Source: Spirochaetaceae bacterium (GTDB taxonomy: Bacteria; Spirochaetota; Spirochaetia; DSM-2461). From it: a DNA stretch of 64,000 nt. Every line of letters starts with the position of its first letter. The first letter of the stretch is position 1. A program made the translations under genes and the position numbers. The notes under the pieces were generated by a model. It was given only the letters and a program-made list of their open reading frames with translations, had not been told where the DNA came from and did no database searches. Shown here in pieces: positions 1 to 64,000 of the stretch. The stretch spans positions 1,696,001 through 1,760,000 of the forward strand of contig OZ245056.1 in assembly GCA_965224705.1 (NCBI GenBank). The letters run 5' to 3'.

Positions 1-1230
1 GGAATAGCCCAGCGGAATCTGAAGGGAAACGCCCGTCTGGAAAGCAGCTCAATCAGCTTCAACGCCGCCTATGGCAGTTCCTCAAGTAATTCATCCGGCA
101 GTTCATCGTCTGCCTCCAGCGCAAATTCTGCGGCCGCCGATTCGGTACTGTCTGGAACATCCACCGTTTCCATACCGATACTGGATCAACTGACACTGGG
201 GGGAAGTATCACCGCCAAAGAGAGTCAGGAGCTAAGCGGAAATGCCACCCTCACGGCCAAACCCTTTGCCGCACCAACCCCCGTCTGGACTACAGAAACT
301 GTGCACGCCAAGGCCGTGATTACCTGGGAATACCAACGCCGCCAAACCTATTACGATGCTGAAACAAAGGCCCTGGAATACCTGGCCGCCGATATGAAAC
401 AAATCCAGTCGCGGGCCGATTTTGATCTGGAAACCCGTATCTCCGATGTCATGCAAGCCAAACTGAAACTGGGCGAGGCCACTTTCGACGAACTGCAGGA
501 ACAGCTATCCGCCTTAACGGATGCCAGAAAAGCCCTGTACTCCGCTGAATCCGCGAAAGTATCCACCTGGAAAAATCTGCGCCAGCTGTTCAACCCCGAG
601 AGTGAGCCCTTTAGCCCCGCACCCCTGCCCCTGCCGGAGATGGAAGATCGGATTGCCCAGAGGTCATCCCTGCTCACGCAGATAACCAGCGAAGGAAAAC
701 TCCGCCCGGTTTCCGCCTTGATGTCCAGCCTGAAGCTGGATCTGCAATCCCTGGGCAAAGAGTTACAAGCCACTCCCGCCTGGCGGCCTGATTTAAGCAT
801 CACCGGCACCCTGGGGCTTCCCGATACCACAAAATCCAGTGTCGGACTCACCCTGTCCTTTGCACCCAGCGACATAAAAAAGGATGAACGGCAAAACATC
901 AAAGACCAGAGGGCCGATACCATGGCCGATATTCAGATGGAGCAATACAATCTGGAGCTGCAAAGGCAGTTGCTGGAGCGCGGCATTGAAATCACCAGAC
1001 AGGCATTTGAAGCCGCCAAAGTAGTTAGAACGCAGGCCGATTTAACACTCCGGGAGACGGAACTGCTGTACACACAAGGCGACCGCACCGTGTTTGAACG
1101 GGATAAGGCCCGTCTGGCATTGCAAAATGCCGATCTTGAATGCTTCTCCAGCGCGGTGGACTGGTACGCGGCTCTGGGCGAGATGCTGGCCCTGTTTGGG
1201 GTGGAAGGAAGCGATGCTCAAGTGATGTAA
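1..1230 (+). CDS. TolC-family outer-membrane efflux-like protein (5' truncated by window edge)
   Basis: Frame is open from base 1 to the stop at 1230. Helical coiled-coil segments alternate with short beta stretches (PDLSITGTLG, VGLTLSF), and the C-terminal 'LYTQGDRTVFERDKARLAL' resembles the OEP repeat end. Confidence 0.6.
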   Translation, partial: GIAQRNLKGNARLESSSISFNAAYGSSSSNSSGSSSSASSANSAAADSVLSGTSTVSIPILDQLTLGGSITAKESQELSGNATLTAKPFAAPTPVWTTETVHAKAVITWEYQRRQTYYDAETKALEYLAADMKQIQSRADFDLETRISDVMQAKLKLGEATFDELQEQLSALTDARKALYSAESAKVSTWKNLRQLFNPESEPFSPAPLPLPEMEDRIAQRSSLLTQITSEGKLRPVSALMSSLKLDLQSLGKELQATPAWRPDLSITGTLGLPDTTKSSVGLTLSFAPSDIKKDERQNIKDQRADTMADIQMEQYNLELQRQLLERGIEITRQAFEAAKVVRTQADLTLRETELLYTQGDRTVFERDKARLALQNADLECFSSAVDWYAALGEMLALFGVEGSDAQVM

Positions 1231-1327
1231 CTTATGCACACTGCTGCGGATGGGTGTACCTGTCAGGGCAATCGCATCTAAAATCCACTAGCCAGAGTGT
1301 TCTTCAAAGCCTTATTCATGGGTTTTT

Positions 1328-1545
1328 AACCGCAGAGGACGCAGAGAGCGCAGAGTGTTCAAAATAAATGTTGACCAATCTGTTTATGCTATAGAGACGA
1401 AAAAACCCGGACTAAAGTAAGACTTTTTCTCCATTTTTGGGCGTTTTGCCCAAAATGTGGGTGCGTCCATGCGCCCACGGTCAGCTCTAAGCGGTTTTAA
1501 GAGCTGCCCTATATCTCTCTGCGTACCTCTGCGTTCTCTGCGGTT
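1328..1545. repeat. Inverted pair of 9-bp tandem repeats (CGCAGAG-based)
   Basis: AACCGCAGAGGACGCAGAGAGCGCAGAG at 1328-1355 is mirrored by CTCTGCGTACCTCTGCGTTCTCTGCGGTT at 1517-1545. Confidence 0.75.
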
Positions 1546-1587
1546 TAATGCCGCTTTGAGGAGATTCCACATTCTTTGAGACACTAG

Positions 1588-1748
1588 GAGTCTGTCGGAC
1601 TTACGCCTCACGGCTCGATTTTTGCCCTTTTTTCCCGCTACGGCGTTGTCAAAATGCTCACGTAGCCCAGCTACACTCCGCTTTTGCCGCCTTGTATCGG
1701 AAAAAAATCATCAAAAATCGCCTCGAAGTCTCAAAGTCCGACAGACTC
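1588..1748 (+). mobile_element. MITE family A, copy 1 (161 bp)
   Basis: TIR GAGTCTGTCGGACTT...AAGTCCGACAGACTC, CTAG duplicated on both sides, near-identical to 40926-41086. Confidence 0.9.
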
Positions 1749-1873
1749 CTAGATAAAAATTTCCATTGATCTCGAAAATCAGTGTTTTTCATTCTTTTTG
1801 GGACAGAATTAGATGCAATTACCCTGGCGTACCTGTGTGTGATTATTGATCTTTACAGCTGCAGGATGGTACG

Positions 1874-2824
1874 ATGGTTTTTATGGGAAGAGATATCAGA
1901 TTAACTGCGTTTTTGTTTGTACTGATGTTGTTGTATTCTCCTTTTGAGGCGGGGGCCCAATCCAAGAACGGTTTCGATCTGACAAAGGCATCGGTCAGCG
2001 AAGAGGAAATCTTTTTCGGAGGGCCTCCCCGGGACGGCATCCCTTCAATTGATCGTCCGAAATTCATCGCCATCGAAAAGGTCAACTACCTCCGTGATGA
2101 TGACATTGTCATTGGCTTAGGGAGTGGAGATACAGCGCGTGCTTATCCAACCCGCATTCTGATGTGGCATGAAATTGTCAATGATGCCTTAGGAGACGAT
2201 GCCGTTGCCGTGACCTACTGTCCCCTATGCGGAAGTGCCATGGTTTTTGATCGCAAGATTGATGGGGAGACCCGAACTTTTGGCGTTTCGGGACTTCTCT
2301 ATCGGAGTGACCTGCTGATGTATGACCGGGAAAGTGAATCTCTGTGGTCTCAGTTGGGGATGAAGGCCCTCAGTGGACCATCGGTTGGCAAGGAACTGAC
2401 CTTACTGCCGAGCGAATACTCGACCTGGAAGGCCTGGCGGGAAAAATATCCCCGCGGAAAAGTACTCTCCACCGATACAGGCTACAGCCGCAACTACGGA
2501 AGGGAGGCCTATGCCTCGTATTTTGCCTCCGAGAAGACAATGTTTCCGGTGCCCCACACACGCAAGGAACTTCCGAACAAGTCATTGGTCATCGGCCTGG
2601 TCATTGATGGAAAGGCGAAGGCGTATCCGGTCGATCTCTTCTCGGCCCACAAGGTCGTCGAAGACCGGGTTGGAAACAAGAGAGTGTTCCTTCGCTACGA
2701 TGAAGAAAGACGGTATCCCCAGGTTAACGATGTCAGGGGGGAGGCGGTTCCCGCGGTGATGGTCTTCTGGTTCGCGTGGCAGGCATTTTACCCTGAGACT
2801 GCTCTGTGGAAACCCCTGCCATAG
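1874..2824 (+). CDS. DUF3179 domain-containing protein
   Basis: Signal peptide and the motifs GGPPRDGIPSID, WHEIVND, TYCPLCGS, FGVSGLLY, LWSQ and FWFAW. Confidence 0.85.
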   Translation: MVFMGRDIRLTAFLFVLMLLYSPFEAGAQSKNGFDLTKASVSEEEIFFGGPPRDGIPSIDRPKFIAIEKVNYLRDDDIVIGLGSGDTARAYPTRILMWHEIVNDALGDDAVAVTYCPLCGSAMVFDRKIDGETRTFGVSGLLYRSDLLMYDRESESLWSQLGMKALSGPSVGKELTLLPSEYSTWKAWREKYPRGKVLSTDTGYSRNYGREAYASYFASEKTMFPVPHTRKELPNKSLVIGLVIDGKAKAYPVDLFSAHKVVEDRVGNKRVFLRYDEERRYPQVNDVRGEAVPAVMVFWFAWQAFYPETALWKPLP

Positions 2825-3013
2825 GAGTCTGTCGGATTTTAAGGCTTCGAGGAGTCTGTCGGACTTCCGCCTCACGGCTCGATTTTTGCCCTTTTTCCCT
2901 GCTGCGGCGTTGCCAAAATACTCGCGTAGCCCAGCTACGCTTAAGTTTTTGTCGCCTTGCATCAGGAAAAAATCATCAAAAATCGCCTCGAAGTCTTAAA
3001 GTCCGACAGACTC
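2825..3013. mobile_element. Nested MITE A: full copy (2852-3013) inserted into the end of an oppositely oriented copy (2825-2851)
   Basis: Two consecutive GAGTCTGTCGGA starts. The inner copy is flanked by a CGAG duplication (2848-2851 and 3014-3017). Confidence 0.85.
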
Positions 3014-3016
3014 CGA

Positions 3017-3157
3017 GGCTCCTGCTTCACCGATATCCGCCGCAAGCCTCAAATCCTCCAAACCCTACAGAAAAGCTCTTCTGAACAGTTCCTGATGGAT
3101 TCATTGTACTCTAACCAGGGAATCTTTGAGAAGATCGTTAACGGATTGGGGAATTTC
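3017..3157 (+). mobile_element. Internally deleted IS remnant (family B) with right TIR
   Basis: Encodes GSCFTDIRRKPQI, as do the remnants at 16.5 and 19.1 kb, and ends in TTGGGGAATTTC, the reverse complement of GAAATTCCCCAA. Confidence 0.65.
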
Positions 3158-3563
3158 ATGAGGCAATTCGGGGTGCATAGAACTTCCAGCACGAAACCAG
3201 CACAGCATTGAGAATAAACCCCGCAGTACTCGATTCATTCGCAAAAAAAAAGTTCAGTGTTGACAAAATTAGCAAAAAAACCCAAGATAGTGATTAGTTG
3301 TCCCAAAGTCCTGCCTCTGTGGAGACTGACTTTGGAATTTCTTATGGGATAAGGAGGTAATGCAGCACTTATTTGAATCACCACTCAAACCTGGAAATTC
3401 AAATAAGTTGTTTACATCGCCTTGAAACAATGAGGGAGCCCGCCGTTCCTCACTCAGGTTCGCGGGACGGCAGGAGGGTGTGTTCAACCCCGCCCTTCTG
3501 ATCGCAGCGGAAGCAGGCGGTTCGTCTGCTGTCAGTATTTCATATAATATAAGGAATGAAACA

Positions 3564-6500
3564 ATGTTAAAAACAGTTCTGAAGTCTCTTGCATTCTTCT
3601 CGATCTTATTCTTGATGGCCTGTCCATCCCCGGTGGTCGATACTGGAGACGCCGATGCCGTCGCCAGCGCCAAGGCGGCCCTCACCATCGGATACAAGGC
3701 CGCTGATGGCTATTATCCGACTGCTGATAGCGCGGATTCGGTTACGGCGGACATTACCCTTCCCAGCACCGGCACGGGGGGAACCACTGTTACATGGGAA
3801 TCCAGCAAGGCAAGTGTCATCGGCACGGATGGCAGCGTCACTCGCCCGGCATCCGGCGCGGGCGATGAAACCATTACACTCACGGCAACCATTAGCAAGG
3901 GTAACGCGGAGGATACCAGGGAATTTACTCTCATTGTTAAGCAAAAGACTGCCGCGGATGTCGATATTGATACCGCCGAAAGCAATCTTGCCATTTCCTA
4001 TGCGGGTACGGATGCTGCGGATTCGGTCACAGAGGACATTACCCTCCCCACCCTTGGTTCGGAAGACACCACCGTTACCTGGGAATCCGACAATGAGGCC
4101 ATCGTCATTCAGAATGGTCAGGCCACTGTGAACCGCCCCCTATCCAGCGCGGCGGACGCGGAAGTTACACTCACGGCAACCATCAGCAAGCAAGGCGGCC
4201 GGTCGATTACAAAAACCTTCACTCTTACCGTAAAGAAGAATGCCGATGCCGCCGGAGACAATCTCGCGGCAGCCAAGGCGGCTCTGGTTATCGATTATGC
4301 GGGATCTGATACCGCGGATGCAGTCACAGAGGACATCACCCTTCCCGACACCGGGGAGCACGACTCCACCATCACCTGGGAGTCCGGCGATACCAACATC
4401 ATCAGCGATGCAGGCATTGTAACTCGAGGAGACTTTGCTGACGGCGAAGGCCATGAACAGGTAACCCTGACGGCCACCATCACGATTGCTCCTTCCTCCG
4501 TAACGAAGTCCTTTACTCTCACCGTGCTGGAAGAAGACCCAAGCGATCAGCAAGCCGTCAATACCGCCAAGGCCGACCTGAGTGTCTCTTACGCTGCGGG
4601 TGATAGCCAAAAAGTGGTAACCGCGAACTTTGAACTTCCCGCCAAAGGCAAGTACGACACCGATATTGCCTGGAATTCCGACAATACCGCCATCGAAATA
4701 AGCCAGACCCCGAGCAATGGGTTCTACACCGCCACCGTCACCCGTCCCGATTTGACGACTGGGGATGTGTCTGTCATCCTGAAAGCCACTATTTCCAGGG
4801 GAACCACCGAAGAAACCAGGCAATTCTTTCCCACGGTGGAGGCTTCCGGCAAACCCGAAATAACAGGAAGCATCGCCTATGTTATACAGGCAACCACCTA
4901 TGGTACCGGCACCACAACACCCGTTGACGCCCAGGGACTGGACGGACGGAAGGACCTCGCGTATGCCCTTGTGAAAGATGTACCGGGCATAACGGTGAAC
5001 GAGGCGAATGGAGAGCTGGAAATAGGGGTCGGCGTACAGGCTGGCGAGCATTCCATTACAGTAGAGCTTCGTTCATCGGATACCACGGGCACCCTCGAAT
5101 GGAGCGGAACCATAACCGTAGAGAAGAAATTACTTACGGGAGAAAGTCTGACTTATCCCGCGCTGACGACGGTTCGGGGTGCGGACAGTGGAAATATGGC
5201 CAGTCCTCTGGCCGGTTTCCTGGCGGGAGGCGATAATCTGGCCGATGTTGTCGATTTCGCTATTGCCAAAACAGGAACAGGGGGAAGTGGAACGGACAGC
5301 GATGTGTCGATCTCTACAGACGGAGTCGTCACTGTCGAAACAGACATTGAAATCACCGCGACCGAATACACCGTCACCGCCACCGCAAAGACCGATGGCA
5401 GCTATGCCGATTTCACGACTGGAACCATTACCGTGACGGTGGGAACCCCCAGTATAGACGGGGAGTTCGACCACAGCATACCGACTTCGATTACGTATGG
5501 TGAGGGTGCAACATACTCGGTTGAGAGCAATACTGTCACAGGAGAATCCGTGACATTTGCCCTTGAGAATCCGGTTACAGGCATAACGGTTGCTTCAAAT
5601 GGAGAGATAACAGTCGCAGCAGATTTGGATGCCGGTACCCATTCTATAACGGTGAAAGCGACAGCCTTAGATCTCCTTGGAACAGTTACGAAATCCTACA
5701 CCATCACCATTGATCCAAAATCCATCTCGGCCGCATCCCTGACATACGCTCCACTGACGGTGGATAGGGACGCGAGTACTGGAAATACGGTCACTCCTAC
5801 CCTGACGAGTTTGACTGATTTGTTGGTATCAGGCGATAGCCTTACCGATGCGGTCAGTTTTTCCATCGCCAAGACAGGAACATCGGGAACTGGAACGGAC
5901 GGCGCTGTGTCGGTCGATGATAATGGCGTTGTTACTGCCATTACCTCAACGGTCTTCACCGCGACCGAGTACACCGTTACCGCGACCGGGAAAGGGAACT
6001 ATGCCGGTTCCCCGACCGGGACCATTACTGTAACGGTGAATACACCCGCGATGAGCGGAGATTTCGACTACGACATACCGGATTCGATTACGTATGGCGA
6101 TGGCCCGACATACGGTATTTCCACCAACAATATTGCTACAACTCAAGGCCTAACATTTGCCCTTGAAACTTCAGTCCCAGGCATAACGGTTGCCCCGGGT
6201 GATGGAACGATAACAGTCGACGAAAATTTGGCTGTCGCTGATTATGATATAACGGTAAAAGCCACTTCAGCAGACTTCACGGGCGAGATTAGTCAGGATG
6301 AAACCATAAGTGTCCAGAAGAAATCAATAACGGGCACTTTAGGGTACACCGCTCTGACACTAGCTGTGAATGCTCAGGACAATACTTCCACTTCGCCAAC
6401 GGTTAATTTCCTGGTGGGAGGCGATGCTCTGGCCGATGCCGTGGACTTCACAATCGCGAAGAAAAGCGGCCCGGGGCCAGCTGCAGGCAGCATTGCTGCA

Positions 6501-9500
6501 GACGGAGTCATTACTGTCAACACAGCAACTAACTTTACAGAAACCGTTTACACCGTTACCGCGACCGGGAAAGGGAACTATGACGGTTCCATAACCGGGG
6601 ACATTAGCATAACGGTAACAGCGGATGATGTAGGACCTGGAAAGCCCGGCAACTTTGGCGTCAGTACGGAGAGCAATGGGGGTGTCAAGCTCACCTGGGC
6701 TGAACCTACAGATAAAGGTATATACAACAATACGACAGCAACAATCACAGGTTACACAATCTATTATTCGACAAGCTCTACCTTCACAAAGGGCAATGCG
6801 GAGACTACAATACCTGATTTGGATTCAGCGCTCACCAGCCACACAATCACGTCCGGGCTGACTGCCGGTACGCAGTATTACTTCCTCATGACGGCGACGA
6901 ACGGACATGGTGAGGGCGGGGTAACGGACACGTTATCGACGTATACGAATAGCGCCCCAGGAGCGCCCGCCCTAACGCTGGCAACGACCAGCACCGGGGT
7001 CAGCGTAGACTGGAATGTCTCGGATCTGGGATATTACGAGGGCAAGGATGCGGCGCTAACCGGAATCGATATCTATTATGCCAATCAATCAAACGTCAGC
7101 ACGAGCGGTACCCCTGTGTCAGTTTCAACGAGTAGCGCGACGGGCTCAGAGAATATAGATATTGCTGATCCTGGCGTGAAGTATTACTTCATCGCGACGG
7201 CCACGAATGGAGCTGCTACGGGCAGTCCGACGAGCCCGGCAGTATCGGTGACTCTAGATAAGGCGCCGGGAGCCCCCACCGGCTTCTCCGCCACTGGTGG
7301 AACTACTGAAGTTACGCTCAACTGGGACGTGCCTTCTGATCTGGGATATAAGGATAACGCGGAGGGGTCGATAACGAGTTACCATATCTACTACAAGGAG
7401 GGTTCCAGCGTCTCAACGACAGATTCTACTGGCACTGCAACAGCGGCTTCGACTGATAGATCGAAGACAATAAGTAGTCTCACTGCCGGCACACAGTATG
7501 CCTTCATCATGACGGCGGAAACTGGCGCTGGCGTGGGTGCGGCTACGACTGTAAAGACAGTGTATACGAATGCTGCCCCTGGAGCGCCTACTCTTATCTC
7601 CGTAACAGGGGGGGATGAAGAAGCCACGCTTGTCTGGACTGCGCCAAGTGATAAGGGCTATTCAGGCGGTTCAACAGCAACGCTCTCAGGCTACTATATC
7701 TATTACTCGACGACTTCTGGCTTTAATAAGGCTACGAGTGGAGTTACGAAGTCCGGCCTCCTAGGTGTGGGTGCCAGCCCTCATACAATTACTGGACTTA
7801 CTACTGCCGGTACACAGTATTACTTCCTCGTGACGGCGGCGAACGCTGCTGACGAGGGTACGGCGTCGAATGAGGAGTCGACGTATACGGATGGCGGCCC
7901 AGGAGCGCCCACCCTAACGGTGACAGCGACCAGCACTGGGGTCAGCGTAGGCTGGACCGTCTCGGATCCGGGATATTCGGGGGGATCGGCGGCATCAGTA
8001 ACCGGAATCGATATCTATTATGCCGATCAAACAGGCGTCACCACCACGAGCGGCGGAGCCCATGTGTCAGTTTCAACGACTAGCGCGACGGGCACAGAGG
8101 CTATAACTATTGATGATCCTGGCGTGGAGTATTACTTCATCGCGACGGCCACGACTGGAGCTGGTACGAGTGTGGGGAGTACGGAGGCATCGGTGATTCT
8201 TAATAAGGCGCCGGGAGCCCCCGCCAGCTTCACCGCCACGGGTGGAGATGAAGAAGTTACACTCAACTGGGCCGCACCTTCTGATCTGGGTTATGTGAAT
8301 GGCTCGGAGGGATCGATAACGAGTTACGCTATCTATTACAAGGCGGGTTCCAGCGTCACAACGTCAGATTATGATACTGTGACAACAGCGATTTTGACTG
8401 CAACATCGAAGACAATAACCGGTCTTAGTGCCGGCACGCTGTATCACTTCATCATGACGGCGTCTAACGGTCATGCTGAGAGCGCGCCAACGGACGAAAG
8501 GGCGACACATACGGATACTGTCCCTGAGAAACCTACCGGTGTTTCACTATCGGGCGGAGATCAACGGGTTACATTAACATGGACCGCACCTGGTAATACG
8601 GGCTATGTAGGCGGTTCAGCAGGAACGCTCACAGGTTACAATATTTACTATTCGCAGAACTCCGGCGTTACTGTTGAAAATGGAACTAAGCACGAAGTCA
8701 ACTCGGGGACTGCCACCATGCAGGAAATCTCCAACCTTGCTCCCAATACGCAGTATTACTTCATCATAACGGCGAAGACTGCTGCCGGTGAGAGTTTGCC
8801 GACAACTGCGGAAACATTCACAATCTCCCCGGCATTCAGCTCCGGTGAAGTAACCATGGACGTCAATGAAATAATAACCAGGGTGGGCACGGCCGCAAGC
8901 GAGCAGGTTACCTTTGGAGGCTCTCTCACAGCGGGTACGCACTACACCCTGTCCTTGCAGCGTCCTCAGGGCGCCAGCTCTTCGGTCACCATAAACGACG
9001 CCACAGGACTCATAACTGTAGCCAACACGGTAGCCGCCGCCGATGGCGGACAATACACTGTCATCGCAGCGGGATCAGGCGGCCAAAAACTCTCCGCGGC
9101 GTTTACTTTGACGCTTTACGATACCGATCTGGCGGGTCTCCTGCTGAACGGTGAAAGGATTCCGGCTGACTTGAGCAACTCCGACGCATTCACCCAGGCC
9201 ATACTTGCAGACTACAATGCCGACGCGACCATGACGGCCTTCTATGTCACCGAGAACGGTGCCGGAAGCAAAGATGGTTCTTCCTGGGCCAACGCCATCG
9301 CCGGGACTGGCCTGCGAAGCGAGCTTCAGAGTCCGGCCGGCGATGCGGACAACATACACTTCATCCTGGTTGGCGCCGGTACCTACAAACCGACGAAGCA
9401 AATGATGATGCGGAGCCACGCTGCCATCATCGGCGGCTGGCCGGCTTCGGGCGGCTGGATCCGCGGCGGCGCTGAGACCATCTTTGATGGAGAGAAGCAG

Positions 9501-10793
9501 AGGCGATTGTTCTATAACAGTATCCCCCTGACTAACGCCAAGCTCTATGGGGCGGTTATTCAGAATGGCAGTTACTCTACAGCAAATGGGGGAGCGGTGT
9601 TCAGCATGAGTTCAACTACCGCGTTTATCGACGTGCGCTTCCTCAATAACACCTCAGGAAGTAATGGCGGAGCTGTATACGACAGAGACGGTACTGTTAA
9701 GTTTTCTAATGTTACATTCGACGGCAATACTTCCACTGTCGCTACCACTGGTTCCGTCGGCGGCGGAGCTCTCTACACTGACACTTCAAGTGCCGAACTC
9801 ACCGACGTGGTATTTAAAAACAATAAAGCCCATGCTTACGGTGGGGGCCACTATAGCCTTAACGCATCTCTTGAGTACAGCCGAGTGCAATTCCTGAACA
9901 ATGAATCCGGCCTGTCTAAAGAGGGGGACGGCGGGGGTTTATTCGTGAGAAGTGGTACTAATGTTAAGCTTTCTCATGTAATATTTGATGGCAACAACAC
10001 AGCCAAAGGTAATGGCGGGGGAGCCAGCATTTGGACTGCTACCGGGACCTCATTATCCCATGTGACTTTCAAGAATAATACGATTCTATCCTACCAAAAT
10101 GGTGGAGGATTGTATGCCTGGGAGTCAGACTTCAGCGTTTCTCATGCGACATTTTCTGGAAATTCGGGGAGGGGTTCCGCGATTGGAACAAAGAAGTCCA
10201 CGTATGAGCTCAACCAGATGACAATCACGGAGAATGATGGCGATGCGGTAATATTCTATGGCGAAGACTCAAACGCGGTGATTACCAACACCCTCATCTG
10301 GGGGAACACAGCCACAATAGGAGGAGGTGTAGAAGTTGCGCCCGCGTTCTGGTTAGAACCCAAGGCCAACACGACGGATGTTTTGACGATTTACAACAGT
10401 TTATGGGAGGAGGGCATCAGGGAGTATGGTGGTGTTAAAGGTTTCTATTTATGGGGCGGCAGCGGCTCCGCCGTAACCCTTACCCAAGCCAGCAATATCA
10501 TTACCGACGGGACTGAGGCTGCAGTGCTCGGCAGCTTGATGACCACCGGCGACGAATACCTCATGACTTATCCCCTGACCACAGGCAGTCTGGCCCAGAA
10601 CGCGGGCATCTATGTCCAGCGGGGGACGGACGGTACCTATTACTACAGTGGTGATAACTCGAATTGGTTCGAAGAACCGGGACTTACCACTTCCGTTACG
10701 CTGCCCAGCGGCACGGAGGAACTGACGGCGAAGGATGTTCCGGGGAATAACCGCAACGGTGTCCCCGACATCGGTGCCTACGAACTGCAATAG
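3564..10793 (+). CDS. Giant surface lipoprotein/adhesin (~2409 aa): Ig-like repeats, FN3 repeats, Pmp-like beta-helix, C-terminal DIGAYE motif
   Basis: ATG at 3564 follows AAGGA and gives lipoprotein signal MLKTVLKSLAFFSILFLMAC. Tandem 'DSADSVTxDITLP..TTVTWES..VTRP..VTLTATI' repeats, FN3 motifs (P..P, W..P, Y.IYY, L..GTQY.F), GGA[VL]/FxxN repeats and terminal 'PDIGAYELQ' follow. Confidence 0.85.
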   Translation: MLKTVLKSLAFFSILFLMACPSPVVDTGDADAVASAKAALTIGYKAADGYYPTADSADSVTADITLPSTGTGGTTVTWESSKASVIGTDGSVTRPASGAGDETITLTATISKGNAEDTREFTLIVKQKTAADVDIDTAESNLAISYAGTDAADSVTEDITLPTLGSEDTTVTWESDNEAIVIQNGQATVNRPLSSAADAEVTLTATISKQGGRSITKTFTLTVKKNADAAGDNLAAAKAALVIDYAGSDTADAVTEDITLPDTGEHDSTITWESGDTNIISDAGIVTRGDFADGEGHEQVTLTATITIAPSSVTKSFTLTVLEEDPSDQQAVNTAKADLSVSYAAGDSQKVVTANFELPAKGKYDTDIAWNSDNTAIEISQTPSNGFYTATVTRPDLTTGDVSVILKATISRGTTEETRQFFPTVEASGKPEITGSIAYVIQATTYGTGTTTPVDAQGLDGRKDLAYALVKDVPGITVNEANGELEIGVGVQAGEHSITVELRSSDTTGTLEWSGTITVEKKLLTGESLTYPALTTVRGADSGNMASPLAGFLAGGDNLADVVDFAIAKTGTGGSGTDSDVSISTDGVVTVETDIEITATEYTVTATAKTDGSYADFTTGTITVTVGTPSIDGEFDHSIPTSITYGEGATYSVESNTVTGESVTFALENPVTGITVASNGEITVAADLDAGTHSITVKATALDLLGTVTKSYTITIDPKSISAASLTYAPLTVDRDASTGNTVTPTLTSLTDLLVSGDSLTDAVSFSIAKTGTSGTGTDGAVSVDDNGVVTAITSTVFTATEYTVTATGKGNYAGSPTGTITVTVNTPAMSGDFDYDIPDSITYGDGPTYGISTNNIATTQGLTFALETSVPGITVAPGDGTITVDENLAVADYDITVKATSADFTGEISQDETISVQKKSITGTLGYTALTLAVNAQDNTSTSPTVNFLVGGDALADAVDFTIAKKSGPGPAAGSIAADGVITVNTATNFTETVYTVTATGKGNYDGSITGDISITVTADDVGPGKPGNFGVSTESNGGVKLTWAEPTDKGIYNNTTATITGYTIYYSTSSTFTKGNAETTIPDLDSALTSHTITSGLTAGTQYYFLMTATNGHGEGGVTDTLSTYTNSAPGAPALTLATTSTGVSVDWNVSDLGYYEGKDAALTGIDIYYANQSNVSTSGTPVSVSTSSATGSENIDIADPGVKYYFIATATNGAATGSPTSPAVSVTLDKAPGAPTGFSATGGTTEVTLNWDVPSDLGYKDNAEGSITSYHIYYKEGSSVSTTDSTGTATAASTDRSKTISSLTAGTQYAFIMTAETGAGVGAATTVKTVYTNAAPGAPTLISVTGGDEEATLVWTAPSDKGYSGGSTATLSGYYIYYSTTSGFNKATSGVTKSGLLGVGASPHTITGLTTAGTQYYFLVTAANAADEGTASNEESTYTDGGPGAPTLTVTATSTGVSVGWTVSDPGYSGGSAASVTGIDIYYADQTGVTTTSGGAHVSVSTTSATGTEAITIDDPGVEYYFIATATTGAGTSVGSTEASVILNKAPGAPASFTATGGDEEVTLNWAAPSDLGYVNGSEGSITSYAIYYKAGSSVTTSDYDTVTTAILTATSKTITGLSAGTLYHFIMTASNGHAESAPTDERATHTDTVPEKPTGVSLSGGDQRVTLTWTAPGNTGYVGGSAGTLTGYNIYYSQNSGVTVENGTKHEVNSGTATMQEISNLAPNTQYYFIITAKTAAGESLPTTAETFTISPAFSSGEVTMDVNEIITRVGTAASEQVTFGGSLTAGTHYTLSLQRPQGASSSVTINDATGLITVANTVAAADGGQYTVIAAGSGGQKLSAAFTLTLYDTDLAGLLLNGERIPADLSNSDAFTQAILADYNADATMTAFYVTENGAGSKDGSSWANAIAGTGLRSELQSPAGDADNIHFILVGAGTYKPTKQMMMRSHAAIIGGWPASGGWIRGGAETIFDGEKQRRLFYNSIPLTNAKLYGAVIQNGSYSTANGGAVFSMSSTTAFIDVRFLNNTSGSNGGAVYDRDGTVKFSNVTFDGNTSTVATTGSVGGGALYTDTSSAELTDVVFKNNKAHAYGGGHYSLNASLEYSRVQFLNNESGLSKEGDGGGLFVRSGTNVKLSHVIFDGNNTAKGNGGGASIWTATGTSLSHVTFKNNTILSYQNGGGLYAWESDFSVSHATFSGNSGRGSAIGTKKSTYELNQMTITENDGDAVIFYGEDSNAVITNTLIWGNTATIGGGVEVAPAFWLEPKANTTDVLTIYNSLWEEGIREYGGVKGFYLWGGSGSAVTLTQASNIITDGTEAAVLGSLMTTGDEYLMTYPLTTGSLAQNAGIYVQRGTDGTYYYSGDNSNWFEEPGLTTSVTLPSGTEELTAKDVPGNNRNGVPDIGAYELQ

Positions 10794-10798
10794 GGTTT

Positions 10799-10897
10799 TT
10801 CCGGTTCCGGCTGATAGCCGGAACCGGGAATTGGATGTTTTGAACACGGAAAGGCCCACAGGCCGCGGATAAAGCCGCAGTCTGTGGGCCTTTTTTT
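10799..10897. terminator. Two hairpins between convergent genes; the second is a probable intrinsic terminator
   Basis: TTCCGGTTCCGGCT-GAT-AGCCGGAACCGGGA, then AAAGGCCCACAG...CTGTGGGCCTTTTTTT. Confidence 0.75.
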
Positions 10898-10919
10898 AGC
10901 TCGGAATAGGTCACGCAGT

Positions 10920-11780
10920 TCAGGCGGCTTCACGGCTGTAATCCACCGCAATGACAATGCTTAAAAACATCAGGGCGAAACCCACAATCATTAAAGAGGT
11001 GAGAGGCTCTTTGACGATAAGCACGGACAGAAGAGTGCCAAAGGCCGCTTCGGTCGACAGAAGAAGCGCGGCCTTGGACTGAGAGACATAGCGCTGGGCG
11101 CTATGCTGCAGGAAGAATGCGATCAGAGTGCTGAACATCGCCAGATATCCAACGTAGGCCAATCCCTCCAGATTCGGGACGAAAACCTTCTCAAGACTGA
11201 ATGCGGCAATGATGGAAATGACAGCGGCAACAAGAAACTGAAGGAAAACGATTTTCGTCACATTACATCCTTTCTCCCTCACGTAGTAGCCAATGAAATA
11301 GATATGAAACGCAAAGAGAACGGCGCAGAGAAGAGTGAGGATATCTCCGATATTCATTCCAGAGAACCCATTCAACGTTATGAGCGCTATGCCGAAGATG
11401 GCGAGGACGACGGACAGGATAATCTTCCGTTTGATGCGCCTTCTGGTCAAAAAGAAAAAGATGAAGGGTGTGAAGATGATGTTTGTCGCGGTGAGAAAAG
11501 CGTTCTTGGATGGCGTGGTATACTGCAGCCCTATGGTCTGAAGGATGAATGCCGTTCCCAGAAAGGATCCCAGCACAAATCCGGGCAAAAGCAGCGGTTT
11601 CAGGTTTCTTAGACGGCGGAATAATACGGCATAAAAAAGCATGGATGCGATGGTGAACCGCAGAGCCGTAACAAAAATCGGCGGTAACCCGGCTGCCAGG
11701 GCGCCGTGTGTACCGATGAAGCCGCTTCCCCAAATCACGGCGATTAGAAGCAGAATCCCTTCAGCGGATCGGGGCGACAT
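10920..11780 (-). CDS. DMT/EamA family transporter
   Basis: About ten hydrophobic helices, with motifs IWGSGF, LRF, QTIGLQYTTPSKNAFLT and GDILTLLCA. Confidence 0.9.
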   Translation of the reverse strand: MSPRSAEGILLLIAVIWGSGFIGTHGALAAGLPPIFVTALRFTIASMLFYAVLFRRLRNLKPLLLPGFVLGSFLGTAFILQTIGLQYTTPSKNAFLTATNIIFTPFIFFFLTRRRIKRKIILSVVLAIFGIALITLNGFSGMNIGDILTLLCAVLFAFHIYFIGYYVREKGCNVTKIVFLQFLVAAVISIIAAFSLEKVFVPNLEGLAYVGYLAMFSTLIAFFLQHSAQRYVSQSKAALLLSTEAAFGTLLSVLIVKEPLTSLMIVGFALMFLSIVIAVDYSREAA

Positions 11781-11991
11781 GGGGGGTTCCGATTTTCAGC
11801 ATAACGGCGCAGCCTGGCGGTGCGGCCAGCGTCCTCTGGAGTACTTTGTTCCGTTCTGGCTTAAACATTGCGGCTGGTTCCTTTTGAAATGAGGGCTATA
11901 TCAAATCATGCTTCAAGAGCTGAGAATACACTGTACAGGGTTGGGGTATCCTGCCGGACTCAGTTGAGACCGGGCAGGATGGCTTTGTCCC

Positions 11992-12882
11992 CTACTTAAC
12001 CAGCCTCAGGGCAACGGGGATGTAATCATCCAGGGGCACATTGCGGAGCATGTCGGCAACAGCCTCCACACCCAGGGAACCTATCAAGGCAGGCTGCTGG
12101 GCCACCGTAGCCGCCATGGTTCCCGCTTCCACGGACTTCACGGCATCATCGGTGGCATCAAAACCCACCACCAGGATGTCTCGTCCACTGCCTTCCACAG
12201 CCTTCAAGGCCCCCAGGGCCATCTCGTCGTTGTGGGCAAAGACGGCATCAATTTCGGGCTGACCCTGGAGGATGTTCTCCATTACGTTGAGACCCTTTGT
12301 CCGATCAAAGTCGGCGGTTTGGCGGGCCACCACGGTAACATCCGAACCTTTCAGGGCCTCGTTAAAACCCTTGCCGCGATCACGGGCGGCGGAGGTTCCG
12401 GGGATTCCCTCTAACTCCACAACTTTGCCGCTTCCGTTAAGGATATCCAGGATAAACTCTCCGGCCATCACGCCGCCAGCCACGTTATCCGAGGCAATGT
12501 GGGTTACAACCTCACCTGAGTCGGCTCCCCGATCCAGGGTGATCACGGGAATATCCTCTCGATTTGCCTTCTTAATGGCGTTGCCCACCGCATCTGAGTC
12601 GGCGGGATTGATGAGAATCGCATCGACGCCCCGGACAATCAAGTCTTCCACATTGGCTATCTCTTTGGCGGAGTCGTTCTGGGAATCAAGGACAACCAGG
12701 GAAAATCCCAGCTCCCGGGTCTTCGACTCCGCTCCGTCTTTCAGAGCAACGAAGAACGGATTGTTCAGCGTAGAGAGAACCAATCCAACACTCACGGTAT
12801 CATTTTTCTCCTTCTGGCCCCCCGCGAAAACAGGCAGTCCCACATAGATTACCGCAAGAATCAACAACAGAAATTTTTTCAT
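11992..12882 (-). CDS. rbsB: D-ribose ABC transporter substrate-binding protein
   Basis: [32 protein letters not shown] and [11 protein letters not shown] motifs. Start MKKFLL follows AGGAGG. Confidence 0.9.
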
Positions 12883-12928
12883 TTCTTCCTCCTTTTTCAT
12901 TTCTATCCGGTCAACGACCGGGTATTAT

Positions 12929-13861
12929 CTAGTTTTTATTACGGTCCAGCAGAACCGCAATCAGGATGACTGTCCCCTTGGCTATCATCTGATAATAGGA
13001 GGACACGTTCATCAGGTTCAGGGCATTGTTTAAAATGCCAATAATCAAAGCCCCTATGATGGTACCAAGGATCTTTCCCGATCCTCCGGCAAGACTGGTT
13101 CCTCCCAGGACCACCGCGGCGATGGCGTCAAGCTCGTACCCCGCTCCCGCGGTGGGTTGGGCGGAAGAAAGCCGGGAAGTGAGGATGATCCCCGCCGAAG
13201 CGGCGAGGAATCCGCTGATCCCGTAGACCAGTACCTTCAACCTCAAGATGGCGAGTCCTGAAAGGCGTGCCGCCTCTTCGTTTCCCCCCAACGCATAGAT
13301 GTATCTCCCAAACCGGGTTTGATGGAGGGTGTACCAGCCGACGGCATAAACAAGAATCATCATATAGACGGGGACGGGGATTCCCAATAGATATCCGTCT
13401 CCGAACCATGCGAAGGCCTCGGACCATAGTCCTTCACTGGCATTGATGGGCCTTCCATCGGTGAATACCAGAGTAGCTCCGCGCATGATGGTCATGGTGA
13501 CCAGGGTGGCAATAAAGGGCTGGACCCTGCCCCGGCTGATAATCGTTCCCGTGGCCGCGCCAAAGCATGCTCCGGCAATCATGGGGACCAGAATGACTAC
13601 AAGGATATTCAGATTCGCCCCCACAAGGGCAGCGGAAAGGGCCCCGCAGAATGCCAGGACTGATCCCACGGACAAATCAATTCCCCCGGTGAGGATGACG
13701 AATGTCATACCTGCGGCGATCACCGAATTGATTGAAGTCTGCCTTAGAACATTTAAGATGTTCGAAAGCGATAGAAATCGAGGATTCACAATCGATATAA
13801 CCGCCGAAAAAATCAGCAGAGCAATCAGGGGCCGCAGCTGCTTCAACCTCTCTCCTGTCAC
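12929..13861 (-). CDS. rbsC: Ribose ABC transporter permease
   Basis: GMTFVILTGGIDLSVG, GGNEEAARLSG and YELDAIAAVVLGGTSL motifs. Confidence 0.9.
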   Translation of the reverse strand: MTGERLKQLRPLIALLIFSAVISIVNPRFLSLSNILNVLRQTSINSVIAAGMTFVILTGGIDLSVGSVLAFCGALSAALVGANLNILVVILVPMIAGACFGAATGTIISRGRVQPFIATLVTMTIMRGATLVFTDGRPINASEGLWSEAFAWFGDGYLLGIPVPVYMMILVYAVGWYTLHQTRFGRYIYALGGNEEAARLSGLAILRLKVLVYGISGFLAASAGIILTSRLSSAQPTAGAGYELDAIAAVVLGGTSLAGGSGKILGTIIGALIIGILNNALNLMNVSSYYQMIAKGTVILIAVLLDRNKN

Positions 13862-13862
13862 C

Positions 13863-15365
13863 CTATTTTTCCTTGATCCCTATGGCCAAACGCATGATTG
13901 ACTCCTGGGTTGCCTTTTCCCGCGTCAGTTCGCCTTCTATTGTATTGCTGCGCATCACCATGACGCGATCACTTATTCCAAGAAGTTCCGGCATTTCCGA
14001 AGAAATCATGATAATGCCCAGCCCTTCGGCTTTGAACTTGTTGATGAGTTTGTAGATTTCTTTCTTTGCTCCCACATCGACCCCTCTGGTGGGTTCATCC
14101 ATAATAAGGACTTTGGGCTTGGTAATCAATCCCCGGGCTATGGATACCTTTTGCTGGTTGCCGCCGCTCAGGGTTCCCACCATCTGCTGGCGGCTGGAGG
14201 TCTTGATGGCGAGATCCTTGATGTAGCCATCCACCACCCGGTTTCGCTCTCCTTCGTCAGTGCGAAAGCCGAATTTCTCGTACTGTCTCAGCACCGGGAG
14301 GGTCATGTTATCCTTGAGATTCATCCCTGGAAAGAGGCCAAGCTGCTTCCGGTCCTCGGAAATGTAGGCAATTCCCTTGCTTATGGCCCTGGCGGGGCTG
14401 TCAATACGCTCCTTCTTTCCGTCAAGAATGATGGATCCCCCGGTGGGAGGATGGATACCAAAGAGAGTCAGTGCCAATTCCGTACGTCCCGCCCCCATCA
14501 ATCCGGCAAGTCCCACCACCTCGCCCCGGCGTATGGAAAAGTTGATGTTCCGGGAGACCGCGCTTTCCAATCCCCTTACAGTCAATAAAGGTTCCCCGGC
14601 CTCCATCTTCTGGTAGGGGATGTAATCCTCCAACCTTCGACCCACCATCATTTCTATAATACTGTCTTCATCCAGGGCGCTCACCGGTTCTTCACCGATG
14701 AACTTACCGTCTCTCAGGACCGTTACCCGATCACAAATCTGGAAAACCTCGGAAAGGCGGTGGGAAATGTAGACCAGGGCCTTGCCGCTTCTCTTGAGTT
14801 CCTTAATTACTCGAAAGAGGTTTTCCGTTTCTTGATCAGTCAGGGCATCGGTGGGTTCATCGAAGATAAGGATCTGGGCATTCATAGAGAGTGCTTTGGC
14901 GATCTCCACCATCTGCTGATCCCCTATGCTCAGTTTTGCGGCGGAAATTCTGGGATCAATCTTCACCCCAAGACGGTCCAAAAGCCTCCGTGATTCACCC
15001 ATCATCATCTTCCAGTCGAGCCTTCCGGTCTTCAATACCGGTTCTCGGCCAAGGTAGATATTCTCTCCCACACTGAGACCGGGGATGAGATTCAACTCCT
15101 GGTAGATAATGGCGATCCCCTGATCCATGGCTTTCCGTGGAGAGGATGGGTTAAGCTCCCTTCCCCCCATGGTGATCAAACCGGTTTCATGGGGGTACAT
15201 CCCACTCAAGACCTTCATCAGAGTGGATTTCCCCGCACCATTCTCCCCCAGTAAAGCCATGACTTCATTAGGAAAGATCCGCAGCCGCGCCCCATCCAGA
15301 GCCGTTACTCCAGGAAATTTTTTGGTAATGTCCCTCATTTCCAGGAGGACCGGCTCATTGCTCAC
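13863..15365 (-). CDS. rbsA: Ribose ABC transporter ATP-binding protein
   Basis: Two ABC domains: GENGAGKST, YISHRL, LSGGNQQK and DEPTRGVDVGAK. Confidence 0.9.
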   Translation of the reverse strand: MSNEPVLLEMRDITKKFPGVTALDGARLRIFPNEVMALLGENGAGKSTLMKVLSGMYPHETGLITMGGRELNPSSPRKAMDQGIAIIYQELNLIPGLSVGENIYLGREPVLKTGRLDWKMMMGESRRLLDRLGVKIDPRISAAKLSIGDQQMVEIAKALSMNAQILIFDEPTDALTDQETENLFRVIKELKRSGKALVYISHRLSEVFQICDRVTVLRDGKFIGEEPVSALDEDSIIEMMVGRRLEDYIPYQKMEAGEPLLTVRGLESAVSRNINFSIRRGEVVGLAGLMGAGRTELALTLFGIHPPTGGSIILDGKKERIDSPARAISKGIAYISEDRKQLGLFPGMNLKDNMTLPVLRQYEKFGFRTDEGERNRVVDGYIKDLAIKTSSRQQMVGTLSGGNQQKVSIARGLITKPKVLIMDEPTRGVDVGAKKEIYKLINKFKAEGLGIIMISSEMPELLGISDRVMVMRSNTIEGELTREKATQESIMRLAIGIKEK

Positions 15366-15784
15366 GAAAAAGCTACCCCCGAATAGAGGATGATGTTGGC
15401 ATAGGGCTTCATTTCTCCCGTCCGTACCACCGCCCTGGCGGAGGGGATCCTCTCTTTGAACGCCTGGTGGGAGATGAATTCAAACTCCACCTGCAATCCC
15501 GACAGCCTCCGATACCCTTCAATGAGTCCCTCAATTCTCTGAAGTCCCTCGGGATTGGCCTTTCGGATCTCTTCGGCCAGGACCACCTTTTCGATATAAA
15601 GGTCCTCCAGTACCGTGGAGAGCACATCGAAGAAGGAAGGTAAGCCCGCCTTTACCACCAGATCAATACGCCAGGATTCTTCAGGGATGGGCAGTCCCGC
15701 ATCACTGATGACAAGGCTATCGGTATGTCCCATGGAAGCGATGGCGAAAGAAACGTCAGCATTCAGTAAATTTCCTCTTTTCAC
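15362..15784 (-). CDS. rbsD: D-ribose pyranase
   Basis: MGHTDSLVISDAGLPIP and VVRTGEMKPYANIIL motifs; first gene of the rbs operon. Confidence 0.9.
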   Translation of the reverse strand: MKRGNLLNADVSFAIASMGHTDSLVISDAGLPIPEESWRIDLVVKAGLPSFFDVLSTVLEDLYIEKVVLAEEIRKANPEGLQRIEGLIEGYRRLSGLQVEFEFISHQAFKERIPSARAVVRTGEMKPYANIILYSGVAFS

Positions 15785-15806
15785 AATAAGCTTTTAATCC
15801 TTTCAG

Positions 15807-16209
15807 AGTGTCAGCAAGCTTGTTGAATTCTCACTTTTTCTAGTAACTACAAGGTTCTAAATCATCAAAACACTCGGATTAGGAGTCTGTCGGACTTACG
15901 CCTCACGGCTCGATTTTTGCCCTTCTCTCCAGAAGCAAGCCTCCTGCTTGCTTCCTCCGAGCCGCCTTCGTTCGTTTTCGCCGCCATCCGTGGCGGCTTT
16001 TCCTCGCTATCGCTCGGCACTCTCTCAGGATGCGAGTTTATAGACTCGCATCCCCTGCTGCTGCGTTGCCAAAATACTCACGTAGCCCAGCTACGCTCCG
16101 TTTTTGTCGCCTTGCATCAGGCAAAAATCATCAAAAATCGCCTCAAAGTCTTAAAGTCCGACAGACTCCTAGAGAAATGTTTTTCTATTTTAACAAGCTT
16201 TCTGACACT
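15807..16209. repeat. Family C inverted-repeat element enclosing a MITE A copy
   Basis: AGTGTCAGCAAGCTTGT (15807-15823) and ACAAGCTTTCTGACACT (16193-16209). Confidence 0.6.
15883..16168 (+). mobile_element. MITE A copy carrying a ~120-bp palindromic insert
   Basis: Family A TIRs with TTAG/CTAG flanks. Extra sequence ~15931-16050 is absent from the other copies. Confidence 0.85.
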
Positions 16210-16272
16210 TGGTATTGGTCAAAATCCTATTAGTAAAACTCCCTGCCTGTCAAGGAAAACTCATCAGGTATA

Positions 16273-16731
16273 GAAATTCCCCAACCGCCTCCGACATTCC
16301 CCTTATTCCAGCAGAGATGCCTCTTCTTCTCCCAAAAGCACACAGGGTGGACCGAGCTGTCCCTACAAGGAGACACAGGAGTTTTCAATGAATTCGACGA
16401 TCGACTTAAAACGGCCCCTGCTTCAACCGATTTGAACCGAGAAGTTTTTTGAATGCGCTTTGACGGCTTTTGTTGTCGAGAGCCAGGAACAGGCCGACAA
16501 TGGGCATCAGGAAGATGGAGGTGATGATGTGGGTTAAGGGGATCTGAGGCTTGCGGCGGATATCGGTAAAGCAGGAGCCGATTCTTCCGGGCAGATTAAC
16601 CCTGGTTTTGAGCAGTCTGATTATATTCTTCATACACCCTTCCGGGTAGTTTTACTTATAGGTAATCTGGATTGAGGGATATTTCTGGATCGCTGAGGCA
16701 GGGTGGATGATTTTTTTAGCCTGGGAATTTC
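16273..16731 (-). mobile_element. IS family B remnant with both TIRs and a transposase-like N-terminal fragment
   Basis: Ends GAAATTCCCCAA and CTGGGAATTTC. ORF 16406-16633 is near-identical to the N-terminus of ORF 18871-19239. Confidence 0.65.
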
Positions 16732-16807
16732 CAATCTCCTTGAATGCCCTTTCAAAGCTTACCCCCAAACTGTTATGATGGGAGCATCAATAAGGAGGTC
16801 TTCCGTT

Positions 16808-18700
16808 ATGGAAACATCTATACCACGCCTACTTCGACACACGGTGGACAAGTATCCCGAATTTACCGCGCAAATGCACAAGGACTCTGACGGAACATTC
16901 CAGGCCACCTCTTTCCGCCAACTATACGATCAGACAAGACAGTTTGCCGTTGGACTGCGCCGTCACGGCGTGAAGCGCGGCGACCGTGTGGGCCTAATAT
17001 CAGATAACCGGCAGGAATGGCTCGTCGCCGACCTGGCCATCCTGAGTCTTGGGGCCATGGACGTACCCCGCGGCTGTGACTCCGATGCCGATGAAATTGC
17101 CTACATACTCTCGTTCTCGGAATGCTCCCTTTGCGTCCTGGAAAACATCGGGCAACTCGAAAAGGTGGCGAACCGGGAGAAAGATATTCCCAGTCTCAAG
17201 GAGGTCATCATACTCGATCCGGATTTCGACCCGCAGTCAGCACCTCAATGCCAATTCGCGATACACCCCTATCGCGACATCCTGACCATGGGTGAAAATG
17301 CTGATCTGGCTCCTATCGACGCTGAAATCGATTTGGGCAGTTCTGAAGACGTGGCAACCATCATCTTCACATCAGGCACCACGGGGAAGCCGAAAGGAGC
17401 GATGCTCACCCATCTCAACTTCCTCCATCAAGTGCAATGGGCCCCCGAGCGCATGGAGGTGCTTCCAGGAAACCGCTGGCTCAGCATCCTCCCGGTGTGG
17501 CACGCCTTTGAACGAGTCATCCAGTACGTGAGTCTGGGCTGTGCCAGCACCCTCTGCTACTCCAAACCTCTTGGCCCCATACTCCTGGCCGATATGCAGA
17601 AAGTCAAACCGACCTTCATGGCGTCGGTGCCTCGAATTTGGGAATCCATCCGTAACGGCGTGTACCGCAGCATCAACCAGGCCGGGGGTGTGAAAAAGTT
17701 CATGTTCCATTACTTCATGGCTGTCAGCAAGGCATGGACAAAGTCATCAAATCTGGTGAGGGGATTGCTCCCCCGATTCCGAAAGCGATCCCGCCTTCTG
17801 GATTTCATCGTCGGCATCATCCCCTTCGTCTCGCTCTGGCCTCTCAAGGCTCTCGGGTCCATCCTGGTCTTCAGGAAGATCAAGCAAAAGCTGGGGGGGC
17901 GGTTCGTGGGGGCCATTTCGGGCGGCGGCAGCCTTCCCGGTTATGTTGATGACTTCTTCCAGGCGGCGGGCGTACTTCTCCTTGAGGGATACGGCCTTAC
18001 CGAAAGCGCTCCAGTACTCACCCTGCGCTGGAGACACCACATGGTGCCCGGCACCATCGGGCCGCCGTTAAGGAAGACCGAAATAAAAATCGTCGGTGAG
18101 GACGGCCGCGTCCTCGGTCCCAATCAGGTTGGCATCCTGCATGCCCGAGGCCCTCAAGTAATGAAGGGATACTACAAGCGGGACGATCTCACTGCTGAAA
18201 TGATTGATCAGCACGGCTGGCTGAACACCGGGGATCTCGCCATGAAAACGCATGATGGAGAGTATGCCATCGTCGGCCGCGCCAAGGATACGATTGTCCT
18301 TCTTAGCGGCGAAAACATCGAACCATCCCCCATTGAAGACAAATTAAAGCTCAGCCCATACATCGAGTCAAGTATGGTTATCGGCCAGGACAAGAAGTAT
18401 CTTGGTGCCATCATCCAGGCCAACCTGGACAATGTGCGGGACTGGGCCGAAGCAAGCAGAAAGGTTTTCCATAGCGATGCGGAACTCCTTGGCAGTCCAG
18501 AGGTTCACGAGCTGATCGCGGCAGATATTTCGCAGATCATCAGTCCGAAGAGGGGGTTCAAGCCATTCGAACGGATAGCCCGCTTCTCGATTCTGCCTGA
18601 ACCCTTCGAGCTTGGACGGGATCTTTCCGCGAAGCAGGAAGTCAAGCGCCATGTTGTCTGCGAACACTACGCCGATGTGATTGCCGAGCTGTTTGATTAA
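16808..18700 (+). CDS. Long-chain fatty acid-CoA ligase (AMP-dependent synthetase)
   Basis: IIFTSGTTGKPKG, EGYGLTE, GPQVMKGYY, TGD and GENIEP motifs. ATG at 16808 follows AAGGAGG. Confidence 0.9.
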   Translation: METSIPRLLRHTVDKYPEFTAQMHKDSDGTFQATSFRQLYDQTRQFAVGLRRHGVKRGDRVGLISDNRQEWLVADLAILSLGAMDVPRGCDSDADEIAYILSFSECSLCVLENIGQLEKVANREKDIPSLKEVIILDPDFDPQSAPQCQFAIHPYRDILTMGENADLAPIDAEIDLGSSEDVATIIFTSGTTGKPKGAMLTHLNFLHQVQWAPERMEVLPGNRWLSILPVWHAFERVIQYVSLGCASTLCYSKPLGPILLADMQKVKPTFMASVPRIWESIRNGVYRSINQAGGVKKFMFHYFMAVSKAWTKSSNLVRGLLPRFRKRSRLLDFIVGIIPFVSLWPLKALGSILVFRKIKQKLGGRFVGAISGGGSLPGYVDDFFQAAGVLLLEGYGLTESAPVLTLRWRHHMVPGTIGPPLRKTEIKIVGEDGRVLGPNQVGILHARGPQVMKGYYKRDDLTAEMIDQHGWLNTGDLAMKTHDGEYAIVGRAKDTIVLLSGENIEPSPIEDKLKLSPYIESSMVIGQDKKYLGAIIQANLDNVRDWAEASRKVFHSDAELLGSPEVHELIAADISQIISPKRGFKPFERIARFSILPEPFELGRDLSAKQEVKRHVVCEHYADVIAELFD

Positions 18701-18751
18701 CGGGTCATTTTGTTTCAAAACTTATCTCCGTAAGAAACTGGAGGCCCCAAA

Positions 18752-18930
18752 ATGAAAAAACTCATCCTTCTCTACTGACCATCGCTACGCTAATCCTGTC
18801 GGCCCAGAAAAAAGTGGCCCTTGTTATCGGCAACAGTGCCTACGAGCACGTGGCCCCGCTTAAGAACCCGTTAAACGATGCCCAATCGGCGGCTCTTTCC
18901 CTTTTGTGTGAACTTGATTTTCAAGGCATC
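18752..18930 (+). pseudogene. Caspase-family (peptidase C14) N-terminal remnant
   Basis: GGAGG + ATG, a frameshifted signal peptide, then AQKKVALVIGNSAYEHVAPLKNPLNDA; the sequence gives way to an IS remnant. End coordinate approximate. Confidence 0.7.
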
Positions 18931-18989
18931 ATACTCTTCAAAGAGATCAGGTCCCAATGCCCATTTTGACTCTTTAAAGTTCCTGCCCC

Positions 18990-19332
18990 ACCGAGGTACC
19001 CGTTCAATGGTGGAGTCTGAGGAGACCATCTTTCGTTTTGAACCGAGAAGTTTTTTGAATGCGCTTTGACAGCTTTTGTTGTCGAGAGCCAGGAACAGGC
19101 CGACAATGGGCATCAGGAATATGGAGGTGATGATGTGGGTTAAAGGGATCTGAGGCTTGCGGCGGATATCGGTGAAGCAGGAGCCGATTCTTCCGGGTAG
19201 ATCAACCCTGGTTTTGGGCAGTCTGATTATATTCTTCATACACCCTCCCAGATAGTTTTACTTAACCTGGATTGAGGGATGTTTCTGGATCGCTGGGGCA
19301 GGGTGGATGTTTTTTTTAGCCTGGGGAATTTC
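18990..19332 (-). mobile_element. IS family B remnant (one TIR plus transposase-like N-terminus)
   Basis: ~300-bp direct repeat of 16432-16731, ending CTGGGGAATTTC. The translation continues KRKMVSSDSTIERV. Left boundary approximate. Confidence 0.65.
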
Positions 19333-19486
19333 TACATCAGGTTTAAGTCTTAATAGAATTATTGATGACTCATCAACCAACTTTCTGGTATGATGCTTCC
19401 ATGGAAATGATCATTAAGGATGTCGCTGCCGGGGGAAATCTCCGCCAATGTCTCGACTATTACATGAAATACCAGGAAACAAATGA

Positions 19487-20368
19487 GTGAAGGTATTAAA
19501 CTACGGTTCTCTCAATATCGACCACGTATACAGTGTATCCCACATCGCTCGACCGGGCGAAACTTTGCCGAGCCGTGAACTCAATTTCTTTGCCGGAGGA
19601 AAGGGAGCCAACCAGTCAGTGGCCCTGGCCAAAACAGGAGTAGAGGTCTGGCACGCCGGAAAAGTCGGAAAAGACGGGTTGTGGCTGATAGAAGAGCTGA
19701 AAAAGAGGGGCGTCACAACTGACCTGATACGAACCTGCGACGGCCCCACAGGGCACGCCATCATTCAGGTGACTCCAAAGGGGGAAAACTCCATCGTCCT
19801 TTTCGGCGGTGGAAACCATCGGATTACCCCTGAGGAGGTGGAGGAAACCCTGGAGAAATTCGAGGCCGGGGATTATCTGGTTTTACAGAACGAGATTAAC
19901 GGCACCGAAATCATCATGGAGAAGGCATATAAGCTGGGGATGAGAATCTGTCTTAATCCTGCCCCCTTCTCCAAAAAGGTACTGGAATGGCCCCTGCATC
20001 TGGTCGATATTCTGATTGTGAATGAAACCGAAGCCATGGGTCTCGCAGGTTCCCGGATGGAGTTTACCGCATTGGTGGATAAACTCACCCAGATTTGCCC
20101 CGACACAGAAATCATCATGACGGTCGGCAAAGAGGGAGCCTATTTCGGTCACAACAGAGAGAGGGAGTTCGTCCCCAGCCGAGTGGTCAAGGCGGTGGAC
20201 ACCACCGCCGCCGGGGACACATTCATGGGCTACTACATCGCCTCCCGCATGGCGAATCTGGGAATTAAATCGGCCATGGAAAAGGCTGCCCTGGCCGCTT
20301 CAATCACCGTCTCCCGCTCCGGGGCGATGGATTCGATCCCCACAAACTCAGAGCTTCAGGGATATTGA
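19487..20368 (+). CDS. rbsK: Ribokinase (PfkB family)
   Basis: GSLNID, GGKGANQSVA, LQNEI, NPAP, VNETEA and VDTTAAGDTF motifs. Confidence 0.8.
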   Translation: MKVLNYGSLNIDHVYSVSHIARPGETLPSRELNFFAGGKGANQSVALAKTGVEVWHAGKVGKDGLWLIEELKKRGVTTDLIRTCDGPTGHAIIQVTPKGENSIVLFGGGNHRITPEEVEETLEKFEAGDYLVLQNEINGTEIIMEKAYKLGMRICLNPAPFSKKVLEWPLHLVDILIVNETEAMGLAGSRMEFTALVDKLTQICPDTEIIMTVGKEGAYFGHNREREFVPSRVVKAVDTTAAGDTFMGYYIASRMANLGIKSAMEKAALAASITVSRSGAMDSIPTNSELQGY

Positions 20369-20509
20369 ACTGAAAGAAGCTGTGTCAGAAAGCTTGTAGA
20401 CATCTGTTTGCATTGCACCATTTCGACCTGATGGGTAACTTGTCAAATTAACTGTCCACTTTTTTCATGAAACTCATGATGACCTGTCTTTCAAGCTGTC
20501 AAATGAATT

Positions 20510-20599
20510 CCTGAAAAGATTATCATCTACGGGGTGGGCTTCCGCGGTAAGACACTGGCTCTGGAGGCAAGAGAGGGGGCGCTTCGCGCCCAGTTCTGA
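20510..20599 (+). pseudogene. 3'-terminal remnant of an AAA-ATPase/PD-(D/E)XK gene
   Basis: Encodes PEKIIIYGVGFRGKTLALEAREGALRAQF*, matching the C-termini of the four downstream genes. Confidence 0.85.
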
Positions 20600-20777
20600 G
20601 TTGACCCGCATACGGCGTTAAAAGCCGCTTTTCACAAAGTGCATGGGGGATTCTCAAGGGGGACACCCCCTTGAGTCGTATTTTTCTTTGTTAAACTTTC
20701 TTTTTGTCGAAAAAAAAGAAAGTTTAGGCCCAGCGGCCCGAGCGACACCCACAAAACCATGCTATGCTAAAGACGTC
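20600..20777 (+). repeat. Array-1 intergenic spacer, copy 1 (others at 22530-22708, 24488-24680, 26463-26644; split copy at 28418-28700)
   Basis: Near-identical ~180-bp units containing CTCAAGGGGG-loop-CCCCCTTGAG and TAAACTTTCTTTTT-loop-AAAAAGAAAGTTTA hairpins. Confidence 0.92.
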
Positions 20778-22529
20778 ATGAAAAAGAATCTGACTCAGGG
20801 CATCACCGATTTCAAGGAATTCATCGACAATGATTGCTACTTTGTCGATAAAACCCATCTCATAGCGCATCTTATCAATGACCCCAGTAAGGTGCATCTC
20901 ATCACCCGCCCCCGCCGTTTCGGCAAAACCCTGAACCTCAGCATGATCCGCTACTTCTTCGAGGCACCCCCACCGGGCGGCGGCAGCGGCGCCGTGCCGC
21001 CCAATGCTGTGCTGTTCAATGACATGTCCATATCAAAACACCCCCGATGCCGCGAGTACATGGGCCAATATCCGGTGATACATTTAAGCTTCAAGAACGT
21101 AAAAAAATCGAATCATGAAGATTGCATGGCACTTATCAAAGATATGCTCTCCGATGAATTCCGTAGACATCAATACTTGCAAAACTCCGGTATGTTGGAT
21201 GATGCTGATCAAGAATGTTTTATCAGAATGCTGCAAAGAAAAGGTGCCGATCAGGATTGTGCCCAATCCATAAAACACCTCTCCTCCTGGCTCCATCGTG
21301 CCTACGGCAAACCGGTCTACATCCTTCTGGACGAGTACGACACCCCGCTGCACGCCGCCTATACCGACAGTTTTTATGATGAAATGATTGCCTTCATCCG
21401 CAGCTTCATGGTGCAGAGCTTCAAGGACAACCCCAATTTGAAACAGGCGGTGGTCATCGGGATACTCAAAGTGGCCCAGGAAAGCATCTTTAGCGACTTC
21501 AATAACCCGGCGGTGTCCACCGTGCTGAGCGACGCCATGAAGGATTGCTTTGGCTTCACGGAACCCGAAGTGGAAGAAATGGCCGCCTATTTCGGGCAGG
21601 AGTCCAGACTGGACGGCATTCGTCAATGGTACAACGGCTACATCTTCGGCGGCGACACGGTTATCTACAATCCCTGGAGTCTTGTGAGCTATTTCAGAAA
21701 CATCAAGGACGGACTTCTGCCCTACTGGGTGCACACCAGTGCCAACAGGATGGTTAAGGAAACGCTGCAGCTGAACAAAAGGGACAGCCGGGAAACCATG
21801 GAGAGGCTGCTCAGGGGAGAGGAGGTCAGACGGGAGGTGGCACTCAACATCGTCTACCCGCAGATCCGAACCCGCCCGGATGTGGCATGGAGTTTCCTTC
21901 TCCACGGCGGTTATCTCAAGGCCAGCGAAAGGCGGCAGCACGAGTTCAGCCAGGACTACCGGCTGGAAATTCCCAACCGGGAGGTGCGCTATTCCTACAT
22001 GACCACAATCAAGGATTGGCTGGAGGAAGATATGGAGGCAGGCGAATCCTTTCATTTCTTCATCCGCGGCATCAGGGAGGGAAATGCCGCCCTGATCGAG
22101 AGGGGTCTGGGGAAGGTTCTCCTGAGCATGGCCAGTTATTATGACACCGCTGGCGAAGACGAAGAAATGGAGCGGGTGGAGGGCTTCTACCACGGCCTGG
22201 TTCTGGGAATGCTGGCCTACCTGAGCGGCGAGTACACGGTGGAGAGCAACCGGGAATGCGGCATGGGCCGCCCCGACATCGTATTGATTCAACGCGGCTC
22301 CGGGCGGCCGGGTCATATTCTGCTGTTCGAGTTCAAACGGGAACCTGCCGCCGGAACCACGCCGCTCAAGCAGCTGGCGCAGGAGGCCTATGCCCAGGCG
22401 GAGCAAAAATACCTGGAGGGGGCGCAGGAGAAGTGGAACCCGGAAAAGATTATCATTTACGGGGTGGGCTTTCGCGGTAAGGCACTGGCTCTGGAGGCAG
22501 GCGGAGGGACGCTTCGCCCCCAGTTCTGA
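20778..22529 (+). CDS. AAA-ATPase-like / PD-(D/E)XK nuclease protein, copy A
   Basis: Walker A RPRRFGKT, Walker B ILLDEYD, WYNGY, IYNPWS and C-terminal SNRE..GRPDI..LFEFK. Start assigned by alignment with the paralogues (MKKNLTQG). Confidence 0.9.
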   Translation: MKKNLTQGITDFKEFIDNDCYFVDKTHLIAHLINDPSKVHLITRPRRFGKTLNLSMIRYFFEAPPPGGGSGAVPPNAVLFNDMSISKHPRCREYMGQYPVIHLSFKNVKKSNHEDCMALIKDMLSDEFRRHQYLQNSGMLDDADQECFIRMLQRKGADQDCAQSIKHLSSWLHRAYGKPVYILLDEYDTPLHAAYTDSFYDEMIAFIRSFMVQSFKDNPNLKQAVVIGILKVAQESIFSDFNNPAVSTVLSDAMKDCFGFTEPEVEEMAAYFGQESRLDGIRQWYNGYIFGGDTVIYNPWSLVSYFRNIKDGLLPYWVHTSANRMVKETLQLNKRDSRETMERLLRGEEVRREVALNIVYPQIRTRPDVAWSFLLHGGYLKASERRQHEFSQDYRLEIPNREVRYSYMTTIKDWLEEDMEAGESFHFFIRGIREGNAALIERGLGKVLLSMASYYDTAGEDEEMERVEGFYHGLVLGMLAYLSGEYTVESNRECGMGRPDIVLIQRGSGRPGHILLFEFKREPAAGTTPLKQLAQEAYAQAEQKYLEGAQEKWNPEKIIIYGVGFRGKALALEAGGGTLRPQF

Positions 22530-22708
22530 GTTGACCCGCATACGGCGTAAAAAGCCGCTTTTCACAAAGCACATGGGGGATTCTCAAGGGGGCCACCCCC
22601 TTGAGTCGTATTTTTCTTTGTTAAACTTTCTTTTTGTCGAAAAAAAAGAAAGTTTAGGCCCAGCGGCCCGAGCGACCACTCACAAAACCATGCTATGCTA
22701 AAGACACC

Positions 22709-24487
22709 ATGAAAAAGAATCTGACTCAGGGCATCACCGATTTCAAGAAATTCATCGACAATGATTGCTACTTTGTCGATAAAACCCATCTCATAGCATA
22801 TCTTATCAATGACCCCAGCGAAGTGCACCTCATTACCCGCCCCCGGCGCTTCGGTAAAACCCTGAACCTGAGCATGATCCGCTACTTCTTCGAGGCCCCG
22901 CCACTGCACGGCGACCGCGGCGTTAGCAGCGAAGCCTCCACCGAAGAGCCGCCCAATGCGCCCTTGTTCAATGACATGTCCATATCAAAACACCCCCGAT
23001 GCCGCGAATACATGGGCCAATATCCGGTGATACACTTAAGCTTCAAGGACGTGAAAAAATCGAATCATGAAGATTGCATGGCACTCATCAAGGATATGCT
23101 CTCCGATGAATTCCGTAGACATCAATACTTGCAAAACTCCGGCATGTTGGATGACAGGGAACGGACAAAATTTGAAAAAATTCTGTACGATGAGGGCACG
23201 GATCAGGATTGTGCCCAATCCATAAAACACCTCTCCGCCTGGCTCCATCGCGCCTACAACAAACCGGTCTACATCCTTCTGGACGAGTACGACACCCCGC
23301 TGCACGCCGCCTACACCGACAACTTCTACGATGAAATGATTGCCTTCATCCGCAGCTTCATGGTGCAGAGCTTCAAGGACAACCCCAATTTGAAGCAGGC
23401 GGTGGTCATCGGCATACTCAAAGTGGCTCAGGAGAGCATCTTCAGCGACTTCAATAACCCGGCGGTGTCCACCGTGCTGAGCGACGCCATGAAGGATTGC
23501 TTTGGCTTCACGGAACCCGAAGTGGAAGAAATGGCCGCCTATTTTGGGCAGGAGTCCAGACTGGACGGCATTCGTCAATGGTACAACGGCTACATCTTCG
23601 GCGGCGACACGGTCATCTACAATCCCTGGAGTCTCGTGAGCTATTTCAGAAATATCAAGGACGGATTTCTGCCCTACTGGGTGCACACCAGTGCCAACAG
23701 GATGGTCAAGGAAACGCTGCAGCTGAACAAAAGGGACAGCCGGGAAACCATGGAGAGGCTGCTTAAGGGAGAGGAGGTCAGGCGGGAGGTGGCGGTCAAC
23801 ATCGTCTATCCGCAGATACGAACCCGCCCGGATGTGGCATGGAGTTTCCTGCTCCACGGCGGCTACCTGAAGGCCAGCGAAAGGCGGCAGCACGAGATAA
23901 GCCAGGACTACCGGCTGGAAATTCCCAACCGCGAGGTACGCTATTCCTACATGACCACAATCAAGGACTGGCTGGAGGAGGATGTGGAGGCGGGCGAGTC
24001 CTTTCATTCCTTTATCCGCGGCATCAGGGAAGGGGACGCGACCCTGATAGCGGAGGGTCTTGGGGAAATTCTCCTGGGCCTTGCCAGCTTCCACGATACC
24101 GCCTCCCAGGGCGAAAAAGAAGAAAAGAAGCGGGTGGAGGGCTTCTACCACGGCCTGGTTCTGGGGATGCTGGCCTACCTGAGCGGCGAGTACACGGTGG
24201 AGAGCAACCGGGAATGCGGCATGGGCCGCCCCGACATCGTATTGATTCAACGTTGCTCTGGGCGACCCGGTCATGTTCTGCTGTTCGAGTTCAAACGGGA
24301 ACCTGCCGCCGGAACCACGCCGCTCAAGCAGCTGGCACAGGAGGCCCATACCCAGGCGGAGCAAAAATACCTGAAGGGGGCGCGGGAAAAGTGGAACCCG
24401 GAAAAGATTGTCATCTACGGTGTGGGCTTTCGCGGCAAGGCACTGGCTCTGGAAGCAGACGAGGGGGTGCTTCGCACCCAGTCCTGA
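22709..24487 (+). CDS. AAA-ATPase-like / PD-(D/E)XK nuclease protein, copy B
   Basis: Same motifs as copy A; intact 592-aa ORF. Confidence 0.9.
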   Translation: MKKNLTQGITDFKKFIDNDCYFVDKTHLIAYLINDPSEVHLITRPRRFGKTLNLSMIRYFFEAPPLHGDRGVSSEASTEEPPNAPLFNDMSISKHPRCREYMGQYPVIHLSFKDVKKSNHEDCMALIKDMLSDEFRRHQYLQNSGMLDDRERTKFEKILYDEGTDQDCAQSIKHLSAWLHRAYNKPVYILLDEYDTPLHAAYTDNFYDEMIAFIRSFMVQSFKDNPNLKQAVVIGILKVAQESIFSDFNNPAVSTVLSDAMKDCFGFTEPEVEEMAAYFGQESRLDGIRQWYNGYIFGGDTVIYNPWSLVSYFRNIKDGFLPYWVHTSANRMVKETLQLNKRDSRETMERLLKGEEVRREVAVNIVYPQIRTRPDVAWSFLLHGGYLKASERRQHEISQDYRLEIPNREVRYSYMTTIKDWLEEDVEAGESFHSFIRGIREGDATLIAEGLGEILLGLASFHDTASQGEKEEKKRVEGFYHGLVLGMLAYLSGEYTVESNRECGMGRPDIVLIQRCSGRPGHVLLFEFKREPAAGTTPLKQLAQEAHTQAEQKYLKGAREKWNPEKIVIYGVGFRGKALALEADEGVLRTQS

Positions 24488-24680
24488 GTACAAAGTTCTG
24501 AGTTGGCCCGCATACGGCATAAAAAGCCGCTTTTTACAGAGCGCAGGGGGGATTCTCAAGGGGGACACCCCCTTGAGTCGTATTTTTCTTTGTTAAACTT
24601 TCTTTTTGTCGAAAAAAAAGAAAGTTTAGGCCCAGCGGCCCGAGCGACCACTCACAAAACCATGCTATGCTAAAGACACC

Positions 24681-26462
24681 ATGAAAAAGAATCTGACTCA
24701 GGGCATCACCGATTTCAAGAAATTCATCGACAATGATTGCTACTTTGTCGATAAAACCCATCTCATAGCATATCTTATCAATGACCCAAGCGAAGTGCAT
24801 CTCATCACCCGCCCCCGCCGCTTCGGTAAAACCCTGAACCTGAGCATGATCCGCTACTTCTTTGAAGCCCTGCCGCCGGGCGGCAACAGCGGCGTTAGCA
24901 GCGAAGCCTCCACCGAAGAGCCGCCCAATGCCTCATTGTTTAATGACATGTCCATATCAAAACACCCCCGATGCCGCGAATACATGGGCCAATATCCGGT
25001 GATACACTTAAGTTTCAAGAACGTGAAAAATTCGAATTATGAAGATTGCATGGCACTTATCAAAGATATGCTCTCCGATGAATTCCGTAGACATCAATAC
25101 TTGCAAAACTCCGGTATGTTGGATGATGCTGATCAAGAATGTTTTATCAGGATGCTGCAAAGAAAAGGTGCCGATCAGGATTGTGCCCAATCCATAAAAC
25201 ACCTCTCCTCCTGGCTCCATCATGCCTACGGCAAACCGGTCTACATTCTTCTGGACGAGTACGACACCCCGCTGCACGCCGCCTACACCGACAACTTCTA
25301 CGATGCAATGATCGCCTTCATCCGCAGCTTCATGGTGCAGAGCTTCAAGGACAACCCCAATTTGAAGCAGGCGGTGGTCATCGGCATACTCAAAGTGGCC
25401 CAGGAGAGCATTTTCAGTGACTTCAATAACCCCAGGGTGTCCACCCTCATGGATCCAGCAATGAAGAATTGCTTCGGCTTCACGGAACCCGAAGTGGAGG
25501 CCATGGCGGACTACTACGGACTAGGGGACAGGATGGACGGCATCAGGGAATGGTACAACGGTTACATCTTCGGCGGGGACACAGTCATCTACAATCCCTG
25601 GAGCATCATCAACTACCTAAGCGCTCCGGAGGCCGGACTGCGGCCCTACTGGGTGCACACCAGTGCCAACAGGATGGTCAAGGAAACGCTGCAGCTGAAC
25701 AAAAGGGACAGCCGGGAAACCATGGAAAGGCTGCTCAGAGGAGAGGAAGTCAGGCGTGAGGTGGCACTCAACATCGTCTATCCGCAGATACGAACCCGTC
25801 CGGATGTGGCGTGGAGTTTCCTTCTCCACGGCGGCTACCTGAAGGCCAGCGAAAGACGGCAGCACGAGATAAGCCAGGACTACCGGCTGGAAATTCCCAA
25901 CCGGGAGGTGCGCTATTCCTACATGACCACAATCAAGGATTGGCTGGAGGAGGATATGGAGGCCGGTGAATCCTTTCATTTCTTCATCCGCGGTATCAGG
26001 GAAGGGGATGCCACCCTGATCGAGAGAGGTCTGGGGAAGGTTCTCCTGAGCATGGCCAGTTATTACGACACCGCTGATACCGACGACGACGACGAGGAAA
26101 TGGAGCGAGTGGAGGGCTTCTACCACGGTCTGGTTCTGGGAATGCTGGCCTACCTGAGCGGCGAGTACACGGTGGAGAGCAACCGGGAATGCGGCATGGG
26201 CCGCCCCGACATCATATTGATTCAACGCGGCTCCGGGCGGCCGGGTCATATTCTGCTGTTCGAGTTCAAACGGGAGCCTGCCGCCGGAACTACACCGCTC
26301 AAGCAGCTGGCACAGGAGGCCTATTCCCAGGCGGAGAAGAAATACCTGGAGGGGGCACAGGAGAAGTGGAACCCGGAGAAGATTGTCATCTACGGGGTGG
26401 GCTTTCGCGGCAAGACACTGGCTCTGGAGGCAGGCGGAGGGACGCTTCGCGCCCAGTTCTGA
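24681..26462 (+). CDS. AAA-ATPase-like / PD-(D/E)XK nuclease protein, copy C
   Basis: Same motifs as copy A; intact 593-aa ORF. Confidence 0.9.
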   Translation: MKKNLTQGITDFKKFIDNDCYFVDKTHLIAYLINDPSEVHLITRPRRFGKTLNLSMIRYFFEALPPGGNSGVSSEASTEEPPNASLFNDMSISKHPRCREYMGQYPVIHLSFKNVKNSNYEDCMALIKDMLSDEFRRHQYLQNSGMLDDADQECFIRMLQRKGADQDCAQSIKHLSSWLHHAYGKPVYILLDEYDTPLHAAYTDNFYDAMIAFIRSFMVQSFKDNPNLKQAVVIGILKVAQESIFSDFNNPRVSTLMDPAMKNCFGFTEPEVEAMADYYGLGDRMDGIREWYNGYIFGGDTVIYNPWSIINYLSAPEAGLRPYWVHTSANRMVKETLQLNKRDSRETMERLLRGEEVRREVALNIVYPQIRTRPDVAWSFLLHGGYLKASERRQHEISQDYRLEIPNREVRYSYMTTIKDWLEEDMEAGESFHFFIRGIREGDATLIERGLGKVLLSMASYYDTADTDDDDEEMERVEGFYHGLVLGMLAYLSGEYTVESNRECGMGRPDIILIQRGSGRPGHILLFEFKREPAAGTTPLKQLAQEAYSQAEKKYLEGAQEKWNPEKIVIYGVGFRGKTLALEAGGGTLRAQF

Positions 26463-26644
26463 GTTGACCCGCATACGGCGTTAAAAAAGCCGCTTTTCAC
26501 AAAGTGCATGGGGGATTCTCAAGGGGGTGCCCCCCTTTGAGTCGTATTTTTCTTTGTTAAACTTTCTTTTTGTCGAAAAAAAAGAAAGTTTAGGCCCAGC
26601 GGCCCGAGCGACCACTCACAAAACCATGCTATGCTAAAGACGTC

Positions 26645-28417
26645 ATGAAAAAGAATCTGACTCAGGGCATCACCGATTTCAAGGAATTCATCGACAATGA
26701 TTGCTACTTTGTCGATAAAACCCGTCTCCTAGCGCATCTTATCAATGACCCCAGCAAGGTTCATCTCATCACCCGCCCCCGCCGCTTCGGTAAAACCCTG
26801 AACCTCAGCATGATCCGCTACTTCTTCGAGGCCCTGCCGCCGGGCGGCAACAGCGGCGTTAGCGGCGATGCCCCCTCCGAAGAGCCGCCCAATGTCTCAT
26901 TGTTCAATGACATGTCCATATCAAAACACCCCCGATGCCGCGAATACATGGGCCAATATCCGGTGATACACTTAAGTTTCAAGAACGTGAAAAAATCGAA
27001 TCATGAAGATTGCATGACACTTATCAAGGATATGCTCTCCGATGAATTCCGTAGACATCAATACTTGCAAAACTCCGGCATGTTGGAAGACAGGGAACGG
27101 ACAAAATTTGAAAAAATTCTGTACGATGAGGGCACGGATCAGGATTGTGCCCAATCCATAAAACACCTCTCCGCCTGGCTCCATTGTGCCTACGGTAAAC
27201 CGGTCTACATCCTTCTGGACGAGTACGACACCCCGCTGCACGCCGCCTACGCCGACAAATTCTACGATGAGATGATCGCCTTCATCCGCAGCTTCATGGT
27301 ACAGAGCTTCAAGGACAACCCCAATTTGAAGCAGGCGGTGGTCATCGGCATACTCAAAGTGGCCCAGGAGAGCATCTTCAGCGACTTCAACAATCCGGCA
27401 GTGTCCACCCTGCTCGATCCCGAAATGGAGGACTGTTTCGGCTTCACGGAACCCGAAGTGGAGGCCATGGCGGACTACTATGGGCTTGGGGACAGGATGG
27501 ACGGCATCAGGAAATGGTACAACGGCTACATCTTCGGCGGGGACACGATCATCTACAATCCCTGGAGCATAGTCAATTACCTCAGGAGACCATCGGCCGG
27601 ACTGCGCCCCTACTGGGTGCACACCAGTGCCAACAGGATGGTCAAGGAAACGCTGCAGCTGAACAAAAGAGACAGCCGGGAAACCATGGAGAGGCTGCTC
27701 AGGGGAGAGGAGGTCAGACGGGAGGTGGCACTCAACATCGTCTACCCGCAGATACGGACCCGCCCGGATGTGGCATGGAGTTTCCTGCTCCACGGCGGCT
27801 ACTTGAAAGCCAGCGAAAGGCGGCAGCACGAGTTCAGCCAGGACTACCGGCTGGAAATTCCCAACCGGGAGGTGCGCTATTCCTACATGACCACAATCAA
27901 AGACTGGCTGGAGGAGGATGTGGAGGCGGGCGAGTCCTTTCATTTCTTCATCCGCGGCATCAGGGAAGGGGATGCCGCCCTGATCGAGAGGGGTCTGGGG
28001 AAGGTTCTTTTGAGCATGGCCAGTTATTATGACACCACTGGCGAAGACGAGGAAATGGAGCGGGTGGAGGGCTTCTACCACGGACTGGTACTGGGGATGC
28101 TTGCCTACCTGAGTGGCGAGTACACGGTGGAGAGCAACCGGGAATGCGGCATGGGCCGCCCCGACATCGTATTGATTCAGCGCAGCTCCGGGCGGCCCGC
28201 CCATGTTCTGCTGTTCGAGTTCAAACGGGAGCCTCCCGCCGGAACCACGCCGCTCAAGCAGCTGGCGCAGGAGGCCTATTCCCAGGCGGAGCAAAAATAC
28301 CTGAAGGGGGCACAGGAGAAGTGGAACCCGGAGAAGATTGTCATCTACGGGGTGGGCTTTCGCGGCAAGGCACTGGCATTGGAAGCAAGCGGAGGGGCGC
28401 TTCGCGCCCAGTTCTGA
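26645..28417 (+). CDS. AAA-ATPase-like / PD-(D/E)XK nuclease protein, copy D
   Basis: Same motifs as copy A; intact 590-aa ORF. Confidence 0.9.
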   Translation: MKKNLTQGITDFKEFIDNDCYFVDKTRLLAHLINDPSKVHLITRPRRFGKTLNLSMIRYFFEALPPGGNSGVSGDAPSEEPPNVSLFNDMSISKHPRCREYMGQYPVIHLSFKNVKKSNHEDCMTLIKDMLSDEFRRHQYLQNSGMLEDRERTKFEKILYDEGTDQDCAQSIKHLSAWLHCAYGKPVYILLDEYDTPLHAAYADKFYDEMIAFIRSFMVQSFKDNPNLKQAVVIGILKVAQESIFSDFNNPAVSTLLDPEMEDCFGFTEPEVEAMADYYGLGDRMDGIRKWYNGYIFGGDTIIYNPWSIVNYLRRPSAGLRPYWVHTSANRMVKETLQLNKRDSRETMERLLRGEEVRREVALNIVYPQIRTRPDVAWSFLLHGGYLKASERRQHEFSQDYRLEIPNREVRYSYMTTIKDWLEEDVEAGESFHFFIRGIREGDAALIERGLGKVLLSMASYYDTTGEDEEMERVEGFYHGLVLGMLAYLSGEYTVESNRECGMGRPDIVLIQRSSGRPAHVLLFEFKREPPAGTTPLKQLAQEAYSQAEQKYLKGAQEKWNPEKIVIYGVGFRGKALALEASGGALRAQF

Positions 28418-28826
28418 GTTGGCCTACATACGGCGTTGAAAAAGCCCCTTGAAATTTTCAAGTATATGTATCGTCCAGCGCTTTCAAGCGGGTTTACCGT
28501 CTCTAAAAAAGCCATGGAGGAATTTTTTAGAAGTTCCATTAAGAACCAAATCCTACGCCCTGAATTAAGTCCCCCCGAAATTTTGGGGGGGCGCGGAGCG
28601 AAGGGGGATTCTCAAGGGGGCCCCCCCTTGAGTCGTATTTTTCTTTGTTAAACTTTCTTTTTGTCGAAAAAAAGAAAGTTTAGGCCCAGCGGCCTGAGCG
28701 ATATTGAAGAAAGAACCTTTTGGCCATAGAATACGTGCATTATGTCATATTTCAGACCTAAGCGCACTGCAAAGAAATATCTGTTGCCGACCGGTATATT
28801 CATTGTGTACCTAAGCGGTTGCCAGG

Positions 28827-30497
28827 ATGAGTGATTTCATACGGCAGATTGTCAGAGACGATCTGGAATCCGGCCGGATACCGCGGGTTGTCACCCGGTT
28901 CCCCCCCGAACCCAACGGGTATCTTCACATTGGTCATGCCAAGGCATTTCTTCTGAATTTCTCCATCGCCGAGGAATTCGGCGGTATCTGCCGCCTGCGC
29001 TACGACGATACGAATCCCGAAAAAGAAGATGAGGAATTTGTTCGGGGAATAGAGGAAGACCTTCAATGGATGGGTTGCCGATGGGAGGGGGAAGCCCGTC
29101 ATGCCTCGGCCTATTTCGACCAGTTTTACGAGTGGGCTATGGAGCTTATCAAGGGTGGAAAAGCCTACGTTGACCATCAAAGCCCCGAAGAGATCGTGGA
29201 GAATCGGGGAACGCCCACCAGTGCGGGGGTGGATTCTCCCTACCGGGATCGGACAGTCGAGGAAAATCTTGCGTTATTGGAAAAAATGAAGGCCGGTGAG
29301 CTTGAAGAGGGTGAATGTGTTCTCAGGGCGAAAATTGCCATGAACCATCAGAACATCCTCATGCGGGACCCGACTATCTACCGTATTCGGAAAGGACGTC
29401 ATCACAGGACAGGGGATCGGTGGTGCATCTACCCCATGTACGATTTTGCCCACGGCTACGAAGATGCTATTGAAGGGGTTACCCATTCGCTGTGCTCCCT
29501 GGAATTTGAAAACCACCGCCCCCTTTACGATTGGTTCCTCGACAATGTTTCCATCCCCTGCCGACCGCGGCAGTATGAATTCGCCCGACTCAACCTTTCC
29601 CATACCATCATGAGTAAGCGCTACTTGAGAAAGTTGGTGGAAGAACATCATGTTCATGGTTGGGATGACCCCCGGATGCCCACCCTCCGAGGTATGCGCC
29701 GCCGGGGGTATCCTGCCGTGAGTATTCGGAAATTCATTGAGCAGATCGGTGTGAGCAAGGCAAACAGTCTCGTGGATGCCGAATTTCTGCATTTCCATGT
29801 CCGGGAAGAACTGAATGCCTCCGCCCAGAGGCGCATGGCCGTTCTGAATCCCATCAAACTCACCATTACGAATTGGCCGGAGGGAAGAATTGAAACCTTT
29901 ACGGCAGAGAACAACCCCGGCAGCCGGGATGCCGGCAGCCGGGAACTCCAGTTTTCCGGAGCCCTCTGGGTGGAGCGCGACGACTACATGGACAACCCGC
30001 CGCGCAAATGGTTCCGTCTGGCTCCAGGTAAGGAGGTGAGGCTCAAGTACGCGTACTACATTACGGTTACCGGAGTGATTCGGGGCAGGAATGATGAACC
30101 CCTGGAGATACTCTGCACCTACGACCCTGAAAGCCGGGGAGGGGATACGCCGGATGGACGGAAAGTCCGGGGTACGCTTCATTGGCTCTCACGGCATAAC
30201 GCCGTCGATGCCGAAGTCCGGCTTTACGACCACCTGATTACTCTGGAGGATGTGGGTCAGGTTGAAGAGGGGAAGGACTTCCTGGATTACATGAATCCAG
30301 ACTCGGAGGTGGTGCTGCCGTTGTCGAAAGTTGAGCCGGCACTGGCGAATGCCGAAAGGGCGGACCGGTTCCAATTCCTCCGAAACGGTTATTTCACCGC
30401 CGATGGGGTGGATCACGTCCCTGGAGAGAAACCTGTTTTCAACCGTATTGTGGGACTTCGGGACAGCTGGGCCAAGATCGCGAAAAAGGGTGTGTAG
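28827..30497 (+). CDS. glnS: Glutamine--tRNA ligase
   Basis: TRFPPEPNGYLHIGHAK (HIGH), CIYPMYDF, MSKR, GWDDPRMPT and FQFLRNGYF motifs. Confidence 0.95.
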   Translation: MSDFIRQIVRDDLESGRIPRVVTRFPPEPNGYLHIGHAKAFLLNFSIAEEFGGICRLRYDDTNPEKEDEEFVRGIEEDLQWMGCRWEGEARHASAYFDQFYEWAMELIKGGKAYVDHQSPEEIVENRGTPTSAGVDSPYRDRTVEENLALLEKMKAGELEEGECVLRAKIAMNHQNILMRDPTIYRIRKGRHHRTGDRWCIYPMYDFAHGYEDAIEGVTHSLCSLEFENHRPLYDWFLDNVSIPCRPRQYEFARLNLSHTIMSKRYLRKLVEEHHVHGWDDPRMPTLRGMRRRGYPAVSIRKFIEQIGVSKANSLVDAEFLHFHVREELNASAQRRMAVLNPIKLTITNWPEGRIETFTAENNPGSRDAGSRELQFSGALWVERDDYMDNPPRKWFRLAPGKEVRLKYAYYITVTGVIRGRNDEPLEILCTYDPESRGGDTPDGRKVRGTLHWLSRHNAVDAEVRLYDHLITLEDVGQVEEGKDFLDYMNPDSEVVLPLSKVEPALANAERADRFQFLRNGYFTADGVDHVPGEKPVFNRIVGLRDSWAKIAKKGV

Positions 30498-30528
30498 GGC
30501 GTATGGAAGATTGACCGGAGGAGAAAGC

Positions 30529-31113
30529 ATGTGGGATGAAAGGTACAGCGCGGAAGAATACGCGTATGGCAAGAATCCAAACGAATTCCTGAAGAACAGC
30601 TTTCGCTGCATACCGAAAGGCAGGGTTCTCAGCCTGGCCGAAGGTGAGGGGCGGAATGCCGTGTTTCTTGCCAGGCAGGGCTATCAGGTGACGGCCGTTG
30701 ATAGTTCTCAAGTCGGTTTGAGTAAGGGCGGGAAGTTGGCCGAAGAGAATGGGGTTGAAGTGAGCTTCATTCATGCGGATTTGTCTGAATTCGACATCGG
30801 TGAGAACCAGTGGGACGGAATAGTCTCTATTTTCTGCCATCTGCCTTCAGCCATACGAAAGGTACTGCATAAAAAGGTCGTCGCGGGGCTAAAACCAGGG
30901 GGCGTGTTTCTTGTCGAAGCGTACACCCCGAATCAGCTGCAGTATGGAACTGGCGGCGGCAATTCGGCAGATACCATGATGTCTGAGGAATCCTTGATTC
31001 TTGAATTGGATGGGTTGAAGTTTGCCCATCTGGCTGAACTTGAGCGGAATGTTGTAGAGGGCGTATATCACACAGGACTGGGGGCAGTGGTTCAAGCAAT
31101 TGCTTCCAGGTAA
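30529..31113 (+). CDS. Class I SAM-dependent methyltransferase
   Basis: MWDERY start after GGAGG; VLSLAEGEGRNAVFLA and LKPGG motifs. Confidence 0.85.
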   Translation: MWDERYSAEEYAYGKNPNEFLKNSFRCIPKGRVLSLAEGEGRNAVFLARQGYQVTAVDSSQVGLSKGGKLAEENGVEVSFIHADLSEFDIGENQWDGIVSIFCHLPSAIRKVLHKKVVAGLKPGGVFLVEAYTPNQLQYGTGGGNSADTMMSEESLILELDGLKFAHLAELERNVVEGVYHTGLGAVVQAIASR

Positions 31114-31138
31114 AGAAGTTTACGGATGCCGGTGCCCA

Positions 31139-32317
31139 TCAAATTCCCTTAACCGCCCGTTCCACCTTCCATCTTTCCGCGCGTTCAAGAACCAGATCCT
31201 GGGCGAGGGGAGCCATGGTTAAGCCTTCAGGGGCTCCTATGGATAATGCGGCCAGGTGACCATCGACAAAGCATGGGCGCCAGAGTGCGGTTCCGACTTC
31301 CCAGGTTTCTGCGGTCTTGAACTGGGCGACAGGTCCCGCCGAAAACCAGAAGCCGCCGAATACCTCACATTTTAGTCGGTAAGGAGGGTTTTCGTTTTTC
31401 ACTTTCCGGCCAAGCATGCTCAGAGCGGCCAGATGTCCCTGCTCTTCGGCGGAACGCCACAGACCGGTCGTCGTGCCGTCGGGATGCTCCGCACAGTCTC
31501 CCGCCGCCCAGATATGCGGCTGCGAAGTGCGCAGGCTTGAATCGACTGCTATACCGCGCCCTATGTCAAGTCCCGCCGATTGGGCTAAACGTATCTCAGG
31601 TTCCGAACCAAGGGTGAGAACCCCATAATCGGCGCTGAATTTGCCCTCTCGAGTTTGAAACTCCAGACCTCCGCCCCCATCAATCAGGCGGACTTCTTCA
31701 ATGGATTGACCAAAAACCAGATCGACACCAGCGTCAGACAGTTTTCGAGTCAGGAGATTGGCTGTCATGGAATCCAGATATTCCGCCAGCGGGTACTCGG
31801 ATCGTCCAATCAGGGTAACATGCAGACCGGCCTCGGTTAGCTGCCATGCGGCCTCCACACCGAGTACTCCCGCACCAGCAACGATGATTTCTTTCACTTG
31901 AGGGATTTTTTTGTTCAGAGTTCGCCCATCATCTTCAGTCCAGAGCGTACTCCATTTTCCGGCAGGCATGATGAAGGGTATTCGAGGACGGGCTCCAGTG
32001 GCCAGAAGCAGGCATTTGTATGCGATTTTCTCTCCCCCGACGACAATCTGTCGGGCATCGGGGATGATGTCTTCAACGGTGAGGCCTCTTTGAAGGTCAA
32101 CATTATTTCGGCTGTACCATGTTTCTTCGTGGATGGCAAATTCATCCGGAAGCATCCCACTCTTTACGTGTTTGCTGACCTGTGTCCTTTTGTAGGGAAG
32201 GGCATTTTCCGCATCGACAAGATTGAGTGATGCCGAGGGGACTTCCCTGATAAGGGTTTCGGCGGCGGTGCGTCCGGCGCTGCCGGCTCCAACGATGATG
32301 AAATCATAACTTCTCAC
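31139..32317 (-). CDS. FAD/NAD(P)-dependent oxidoreductase (pyridine nucleotide-disulfide / ferredoxin reductase-like)
   Basis: IVGAGSAG, LLATGA, AGAGVLGVE and IWAAGDCAE motifs. GTG start follows GGAG. Confidence 0.85.
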   Translation of the reverse strand: MRSYDFIIVGAGSAGRTAAETLIREVPSASLNLVDAENALPYKRTQVSKHVKSGMLPDEFAIHEETWYSRNNVDLQRGLTVEDIIPDARQIVVGGEKIAYKCLLLATGARPRIPFIMPAGKWSTLWTEDDGRTLNKKIPQVKEIIVAGAGVLGVEAAWQLTEAGLHVTLIGRSEYPLAEYLDSMTANLLTRKLSDAGVDLVFGQSIEEVRLIDGGGGLEFQTREGKFSADYGVLTLGSEPEIRLAQSAGLDIGRGIAVDSSLRTSQPHIWAAGDCAEHPDGTTTGLWRSAEEQGHLAALSMLGRKVKNENPPYRLKCEVFGGFWFSAGPVAQFKTAETWEVGTALWRPCFVDGHLAALSIGAPEGLTMAPLAQDLVLERAERWKVERAVKGI

Positions 32318-32453
32318 TGTTTTCTCCAGGATGCCCGAATTTCGCCGTTTATCATACTTTATCAAGTGTCAACAAGCTTGCTGACACTCCGGATTCCTTA
32401 CTGAGGTATGCTTGAATGGAATTCTGAAGAGTATCGGCCTCCCTCCAACTTCA

Positions 32454-32831
32454 TCAGGTAACAAGTGCCTCAACCTCCACCTGCACATCTCTGGGTAAAC
32501 GGGATACTTCCACGCAGGAACGCGCCGGAAACGGAGCATTGAAGTAAGTGGCATAGATGGCATTAAATGCAGGAAAGTTTCCCATGTCGGTAAGAAAACA
32601 GGTGGTTTTTACGACATTGTCCATGCTGGATCCGGCGGCTTCAACGACGGCCTTCAGATTGTTCAACGCCTGCCTTGCCTGATCCTCAAAATCATCGCTT
32701 ACAACTTCCCCGGTCCGGGGATCCAATGCAATCTGCCCGCTTGTGTAGACAAAATTACCTGCCTTTACAGCCTGGGAGTATGGCCCTATGGCTGCCGGGC
32801 TTGCCTCTGTTTCTATTGCTGATTTATGCAT
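32454..32831 (-). CDS. RidA family enamine/imine deaminase
   Basis: AIGPYSQA, YTSGQI, NLKAV and PARSCVEVSRLP motifs. Confidence 0.92.
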   Translation of the reverse strand: MHKSAIETEASPAAIGPYSQAVKAGNFVYTSGQIALDPRTGEVVSDDFEDQARQALNNLKAVVEAAGSSMDNVVKTTCFLTDMGNFPAFNAIYATYFNAPFPARSCVEVSRLPRDVQVEVEALVT

Positions 32832-33512
32832 TGTTCCTCCTGTTTCACCTCTCTGAGGTAGTTGTAAATTGTGTATTTGGATAATCCCATTTCTTTGGCC
32901 ACATATTCAATGATCCCTTTTATTTCAAATATACCGCGTTGATTGAGTTCGGATACAATCCGCTTGTTTCTGGCTACCGGCGAGAGCTGCCGTTCTCTGG
33001 ATAAGGCGGTATGGACTTCATCCAGGGAACGGCTTATCAGTTCTTCAACACTGGAGGCGAACTGTTCCTTCGGTCCCTTATCGGCATCCATTGTGTGGCG
33101 AAGAAATTCACCAACAATATCAATGAACGGGGCAGATAAATCCATGTTGATGCACAGCATTCCGATGGGACGTTCATTCTGATTGTGGATTACAGCGGTT
33201 ATGGAACGCATCTGTCGGCCATCTTTGGCCATCGATGGATAGGGGCCGAATATCTGATTGCGGGTTTTCCTGCTGTCACGAAGAATGTGCATGGCAAATT
33301 CGGTTATGGGGGAACCAATTGTCCGGCCCGTAATATGCCCGTTGGCTATACAGCGAACGGAATGGGAAAGATCGTCCAACGCATGAAGAAGGACTTCACA
33401 ATACGGACCGAAGATACGGGCTATAGCACCGACAGCGGGTTCCATGGACTTCAATATGGCGTTATCCGCCGCATCCAGAGGAAACATGTTGCCCACCGCA
33501 CCGTCCTGTACA

Positions 33513-33523
<11 letters not shown>
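32813..33523 (-). CDS. YheO-like PAS + HTH transcriptional regulator
   Basis: FGPYCEVLLH, NGHITGRTIGSPIT, IGMLCIN and GLSKYTIYNYL motifs. Confidence 0.88.
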
Positions 33524-34700
<1,177 letters not shown>

Positions 34701-34790
34701 GTACTAACCTCCATTGCGGATGAATGAGATGATTATTATGTATAGCTATAAATTTTTCAACATAATTTACAATATTTTTGCAAATTTATA

Positions 34791-34818
34791 TTGACATTTA
34801 TACTTTATACATTAAAAT
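34791..34818 (+). promoter_or_regulatory. Putative sigma70 promoter of the LIV-type operon
   Basis: TTGACA-N16-TAAAAT in an AT-rich divergent intergenic region, upstream of AAGGAG and the ATG at 34844. Confidence 0.55.
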
Positions 34819-34843
34819 TAATAAAAAATAAGGAGATTTTGCA

Positions 34844-35974
34844 ATGCGTAAATCACTCTTTTCATTAACTATTCTCATGATAGTTACAGCAGTACTGCCG
34901 GTTTTTTCAACCGGCACCAGGGAATCCGGGGACTCCTCCATTCATATTGCACTGTCAGCACCCATAACGGGAGACTGGTCGGAGTACGGGGTCAATTTTG
35001 AACGCTCCGTGACCATGGCCATAGATAAACTGAATGAGGCAGGCGGTGTACTTGGACGGCAGTTCAGTCTATCGACAGGCGATACAAAAGGTATCCCGCA
35101 GGAGGCAGCCACTTTGGCCCAGAAATGGACCAGCGATCCCTCCATTGTAGCCGAGATTGGGCCGTTTTCATCGTCCAGTTCCATGGCGGCCCAACCCATT
35201 TATGATTCTATGGGTATGGTCCAGCTTTCACCAACCGCAAGCCATGCGGACTATGCCGGGGGATCGACCTGGAGTTTCGGAATAGTTGGCACACAATCCA
35301 GTGAAGGTCCATTCAATGCCGCTTTTGCCTATGACGACATTGGCATACGCAATGTTGCGGTGCTTCACCTGAACAACGACTGGGGTATAGATACGGCACA
35401 GTATTTTACGAAGGCCTTTGAAACAATGGGCGGCACAGTTACGGATGTTGAATTCTATTTCGATGGTGAAAGTGATTTTACCGCCGTGCTGACCAAACTG
35501 AAGGATTCTGGTGCCGATGGCCTGTTCATGGCTGCATTTTATAATGACGGAGCCGCCATAAACATTCAGCGCAAGCGGCTTGGCTGGAATGTTCCCGTTA
35601 TCGGTCCTACTTCTCTGTATTCCCCCCAGATTATTGAACTTGGCGGAGATTCAGTCGAAGAACTGTACACCGGCACCGGATTCTTTGCCGAAGATCCGGA
35701 TCCCGTTATTAAGGACTATGTGGACAGATTCAGGGAACGCTATGGTGCATCACCGAATTTCCATGCGGCCCTAGCCTATGATGCCATGATGCTGTTGGCC
35801 GATGCCATTAAACGTGCCGGAAGCACAGATCATGCGGCTATACGTGACGCATTGGCCAGCACAGACAGCTTTCCCGGACTGACCGGTTCCATAACCTTTA
35901 ACCCGGACGGTTCGGCCACTAAAAGTTACAGGAAACTGGTCGTCAAAGACGGGAAGTTTGTTCCTTTCGAATAG
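34844..35974 (+). CDS. Branched-chain amino acid-type ABC substrate-binding protein
   Basis: Signal peptide; APITG, NEAGGVLGR and AYDA motifs (LivJ-like). Confidence 0.88.
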   Translation: MRKSLFSLTILMIVTAVLPVFSTGTRESGDSSIHIALSAPITGDWSEYGVNFERSVTMAIDKLNEAGGVLGRQFSLSTGDTKGIPQEAATLAQKWTSDPSIVAEIGPFSSSSSMAAQPIYDSMGMVQLSPTASHADYAGGSTWSFGIVGTQSSEGPFNAAFAYDDIGIRNVAVLHLNNDWGIDTAQYFTKAFETMGGTVTDVEFYFDGESDFTAVLTKLKDSGADGLFMAAFYNDGAAINIQRKRLGWNVPVIGPTSLYSPQIIELGGDSVEELYTGTGFFAEDPDPVIKDYVDRFRERYGASPNFHAALAYDAMMLLADAIKRAGSTDHAAIRDALASTDSFPGLTGSITFNPDGSATKSYRKLVVKDGKFVPFE

Positions 35975-36039
35975 CATTAATCAGAAATGATGGTGTGGAA
36001 ATGGGGGAACACTCCGGAAAGAACAGGTAAAATGTTGTC

Positions 36040-36903
36040 ATGTTTGCACAGCAGTTGATAAATGGTTTGACGCAGGGCAGTTTATTTGCTTTGCTGGCCA
36101 TTTCGTTTTCCATTGTCTATGGAACGCTCAGATTGGTGAACTTTGCCACAGGATCCATCTACATGATTGGGGCCTTCTGCGGCTGGTTGATTGTTAAACA
36201 TGCCGTCCCGAATCTGTTTGCGGCTATTGCCGCCGGAGCTGTCGGCGGATTCATTGCGGGCTATGTTCTTGAACGGTTTGCTTTCAGGGCCCTGCGCGGA
36301 GTCGCACGGATAGCTTCTCTCATCTGCACCATCGGATTTTCGGTACTGTTAAATGAACTTATGGCGGTTCTGTTTGGCGCAGAGCGTAAAAGTATGCCGC
36401 CTTTCTATTCGCATACGGCTTTTACTGTGGCCGGGGTGAATGTCAGCTGGCTGCAGATTATTCTTGTGGGCGTCGCCGCGATTATCCTTACCGCATTACA
36501 ATTGTTCATCTTCCGTACAAAAATGGGTCTGGCCATACGCGCTGTATCCCTGGACTTCAAAACGGCCAGCCTTATGGGAATTCCTGTGGACCGGGTTATT
36601 TCGCTGACTTTCTCCCTGGCCGGAGCTATGGCGGGCATTGCCGGGGTTATGGCCAGTGCATATTACAATGCAGTATTTCCTTTTATGGGGAACATTGCGG
36701 GGTTGAAATCCTTTTCGGCGGCAGTATTCGGCGGGCTGACATCCATTCCCGGGGCCATTCTGGGCGGGTATCTTCTGGGATTGATAGAGAATTTCGGTGT
36801 GCAGGTGATTTCTTCGGGTTACCGGGACTTAATCGGTTTTGTCATACTGGTTGTTTTTCTATTGGCAAGGCCCCGCGGACTTCTGGGCCGCAAAGTTGCT
36901 TGA
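36040..36903 (+). CDS. livH: LIV-type ABC permease
   Basis: QQLINGL, VNFA, GLAIRAVS..ASLMGI and RPRGLLG motifs. Confidence 0.85.
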   Translation: MFAQQLINGLTQGSLFALLAISFSIVYGTLRLVNFATGSIYMIGAFCGWLIVKHAVPNLFAAIAAGAVGGFIAGYVLERFAFRALRGVARIASLICTIGFSVLLNELMAVLFGAERKSMPPFYSHTAFTVAGVNVSWLQIILVGVAAIILTALQLFIFRTKMGLAIRAVSLDFKTASLMGIPVDRVISLTFSLAGAMAGIAGVMASAYYNAVFPFMGNIAGLKSFSAAVFGGLTSIPGAILGGYLLGLIENFGVQVISSGYRDLIGFVILVVFLLARPRGLLGRKVA

Positions 36904-36916
36904 GGGATGACGGATT

Positions 36917-37945
36917 ATGCGGTCAGATAGAATTAGTATAGCTTATTTCATCAGAAGATACCGCTGGCCTTTTGCCATCGGAACAGGTTTATTGCTGTTG
37001 ATCCTGCCCTTTCTTCTGGGCAATGCGTATTACATACGGGTGGCTACCATTGTGGGCATTTATGCAATTCTGGTTTCCAGTCTGAACATAATTATTGGAT
37101 TTACGGGAATGTTCTCCCTGGGTCACGCGGCTTTCTACGGCATTGGAGCCTATACCTCGGCCATGCTGACGACTATGGCGGGTTGGTCCTTCTGGACAGC
37201 CATGCCTGCAGCGGGTCTTGTTGCAGGTATTTTCGGCGGGCTTATAGGGCTGGTTACATTGCGTCTAAAGGCTGTATTTCTGGCCTTTACAACGTTGGGA
37301 TTCGGTGAGATTACCCGCATAGTCATTTTGAACTGGCGATCGTTCACCCGCGGCCCGCTGGGCATTGCGGGTATTCCTGTTCCCACATTTTTCGACTGGA
37401 AATTTAACCGATATGGTTACTACTACCTTGTTCTTGTTCTGGCTTCGCTGACCGTACTCCTCATTGCCAGAATGTATTACTCCCGGATCGGGCGGGCCTT
37501 TGTGGCCATACGCGAGGATGAAACAGCGGCCAGGAGCATGGGTATTCATGTGTTCGGGTACAAGGTTCTGGCATTTACCATTGCCTGTTTCTTTGCGGGT
37601 ATAGCGGGCAGTTTTTTTGCTCATTTCCAGCGGTTTGTCAGCGCCGATTCCTTTTCCAATCTGGAGTCTTTTGTCATTATTACCATGGTGGCTCTGGGCG
37701 GAACCGGGTCCATTGTGGGTCCCATCCTGGGTGCTGGCATTCTGGTTGTGTTCCCGGAGGTATTCCGGTTCCTGGCCCGGTACCGCGGGGTAATCTACGG
37801 ACTGGTACTGATACTGGTTATTGTTCTGAAACCGGGCGGACTTGCCGGTGTCAAGGGTATCTTTGAGAAGCCCAAAATACCCAGGAAGAGAGGCAATCGC
37901 AGAAAGTATCACATAAAACCTCTTCCCGGGAGTAACGGCGGATGA
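36917..37945 (+). CDS. livM: LIV-type ABC permease
   Basis: SLGHAAFYGIGAY, TLGFGEI and AIREDETAA motifs. Confidence 0.85.
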   Translation: MRSDRISIAYFIRRYRWPFAIGTGLLLLILPFLLGNAYYIRVATIVGIYAILVSSLNIIIGFTGMFSLGHAAFYGIGAYTSAMLTTMAGWSFWTAMPAAGLVAGIFGGLIGLVTLRLKAVFLAFTTLGFGEITRIVILNWRSFTRGPLGIAGIPVPTFFDWKFNRYGYYYLVLVLASLTVLLIARMYYSRIGRAFVAIREDETAARSMGIHVFGYKVLAFTIACFFAGIAGSFFAHFQRFVSADSFSNLESFVIITMVALGGTGSIVGPILGAGILVVFPEVFRFLARYRGVIYGLVLILVIVLKPGGLAGVKGIFEKPKIPRKRGNRRKYHIKPLPGSNGG

Positions 37946-38700
37946 TTCTTTCTGTAGAAAAACTCTGCAAATCCTTTGGCGGTTTACTGGCAAACAACAG
38001 CATTGATCTACATGTACAGCCCAGAACAATCCATGCAATCATAGGTCCCAACGGGGCAGGCAAGACAACTTTTTTTGATGCCCTGACCGGTCTCCTCCCT
38101 GCAGACAGCGGAACTATAACTTTTGAAGACAGACGAATTGAATCTCTGCCCACTCACCGGATTGCCGCAATGGGTATAGGAAGAACATTCCAGAACATCC
38201 GGCTGTTCCCCTGGCTTTCTGTTCTGGACAATGTCAGGATTGGGGCACACGTCCGCCAGAAACAAAATGTGTTCGATGCATTAATCCGTTCTTCCCGCAA
38301 CCGCCGGGAAGAACGGGAGATAAAGGAATTTGCATTGAACTTGCTCGAACAGGTGGGACTGTCCAGGGTCTCCGACACTTTTGCCCGCAACCTTCCTTAT
38401 GGGGAACAGCGCAAACTGGAGATTGCCCGCGCCATGGCCGGCAACCCCCGGCTGCTGCTGCTGGATGAACCGGCGGCGGGAATGAACAACACGGAAACAG
38501 CCAACCTGGATGCCTTTATACGGAGCCTGAAGGACAAGGGATTCACAGTTCTGCTTATTGAACACGACATGAAGCTGGTAATGAGCATTGCAGACCGCAT
38601 AACGGTAATTGATCATGGAATTAAAATAAGCGAGGGGACGACGAAAGAAGTGCAGAACGATGAGCGGGTCATAGAAGCCTATCTTGGGAGGGACAAGTGA
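37942..38700 (+). CDS. livG: LIV-type ABC ATP-binding protein
   Basis: GPNGAGKTT, RTFQNIRLF, LPYG and DEPAAGMN motifs. Confidence 0.88.
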   Translation: MILSVEKLCKSFGGLLANNSIDLHVQPRTIHAIIGPNGAGKTTFFDALTGLLPADSGTITFEDRRIESLPTHRIAAMGIGRTFQNIRLFPWLSVLDNVRIGAHVRQKQNVFDALIRSSRNRREEREIKEFALNLLEQVGLSRVSDTFARNLPYGEQRKLEIARAMAGNPRLLLLDEPAAGMNNTETANLDAFIRSLKDKGFTVLLIEHDMKLVMSIADRITVIDHGIKISEGTTKEVQNDERVIEAYLGRDK

Positions 38701-39410
38701 ACCTGCTTGAGATACATAACCTGGAAGTGCATTATGGCAGGATCCATGCCTTGAAGGGAGTTTCCATAAATGTGGAACACGGTAAACTGGTCACGCTTAT
38801 TGGTGCCAATGGTGCTGGCAAAACAACGCTTCTGAATGCGATTTCCGGTATTGTTCCGGCTAGCGGGGGCACTGTAGCTTTTAATGAAAACAACATTTTC
38901 AATGAGGAGCCGCACATTATAACCCGAATGGGCATGGTTCATGTTCCCGAGGGACGGAAAATTTTCAGTGAATTAACCGTGGAGGAAAATCTAACTATCG
39001 GTGCTTACATACATCCCAACCGTTCCCAGGTGCAAACCTTGATTGACCGCAACTATGCGCTGTTTCCAAAACTGGCCGAGCGGCGCAGCCAGGAGGGCGG
39101 CTCATTGTCCGGGGGCGAACAGCAAATGCTGGCCATCGCCCGAGGGTTAATGTGCAATCCAAAACTACTTCTTCTGGACGAACCAAGTCTTGGACTGGCT
39201 CCACTTTTAGTAGAAGATGTCTTTGCACTGATAAACGAAATAAATCGGTCGGGTGTTGCCGTTCTGCTGGTGGAACAAAACGCCAATGCGGCCCTGCAAA
39301 CTGCCGATTATGGCTATGTTCTGGAAACCGGTTCCATAATTCTGCACGACAGGGCCGCCAATCTTTTGAAAAATGCACAGGTTCGCAAGGCCTACCTGGG
39401 CATTGCATAG
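38697..39410 (+). CDS. livF: LIV-type ABC ATP-binding protein
   Basis: GANGAGKTT, VPEGRKIF, LSGGEQQM and DEPSLGLAP motifs. Confidence 0.88.
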   Translation: MNLLEIHNLEVHYGRIHALKGVSINVEHGKLVTLIGANGAGKTTLLNAISGIVPASGGTVAFNENNIFNEEPHIITRMGMVHVPEGRKIFSELTVEENLTIGAYIHPNRSQVQTLIDRNYALFPKLAERRSQEGGSLSGGEQQMLAIARGLMCNPKLLLLDEPSLGLAPLLVEDVFALINEINRSGVAVLLVEQNANAALQTADYGYVLETGSIILHDRAANLLKNAQVRKAYLGIA

Positions 39411-39421
39411 GAGGCAAATCA

Positions 39422-40357
39422 ATGAACAAAAAAGAACGGGTAGAGGCCAGCCTGGCTGGTAAACCTTTCGACAGAGCGCCGGTGTCATTCTGGTACCACT
39501 TCGGGGTTCAGCATGAACCGGGGGAACGGATTGCGGAAATAGAGCTGAATTTTTTCAATTACTTCGATCTGGATTATCTGAAGCTAATGAACGACTACTA
39601 CTATCCCATGCCGGACGGTATGCAGGAATTGAAAACACGGGAAGACCTGAAAACAATCAGCCATTTCGATGTTCATAAATCCCCCTGGGGTGAACAACTT
39701 AAAGCCATTAACATAATAGCCGGCCAGCTGGATAGAGAGGCATATTTCGTCGATACCATTTTTGAACCCTGGCAGTGTTTAATACGAAATCTGGTCGGCG
39801 AACACCTGCCTATGCTTGTCCGGGATGCCCCGGATGCAATCCTGGAAGCCCTGGAAATCATTACTGACAATATTGTGGCTTACTGTAAAGCAGCCATTTC
39901 CGCCGGGGCAGCCGGAGTGTTTTTGTCCACCTTTTCCTCTTCCGCACAGATGGACAGGGCTCATTACATGAAATTCGCCTATCCCTTTGTAAAAAGGATT
40001 ATGGAAGAAATTAAGGACATGGGCATCATGAACACTCTGCATCTGCATGATTACGGTATCTTTACCAGGGAAATGGTGCAGCTTCCCGCCCACATTATAA
40101 GCTATGAGGACACCGATTCCCGGAACCCGTCCATAGCCCGGATGCGCACAGAATGGAAGGGCAGCATAATGGCCGGTATGGACAAGAATTTGATGACCCG
40201 CGTTACACCCCGCAAAGCCGTGGACAATGCCCTGACCGGCATAAAAAACGGAGGAAATACCCGTTTCTTCCTGGCCCCGGGATGCAGTTTCCCAACCTGG
40301 CTCTATCCCGAATCGGGTAAACTTCTGGTGGAAGCGGTTCAACAATCCGTTCACTGA
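39422..40357 (+). CDS. Uroporphyrinogen decarboxylase (URO-D/MtaA) superfamily protein
   Basis: MNKKERV..G...DRAPVSFWYHF start after GGAGG; AGAAGVF and FFLAPGCS motifs. Confidence 0.75.
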   Translation: MNKKERVEASLAGKPFDRAPVSFWYHFGVQHEPGERIAEIELNFFNYFDLDYLKLMNDYYYPMPDGMQELKTREDLKTISHFDVHKSPWGEQLKAINIIAGQLDREAYFVDTIFEPWQCLIRNLVGEHLPMLVRDAPDAILEALEIITDNIVAYCKAAISAGAAGVFLSTFSSSAQMDRAHYMKFAYPFVKRIMEEIKDMGIMNTLHLHDYGIFTREMVQLPAHIISYEDTDSRNPSIARMRTEWKGSIMAGMDKNLMTRVTPRKAVDNALTGIKNGGNTRFFLAPGCSFPTWLYPESGKLLVEAVQQSVH

Positions 40358-40902
40358 TGAACCTGTATCTGTGCGGCATGATCGGTTCCGGCAAGACCAC
40401 CATTGGCCAGGCGGTCAGTGCTGAAACCGGCCTGGCATTTCAGGATCTGGACCGGGAAATGGATGCCCGACTGGGGTATTCCTTCCACCGACTGGTGGCT
40501 GAACAGGGCTGGCTGCCCTTCCGCGAACTGGAGTACAGCATTTGCAAGCACTTTGCATCGCTGGACCATGCCATAATTTGCCTGGGCGGAGGCACGGTCC
40601 GTTACGAATGGAATCTGGATGCCATACGCGGTACCGGTCCGATAGTTCTGCTGGAAGCTGATGAGGAAGTCCTTATCCGACGGGTTTCCAGGGCCGACCG
40701 CCCAAGGGTAACCCCCAACACCGACCTGGAACAGGATATCCGCAATATGTGGCAGACCTATGCGGATCGCTACCGCAATGCGACGGATTACACCTACCGG
40801 ACAGATCAAAAAAATCTGGAGCAGGAAGTCGAAGATTTTCTGGAGCTTCTGGGGACACATGAGGTGTTTGCGGGGGTCGTGCCGAATGCTGATGAGGATT
40901 GA
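40357..40902 (+). CDS. Shikimate kinase-like protein
   Basis: GMIGSGKTT, DLD, FRELE, CLGGG and RP motifs. Translationally coupled to the upstream gene. Confidence 0.8.
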   Translation: MNLYLCGMIGSGKTTIGQAVSAETGLAFQDLDREMDARLGYSFHRLVAEQGWLPFRELEYSICKHFASLDHAIICLGGGTVRYEWNLDAIRGTGPIVLLEADEEVLIRRVSRADRPRVTPNTDLEQDIRNMWQTYADRYRNATDYTYRTDQKNLEQEVEDFLELLGTHEVFAGVVPNADED

Positions 40903-40925
40903 TCGGTTTCAGCCCTGGAGCCTTA

Positions 40926-41086
40926 GAGCCTGTCGGACTTACGCCTCACGGCTCGATTTTTGCCCTTTTTTCCCGCTACGGCGTTGCCAAAATGCTCACG
41001 TAGCCCAGCTACGCTCCGCTTTTGCCGCCTTGTATCGGAAAAAAATCATCAAAAATCGCCTCGAAGTCTCAAAGTCCGACAGACTC
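40926..41086 (+). mobile_element. MITE A copy (161 bp)
   Basis: Family A TIRs; CTTA duplicated on both sides. Confidence 0.9.
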
Positions 41087-41093
41087 CTTACGT

Positions 41094-41314
41094 AGTGTCA
41101 GAAAGCTTGTTAAATAAATCGATTGCTATTGTCAGAGATTTAATATATTATAGAATAAGTACTTACATGACCTTCGCCGACAGGGCTTCTCTCCGTTCCA
41201 AAGAGTGATTCGCCGAATTACAGCCATCAGTCAGCATTGAACAACGACACCAGACAGGGATCTCCATCTGGCTGGATTCTAATGAATCCAGGCTCCAACA
41301 AGCTTACTGACACT
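41094..41314. repeat. Family C inverted-repeat element
   Basis: AGTGTCAGAAAGCTTGT ... ACAAGCTTACTGACACT. Confidence 0.6.
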
Positions 41315-41512
41315 CAATAAGAATTGTGTTTTCCTTTTCCAAACAGGATATTATTCATTCCGGCAGCCGGATTATTATCCGCAGGGGCAGTTTTCTCTTT
41401 TACCGATGGCACAGGAACTGTGTCAATTTCTTCTGTAAAGAACAAACATTAACCACTATTCAGCCACAAAGAAATATTGCTGATCCGATTCAAACAATTT
41501 ATTTTGACCTGT

Positions 41513-44287
41513 ATGAAGATTCAATATTTTTTAAGGATTTCCTTTGCAATGCTGGTAATGCTGGCAATTCCGGCAATATTGACGCAGTGTTCCAGTTCCC
41601 ATCCGGAAAATGAACCTATTCCCAATGACCCGAAAGTCCTCCATGGTTTTCTGGACAATGGACTGGAATACTTTGTCCGGGAAAACAGCAAACCGCAGCA
41701 TAGGGTCGAGCTTAGATTGGTCATAAAGGCAGGCGCCCTTGCGGAGGATGAAAACCAGTCCGGGGTTGCCCATCTTCTGGAGCACATGCTGTTCAATGGG
41801 ACAGAGAAGTATTCCGGTCAGGCATTGAAGCGGCAACTAAAAGCATTTGGGATAGACTACGGTGCGGGTATCCATGCATACACCAGCCCGGACCGCAGCA
41901 TCTACCAACTGTCCCTGGGCTCTGACAATTTGGACATCGGTCTGGACATTCTTAATCAATGGGCATTCCATGCCGAACTGGATCCGGAATCTCTAAAAAA
42001 AGAAATCCTTGTTGTCCGGGAAGAATGGCGGCTGTCGGAGAATGCCGAAACACGCAAATACGATGCACTCCGGGCACTGTATTTTCATGGAACGGCGTAT
42101 GTGAAGCATCATCCCTTAGGCAGCATGGATCTGCTGATGAATGCTTCGGTTTCCGATCTTCAACGCTTTTACAAAGAATGGTACAGGCCGGAGCTTATGG
42201 CTGTTATAGCCGTGGGCGATTTTGATGCGGATGAAATTGTACGGAAGATACAGGAACTGTTCGGCAAAGCGGTCAACCCTCCCGATACCCGGCCCCTACC
42301 CGTTGCTGCCGTACCCAGCCATGATGACCTTCTTAGGGACATATTCCTGGACCCCGGTCTGGATGAGACATGGATAGAGATTGGAACAATTTTCCCCAGA
42401 CCGGTCTTGACGGATTTGGCATCGCATAAAACTCGTCTTATATACAGGCTCCTTTCCGATATGATGATAGAACGCCTGTATCAACTGAACTTTGATTCCT
42501 TCTTTTTCAATACTTATGATCTGTCCAAACCCATTGCTGTGGGGGCACTTGTCGGTAAAACCGATGATGTCCCGAAGGGCATGGAAACCCTGCTTCTGGA
42601 AGCGGAGCAGATTAGACAGCATGGTTTTCTGCCATCTGAACTTGATAATGTCAAAATCTGGTTCTGGGAGGATTTTAGGGAATACTGGGAACTGCGGGAT
42701 AAGCAAAGATCGGAGACTCTGGCTGAAACATACATCGATGCCTTCACATTCGGCGAGGCATGGCCATCCATAGACTGGAGATGGAAGACTGTCAACAACC
42801 TTCTAAACGATATAAGTCTGGAGGATATGAATCAGGCTGCCCAAACTCTGTTTGGCAGCACAAACCGATATGTCTTCGTAAGCGGACCATCCAGGTCCAG
42901 ATGGAGCGATTTTGACGAAGGGGACATACCGGAACTGATGGCCGATGTCCGTTCCCGCAAACTGCCCCCTCGGAATGACCTTCCCTCCAGCGACGACTAC
43001 AGAACAGCTCTGCCCGCTAAAAATCCCGAACCAGGCAGCATAGTCAGAAGGGAAGTTATGCCCGAAACAGGCATAGTCATACTGACCCTGTCCAACGGAG
43101 CACGTGTGTATTACAAAGTCAGAAATACCATGCCCAACGAACTGTATTTCGGTGCGGCAAGTCCGGGCGGAACAAACATGCTGGATGACAATATGCTTTT
43201 TGCAGAAGACTTGAGTCTGCATAGCTACAACAAAAATCCAATTGAACTTTTGATGGCCAACACTGGTGTTAATGCCTCAGTCTATCTGAAAGCCAATACC
43301 GAAGGAATGTACGGTACTGGACGGGGTGATGAGATGGAAGCCGTTTTCCATTATCTCTACATGCAGCACAGCGCCAAACCCGCATCCCGGGAAGATTGGA
43401 ATAATGCCAAAATCAGTTTAATAAAAGAGGCTGACAGCCGAAATTCCAGTCCCGCCACTATGTTCCGGATTAGCGGTATGCAGGAAATGAAGGGAAATCC
43501 GTATCGCGGACAGCCTGTATCATCCGACATTCTCGCACGCTGCACATTGGACGATGCCTATGCCATCTACCGGGACCGGTTTGCACAGGCAGGGGACTTC
43601 ATCTATCTGTTTACAGGCGATTTTGATTCTGATGAACTGGAACGATTGGCTAGCGTGTGGCTGGCTCCCCTCCCCTCCCCGTCTGAACCCGAAACATGGA
43701 AGGACAGAAAGATCCGTTATCTTCAAAAACCTATAGAGTATATGGCTCAAAACGAAACAGAACCCATAAGCCATATCTGGCTGGCCTGGGCCGGTGACTG
43801 GGACGGAAGTCAAAATCAATACAATCTTATAAAAATTCTGGTGAAAGCCCTTGAAAAAAAGCTGTACGATTCCATCCGGGAGGAATACGGCGGCGCATAT
43901 CGCATCGATGTTTATTCAATCATCGAATATGTTCCCATCCCCCAATACCGCATCAACATATCCTTCCAATGCGATCCCGAACGGGCCGGGGAACTGTTAT
44001 CAAAACTTAAGGGAATAGTGGAAGGATGGAAAACCAATCCTCCTGAAACCCGCTACCTCCACGAGACGATCGCCATGCTCAGTCATGAATATCAGGAAAG
44101 CAAAAACGAGAATTACTGGTGGATAGACCACATTGAAAAAATGGCCCTTTACGGTATTCCTTTTCCGGATTTGTCAGAATGGAAGCAGAATTTCGAAGCA
44201 GTCACACCTGAACTTCTTAGGAAAACCGCCGTTCGCTATCTGGATGGGAATCGGATGTTCACAGGCTTATTGATGCCGGAGAATTAG
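41513..44287 (+). CDS. M16 family zinc metallopeptidase (PqqL-like), probable lipoprotein
   Basis: LDNGLEY, inverted zinc motif HLLEH, FYKEWYRPE..VIAVGD and second-half LSNGARV. N-terminal hydrophobic stretch ends LTQC. Confidence 0.88.
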   Translation: MKIQYFLRISFAMLVMLAIPAILTQCSSSHPENEPIPNDPKVLHGFLDNGLEYFVRENSKPQHRVELRLVIKAGALAEDENQSGVAHLLEHMLFNGTEKYSGQALKRQLKAFGIDYGAGIHAYTSPDRSIYQLSLGSDNLDIGLDILNQWAFHAELDPESLKKEILVVREEWRLSENAETRKYDALRALYFHGTAYVKHHPLGSMDLLMNASVSDLQRFYKEWYRPELMAVIAVGDFDADEIVRKIQELFGKAVNPPDTRPLPVAAVPSHDDLLRDIFLDPGLDETWIEIGTIFPRPVLTDLASHKTRLIYRLLSDMMIERLYQLNFDSFFFNTYDLSKPIAVGALVGKTDDVPKGMETLLLEAEQIRQHGFLPSELDNVKIWFWEDFREYWELRDKQRSETLAETYIDAFTFGEAWPSIDWRWKTVNNLLNDISLEDMNQAAQTLFGSTNRYVFVSGPSRSRWSDFDEGDIPELMADVRSRKLPPRNDLPSSDDYRTALPAKNPEPGSIVRREVMPETGIVILTLSNGARVYYKVRNTMPNELYFGAASPGGTNMLDDNMLFAEDLSLHSYNKNPIELLMANTGVNASVYLKANTEGMYGTGRGDEMEAVFHYLYMQHSAKPASREDWNNAKISLIKEADSRNSSPATMFRISGMQEMKGNPYRGQPVSSDILARCTLDDAYAIYRDRFAQAGDFIYLFTGDFDSDELERLASVWLAPLPSPSEPETWKDRKIRYLQKPIEYMAQNETEPISHIWLAWAGDWDGSQNQYNLIKILVKALEKKLYDSIREEYGGAYRIDVYSIIEYVPIPQYRINISFQCDPERAGELLSKLKGIVEGWKTNPPETRYLHETIAMLSHEYQESKNENYWWIDHIEKMALYGIPFPDLSEWKQNFEAVTPELLRKTAVRYLDGNRMFTGLLMPEN

Positions 44288-44436
44288 CCCATGAATTGAG
44301 GCCTGACGCATACGAGGCTGCACGATACATCTAACAATGGAGTTTACTCGCCCGCATCAATCCTTTCCATAACACGCAATGTGTTTAGCTTGGGAATTCC
44401 CCTCCCCCCGCCTGTTTGTTTCGGGCCGAAATAAGG

Positions 44437-46194
44437 CTAATCCGCAACACTCGGCTGATTCTCGTGCGTCAGGGCCAGTTCCTTTCCCCGGAAACTCACA
44501 CCCAGTGCCAGACATCGTTTGGGATGCCACCTGGCCATTGCGCTGTCCCGGTATTTCTCCACGGCCTGGGCCAGAGCCTCGCGGGATAGCTGCTCCAGCG
44601 GGGTTTGGCCGCCTGCGTCCTCGTGCTTCAGCTCAAACAGAACAAGCTCATCACTCCAGCCCTCACCAGCGGTGCGCCGAACCAGAAGGATGTCGGCCCG
44701 CCCGGTGCCGTACTCCCGGTTGCTCTCTACCAGGTACTCTCCCCCAAGATAGGCCAGAAGACCCAGAAGTAATCCGTGGTAGAACATTTCCCCACTCTTC
44801 CTTCTACCCTTCCCGGTGCCCGCCATGTCGTGAAAGCTGGTCAGTGCCCGTAGCATCGCTCTCAGGCTCATTTCAATCAGACGGGGATTCATCTCTCGAA
44901 CGCCTCCGATAAAGGCCAGAAAATCCTCTCTGGCCTGAAACTCGTCATCCAGCCAGGTCTTGATAATCTTGTTGTAGACATAATGCACCTCCTTGTTGGG
45001 TATCGACAGACAATAATCCTGGCTGTATTCATGCTGCTGCCGGTCGGCGGCCTTCAAGTAGCCGCTGTGGAGGAGGAAGCTCCACACCGCATCGGGGTTT
45101 TTCTCTATCTCCGGGTAGGCAATATGGGGGTATACTTCTTTTCTTACCTCCTTGTTCCTCAGCAGGCGGGATACGATTTCGATTGATTCATGTTTTTCCA
45201 GATGGAGGGTTTCGCGCACCAGTCTGTTGTCGCTGGTATGCACCCAGTAGGGCCGCAGGCCATCTTCGGGCGCGCTTAAATAGTTGATGATGCTCCAGGG
45301 GTTGTAGATAACCGTGTCGCCGCCGAAAACATAGCCGTTGTACCAGTTTCGGATGCCGTCCATCTCGCCCTCCAGTCCGAAATGGGATGCCATGTTCTTC
45401 ACCTCATCCTCGGTGAATCCAAAGCAGTCCTTCATGGCCGAATTAAGCAGAGTTGACACCTTGGGATTGTTGAAGTCGCTGAATATACTCTCCTGGGCCA
45501 CTTTGAGTATGCCGACGACCACCGCCTGTTTCAGGTTGGGGTTGTCCTTGAAGCTCTGCGCCATGAAGCTTCGGATGAAGGCGATCATCTCCCTGTAATA
45601 CTCCTCCATGTAGGCGGTCATCAGAGGGGTGTCGTATTCGTCCAGAAGGATGTAGGCCGGTTTGCCAAAGGCGCGCTTTAGCCAGAAGGAGAGGTATTTG
45701 ATGGATTGGGCGCAGTCATTGTCGCTGCTGTTTCTGTTCAATACTCTGGAAAACAGTTCTTTATCGGCTTCGCGCAGCACTCCGCAATTTTGTAAATACT
45801 CATGCCGCTGGTATTCCATAGAGAGCATATTCCTGATGATCTCCATGCACTCATTGAATGATGCCCCTTTGGCATCCTTGAAACTCAAATGTATCACCGG
45901 ATACTGTCCCATGTATTCGCCGCACCGGGAGTGTTCCGTGATGGACATGCCGTCGAAAAGGGAGGCGTTGGGCGGCGCGTCAGTGCTGCTTCCGCCCGGC
46001 GGCAGGGCCTCAAAGAAATAGCGGATCATGCTTAAGTTCAGGGTTTTGCCGAAGCGGCGGGGGCGGGTGATGAGGTGCACCTTGCTGGGGTCATTGATAA
46101 AATGCGCTATGAGATGGGTTTTATCGACAAAGTAGCAATCATTGTCGATGAATTCCTTAAAATCGGTGATGCCCTGAGTGAGATTCTTTTTCAT
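44437..46194 (-). CDS. AAA-ATPase-like / PD-(D/E)XK nuclease protein, copy E
   Basis: RPRRFGKT, LLDEYD and SNREYGTGRADI..LFELK motifs. Confidence 0.9.
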   Translation of the reverse strand: MKKNLTQGITDFKEFIDNDCYFVDKTHLIAHFINDPSKVHLITRPRRFGKTLNLSMIRYFFEALPPGGSSTDAPPNASLFDGMSITEHSRCGEYMGQYPVIHLSFKDAKGASFNECMEIIRNMLSMEYQRHEYLQNCGVLREADKELFSRVLNRNSSDNDCAQSIKYLSFWLKRAFGKPAYILLDEYDTPLMTAYMEEYYREMIAFIRSFMAQSFKDNPNLKQAVVVGILKVAQESIFSDFNNPKVSTLLNSAMKDCFGFTEDEVKNMASHFGLEGEMDGIRNWYNGYVFGGDTVIYNPWSIINYLSAPEDGLRPYWVHTSDNRLVRETLHLEKHESIEIVSRLLRNKEVRKEVYPHIAYPEIEKNPDAVWSFLLHSGYLKAADRQQHEYSQDYCLSIPNKEVHYVYNKIIKTWLDDEFQAREDFLAFIGGVREMNPRLIEMSLRAMLRALTSFHDMAGTGKGRRKSGEMFYHGLLLGLLAYLGGEYLVESNREYGTGRADILLVRRTAGEGWSDELVLFELKHEDAGGQTPLEQLSREALAQAVEKYRDSAMARWHPKRCLALGVSFRGKELALTHENQPSVAD

Positions 46195-46327
46195 ACCGTA
46201 TTGAACATAGCATGGTTTTGCCGATTATGTCATACTATCCTCAACCAAATTCACATTGGAAATGAAGCTTTGTCATACCTTTTAACTACTGGAAAAGTGG
46301 GTGCGTCCATGCACCCCCGGTGCCTTA
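46195..46327 (-). repeat. Array-2 intergenic spacer (second copy at 48074-48227)
   Basis: Two highly similar units, each containing the palindrome GGGTGCGTCCATGCACC and the motif AAAACCATGCTA before the start codon. Confidence 0.85.
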
Positions 46328-48073
46328 TCAATCATAAAAAACCGCCAGTTCCCTGCCCCTAAACCCTACCCCCAGAACAAGCAGCCGCTGCGGATGCCAT
46401 TTGTTCCTTACTCCGTCCATGTACTTCGTTACCGCCTGGGTATGGGCTTCACGGGCTAAATCTTCCAGGGCTTTGCCGTCCTTCGCTGTTCCATGTTTGA
46501 ATTCCAGCAGAACGGCTTCCTCGGCCTGGGCCGGATTGTTTCCCTTCTTGAGTACCACGATGTCCGGGCGGCCCTCACCATATTCCCGGTTGCTCTCAAC
46601 GGTATACGCCGGGCTCAGGCAGGCCAGAAGTCCCAGTACCAGACCGTGGTAGAAGTTTTCCCGTCTGGATTCCTCGTCTTCCCCCTCCTCTTTGCTCCTG
46701 GCCGTATCATGGTAGCTGGCCAAACCGCGAAGAATGCGGGATAGTCCCCGTTCTATGTGCCGGGGACTGGCTTCCTGGATGCCGGTGACGAAGTCCGTGA
46801 AGTGTTCGTTTATTTTTATGTCTTCCTTTAGCCAGCGGGAAATAACGGTAATCCAGGCGGTTTCCACCTCCAGGTTGGGAATGGCGAGCCGCCATGTTAT
46901 GTCCCTGTGTTCCTGCCGCCTCTCGGAGGCCTTCAGGTAGCCGCTGTGGAGTAAAAAGCTCCATACTACGTCCGGGTCGCTTTCCACCTGAGGGTAGGGA
47001 ATGTTGGTCAGCAGGGGTTTGCGGACTTCCTCCTTCCGCAGGAGTTTTTCTATGGTCATCTTGGCTTCCCGGCGGTCTAATTGGATGACATCCTTGATCA
47101 GTCTGTTGTCGCTGGTGCCTATCCAGTGGGTCATCAACCCTTCCTCGGGTGAACGCAGATAGTTGACGATGCTCCATGGGTTGTAGATGACGGTGTCCCC
47201 GCCGAAGAGGTAGCCGTTGTACCATTCTTTTATGCCATCCATTTCGTCTTTCAGTCCAAAGTAAGCGGCCATTGCCTCCACTTCCGCTTCGGTGAAACCA
47301 AAGCAGTCCTTCATGGCCGAGGAAAGGATGGTAGACACACTGGGATTGTTGAAGTCGCTGAATATACTTTCCTGGGCAACTTTCAATATGCCGATCACCA
47401 CGGCCTGTTTCAGGTGGGGGTTGTCCTTGAAGGTCTGCACCATGAAGCTGCGGATGAAGGTGATCATCTGATCGTAGTAGTTGTCCAGATGGGCCGAATG
47501 CAGGGGCGTATCGTACTCGTCGAGAAGGATGTAGGGTGGTTTGCCGTAGACGCGCTTTAGCCAGAAGGAGAGGTATTTGATGGATTGGGCGCAGTCGTTG
47601 TTGGTACTGTTTCTGTTCAATACTCTGGAAAACAGTTCTTTATCGGCCTCGCGCAGCACTCCGCAATTTTGTAAGTATTCATGCCGCTGGTATTCCATAG
47701 AGAGCATATCCCTGATTATTTCCATGCACTCATTGAATGATGCCCCCTTGGCATCCTTAAAGCTCAAATGTATCACCGGATACTGTCCCATGTATTCGCG
47801 GCACCGGGGGTGTTCCGTGATGGACATGCCGTCGAAAAGGGAGGCATTGGGCGGTGCGTCAGTGCTGCTACCGCCCGGCGGCGGGGCCTCAAAGAAGTAG
47901 CGTATCATGCTTAAATTCAAGGTTTTGCCGAAGCGCCGGGGCCGTGTGATAAGATGTACCTTGCTGAGGTCATTGATAAAATGTGCTATGAGATGGGTTT
48001 TATCGACAAAGTAGCAATCATTGTCGATGAATTCCTTAAAATCGGTGATGCCCTGAGTCAGATTCTTTTCCAT
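46328..48073 (-). CDS. AAA-ATPase-like / PD-(D/E)XK nuclease protein, copy F
   Basis: RPRRFGKT, LLDEYD and SNREYGEGRPDI..LLEFK motifs. Confidence 0.9.
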   Translation of the reverse strand: MEKNLTQGITDFKEFIDNDCYFVDKTHLIAHFINDLSKVHLITRPRRFGKTLNLSMIRYFFEAPPPGGSSTDAPPNASLFDGMSITEHPRCREYMGQYPVIHLSFKDAKGASFNECMEIIRDMLSMEYQRHEYLQNCGVLREADKELFSRVLNRNSTNNDCAQSIKYLSFWLKRVYGKPPYILLDEYDTPLHSAHLDNYYDQMITFIRSFMVQTFKDNPHLKQAVVIGILKVAQESIFSDFNNPSVSTILSSAMKDCFGFTEAEVEAMAAYFGLKDEMDGIKEWYNGYLFGGDTVIYNPWSIVNYLRSPEEGLMTHWIGTSDNRLIKDVIQLDRREAKMTIEKLLRKEEVRKPLLTNIPYPQVESDPDVVWSFLLHSGYLKASERRQEHRDITWRLAIPNLEVETAWITVISRWLKEDIKINEHFTDFVTGIQEASPRHIERGLSRILRGLASYHDTARSKEEGEDEESRRENFYHGLVLGLLACLSPAYTVESNREYGEGRPDIVVLKKGNNPAQAEEAVLLEFKHGTAKDGKALEDLAREAHTQAVTKYMDGVRNKWHPQRLLVLGVGFRGRELAVFYD

Positions 48074-48227
48074 GCCGTATTAAACTTAGCATGGTTTTGC
48101 TGATTATGTCATACGGTCCTCAACCAAATTCTCATTGACAAATGAAGTTTTTGTCATACCTTTTAACTACTGGAAAAATGGGTGCGTCCATGCACCATCG
48201 GTGCCCTTATGTATGAGAAGGGAGTTA

Positions 48228-48447
48228 TCAATCGTAAAAACCGCCAGTTCTTTGCCCTTGAACCCTGCCCCCAGAACAAGCAGCCGCTCAGGATGCCATT
48301 TTTCCCTGACCCCGTTCAGATATTTTTCTACCATCTGGGTATGGGTTTCACAGGCTAAATCTTCCAGGGATTTGCCGTCCTTCGCATTCCCATGTTTGAA
48401 ATCCAATAAGACGATTTCCTCGCCTGGGCCGGATAGTTTCTTTTTTA
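48228..48447 (-). pseudogene. 3'-terminal remnant of an F-like AAA/PD-(D/E)XK gene
   Basis: EEIVLLDFKHGNAKDGKSLEDLA...KWHPERLLVLGAGFKGKELAVF aligns with the C-terminus of copy F. A 1-nt loss precedes the original stop. Confidence 0.85.
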
Positions 48448-48709
48448 TTGGCTTGTGCAATTCTCATTCATCCTTCTACTTGCGGCAATCTTATAGAACA
48501 ACGAATACAATAAACCTAGCAGGCAAGAAGACTGGCAGTAGGGACTGCTTGACTTGAGCAAATTCAGCGGTACAGGAGACAGCATTCTTACTAACAGAAT
48601 TGTTATTTTGAGCCGAATAGTGAAATCTGAAGGCGATGCGGCGATTATAGCCATGTTATCAATTTATTCTTTATTAAGATTTCTATCAATAGAGATTCCC
48701 CAAGTTACC

Positions 48710-48825
48710 GAGATTCCCCAAGCTAAAAAAAATCATTCACCCTGCCCCGGCAATCCAGAAATATCCCTCAATCTCGGAAAAAAATCATCAAAAATCGCCT
48801 CGAAGTCTTAAAATTCGACAGACTC
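48710..48825 (+). mobile_element. IS family B left end (48710-48773) fused to a MITE A right end (48774-48825)
   Basis: GAGATTCCCCAAGCTAAAAAAAATC..CACCCTGCC..ATCCAGAAATATCCCTCAATC matches the reverse complement of ~16670-16731. It is followed by AAAATCGCCTCGAAGTC..CGACAGACTC. Confidence 0.75.
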
Positions 48826-49004
48826 CAGGCATCTTTTCTGTAAAAACAGAAAAAAGTTAATCAGTCTCCATATCCAGATATCGTTCCCTGTTTCCCAATC
48901 TTCATCTTTTTCCATTTATAGAAAAATAATGCACTAATTCAACATGCTCTGTTCATAATTCTTTCACATATTATCTTTATTCGTTGTTAACGAAAGGAGC
49001 GAGT

Positions 49005-50222
49005 ATGAGAAAGATGATTTCAGGTATCTTTGCGAGGAAGTACACTGCTCTGGCAACCGCTTTGATCTTTGCCCTTTTAGCCGGAAACGCGGCCTTATTC
49101 GGGGAAAGTCTGACTTTCCGTGGGGAGCTGGATCAAACTATCCAGATCGATACAGCCGAAGAGGTAGAGATTCTGCTATCAAATGTCTCCCTGAGCAGCA
49201 GGACGGCTATTCCTATCCATATTAAAAACGCCCGGAACGTGATACTCGTGCTGGAGGGAACAAATCTCATTGAAACCGGAGCCGTTCCGGCGATAAAAAG
49301 TGAAGCACCGCTGCTTATCAGAGGCGGCGGCGCACTCCGCTTAATCGGTAAAGACGATGGCATAAACACGGTGTCTCTGACTGTCGAGGGAGGAAATTTT
49401 AACATTGATGTTGGCGATGACGCTATAAAAGCGGAAAATGAACTCACTATCAAGAACGGCAGCTTTATCATCTCCAGCCTGGGGGACGCCATTCACAGCG
49501 ACAACCGGGTCGTCATTTACGATGGGGTCATCGATATACGCCAATCCTATGAGGGCATTGAGGGGTGCAATATCTCTATCTTTGACGGTGATATAAAAAT
49601 CGTATCCATCGATGACGGTCTCAATATAGCGGGAGACAATTTGGACTTTAACAGCGACGCGCTCATCATCGAGGGAGGTTTTATCGAGGTGGATGCCACT
49701 GCGGACGGCATTGATTCCAATGCTTCTGTTTACATAAACGGGGGCGTCGTGCTGATAAACGGTCCGCCCGGCAGAGACACAGAGGGAAAGATTAATGGTG
49801 CTCTGGATTACGACAACACTTTTCACATGAATGGGGGTCTTCTGGTCGCTGTTGGGGATCATTCCATGGCCCAGGCCCCCTCTGGAGCGTCCTCCGTCAA
49901 TTCCGTGTTTTACATTCTCGACAGGCAGTGGGAAGCCGAAACCCTTCTCCACGTGGAAGACGACAGCAGCCAATCCCTTATCACCTTCCGCTCAAAAAAA
50001 CCGTTTCAGTCTTTTGTCGTCGCCAGCCCAAAATTAAAGAGCCGACAGAACTATCGTTTTTATATCGGGGGAGAGATTCTGTCTTCCGGCGGCGAAAGAG
50101 GGGGATTGTACACCAACCCTGTCTACAGAAACGGTCAACTGTTGGCGGAAACGACCATCACTTCAAGCGTCTCCTACCTGAAAGATCCAAACGCCCCAAT
50201 ACGCCGGAGAAGACGAAGATAG
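49005..50222 (+). CDS. Carbohydrate-binding domain-containing protein (Cthe_2159-like beta-helix)
   Basis: Signal peptide; repeated DDGI/DDAI/DAIHS/YEGIEG/DGIDSN turns, NGALDYD and MAQAP. Confidence 0.8.
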   Translation: MRKMISGIFARKYTALATALIFALLAGNAALFGESLTFRGELDQTIQIDTAEEVEILLSNVSLSSRTAIPIHIKNARNVILVLEGTNLIETGAVPAIKSEAPLLIRGGGALRLIGKDDGINTVSLTVEGGNFNIDVGDDAIKAENELTIKNGSFIISSLGDAIHSDNRVVIYDGVIDIRQSYEGIEGCNISIFDGDIKIVSIDDGLNIAGDNLDFNSDALIIEGGFIEVDATADGIDSNASVYINGGVVLINGPPGRDTEGKINGALDYDNTFHMNGGLLVAVGDHSMAQAPSGASSVNSVFYILDRQWEAETLLHVEDDSSQSLITFRSKKPFQSFVVASPKLKSRQNYRFYIGGEILSSGGERGGLYTNPVYRNGQLLAETTITSSVSYLKDPNAPIRRRRRR

Positions 50223-50382
50223 ACCGCTGTCGCCTTTGAATTGCCCAAAAACAGCCCGTCATTTTTGAGAATATCCCGAAAATCGAGATCCCTACTCTAT
50301 TATCAAATGGAATTGAGATCCTGGACTACCTTCTTGAAGATGTCTGTGCTAGAGTAAAGAGAATCCAGCAGGTACAGGCTAG

Positions 50383-50544
50383 GAGTCTGTCGGACTTTAA
50401 GGCTTCGAGGTGATTTCTGATGATTTTTTTCCGATACAAGGCGGCAAAAGCGGAGCGTAGCTGGGCTACGTGAGCATTTTGACAACGCGGTAGCGGGAAA
50501 AAATCATCAGAAATCGAGCCGTGAGGCGTAAGTCCGACAAACTC
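50383..50544 (-). mobile_element. MITE A copy
   Basis: Family A TIRs and CTAG duplication. It abuts an IS-B C-terminal fragment (LDSLYSSTDIFKKVV, ~50303-50378). Confidence 0.9.
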
Positions 50545-50581
50545 CTAGGACGCGTTGGAGTGCGGAAGAGAGGAGAACCCA

Positions 50582-51805
50582 ATGAAAAAACGAAGTGAAG
50601 AAATGACCGGGGAGAAACTTGACCGCTTGATCGAGGAGATCACGACCGACGCCTACGGAGACGACGAGCGGGCCTTTCACTGCGCCTTCGAGGACGGTTT
50701 CAAACTACCCTGCGATGCCTTCGTCATTGGTGAGCCGGTCTCCGTGATCGGGTTTGACTATGACGGAAACCAGCGGCGCGGACTTGTGGCCCGATGCAGA
50801 AAGAAAGACGGCTCGGAGCACAGGGTGGCTGTGTCCGAGGTAGCGATCGCCGAGCAATCCAGGGGCGGCCATCTGATCGCCGCCTACCGCAAATGGGCGG
50901 GGCTCGATCCCTGGCCTGAGCAAGCGGCCCCTCTCTCTCATAAAAAACGCCGGTACAAGACCGCTGCCGCGGGCCTCGATTTGAGCGGCCCGGTCGATCT
51001 GGTCGTCCTGTCGGTGAAGGAAAAAGCCGCCAGATGCCGTCTCGTGGGCAGCGATCAAGTTATCATGCTGCGTGCGGGCATGCTGCGGGACATCGTGCCG
51101 GGCGAAATCGCGGTCGTGAAACCGCGCAAGCAATGGACCTACGGAGGACAGCTTTGTCTTTCCGGCGAGATTGAATCTTCGCGCCTCGACATTGATGCCC
51201 TGGGGCTGGTCCCGTTGAAGCTTGAAGATCAGGGACTCTGGACACCCGAAGAGCACTACTGGGGTGAGGACGATGAACCGATCGAGGAGTGGGTCAGGCC
51301 GATCATCGCCCGCGGTCCGAGAAAGGTGTTCGAGATGGAGCAGGTCGTTCCAGGCCGTGTTCCGGGTGACTTTGATTCCGATCCGATCTGCGAGTCCAAC
51401 GACCTGAAGGATAGCGGCGACCCCGCTGCCGCCTGGCAGATATTGATGGATCTTTGCCAGGCGGATCTGCGCTGTCTCGATGCCCACGCCCATCTTGGCA
51501 GCTTCGTCTTCGATAGCTGGGCCGAGGAAGCCATACGCCACTACGAGGTCGGCGTGCGCATCGGGGAGTTCACCCTCGGGCCGGACTTTGATGGTCTCTT
51601 GCCCTGGGGACTCATCGACAACCGCCCCTTCCTGCGCTGCATGCACGGGTTCGGCCTGTGCCTGTGGCGGCTTGAACGTTTCGAGGAGGCTGAGCGCGTC
51701 TTTGAACGGATGCTCTGGCTCAATCCGATGGACAATCAGGGCCTGCGCTTCTTGATCGACGATGTGCGTGCCAGGAAGGCATGGGAAGACTGTGAATCAG
51801 AGTGA
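50582..51805 (+). CDS. Conserved hypothetical protein (CcbP-like N-terminus, C-terminal TPR-like region)
   Basis: IEEITTDAYGDDE N-terminus; DAHAHLG, NRPFLR and LNPMDNQGLRF motifs. ATG follows GAGGAG. Confidence 0.6.
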   Translation: MKKRSEEMTGEKLDRLIEEITTDAYGDDERAFHCAFEDGFKLPCDAFVIGEPVSVIGFDYDGNQRRGLVARCRKKDGSEHRVAVSEVAIAEQSRGGHLIAAYRKWAGLDPWPEQAAPLSHKKRRYKTAAAGLDLSGPVDLVVLSVKEKAARCRLVGSDQVIMLRAGMLRDIVPGEIAVVKPRKQWTYGGQLCLSGEIESSRLDIDALGLVPLKLEDQGLWTPEEHYWGEDDEPIEEWVRPIIARGPRKVFEMEQVVPGRVPGDFDSDPICESNDLKDSGDPAAAWQILMDLCQADLRCLDAHAHLGSFVFDSWAEEAIRHYEVGVRIGEFTLGPDFDGLLPWGLIDNRPFLRCMHGFGLCLWRLERFEEAERVFERMLWLNPMDNQGLRFLIDDVRARKAWEDCESE

Positions 51806-51979
51806 GCCGGACGATGGGCATAAACGAACGATGTCAAAATAGCCGTCGGCGAATGCAGCCAACGCCAACGATGGAGGTAAAATGAGACGACGCTACTCAG
51901 ACAGTGGCACGACGAGAACGCCGGGCCGATCCGCGCCTTTGCCTGGCCGATGATCGTGCAAGCCGGGGAGGCTCGCGCA

Positions 51980-52099
51980 GCTCACTTCTTCACCCTGGTT
52001 TCACGCGACACCCTGGAGGAAGAATTCGCCCACCACCGCAAGCTCTTCCTCTCCGAGCAGGGCTATTCCTACCAGGTCGTCATCGCCGACGGGCCATGA
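51980..52099 (+). pseudogene. C-terminal remnant of a bacterial XPB/Rad25-like DNA helicase
   Basis: AHFFTLVSRDTLEEEFAHHRKLFLSEQGYSYQVV* resembles the conserved XPB tail. No helicase core is present upstream. Confidence 0.65.
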
Positions 52100-52169
52100 G
52101 CATCCTATCTTTGAACCCAAATCGCGGTATTGAACCTGGCAGTGGAGTTGGACTAGTATGTCTTTCAGG

Positions 52170-52222
52170 GAGTCTGTCGAACTCTAAGACTTCGAGCCGT
52201 GAGGCGTAAGTCCGGCAGGTTG
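52170..52222 (-). mobile_element. Internally deleted, degenerate MITE A
   Basis: The two ends are joined at a shared TCGAG microhomology. Confidence 0.7.
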
Positions 52223-52237
52223 CTCATGGAGGTTGCG

Positions 52238-52588
52238 ATGGCACAGCATAGGGTATTCGCGATGGCTTTTGCAAAGGTCTATCCCCTGTACGTTCAAAAG
52301 GCTGAACGCAAGGGCCGCACAAAGGAAGAGGTTGACCGGATTATCTGTTGGCTAACCGGGTATGAGGAATCTGGGCTGCAAAAGCAAATCGAGCAGGAGA
52401 ACGACTTTGAAACTTTCTTTGCCCAGGCGCCGGAGTTTCACCCAAAGGCCTCGCTCATCAAGGGTGTCGTGTGCGGCGTGCGGGTGGAAAATATCGACGA
52501 CCCGCTGATGTGGAAGATACGCTGCCTGGACAAGCTCATCGACGAACTTGCCAGAGGCAAGGCTATTGAGAAGATCTTGCGGCAATAA
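52238..52588 (+). CDS. DUF2200 family protein
   Basis: [39 protein letters not shown] and LDKLIDELA motifs. Confidence 0.88.
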
Positions 52589-52740
52589 CCGCCGTTTGAA
52601 GCTCCTTTTCAGATGGTCACGCCGCCATTTACCGCCTGGGTAAAGACTCACCCCAGGGGCCAGATTGCTCTGAGCCAAATGACTAAAACGCTTGTTTTCT
52701 TCGCCATTCTGTCTTAGAATCGGAAGAGAGGAAAAACAGG

Positions 52741-53235
52741 ATGAAATGCGCCCTTTTAATTATCGACCTTCAAAAAGAGTACTATTGCGGATTGGCGGAG
52801 AAGTCCATGAATGAAGCCTGTGAGTACATCAATGAAATGATCCCCTATTTTAGAAAAAACAAGCTCCCGGTTATCTGGATTCAGGATGTGGATGAAGCAA
52901 GCGGCGTCATCCCCGGAAGCAGGGGTTTTGAGTTTATTGATCTCCTCAAGCCTCTGAAGGAAGAATACTCAATTCACAAATACTATGGCAATTCCTTCAA
53001 TAAAACCGAGCTTCATAGCATCCTGAAAAAAGAGAATATTGATACTCCGATTCTCTGCGGCTACGCGGCGGAAAATTGCGTGCTTTCCACTTACAGGGGG
53101 GCGCTGGATCTGGATCTTCATCCCGTCATTCTTCAAAACGGAATTGCCAGCAGCCGTACTGGAGCCGTCTCGTTTGTCAGTGAGATCAGTCAATTGATCT
53201 CCTATGAGATATTGACCAGAGTCATAGAGGATTGA
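52741..53235 (+). CDS. Isochorismatase family cysteine hydrolase
   Basis: ALLIIDLQ, K..GNSF..T.L and GYAAENCV motifs. Confidence 0.85.
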   Translation: MKCALLIIDLQKEYYCGLAEKSMNEACEYINEMIPYFRKNKLPVIWIQDVDEASGVIPGSRGFEFIDLLKPLKEEYSIHKYYGNSFNKTELHSILKKENIDTPILCGYAAENCVLSTYRGALDLDLHPVILQNGIASSRTGAVSFVSEISQLISYEILTRVIED

Positions 53236-53288
53236 CGATGGGGCAATAATGCCAATTCAGTTTATTTGATTTGCAGGAGATAGAAAAA

Positions 53289-54011
53289 ATGATAGTCCTT
53301 TTAGTAGGAGCAACAGGCGCAACCGGTCAACTTTTGGTGGAGCAATTACTCCTTCGCGGACATAGGGTCAAGGCGATTGTTCGATCCCCTGAGAAACTGC
53401 CCACGGCTGTTAGAAATCATGATTGCCTGACAGTGATACAGGCAGGCATCCTGAACATAAGCGACAGGGAAATGACCGAAATTGTCCGGGATTGTGCTGC
53501 GGTTGCTTCCTGCCTGGGGCATAACTTAAGCTTTAAGGGAGTTTTTGGTCATCCCCGCCGATTGGTAACCAATGCCGCCCAACTCTTGTGCCGCGCTATT
53601 AAAGCTAACAATAAAAAAGAGACAACCAAATTTGTGCTCATGAACACAGCAGGTAACAGTAATCGCGGTATACACGAGCCCCTATCCTTATTGCATAGAT
53701 GTATTATTGGGCTTCTGCGCTTACTGCTGCCCCCACAGTTGGACAATGAGATGGCTGCGGACTATCTGCGGACGGTTATAGGACAGGATGACAGGACCAT
53801 TGCATGGTCGGTGGTTCGGCCGGATACCCTGATCAATAAAGACGAAGTCTCCCCCTATGAAGTACATCCTTCCCCGATAAGAAGCGCGATTCTCAACCCG
53901 GGTAAAACCAGCCGAATCAATGTGGGGCATTTCATGGCTGACTTAATAACTGACAACGATATCTGGAATAAGTGGAAGGGGAAAATGCCCGTGCTTTATA
54001 ATAAAAAATGA
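53289..54011 (+). CDS. NAD(P)-binding oxidoreductase (atypical SDR, BVR-B-like)
   Basis: VGATGATG, VRSPEKL, WSVVRP and SRINVGHFM motifs. Confidence 0.82.
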   Translation: MIVLLVGATGATGQLLVEQLLLRGHRVKAIVRSPEKLPTAVRNHDCLTVIQAGILNISDREMTEIVRDCAAVASCLGHNLSFKGVFGHPRRLVTNAAQLLCRAIKANNKKETTKFVLMNTAGNSNRGIHEPLSLLHRCIIGLLRLLLPPQLDNEMAADYLRTVIGQDDRTIAWSVVRPDTLINKDEVSPYEVHPSPIRSAILNPGKTSRINVGHFMADLITDNDIWNKWKGKMPVLYNKK

Positions 54012-54311
54012 GCATAGATTTTAAGTCTTTCTGCTCTTGCCTTTTGCCGCACCCTCCTGGTGCGATATTGTGGTTGATTGTACATCGTTTAAACGGAATC
54101 TTGTATTAATGTTTTCCGTTATAGTATAGGCACCCTATTGTCACAATTCTTTGGATAGGGGGCGGCAAACCGATGATCAGCCTGCCGAAGAGCGTCATGC
54201 CGTTGTCACCGCCGAATCCGCAAGACTTGACAAAAGCTTCATTTTCAATGAGAATCTGGTTGAGGTAGCGTCAGGGGCAGCGACATTCCTTCTCTGGCTG
54301 ATACCTTATAG

Positions 54312-54472
54312 GGCACCTCTAAAAAACATCCATTCCGTTTCTGGCTTGATCTTTACCACTGCTACTGCGTTGCCAAAATGCTCACGTAGCCCAGCTACGC
54401 TCCGCTTTTATCGCCTTGTATCAGTGAAAAATCTCTGCACCAGATTCCGAAAGCAGGTTTTTTAGAGGCGTC
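54312..54472 (+). mobile_element. MITE family D (161 bp) sharing its internal core with family A
   Basis: TIR GGCACCTCTAAAAAAC / GTTTTTTAGAGGCGTC, with TTATAG on both flanks. Core GCGTTGCCAAAATGCTCACGTAGCCCAGCTACGCTCCGCTTTT. Confidence 0.8.
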
Positions 54473-54514
54473 TTATAGAGGTTTTTAAATCAGTTTTCTG
54501 TAACAACCCCCTAC

Positions 54515-54780
54515 GATAAGGTACTGATTGATTCACAATAGGGAGTGTTCCCGGGAGAATATGGGACAGGAAGAGGGAATTTTGGCTGATTCATGGCCGT
54601 ACCCGGACTCCCACCTTTCTTAACACTCTGCCCAGGCGGTGTTTGACAAGGCCTGCGAAAGGTGTAAAATAAGAAAGAAGGTCTCCATCCATTCCCTGCG
54701 GCACACCTTTTCCACTCATCTTTCTGAAGAGGGTGTTGATCTTCGCCCCACATCCAGGAACTTTTGTGACATACCGGCAG
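54515..54780 (+). pseudogene. Tyrosine recombinase (integron-integrase-like) C-terminal remnant
   Basis: Translates SAQAVFDKACERCKIRKKVSIHSLRHTFSTHLSEEGVDLR/(frameshift)/IQELL*H. This contains the HxLRH motif and a broken LLGH box. Boundaries approximate. Confidence 0.8.
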
Positions 54781-54819
54781 TCCTTTGGCAGGGCGGGGGG
54801 TTAAGTGTATGAAATTCGT

Positions 54820-54840
54820 GGATATAAGATTTAGTTATAC
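54820..54840 (+). other. Putative attI-like site (core GTTATAC at 54834-54840)
   Basis: GTT core lies just downstream of the recombinase remnant, where the AT-rich cassette begins. It is complementary to the end of cassette 1. Confidence 0.55.
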
Positions 54841-54862
54841 ACAATTTTAAAATGAGGTGATT

Positions 54863-55309
54863 ATGAAAAGATTTGTTATTATAGCTTTATTTTTTTATAT
54901 CCCAGGTATAGCCTTCTCTTTAACGCCCAATGAGTATGAGTCAGTCTGTATCCAAGCTATGAAACTTATTGAAGCAGCTATTGAACCTGAATTACCTGAA
55001 GGCTATTTCATAGTAGATAAACATAGCAGTTCTTTTGGTGAGGTTGTTAATAATCAAATGTTTATCCGAGATTGTTTAATAGAGAAGGAACATCAAGAAC
55101 AATTCGGTCAAGCTTATATATTCTTTTACACAAAAGATAGCACTTTTTCTAAGCAGTTTAATAATCTATTTCTTAATGATATCGAATTAGAGTATCCTGA
55201 ATTTACAATAAAACTAGGATTGACCAGCGAGAATCTACCTCTAATAGAGATTATTAAAAATGTGATTCATACCATTAACTTTGACAACATTGAACCAATC
55301 GCATTTTAA
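54863..55309 (+). CDS. Cassette 1: hypothetical exported protein
   Basis: AT-rich ORF with GAGGTG RBS and signal peptide MKRFVIIALFFYIPGIAFS, followed by an attC-like site. Confidence 0.7.
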   Translation: MKRFVIIALFFYIPGIAFSLTPNEYESVCIQAMKLIEAAIEPELPEGYFIVDKHSSSFGEVVNNQMFIRDCLIEKEHQEQFGQAYIFFYTKDSTFSKQFNNLFLNDIELEYPEFTIKLGLTSENLPLIEIIKNVIHTINFDNIEPIAF

Positions 55310-55315
55310 AACTAT

Positions 55316-55408
55316 GCATAACAAGAAATATATGCTTCGCTACGCTACGGGCTTTGCCACATTGGCATCGTTCCTCAGCCAACGTCATATATTTCTGGAA
55401 CGTTAGAT
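55316..55408 (+). other. attC-like site 1 (93 bp)
   Basis: GCATAAC ... AGAAATATATG / CATATATTTCT (perfect 11-bp inverted repeat) ... GTTAGAT. Confidence 0.78.
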
Positions 55409-55435
55409 GATATAAAATTGACAGAGAAATAATAA

Positions 55436-56329
55436 ATGACAATAGACGAAATAGCTAATTTTCTTAAATCTACAGAGTTCACTCATATAGCTGATTCCAT
55501 TACATATATTAAGCAAAATGGGGAGAAACTAAAAAACATATATAAAATAGGCAATGCAGATTCAGGATATTTTGTAATTAAAATCCGAAATCAGAATTAT
55601 CGTTATATTTCAGATTCACTAGAAAATTTAAATTTGATGGTCGATGAATCAAATTTGTTTTTCAGATATAAGCAGGTCTTTAAACATGGTGATTATCTGA
55701 TTCTTATTTCTAATTTTGTTTTTGGGCAACTCCTACATCCAGATCATAGAAGCGAATTACCAAGACTATTTTCAGAATTGGCTAAATTCAATAAAAGTAA
55801 CATAATCTCAGGACCTTTCACATCTATGTATGCAGATGGAAATTATTTTGAGACAACAGAAGAATTGATTGAATGGGAATTGAACCATCATTTTTCTTTT
55901 TGGGTAGAAGAAGAATTAAACACAATTATTAGGCAATGTATTCAGCCTTTAAAAATGGGTTTATCTTGCTTAATTAGTGAAGATTTAAATTTAGGTAATA
56001 TGAAACTATTACCTGATAATCGCATTGTGTTTATTGATACCGAATGGCTCCAACGAGGACTAAATCTTTATCAATTTGATCATATAAATTATTTTCAGTT
56101 CGATGAACCAGAATGGTATTTTATATCTACCGAAGCAAAATTGTGTTATTCAGCGTATTTCAAAGAAATAGAAATATCACTAGAAAATGCAAATAAACAA
56201 ATTAAGGCTTTTGAGATTTTGTCTGTTTTAAGAAGAAATACATATTGGCGATTCTTTAAAATGGAAAATAAATATGGTCAAGAAAAATTAAGACTGGAGA
56301 CCGTCCTCGATACTGCTGAATTTATTTAG
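55436..56329 (+). CDS. Cassette 2: APH/choline-kinase-like phosphotransferase
   Basis: FVIKI (ATP-binding Lys), LAKFN, Brenner-like SEDLNLGNM and VFIDTE motifs; AT-rich. Confidence 0.65.
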   Translation: MTIDEIANFLKSTEFTHIADSITYIKQNGEKLKNIYKIGNADSGYFVIKIRNQNYRYISDSLENLNLMVDESNLFFRYKQVFKHGDYLILISNFVFGQLLHPDHRSELPRLFSELAKFNKSNIISGPFTSMYADGNYFETTEELIEWELNHHFSFWVEEELNTIIRQCIQPLKMGLSCLISEDLNLGNMKLLPDNRIVFIDTEWLQRGLNLYQFDHINYFQFDEPEWYFISTEAKLCYSAYFKEIEISLENANKQIKAFEILSVLRRNTYWRFFKMENKYGQEKLRLETVLDTAEFI

Positions 56330-56356
56330 AAAAGCAAACAACCACAATTTTACATC

Positions 56357-56446
56357 ATCTAACAGAGTTTACAAGGTTCGGCCTGTGGCCTCTTCCAAAT
56401 TGTCTTGCTGCGCAAGCCAACTTCTTGTAAACTCGGAATGTTTAAT
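56357..56446 (+). other. attC-like site 2 (90 bp)
   Basis: ATCTAAC ... GAGTTTACAAG / CTTGTAAACTC (perfect 11-bp inverted repeat) ... GGAAT-GTTTAAT (non-canonical right core). Confidence 0.7.
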
Positions 56447-56449
56447 GGG

Positions 56450-57425
56450 ATTCATGGCAAAAGGCATTTTGTTTCGGATCCTCACTATCCTTAGAAACTT
56501 ATTTGGTTATATATGCAGCAGATATGGAAAAATTCAGCACGGGCAAAGCCTCAGCCTTATTATGGGAGACTATCACATCCTTCATGAGATGCTGAGAAAT
56601 GTGGACGGTGAAAAACTTGATTTCTACATCGAAACGCCCGGAGGTTCAGGAGAAGCCGCCGAGGAAATCGTCGAGTTCTTGCACAGTAAGTTTGAAACCA
56701 TTGATTTTGTTATCGCTGGTGAAGCAAGAACGCTGGTACCCTAATGGCAATGTCCGCAGATGAGATTTACATGACTGACAGCGGCAGCCTTGGAGTCTGT
56801 CGGACTTTAAGGCTTCGAGGCGATTTTTGATGATTTTTTCCTGATGCAAGGCGACAAAAACGGAGCGTAGCTGGGCTACGTGAGTATTTTGGCAACGCGG
56901 TAACAGGGAAAAAGGGCAAAAATCGAGCCGTGAGGCGGAAGTCCGACAGACTCCTTGGCCCTATCGATGCTCAAGTAAGGATTGGCAGGTCAACAGTCTC
57001 TGCCTTTGAATACGTTGAGTGGATGAAAAGCAAGCGTAAAGAAGCAACAAAAACAGGAGGATTGAATCCTGTAGATGCAACTATGATCGCTCAAATTACT
57101 CCCGGTGAGTATGAGAATGTATATCATGCCCAACAATTTGCTGTTGATAAGCTCAAAAATTGGTTGCCTAAATACAAATTCAAACATTGGTCAGAAACTG
57201 AAACAAATAGCAGAATTGTCCGTGCACTGCCCTCAATGTGGGAAACAACATCCTCTATATGCCAAGTTTGGCAAAGTACCCAGGGACCTTGAGAATGACT
57301 TGAAGAAAAAAGCAACTCTTTTTCCTGCCGATAATAAGTTGACATGCGATTGTAGATTTCAGTTCAATCTGGCAGCGCTAAGAAACACACTGGAAGCACA
57401 AATCGGTAGAAAAATCATTGATTAG
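56450..57425 (+). pseudogene. SDH-family Clp-fold serine protease pseudogene (possible third cassette)
   Basis: LDFYIETPGGSGEAAEEIV, a frameshift at (KS)AGTLMAMSADEIYM, SL|GPIDAQ split by a MITE, and a CPQCG..CDC tail in another frame. Confidence 0.8.
56793..56953 (-). mobile_element. MITE A copy (161 bp) inside the protease gene
   Basis: CTTG duplication. Removing the element and one CTTG restores DSGSLGPIDAQ. Confidence 0.93.
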
Positions 57426-57448
57426 TTTAGTTATAGGGTAAGCTGTCT

Positions 57449-57655
57449 ATGGAAAACGCCATCCCATTGATGCTCAAATCCCAGTACAACCACATCGCCC
57501 ATCTGGACGAGCAGATGGTTGCCAAAACTGAATTTAATGGGTTTAAAGGGCAATTCAGAGGGCTCAAAGAGCAGGTGGGGTTCATGAAATGGATGATTAT
57601 GCCTGGATTCGCCTTGCTCGCCACGCTGCAGGTTTACACAGGTTTCGTCAAGTAG
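57449..57655 (+). CDS. Small coiled-coil protein with C-terminal TM helix (possibly a fragment)
   Basis: 68-aa ORF with VAKTEF..LKEQ..MKWM and a hydrophobic tail. Confidence 0.35.
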   Translation: MENAIPLMLKSQYNHIAHLDEQMVAKTEFNGFKGQFRGLKEQVGFMKWMIMPGFALLATLQVYTGFVK

Positions 57656-57919
57656 GGAAATCGGTGAAAAATCCCCTATCACATCATGATTTCCTGTCTT
57701 CTTTACAATATCACTGTAATAACGAATTGCTTCATAATTAATCGACTCAAACCATGATGCTTGCCCTGGTCCACCTGGTCTTGATGTTTATTTGTTTAGC
57801 GATTAGTCTTAGAAGTGATACAAGGGGTTAAGGGCTTGTTCCCACGTGCGGGAGTAGCCTCTGGAAACTCCTGGAGTTTTTAGATATCCCAATAACAAAT
57901 ATCCAATAAGGAGGGTGTT

Positions 57920-59287
57920 ATGAAGAGATTTTTTCTTACAGTTTTGACGATGCTGATTCTCGCAGCTACAGTCTTTGCCAATGGTGCGGAGGAGAGTACA
58001 GCATCCGGGCCGGTAGAAATAGAGTTCTGGACAACGGAAACCCAGTCGGAACGGCTGGCCACTATTCAGGTTCTGGTGGATACTTTCCAGACGCTGAATC
58101 CGGAAATCACAATAAAGGTTATTCCCGTCGATGAAAACGACATGCCCACGCAGATAAATGCCGCCGCCGCTGCGGGAACACTGCCGGCACTTATTGAGGC
58201 GGCCACCCAGAACACCGTGGCATTTGGCTCCCAGGGCCTGCTCAACACGGATGCGGCCACCGCTGTCGTCAACGAAATCGGCAGTGCCAAATTCTATGAA
58301 GGCGTGCTAAGGCTGAACCAGACCAGTACGTCAGGCAGCTATTATTCCATTCCCTATCATGGCTGGGTCCAGGGCATCTGGTACAGAGCCGACTGGTTTG
58401 AAGAAGCGGGACTGAATCCCCCCGAAACATGGGATGACATTCTTGCCGCCGCTGAAGAGTTCTACGATCCGGCAAACAATCAATACGGAATACTGGTTGG
58501 CACAAAGTCAGAAACCTATGCGGAGCAGTGTTTTACCCAGTTTGCCATGTCCAATGGGGCTGGTCTGTTTGACAGCAGCGGCAACCTGATTTTCAATTCT
58601 CCTGCAATGAAGGAAGCGGTGGAATTTTATGCCGAACTGGCCAAATACAATCCGCCCGGACCACAGACCTGGCGTGCCCGTGATTACTACCTTCAGGGCA
58701 AAATGGCCATGTTCTTCTATTCCACTTATATTATGGACGATCTGGCCCTGGCCGAAGTGGCCGCCGGTTCACTAACCTCCGAAAACTTTGAGAATCTGGC
58801 CGGAGCCGGTTTTGATCCTGATCTGGTCAACAATACCCGGATGGCACCCATTATTTCCAATACCAAACCCGCCGGATACGGCACCATCGTCTCCCTGGCT
58901 CTGCCCAACACGGATGACACGGCAAAAACTGCCGCGGCCAAGAAATTTGTGCGTTACCTGTTTTCGCCCAATGCCTATATTACCTTCCTCCACATGGCTC
59001 CCGGCGGCATGAACCCCGTGTTAAAGGAGATTGCAACCAATCCGCGTTTCCAGCAGGACCCCAAGGGAATATTCACGCATTACGGACCGGAAAAAATGGC
59101 CGAAATAATCAATGGTCTGGACAGCATTGAAACTTTCGGCATTGTCGAAGGAAAGCGCATAGATGCCGCCGATGTTATCTATTCCAAACAGATTATCCCC
59201 CAGATGATCTACAAGATAACTCAGGAAAACATGAGTGTGGACGAGGCCATGTCCTGGGCTGAATCCGAGATGAAAAAGCTAATGTAG
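57920..59287 (+). CDS. Sugar ABC transporter substrate-binding protein (YcjN-like)
   Basis: GGAGG RBS, signal peptide; IEFWT, WYRADWF..AGL.PPETWDD and GKMAM motifs. Confidence 0.88.
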   Translation: MKRFFLTVLTMLILAATVFANGAEESTASGPVEIEFWTTETQSERLATIQVLVDTFQTLNPEITIKVIPVDENDMPTQINAAAAAGTLPALIEAATQNTVAFGSQGLLNTDAATAVVNEIGSAKFYEGVLRLNQTSTSGSYYSIPYHGWVQGIWYRADWFEEAGLNPPETWDDILAAAEEFYDPANNQYGILVGTKSETYAEQCFTQFAMSNGAGLFDSSGNLIFNSPAMKEAVEFYAELAKYNPPGPQTWRARDYYLQGKMAMFFYSTYIMDDLALAEVAAGSLTSENFENLAGAGFDPDLVNNTRMAPIISNTKPAGYGTIVSLALPNTDDTAKTAAAKKFVRYLFSPNAYITFLHMAPGGMNPVLKEIATNPRFQQDPKGIFTHYGPEKMAEIINGLDSIETFGIVEGKRIDAADVIYSKQIIPQMIYKITQENMSVDEAMSWAESEMKKLM

Positions 59288-59369
59288 CTGACGCGCAGGC
59301 AAGGGAGCCATGAATCGCATGGTTCCCTTGTCCGTCAATATCCATTATAAAAGAACGGGAAAAAATCTC

Positions 59370-60242
59370 ATGAAACATGGGGCCACCTTCCATCAGCATG
59401 AAGCCAGAACGGGCTGGGCTTTCATTCTCCCCTCGCTTATTGTCATATTAAGCCTGATACTCTATCCCATAATCTCCAATATAATATCCAGCTTCTTCAA
59501 AGTGTCATTGGTGGAGCGCAATGTCTTTGTGGGGATTAAAAACTATGCGGAAATTGCATTGGACCCGGCATTCTGGCGGGCGGTGGGCACGACTCTTGTC
59601 TATGTGCTGTTTTCAACACTGGGAACCACCCTGGTCGGCCTGGGTACGGCTCTGGTTATGAACAGGAAATTTCCATTCAGGGGTCTGGTTCGCAGTCTTA
59701 TTCTACTGCCCTATGTCGCACCGGTGTTCTCGGTCGTCTACGCCTGGAAATTCTTTTTTGATCCGGTAAACGGGCTGTTCATGGACATAACGATGGAAAA
59801 ACTGGGACTGTTCGCTGAGAGGTTCAATCTTATAGGCAGTCCCAATACCGCTCTTTGGGTGGCAATAATCTTTTCCATCTGGAAGAACTTCCCGTTTACC
59901 TATTTGATGCTGCTCTCCCGGATGCAGGCGGTAGATAAGAATCTCTACGAAGCGGCGGATGTGGACGGCGCCGGGGCCTGGCACAAGTTCCGTTTCATAA
60001 CCCTGCCGGAGCTGTACTTCGTTATGGGATCCATTGTGCTTTTGCGCGTAATATGGAATTTTAACAAGTTTGAGGACATTTTTCTGCTGACTGACAATGT
60101 CAAAGTGCTTTCGGTATACACCTATTTCAAGGCATTTGTCGGGGTGACCGATCTGGGGCAGGGGTCGGCACTGGTTATACTGCAATTCGCCCTTTTAATC
60201 GGGTTCATATTCTACTATGTCAAAAAGGTGCTCAAATGGTAA
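59370..60242 (+). CDS. Carbohydrate ABC permease
   Basis: FVGIKNY, IWKNFPF and EAA loop LYEAADVDGA. Confidence 0.88.
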   Translation: MKHGATFHQHEARTGWAFILPSLIVILSLILYPIISNIISSFFKVSLVERNVFVGIKNYAEIALDPAFWRAVGTTLVYVLFSTLGTTLVGLGTALVMNRKFPFRGLVRSLILLPYVAPVFSVVYAWKFFFDPVNGLFMDITMEKLGLFAERFNLIGSPNTALWVAIIFSIWKNFPFTYLMLLSRMQAVDKNLYEAADVDGAGAWHKFRFITLPELYFVMGSIVLLRVIWNFNKFEDIFLLTDNVKVLSVYTYFKAFVGVTDLGQGSALVILQFALLIGFIFYYVKKVLKW

Positions 60243-61195
60243 AATCGAAAAATCTTTTACAGAAAACCGGATTCCTGCTCCTGGTCCTGCTGATTGTCCT
60301 TTTTGCCCTGTTCCCTTTTTTGCAGATGCTCTCCATGTCCCTGAAATACCAGTGGGACTGGGGTAATCCCTCGCTTATACCAACCCAGATAAATACGGAA
60401 GCCTACAAGGAGTTGTTGAACATTGGCCAGGAAATGAAAAATGTCCCGGAATCGGTGCGTATTCTTCTGGAAGAATCCGATCTGACCAAAGAGCAGCGCA
60501 ATACCATTCTTGCTAAATACCAGAATTCCAGCGATGTGTTCCCCTTTCTTCGGTATTTCCGCAATTCGCTGCTGCTGTCCTGCATGGCGGCCGTGCTGTC
60601 GGTTGTGCTTGCCGTCTTTGGGGCCTATTCATTCAGCCGTCTGCAATACCGGGGCCGGGCACTTATACAGCGGGGAGTGCTTTTTGTCTACATGATAGGA
60701 GGCATTCTTCTTCTTATCCCCTTATACCGTATTGCTGTTGCCCTGGGGCTGCTGGCAACACCGGCGGGCACATTTCTGGCCCTTCTGGTCATCTACCTGG
60801 TTCAAACCCTGCCGGTGTCCCTGTACATGCTGGGCAACTTCTTCCGGACAATCCCTTTTTCCATAGAGGAATCCGCCCTTATCGAGGGAGTATCCCGCCT
60901 GGGCATTGTCTGGCGCATAATTGTTCCGCTGTCCATCTCGGCCATTGTTACCGTGTTTATCTACGCCTTCATGATAGCCTGGAATGAGTATCTTTTTGCT
61001 TCGGTTTTTCTTAAAGGATACAAGGAGTTGTACACCCTGCCCATCGGTCTGCGGACCCTGTTTTTCTCAAAGAATGCCATCTGGGACCGCATTATGGCCG
61101 GTTCCATGCTGACCGCCATGCCGGTGGTCGTTCTGTTTATGTTCATCCAGAAAAATCTTGTTGGCGGCATGGCCGAGGGCGGGGTTAAGGAATAG
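60236..61195 (+). CDS. Carbohydrate ABC permease (YcjP-like)
   Basis: YFRNSL, EAA loop IEESALIEG, AWNEYLFA and TLPIG motifs. Confidence 0.88.
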   Translation: MVKSKNLLQKTGFLLLVLLIVLFALFPFLQMLSMSLKYQWDWGNPSLIPTQINTEAYKELLNIGQEMKNVPESVRILLEESDLTKEQRNTILAKYQNSSDVFPFLRYFRNSLLLSCMAAVLSVVLAVFGAYSFSRLQYRGRALIQRGVLFVYMIGGILLLIPLYRIAVALGLLATPAGTFLALLVIYLVQTLPVSLYMLGNFFRTIPFSIEESALIEGVSRLGIVWRIIVPLSISAIVTVFIYAFMIAWNEYLFASVFLKGYKELYTLPIGLRTLFFSKNAIWDRIMAGSMLTAMPVVVLFMFIQKNLVGGMAEGGVKE

Positions 61196-62702
61196 GCTTA
61201 TCAGGCATTGTCCCGTTCGAGTACGGTGTTCTATAGAACGGTGCCAGGCGGTCTCCCCACTGCTTATAGTGCGCATAAGCACCTTTATACAATTCTGACC
61301 GGGCGGCATCCGGCTTACAGGCGGATGCGTCATCTAAAACCACATGTTCATCCGTCAACGAAAACAAAGTCTTCTCGCCCCCGCCGTGCAGCATCCACAA
61401 AGCTTGCAGGGCGGCCCCGAACGCCGCCGATTCCGGCTGGCGAGGTATCAAAACCGGCAAATCCAGTACATCGGCGGCCATCTGCCGCCAGAGCTTACTT
61501 CTGGCACCGCCGCCAATCAGGCGGATTTCCGTCACCTTGAATCCCAGTTCCCGAAAGCGGTCCAGGCCAGTTTTCAGCCCGAACACCGCCGATTCCATAG
61601 AAGCGCGGATTATGTTGGCACGCTTAAAATTCAGAGAATTCAATCCCATAATACTGCCTCGGGCATGGGGAAGATTGGGTACTCTTTCGCCATTGAAAAA
61701 CGGCAGCATGCAAACTCCTTCCGCACCAATCGGCGCCCCGGATCCCGCTTCATTGATTTCCTCCAGGCTCATCTTCAGGAAGTCTCGGGTAAGTTCTGAT
61801 GCGACTGTACAGTTCATTGTGCATAGCAGGGGCAGCCAGCTATTGCTGGAAGAGCAGAATGCGGCAAGAATACCATCTTCATCAACAATCGGCTTGTCAC
61901 TGCATCCATAGAGGGTGCCGCTTGTGCCCAGGCTCATCGTCATTACCCCATTCCGTACTGCGCCGGTACCAATGGCTCCCATCATATTATCGCCGCCGCC
62001 GCTGGATACCGGTGTCTGCTCAGGCAGCCCGGTAAGGGCTGCCGCCTGTTTCGATATCCTGCCCATCACCGCATCCGGCGGAATAAGACGGGGCAGCTTG
62101 TCCGGCAGGGCATCGTCTATGCAGCGGATAAGCTCTTTATGCCAAACCCTGCCGCGGATATCCAGCAAGGCGGTACCCGAAGCATCGCCATATTCCATAG
62201 CCGCCTCGCCGGTAAGCCAGAAGTTCAAATAATCATGAGGAAGAAGGACCCAGCGCATCTGCTCAAACAATTCCGGATGACGTTTTTTTAACCAGAGAAT
62301 CTTACTGGCAGTGAAACCGGGAGCAATGAGATTGCCTACTTCGGACAGGAGCTTTTCCCTGCCGCCGAACTTTGCGGTTAACTCATTGCACTCCGCCGCA
62401 GTGGATGTATCGCACCATAGTTTTACCCTGTGGAGAGGATTGCCCTGTTCGTCGATGGGAACAAAACCATGCTGCTGACCGGAAACCCCCACTGCCTTCA
62501 CCCGGGAGCGAATCTCCGGATCAACCCGATCCATACAGGATTTCAATGCGTCAGTCCACCACTCTGCTCTCTGCTCACGGCAGCCATCATTCCCGGATAT
62601 AAGTTCGTGATTGGCGGATGCCATAGCCGCTATTTCCCGTTTTTCAGGATCGTAAAAGAGTACTTTTGTACTTTGAGTGCCGTTGTCTATGCCGAGTATC
62701 AT
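61185..62702 (-). CDS. xylB: Xylulokinase (FGGY kinase)
   Basis: GIDNGTQS, SGQQHG, LWCD, GDASGT, GGGDN, SLGTSG and NGERVP motifs. Confidence 0.82.
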   Translation of the reverse strand: MILGIDNGTQSTKVLFYDPEKREIAAMASANHELISGNDGCREQRAEWWTDALKSCMDRVDPEIRSRVKAVGVSGQQHGFVPIDEQGNPLHRVKLWCDTSTAAECNELTAKFGGREKLLSEVGNLIAPGFTASKILWLKKRHPELFEQMRWVLLPHDYLNFWLTGEAAMEYGDASGTALLDIRGRVWHKELIRCIDDALPDKLPRLIPPDAVMGRISKQAAALTGLPEQTPVSSGGGDNMMGAIGTGAVRNGVMTMSLGTSGTLYGCSDKPIVDEDGILAAFCSSSNSWLPLLCTMNCTVASELTRDFLKMSLEEINEAGSGAPIGAEGVCMLPFFNGERVPNLPHARGSIMGLNSLNFKRANIIRASMESAVFGLKTGLDRFRELGFKVTEIRLIGGGARSKLWRQMAADVLDLPVLIPRQPESAAFGAALQALWMLHGGGEKTLFSLTDEHVVLDDASACKPDAARSELYKGAYAHYKQWGDRLAPFYRTPYSNGTMPDKPIP

Positions 62703-62713
62703 TGCCTGGTCCT

Positions 62714-63601
62714 CTACAAATGGGAACTGCAGTGAACAACGGAACTTTTAGTGTTCGCCAGTACGTCTTCATCCGTCATCTCAAAAGGATAGAAAACTTC
62801 CAGAAAAACCGGAACATTGTTTAAATTGTACTGCTTCATTTGTTTGCCGAACTGCTCCACGTCAAACAGTCCGCGCTTATCCGGCCAGCCCCAGTGGGAA
62901 TCACTTTGAAAATCGGTATTTTGAATATGAAGCGCACCGATATGTTTCTCCAGTTTTTCAAACCATTCCGTCATCGCTGCCGAATCACCATACAGCGGAC
63001 GGTAGAGGGCATGGCCTATGTCGAGAAGAAAACGGATAGGAATCGCCGTATTACTGAGATCTTTGACCATGGTTAAGGTCTGTTCAATTGTGTGAGGGAA
63101 TTCCCGCTTCAACGGTGTCGGCTCCAGGAGAATCTCCTTCAAACCAGATTTTTTGGCGCACTCGCAGAGGGTATGGAGAAAGTCAATCTGCTCCTTATAC
63201 AACTGACTGGTTTTCCCGGCATCGTTCGCGGCAGCCCAGCTTAATCCACCCAGCGGACCGCCTATAATGCTTACTTCCAGTTCCTCCGCCAGATCAACAG
63301 CGTTCATCCACCATGTTTTTGAGCTTTGTCTCGCCTCTGCGGAGGGATGCATCAAACCATTGTAGGTGTAATAAGCCAGGCCGGCAAATGCACTGTGGAT
63401 AACTATTTCCCGCTGCCTGCAGATTTTATTTGTTGCCGTGGCAAGTTTCCTCCTTTCCGATTGGGGCCACCAGGGATCGATAATATCAAAAGTGAACTGA
63501 ACATGCTTAACTCCCATTTCATCGGCTATCAGCCTGGTCCACTCTTCCGGTTCCGGCCAGCGTTTTACCGCAAAGCTCAAACTTAACCCAAACATAATCA
63601 A
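62714..63601 (-). CDS. Sugar-phosphate isomerase/epimerase (TIM barrel, EryC-like)
   Basis: FAVKRWPEP, LLEP..REFP, LDIGHA, HIQNTD..SHW and FLEV metal-binding motifs. Confidence 0.75.
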   Translation of the reverse strand: MIMFGLSLSFAVKRWPEPEEWTRLIADEMGVKHVQFTFDIIDPWWPQSERRKLATATNKICRQREIVIHSAFAGLAYYTYNGLMHPSAEARQSSKTWWMNAVDLAEELEVSIIGGPLGGLSWAAANDAGKTSQLYKEQIDFLHTLCECAKKSGLKEILLEPTPLKREFPHTIEQTLTMVKDLSNTAIPIRFLLDIGHALYRPLYGDSAAMTEWFEKLEKHIGALHIQNTDFQSDSHWGWPDKRGLFDVEQFGKQMKQYNLNNVPVFLEVFYPFEMTDEDVLANTKSSVVHCSSHL

Positions 63602-63616
63602 CCTCCTGTGGGTGAC

Positions 63617-64000
63617 TTATTCCAGATTTGTGTGCCGTGAACGCATTTCTTCCGGACTCTGTCCGGTCTTTTCCCGCAGCATTATTGAAATTATATCGAA
63701 AAAGACAATCTGAACAATTTCATACAGGCTGCCCATTGGCAGAATGCTTTGGCCACCGCTTTTATCATCAGCCATGGTTTGTGCCGGTAAGCAGACAACG
63801 GTATCTGCCTGTTTTGGTACATCGCCATCGGACTGTGCCGTTACCGCCATCACCCGGGATCCAGCCTTCTGGGCTGTACCGGCAAGGGCTGAAACGGTGG
63901 AAAAATATCCCGGTCCCGCGCTGACAATCAGCAAATCCCCTTTCCCCAGAGGGGGAGTGGTCATGTCGCCTGTTACATGGGCATCCAACCCCAGATGCAT
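63617..64000 (-). CDS. SIS-domain protein, 6-phospho-3-hexuloisomerase-like (5' truncated by window edge)
   Basis: [25 protein letters not shown] and terminal RHTNLE motifs. Confidence 0.8.

Follow-up and report, generated by a model that had tools for sequence, protein, structure and literature searches.

Charge-paired modules shuffled among DUF1703 ATPase-nucleases of a spirochaete: mosaics that may act as lock-and-key assembly surfaces

Four neighbouring genes in a spirochaete genome resemble one another in pairings that change from block to block, which raises the question of how such mosaics arise and what the exchanged blocks do. The genes lie on the forward strand of a window of 64,000 nucleotides (the whole stretch of DNA that was analysed), at 20778–22529 (gene A, 583 aa), 22709–24487 (gene B, 592 aa), 24681–26462 (gene C, 593 aa) and 26645–28417 (gene D, 590 aa), in repeat units with 89–92% DNA identity. 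The 3′ remnant of a fifth copy (20510–20599, forward strand; codons ~555–583 plus the stop) precedes them, and two intact paralogues of a different subfamily, 65% and 63% identical to A, lie on the reverse strand at 44437–46194 and 46328–48073. Ribokinase and glnS flank the array, and flanks are housekeeping-like at most loci of the family. A palindromic intergenic repeat of ~100 bp recurs on the forward strand at 20645–20744, 22575–22674 (folding z = −4.8), 24546–24646, 26510–26610 and, past the array and ahead of glnS, 28603–28700 (folding z = −4.9); it has no match in Rfam, and the 25 genomic instances of its core motif are almost always next to DUF1703 genes. An extended −10-like motif, TGnTATGCT (20760–20768, forward strand), ends 9 nt 5′ of the ATG of gene A and likewise precedes B, C and D, and a −10-like hexamer is placed 5–9 nt upstream in 36 of the 44 family copies and 10 nt upstream in 6 more. 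The motif is likely each gene's own promoter, giving a leaderless transcript; RNA contigs span the array and do not resolve expression copy by copy.

All four genes encode PF09820 (AAA-ATPase_like) followed by PF08011 (PD-(D/E)XK), i.e., DUF1703, with scores above the Pfam cut-offs in every case (150–158 bits for AAA-ATPase_like at the N-terminus, 43–47 bits for the C-terminal PDDEXK_9). The family hallmarks, in the portion of the paper drawn on here, are a Walker A motif RPRRFGK(T/S), a Walker B motif DEYD and the PD-(D/E)XK residues (PMC1913061). All 44 copies retain R44, R46, R47, G49, K50, D185, E186 and D188, as well as E468, D500, E518 and K520 on the nuclease side, and the nuclease domain is among the least variable parts of the copies. 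DUF1703 is widespread, a search at E ≤ 0.001 yielding 14,633 cluster representatives; an Atlas search matched the same family alone, and no match was obtained in NCBIfam, nor a significant one in a PDB sequence search.

The mosaic in the four genes is real and highly significant, and it extends beyond them. The 102 informative sites among A–D are grouped in runs of shared pattern: 9 consecutive sites pair A with D (20640–20939), 30 consecutive sites pair A with C (21140–21285), and 37 of 38 sites pair A with B (21389–21718). Neighbouring sites carry the same pattern 84 times, against 37.8 ± 4.6 in permutations (p < 1e-5), and a PHI-like test on A–D gives p < 1e-4, while each copy also has 37–58 private sites. 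The three conflicting pairings proposed in a preliminary description of this locus therefore hold (site runs, p < 1e-5), and every block motif that it quoted was found in A–D. Some of its details have to be revised. Its pairing of A with B in the central block stands, whereas its merging of C and D into one allele does not, as three alleles exist: C (RVSTLMDPAMK..SAPEAG) and D (AVSTLLDPEMED..RRPSAG) have only a middle stretch in common. An allele described as private to B is present in three further close copies elsewhere in the genome, and AHL/AYL does not belong invariably to the 5′ allele, for recombination separates residue 31 from residues 14 and 38.

The same blocks are shared across a large family. 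We found 44 intact copies, occupying 2.6% of the 3.0 Mb genome (a single contig, which FlaA marks as that of a spirochaete) and spread over 22 loci; all encode distinct proteins, none being a recent identical copy, and 16 are close (identity 82% or more). For these 16, five block trees are mutually rejected (AU p ≤ 0.002 in every comparison). Codons 241–280 of D are identical in a copy 1.2 Mb distant, the longest identical run shared with any other copy is 162–272 nt, and A matches a gene of another subfamily at 97% over codons 296–316 and at 71% immediately downstream. When the array was divided into 56 windows of 120 nt, the nearest match lay outside the array in 34, inside in 12 and tied in 10, with 12 candidates outside against 3 inside; this favours non-reciprocal conversion over unequal crossover. 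The family is also unevenly distributed, with 0 to 45 matches per genome in the genus and none within 1.5 kb of glnS in five of five relatives. Near-identical tandem copies were seen at none of 80 distant loci, a count biased by fragmented assemblies.

Because block alleles are found again at far-off loci and beyond this genome, both in other assemblies and in related species, we consider it highly probable that the mechanism is genome-wide gene conversion. The earlier idea that discrete alleles are reassorted between conserved anchors by homologous recombination is thus upheld, except that exchange is genome-wide rather than confined to four neighbours. As had also been stated, no dedicated recombinase is seen among the flanking ORFs, judged partly by eye, and no inverted repeats that could serve as recombination sites were seen between the genes within a search radius of 200 nt. 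The genome encodes RecA, which probably drives the conversion, and also MutS, which should hinder exchange between divergent copies. Adenine mutagenesis of the DGR type was rejected: A takes part in 606 of the 1070 differences between pairs of copies, C/T accounts for 303, and the blocks are synonymously diverged.

What is exchanged can be resolved into at least four modules, near-identical neighbours being 90–100% identical outside them and 51–52% identical within. M1 (20817–20891 in A; codons 14–38) is a charge-swap pair spanning the N-terminal helix and the start of strand 1; M2 (21096–21287 in A; codons 107–170) is a helical insertion past ATPase strand 2; M3 (21507–21719 in A; codons 244–314) comprises strand 5 plus helical domain 1 and has three alleles; and M4 (24044–24134 in B; LIAEGLGEILLGLASFHD..EKEEKKR) is a helical region ahead of the nuclease, all on the forward strand. 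A combines E14/K38, DADQEC in M2, M3 type I and a basic M4 helix with an acidic loop; B combines K14/E38, DRERTK, M3 type I and an acidic helix with a basic loop; C has K14/E38, DADQEC and M3 type III; and D has E14/K38, DRERTK and M3 type II. Within one subfamily the four modules have 2, ~7, 3 and 2 alleles, respectively.

Reassortment is free between modules, and opposite charges are locked within them. Residues 14 and 38 are E/K or K/E in all 44 genomic copies and opposite in charge in 100 of the 101 database homologues having both residues, a count that includes P0025, a duplicate of a gene of this genome that was left out of the linkage, M3 and M4 counts. This coupling persists despite recombination between the two positions, where 12 of 23 intervening informative sites show all four gametes with site 14 among the 16 close copies. 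In 218 distant family sequences, 105 of 110 doubly charged 14/38 pairs are opposite, and the pair ranks second in family-wide covariation. In M3, the charge at residue 255 is coupled to residues 309–311 (n = 167: K255 with an acid, 97; E255 without, 58; exceptions, 8; other residues, 4). M4 is coupled in 64 of 64 sequences, its halves being near enough for plain physical linkage to explain this. By contrast, separate modules are pairwise unlinked (p 0.14–0.90) in 58 same-backbone sequences, from which 2 N-terminally truncated rows had been dropped; these show 42 module combinations, a number inflated by a database set of non-independent 90%-cluster representatives of related strains (17 of 120 matches, identical to sequences already in the set, were removed). 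Like charges at 14/38 occur in 5 of 21 copies in the genomes G001, G009 and G012, where E/E and K/K genes share arrays; a cross-subunit contact, reciprocal crossover or weak constraint would each be consistent with this.

Both M1 types are kept in all eight multi-member backbones (at least 5 sequences each), at about 50:50 in the three largest, and a subfamily of ~25% identity (G015), left out of the pooled alignment, is block-variable at the N-terminus and the insertion too. Neighbouring genes do not differ above chance (M1, 14 of 20 against 11.0 expected; p = 0.13). With pN/pS below 1 in every block (0.26–0.40), positive selection was rejected, and the blocks are old alleles under purifying selection. 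The suggestion that shuffling diversifies specificity remains plausible; the low pN/pS goes with raised pS, and the pattern speaks more for self-assembly than for target recognition.

A possible structural basis is offered by the monomer model (pLDDT 91.9). Its predicted NBD-HD1-WHD fold aligns over residues 3–409, and the predicted model matches best PAB2304 (2QEN; Z 18.2, rmsd 3.9, 304 aligned) and then SSO1545 (2FNA; Z 16.6, rmsd 4.1, 304 aligned), followed by NLR and CED-4 rings; TnsC and Orc are also similar. The chain is fully covered by ATPase, WHD, helices and nuclease, and C-terminal sensor repeats (TPR, LRR, WD40) are absent by Pfam and in the model. The protein is therefore predicted to be a sensor-less STAND-type ATPase with a C-terminal nuclease. 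In the parts of the STAND literature used here, a segment on the N-terminal side of the NBD is wedged in between protomers, ring contacts are NBD-NBD, HD1-WHD and the beta2-alpha2-loop (PMC10427625; PMC8813719), and the MalT N-loop touches its own NBD too (PMC10427625 / PMC8813719). By analogy, three of the four modelled modules would fall on subunit-joining elements of solved STAND rings.

Taken together, we hypothesize that the old, charge-paired modules of which the 44 copies are mosaics, likely reshuffled by conversion, act as lock-and-key assembly surfaces, an explanation to which we give about an even chance. RecA would convert tracts of roughly 100–300 bp primed in conserved anchors, and selection would purge recombinants that split lock from key. 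The protein would be an ATP-switched oligomer whose nuclease is activated on assembly, and through the modules the numerous paralogues expressed side by side would fall into compatible classes. That the modules form an inter-subunit code falls a little short of even in our judgement. We offer more tentatively the wider proposal that DUF1703 proteins are sensor-less STAND-nuclease rings with a combinatorial self-recognition code, in which at least four independently shuffled modules, maintained in different subfamilies and species by balancing selection and reshuffled through genome-wide conversion, would govern which paralogues, out of dozens, join in an active nuclease, and adjacent E/E and K/K genes would form obligate alternating hetero-rings.

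Alternatively, the modules might be functionally equal and kept by recurrent conversion, the coupled pairs being ordinary salt bridges within one chain, as they may indeed be. Covarying pairs are usually contacts inside one chain, the 14/38 pair covaries also in distant homologues mostly lacking tandem copies, and both the low pN/pS throughout the blocks and the absence of excess difference between neighbours agree with neutrality. Drift, however, would be expected to fix a single allele, whereas both M1 types persist in every backbone examined, near-identical neighbours diverge only at the modules, and the G015 subfamily is block-variable as well; we therefore regard neutral conversion as unlikely, though deserving serious weight.

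A minimal Avs- or NLR-like sensor-nuclease, with modules specific for different phage proteins or DNA sites, would account for a STAND-like fold joined to a nuclease, for 44 different proteins with intact catalytic motifs, and for the many alleles of M2 past strand 2, the position after which Orc1/Cdc6 has a DNA-contacting helix. A role in defence nevertheless seems improbable, given that A and B, the two of the four genes searched, match no PADLOC family, that sensor repeats are lacking, that the array and most other loci have housekeeping-like surroundings, that rapid positive selection is not seen, and that internal charge complementarity would not be expected in a surface for foreign ligands.

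Still less probable is a selfish element that spreads itself through DNA cleavage by its nuclease, which would promote copying and conversion of the element, the modules keeping each copy's machinery private; this reading is compatible with the lock-and-key explanation. The 22 scattered loci, the absence of a copy near glnS in all five relatives, the range of 0 to 45 matches, the likeness to TnsC and Orc, and a DUF1703 homologue reported in a MEDEA element (as cited in the consulted part of PMC6387759) all point this way. Against it, an unsystematic search revealed neither terminal repeats nor target duplications, the 44 distinct proteins include no recent identical copies, and homologues are rare in plasmid and phage records (61 of 72,556 and 34 of 50,697, respectively). 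That the mosaics are chimeras assembled from collapsed repeats is scarcely credible: although Logan contigs from four runs all break inside the array (joints skipping it had sides of 22–66 letters and were excluded as too short), every copy has its private sites, identical runs do not exceed 272 nt, the genome is one contig, these alleles are combined differently in homologues from other assemblies, including contigs of 1.3 and 2.8 Mb, and in G001 and G009, and an assembler would not preserve charge pairing.

If the lock-and-key code is true, it shows how a cell prevents cross-assembly among dozens of paralogous ATPase-nucleases and makes available interfaces of a STAND-like ring that are naturally orthogonal; should it be false, the case is one of already published recombination among DUF1703 paralogues. 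The genome is in either event a natural allelic series, in which four near-identical proteins cover combinations relevant to assembly specificity. The literature searched, which takes in few subscription papers, describes no modular charge code for DUF1703.

In Cardinium and Rickettsia, DUF1703 paralogues are already known from the literature to have expanded and recombined. According to the portion of that 2019 paper used here, Cardinium cCpun and a midge Rickettsia have a DUF1703 expansion, with 25 paralogues, which by RDP4 and PHI recombine within genes yet are not homogenised, and the role of DUF1703 was called unclear (PMC6387759). The likeness extends to the same two Pfam domains in multiple, recombining copies in a host-associated bacterium (PMC6387759). 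The average identity there is 39%, whereas 16 of the 44 intact copies here reach at least 82%, and a signal peptide was predicted for 10 of the 25 paralogues there, with none evident here by inspection (PMC6387759). Modules, charge coupling, linkage equilibrium and alleles shared across species are found here and are not described in that portion for Cardinium or Rickettsia (PMC6387759).

The modelled resemblance to PAB2304 and SSO1545 lies in the NBD-HD1-WHD fold and an N-terminal segment ahead of the NBD, at 10–12% identity. Compared with archaeal STAND proteins and NLR, CED-4 and Avs rings, the spirochaete proteins have the Walker A sequence RPRRFGKT, a C-terminal nuclease and no LRR, TPR or WD40 repeats, and any oligomer of theirs is putative. 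STAND-REase proteins were reportedly described as transposon-derived by Zhang et al. in 2016.

In Borrelia vls, Treponema tprK and Neisseria pil, combinatorial mosaics arise as segments lying between conserved anchors are exchanged, and the present genes resemble them in both respects. They differ in that silent cassettes and a single expression site are not evident, all 44 copies being full-length and most having a promoter-like motif, and in that the product looks cytoplasmic and the alleles are old and under purifying selection. Antigenic variation from silent cassettes was rejected, as truncated promoterless donors were not seen and the 44 ORFs are intact. Type I restriction hsdS shuffling and shufflons are likewise cases of modular reassortment. 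In the present array, inverted recombination sites between genes were not seen within 200 nt, nor a recombinase among the flanking ORFs; the likeness is that of modular reassortment in a nuclease system.

Four tandem, near-identical DUF1703 ATPase-nuclease genes, A (20778–22529), B (22709–24487), C (24681–26462) and D (26645–28417), lie on the same strand between a ribokinase-family gene and glnS, with the 3′ end of a fifth copy remaining upstream of A. All four encode PF09820 plus PF08011, the DUF1703 architecture, and their repeat units share 89–92% identity. The 102 informative sites among A–D fall into long runs of A+D, A+C and A+B patterns, and this clustering (runs test, p<1e-5; PHI-like test, p<1e-4) supports the recombination proposed in the preliminary description. 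Every motif listed there was recovered, and the allelic variation reported for the central block holds, although with three alleles rather than two.

The variable modules of these proteins are M1 (residues 14/38), M2 (107–170), M3 (244–314) and M4 (436–466). pS is 0.38–0.58 in M2–M4 (short linkers excluded), compared with 0.18–0.28 in most of the conserved parts, and pN/pS is 0.26–0.40 in all four modules; these values mark the modules as old alleles rather than products of hypermutation. No adenine bias was found in the variation. Separate modules showed no linkage among 58 sequences with the backbone of A, in which 42 combinations were seen, a count affected by the skew of this set toward distinct sequences, and adjacent genes differed in their modules no more than expected by chance. 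Residues 14/38 are E/K in 23 of the 44 copies in the source genome and K/E in 21, while 12 of the 23 informative sites between them recombine relative to site 14. In a set of 218 distant homologues, both residues are charged in 110, and the charges are opposite in 105 of these. In M3, acidic residues at 309–311 accompany K255 and none accompany E255 in 155 of 167 cases (8 exceptions, 4 with other residues), and M4 has either a basic helix and an acidic loop or the reverse in 64 of 64. Evidence against strict coupling comes from three relatives (G001, G009 and G012), in which 5 of 21 copies have like charges at 14/38, with E/E and K/K genes sharing arrays. Mosaicism extends to a distant subfamily in G015, where it affects the N-terminus, the insertion and the winged-helix region.

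We propose, with confidence near the midpoint of the scale, that gene conversion reshuffles lock-and-key modules among paralogues, while selection would retain each lock together with its key because the pair sets which paralogues assemble; the modules would then decide which paralogues join into a working ATP-switched nuclease. It is possible, if rather unlikely, that the modules are instead neutral variants and the charge pairs salt bridges inside one chain. Diversified recognition for defense is less probable again, with no PADLOC match for A or B. PF09820 appears in a table of defense-system domains in PMC10952713.

The source genome (G000; 3.0 Mb, one contig), which its FlaA identifies as that of a spirochaete, contains 44 intact full-length DUF1703 copies at 22 loci, occupying 77.6 kb (2.6%). 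No two copies are the same, every one retains the Walker and nuclease residues, and 16 copies at six loci are at least 82% identical to A. DUF1703 matches occur in 7 of the 31 genomes searched, including the source, with arrays also in G001 and G009 and no match in G007 (93% complete). That the family is a selfish spreading element seems very improbable. The window holds two further intact paralogues of other subfamilies (44437–46194 and 46328–48073, minus strand), both E14/K38. The arrays at L011 1847–12781 (G009) and L014 1717–12591 (G001) each comprise six near-identical copies whose module alleles alternate, and each includes neighboring K/K and E/E genes. An 83%-identical homologue (P0033) is on a 2.1-kb contig labeled Candidatus Thiodiazotropha endolucinida, a label that may reflect misbinning or transfer, and a mollusc metagenome run (X3) contains a related strain.

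Among the 16 close copies, site incompatibility is 0.17 for sites 1–10 nt apart and climbs with distance to about 0.5 past 200 nt (p=2e-4). Five block trees were compared, and every one rejects the remaining four. The nearest match of 56 windows was outside the array for 34, inside for 12 and tied for 10, with exact matches to sequence 1.2 Mb distant. Modules are also exchanged across subfamilies having just 56–79% identity in their C-terminal halves, and the genome encodes RecA and MutS. From these observations, we infer that the mosaic arises by short-tract ectopic gene conversion; the ABAB alternation of the G001 and G009 arrays shows that local duplication occurs too. An assembly artifact is very unlikely, since copies carry private sites, the longest identical runs are short (162–272 nt), and the same alleles recur in other assemblies.

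A -10-like hexamer precedes the start codon by 5–9 nt in 36 of the 44 copies, and just one copy has a Shine-Dalgarno-like word, so that each copy likely has its own leaderless transcript; silent cassettes were not evident among the 44. A palindromic repeat of ~100 bp, whose core has 25 matches and which has a folding z of about −4.8 and no Rfam match, is found mainly beside the close copies. Four 3′ gene remnants (G000:C1:506904, 507276, 1645887 and 2215453) have a common junction fusing this repeat to gene nucleotide ~1536, reflecting either one deletion copied across loci or a hotspot. Immediately upstream of paralogue 2213343, G000:C1:2208019–2212751 is presumably a diversity-generating retroelement, named from motifs, in which we take the parts to be a caspase-like/FGE-sulfatase-like gene, an Avd-like ORF and a reverse transcriptase piece. 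At G000:C1:1449130–1450537 and 1652548–1653778, a transposase-like ORF (IS1380-like) splits one DUF1703 array, and a group II intron-like reverse transcriptase adjoins another. About four ~110-bp tandem units lie 5′ of glnS in G001 (L021, ~900–1400). In the window, a 2437-aa protein (3480–10793, plus strand) matching atrophied bacterial Ig, fibronectin III and beta-helix is likely a surface adhesin.

The combination of AAA+ and PD-(D/E)XK is what defined DUF1703 (PMC1913061). PMC6387759 describes a 25-copy expansion and intragenic recombination in Cardinium, and recombination in Rickettsia, with function unknown; neither the family nor this type of shuffling is therefore new. The literature searched yielded no modular charge code, and what appears new and testable is the charge coupling within modules, the linkage equilibrium between them, and their predicted location on elements of STAND assembly.

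The AlphaFold model of A (pLDDT 91.9) best matches STAND-type ATPases (PAB2304, Z 18.2; SSO1545, Z 16.6), scores Z 14–15 against NLR and CED-4 rings, and lacks sensor repeats. Its C-terminal part resembles the PD-(D/E)XK domains of Wolbachia CinB/CidB (Z 10–11), which indicates only a common fold. Secondary structure puts residue 14 in the helix preceding the NBD and residue 38 at the beginning of strand 1; M2 is a helical insertion following strand 2, M3 comprises strand 5 and helical domain 1, and M4 precedes the nuclease. In solved STAND rings, as described in PMC10427625 and PMC8813719, an N-terminal segment is wedged between protomers, subunits are joined via NBD-NBD, HD1-WHD and beta2-alpha2-loop contacts, and the N-loop of MalT also contacts its own chain. 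By comparison with these rings, three of the four modules here would sit on STAND assembly elements, as placed by the secondary structure of a predicted monomer.
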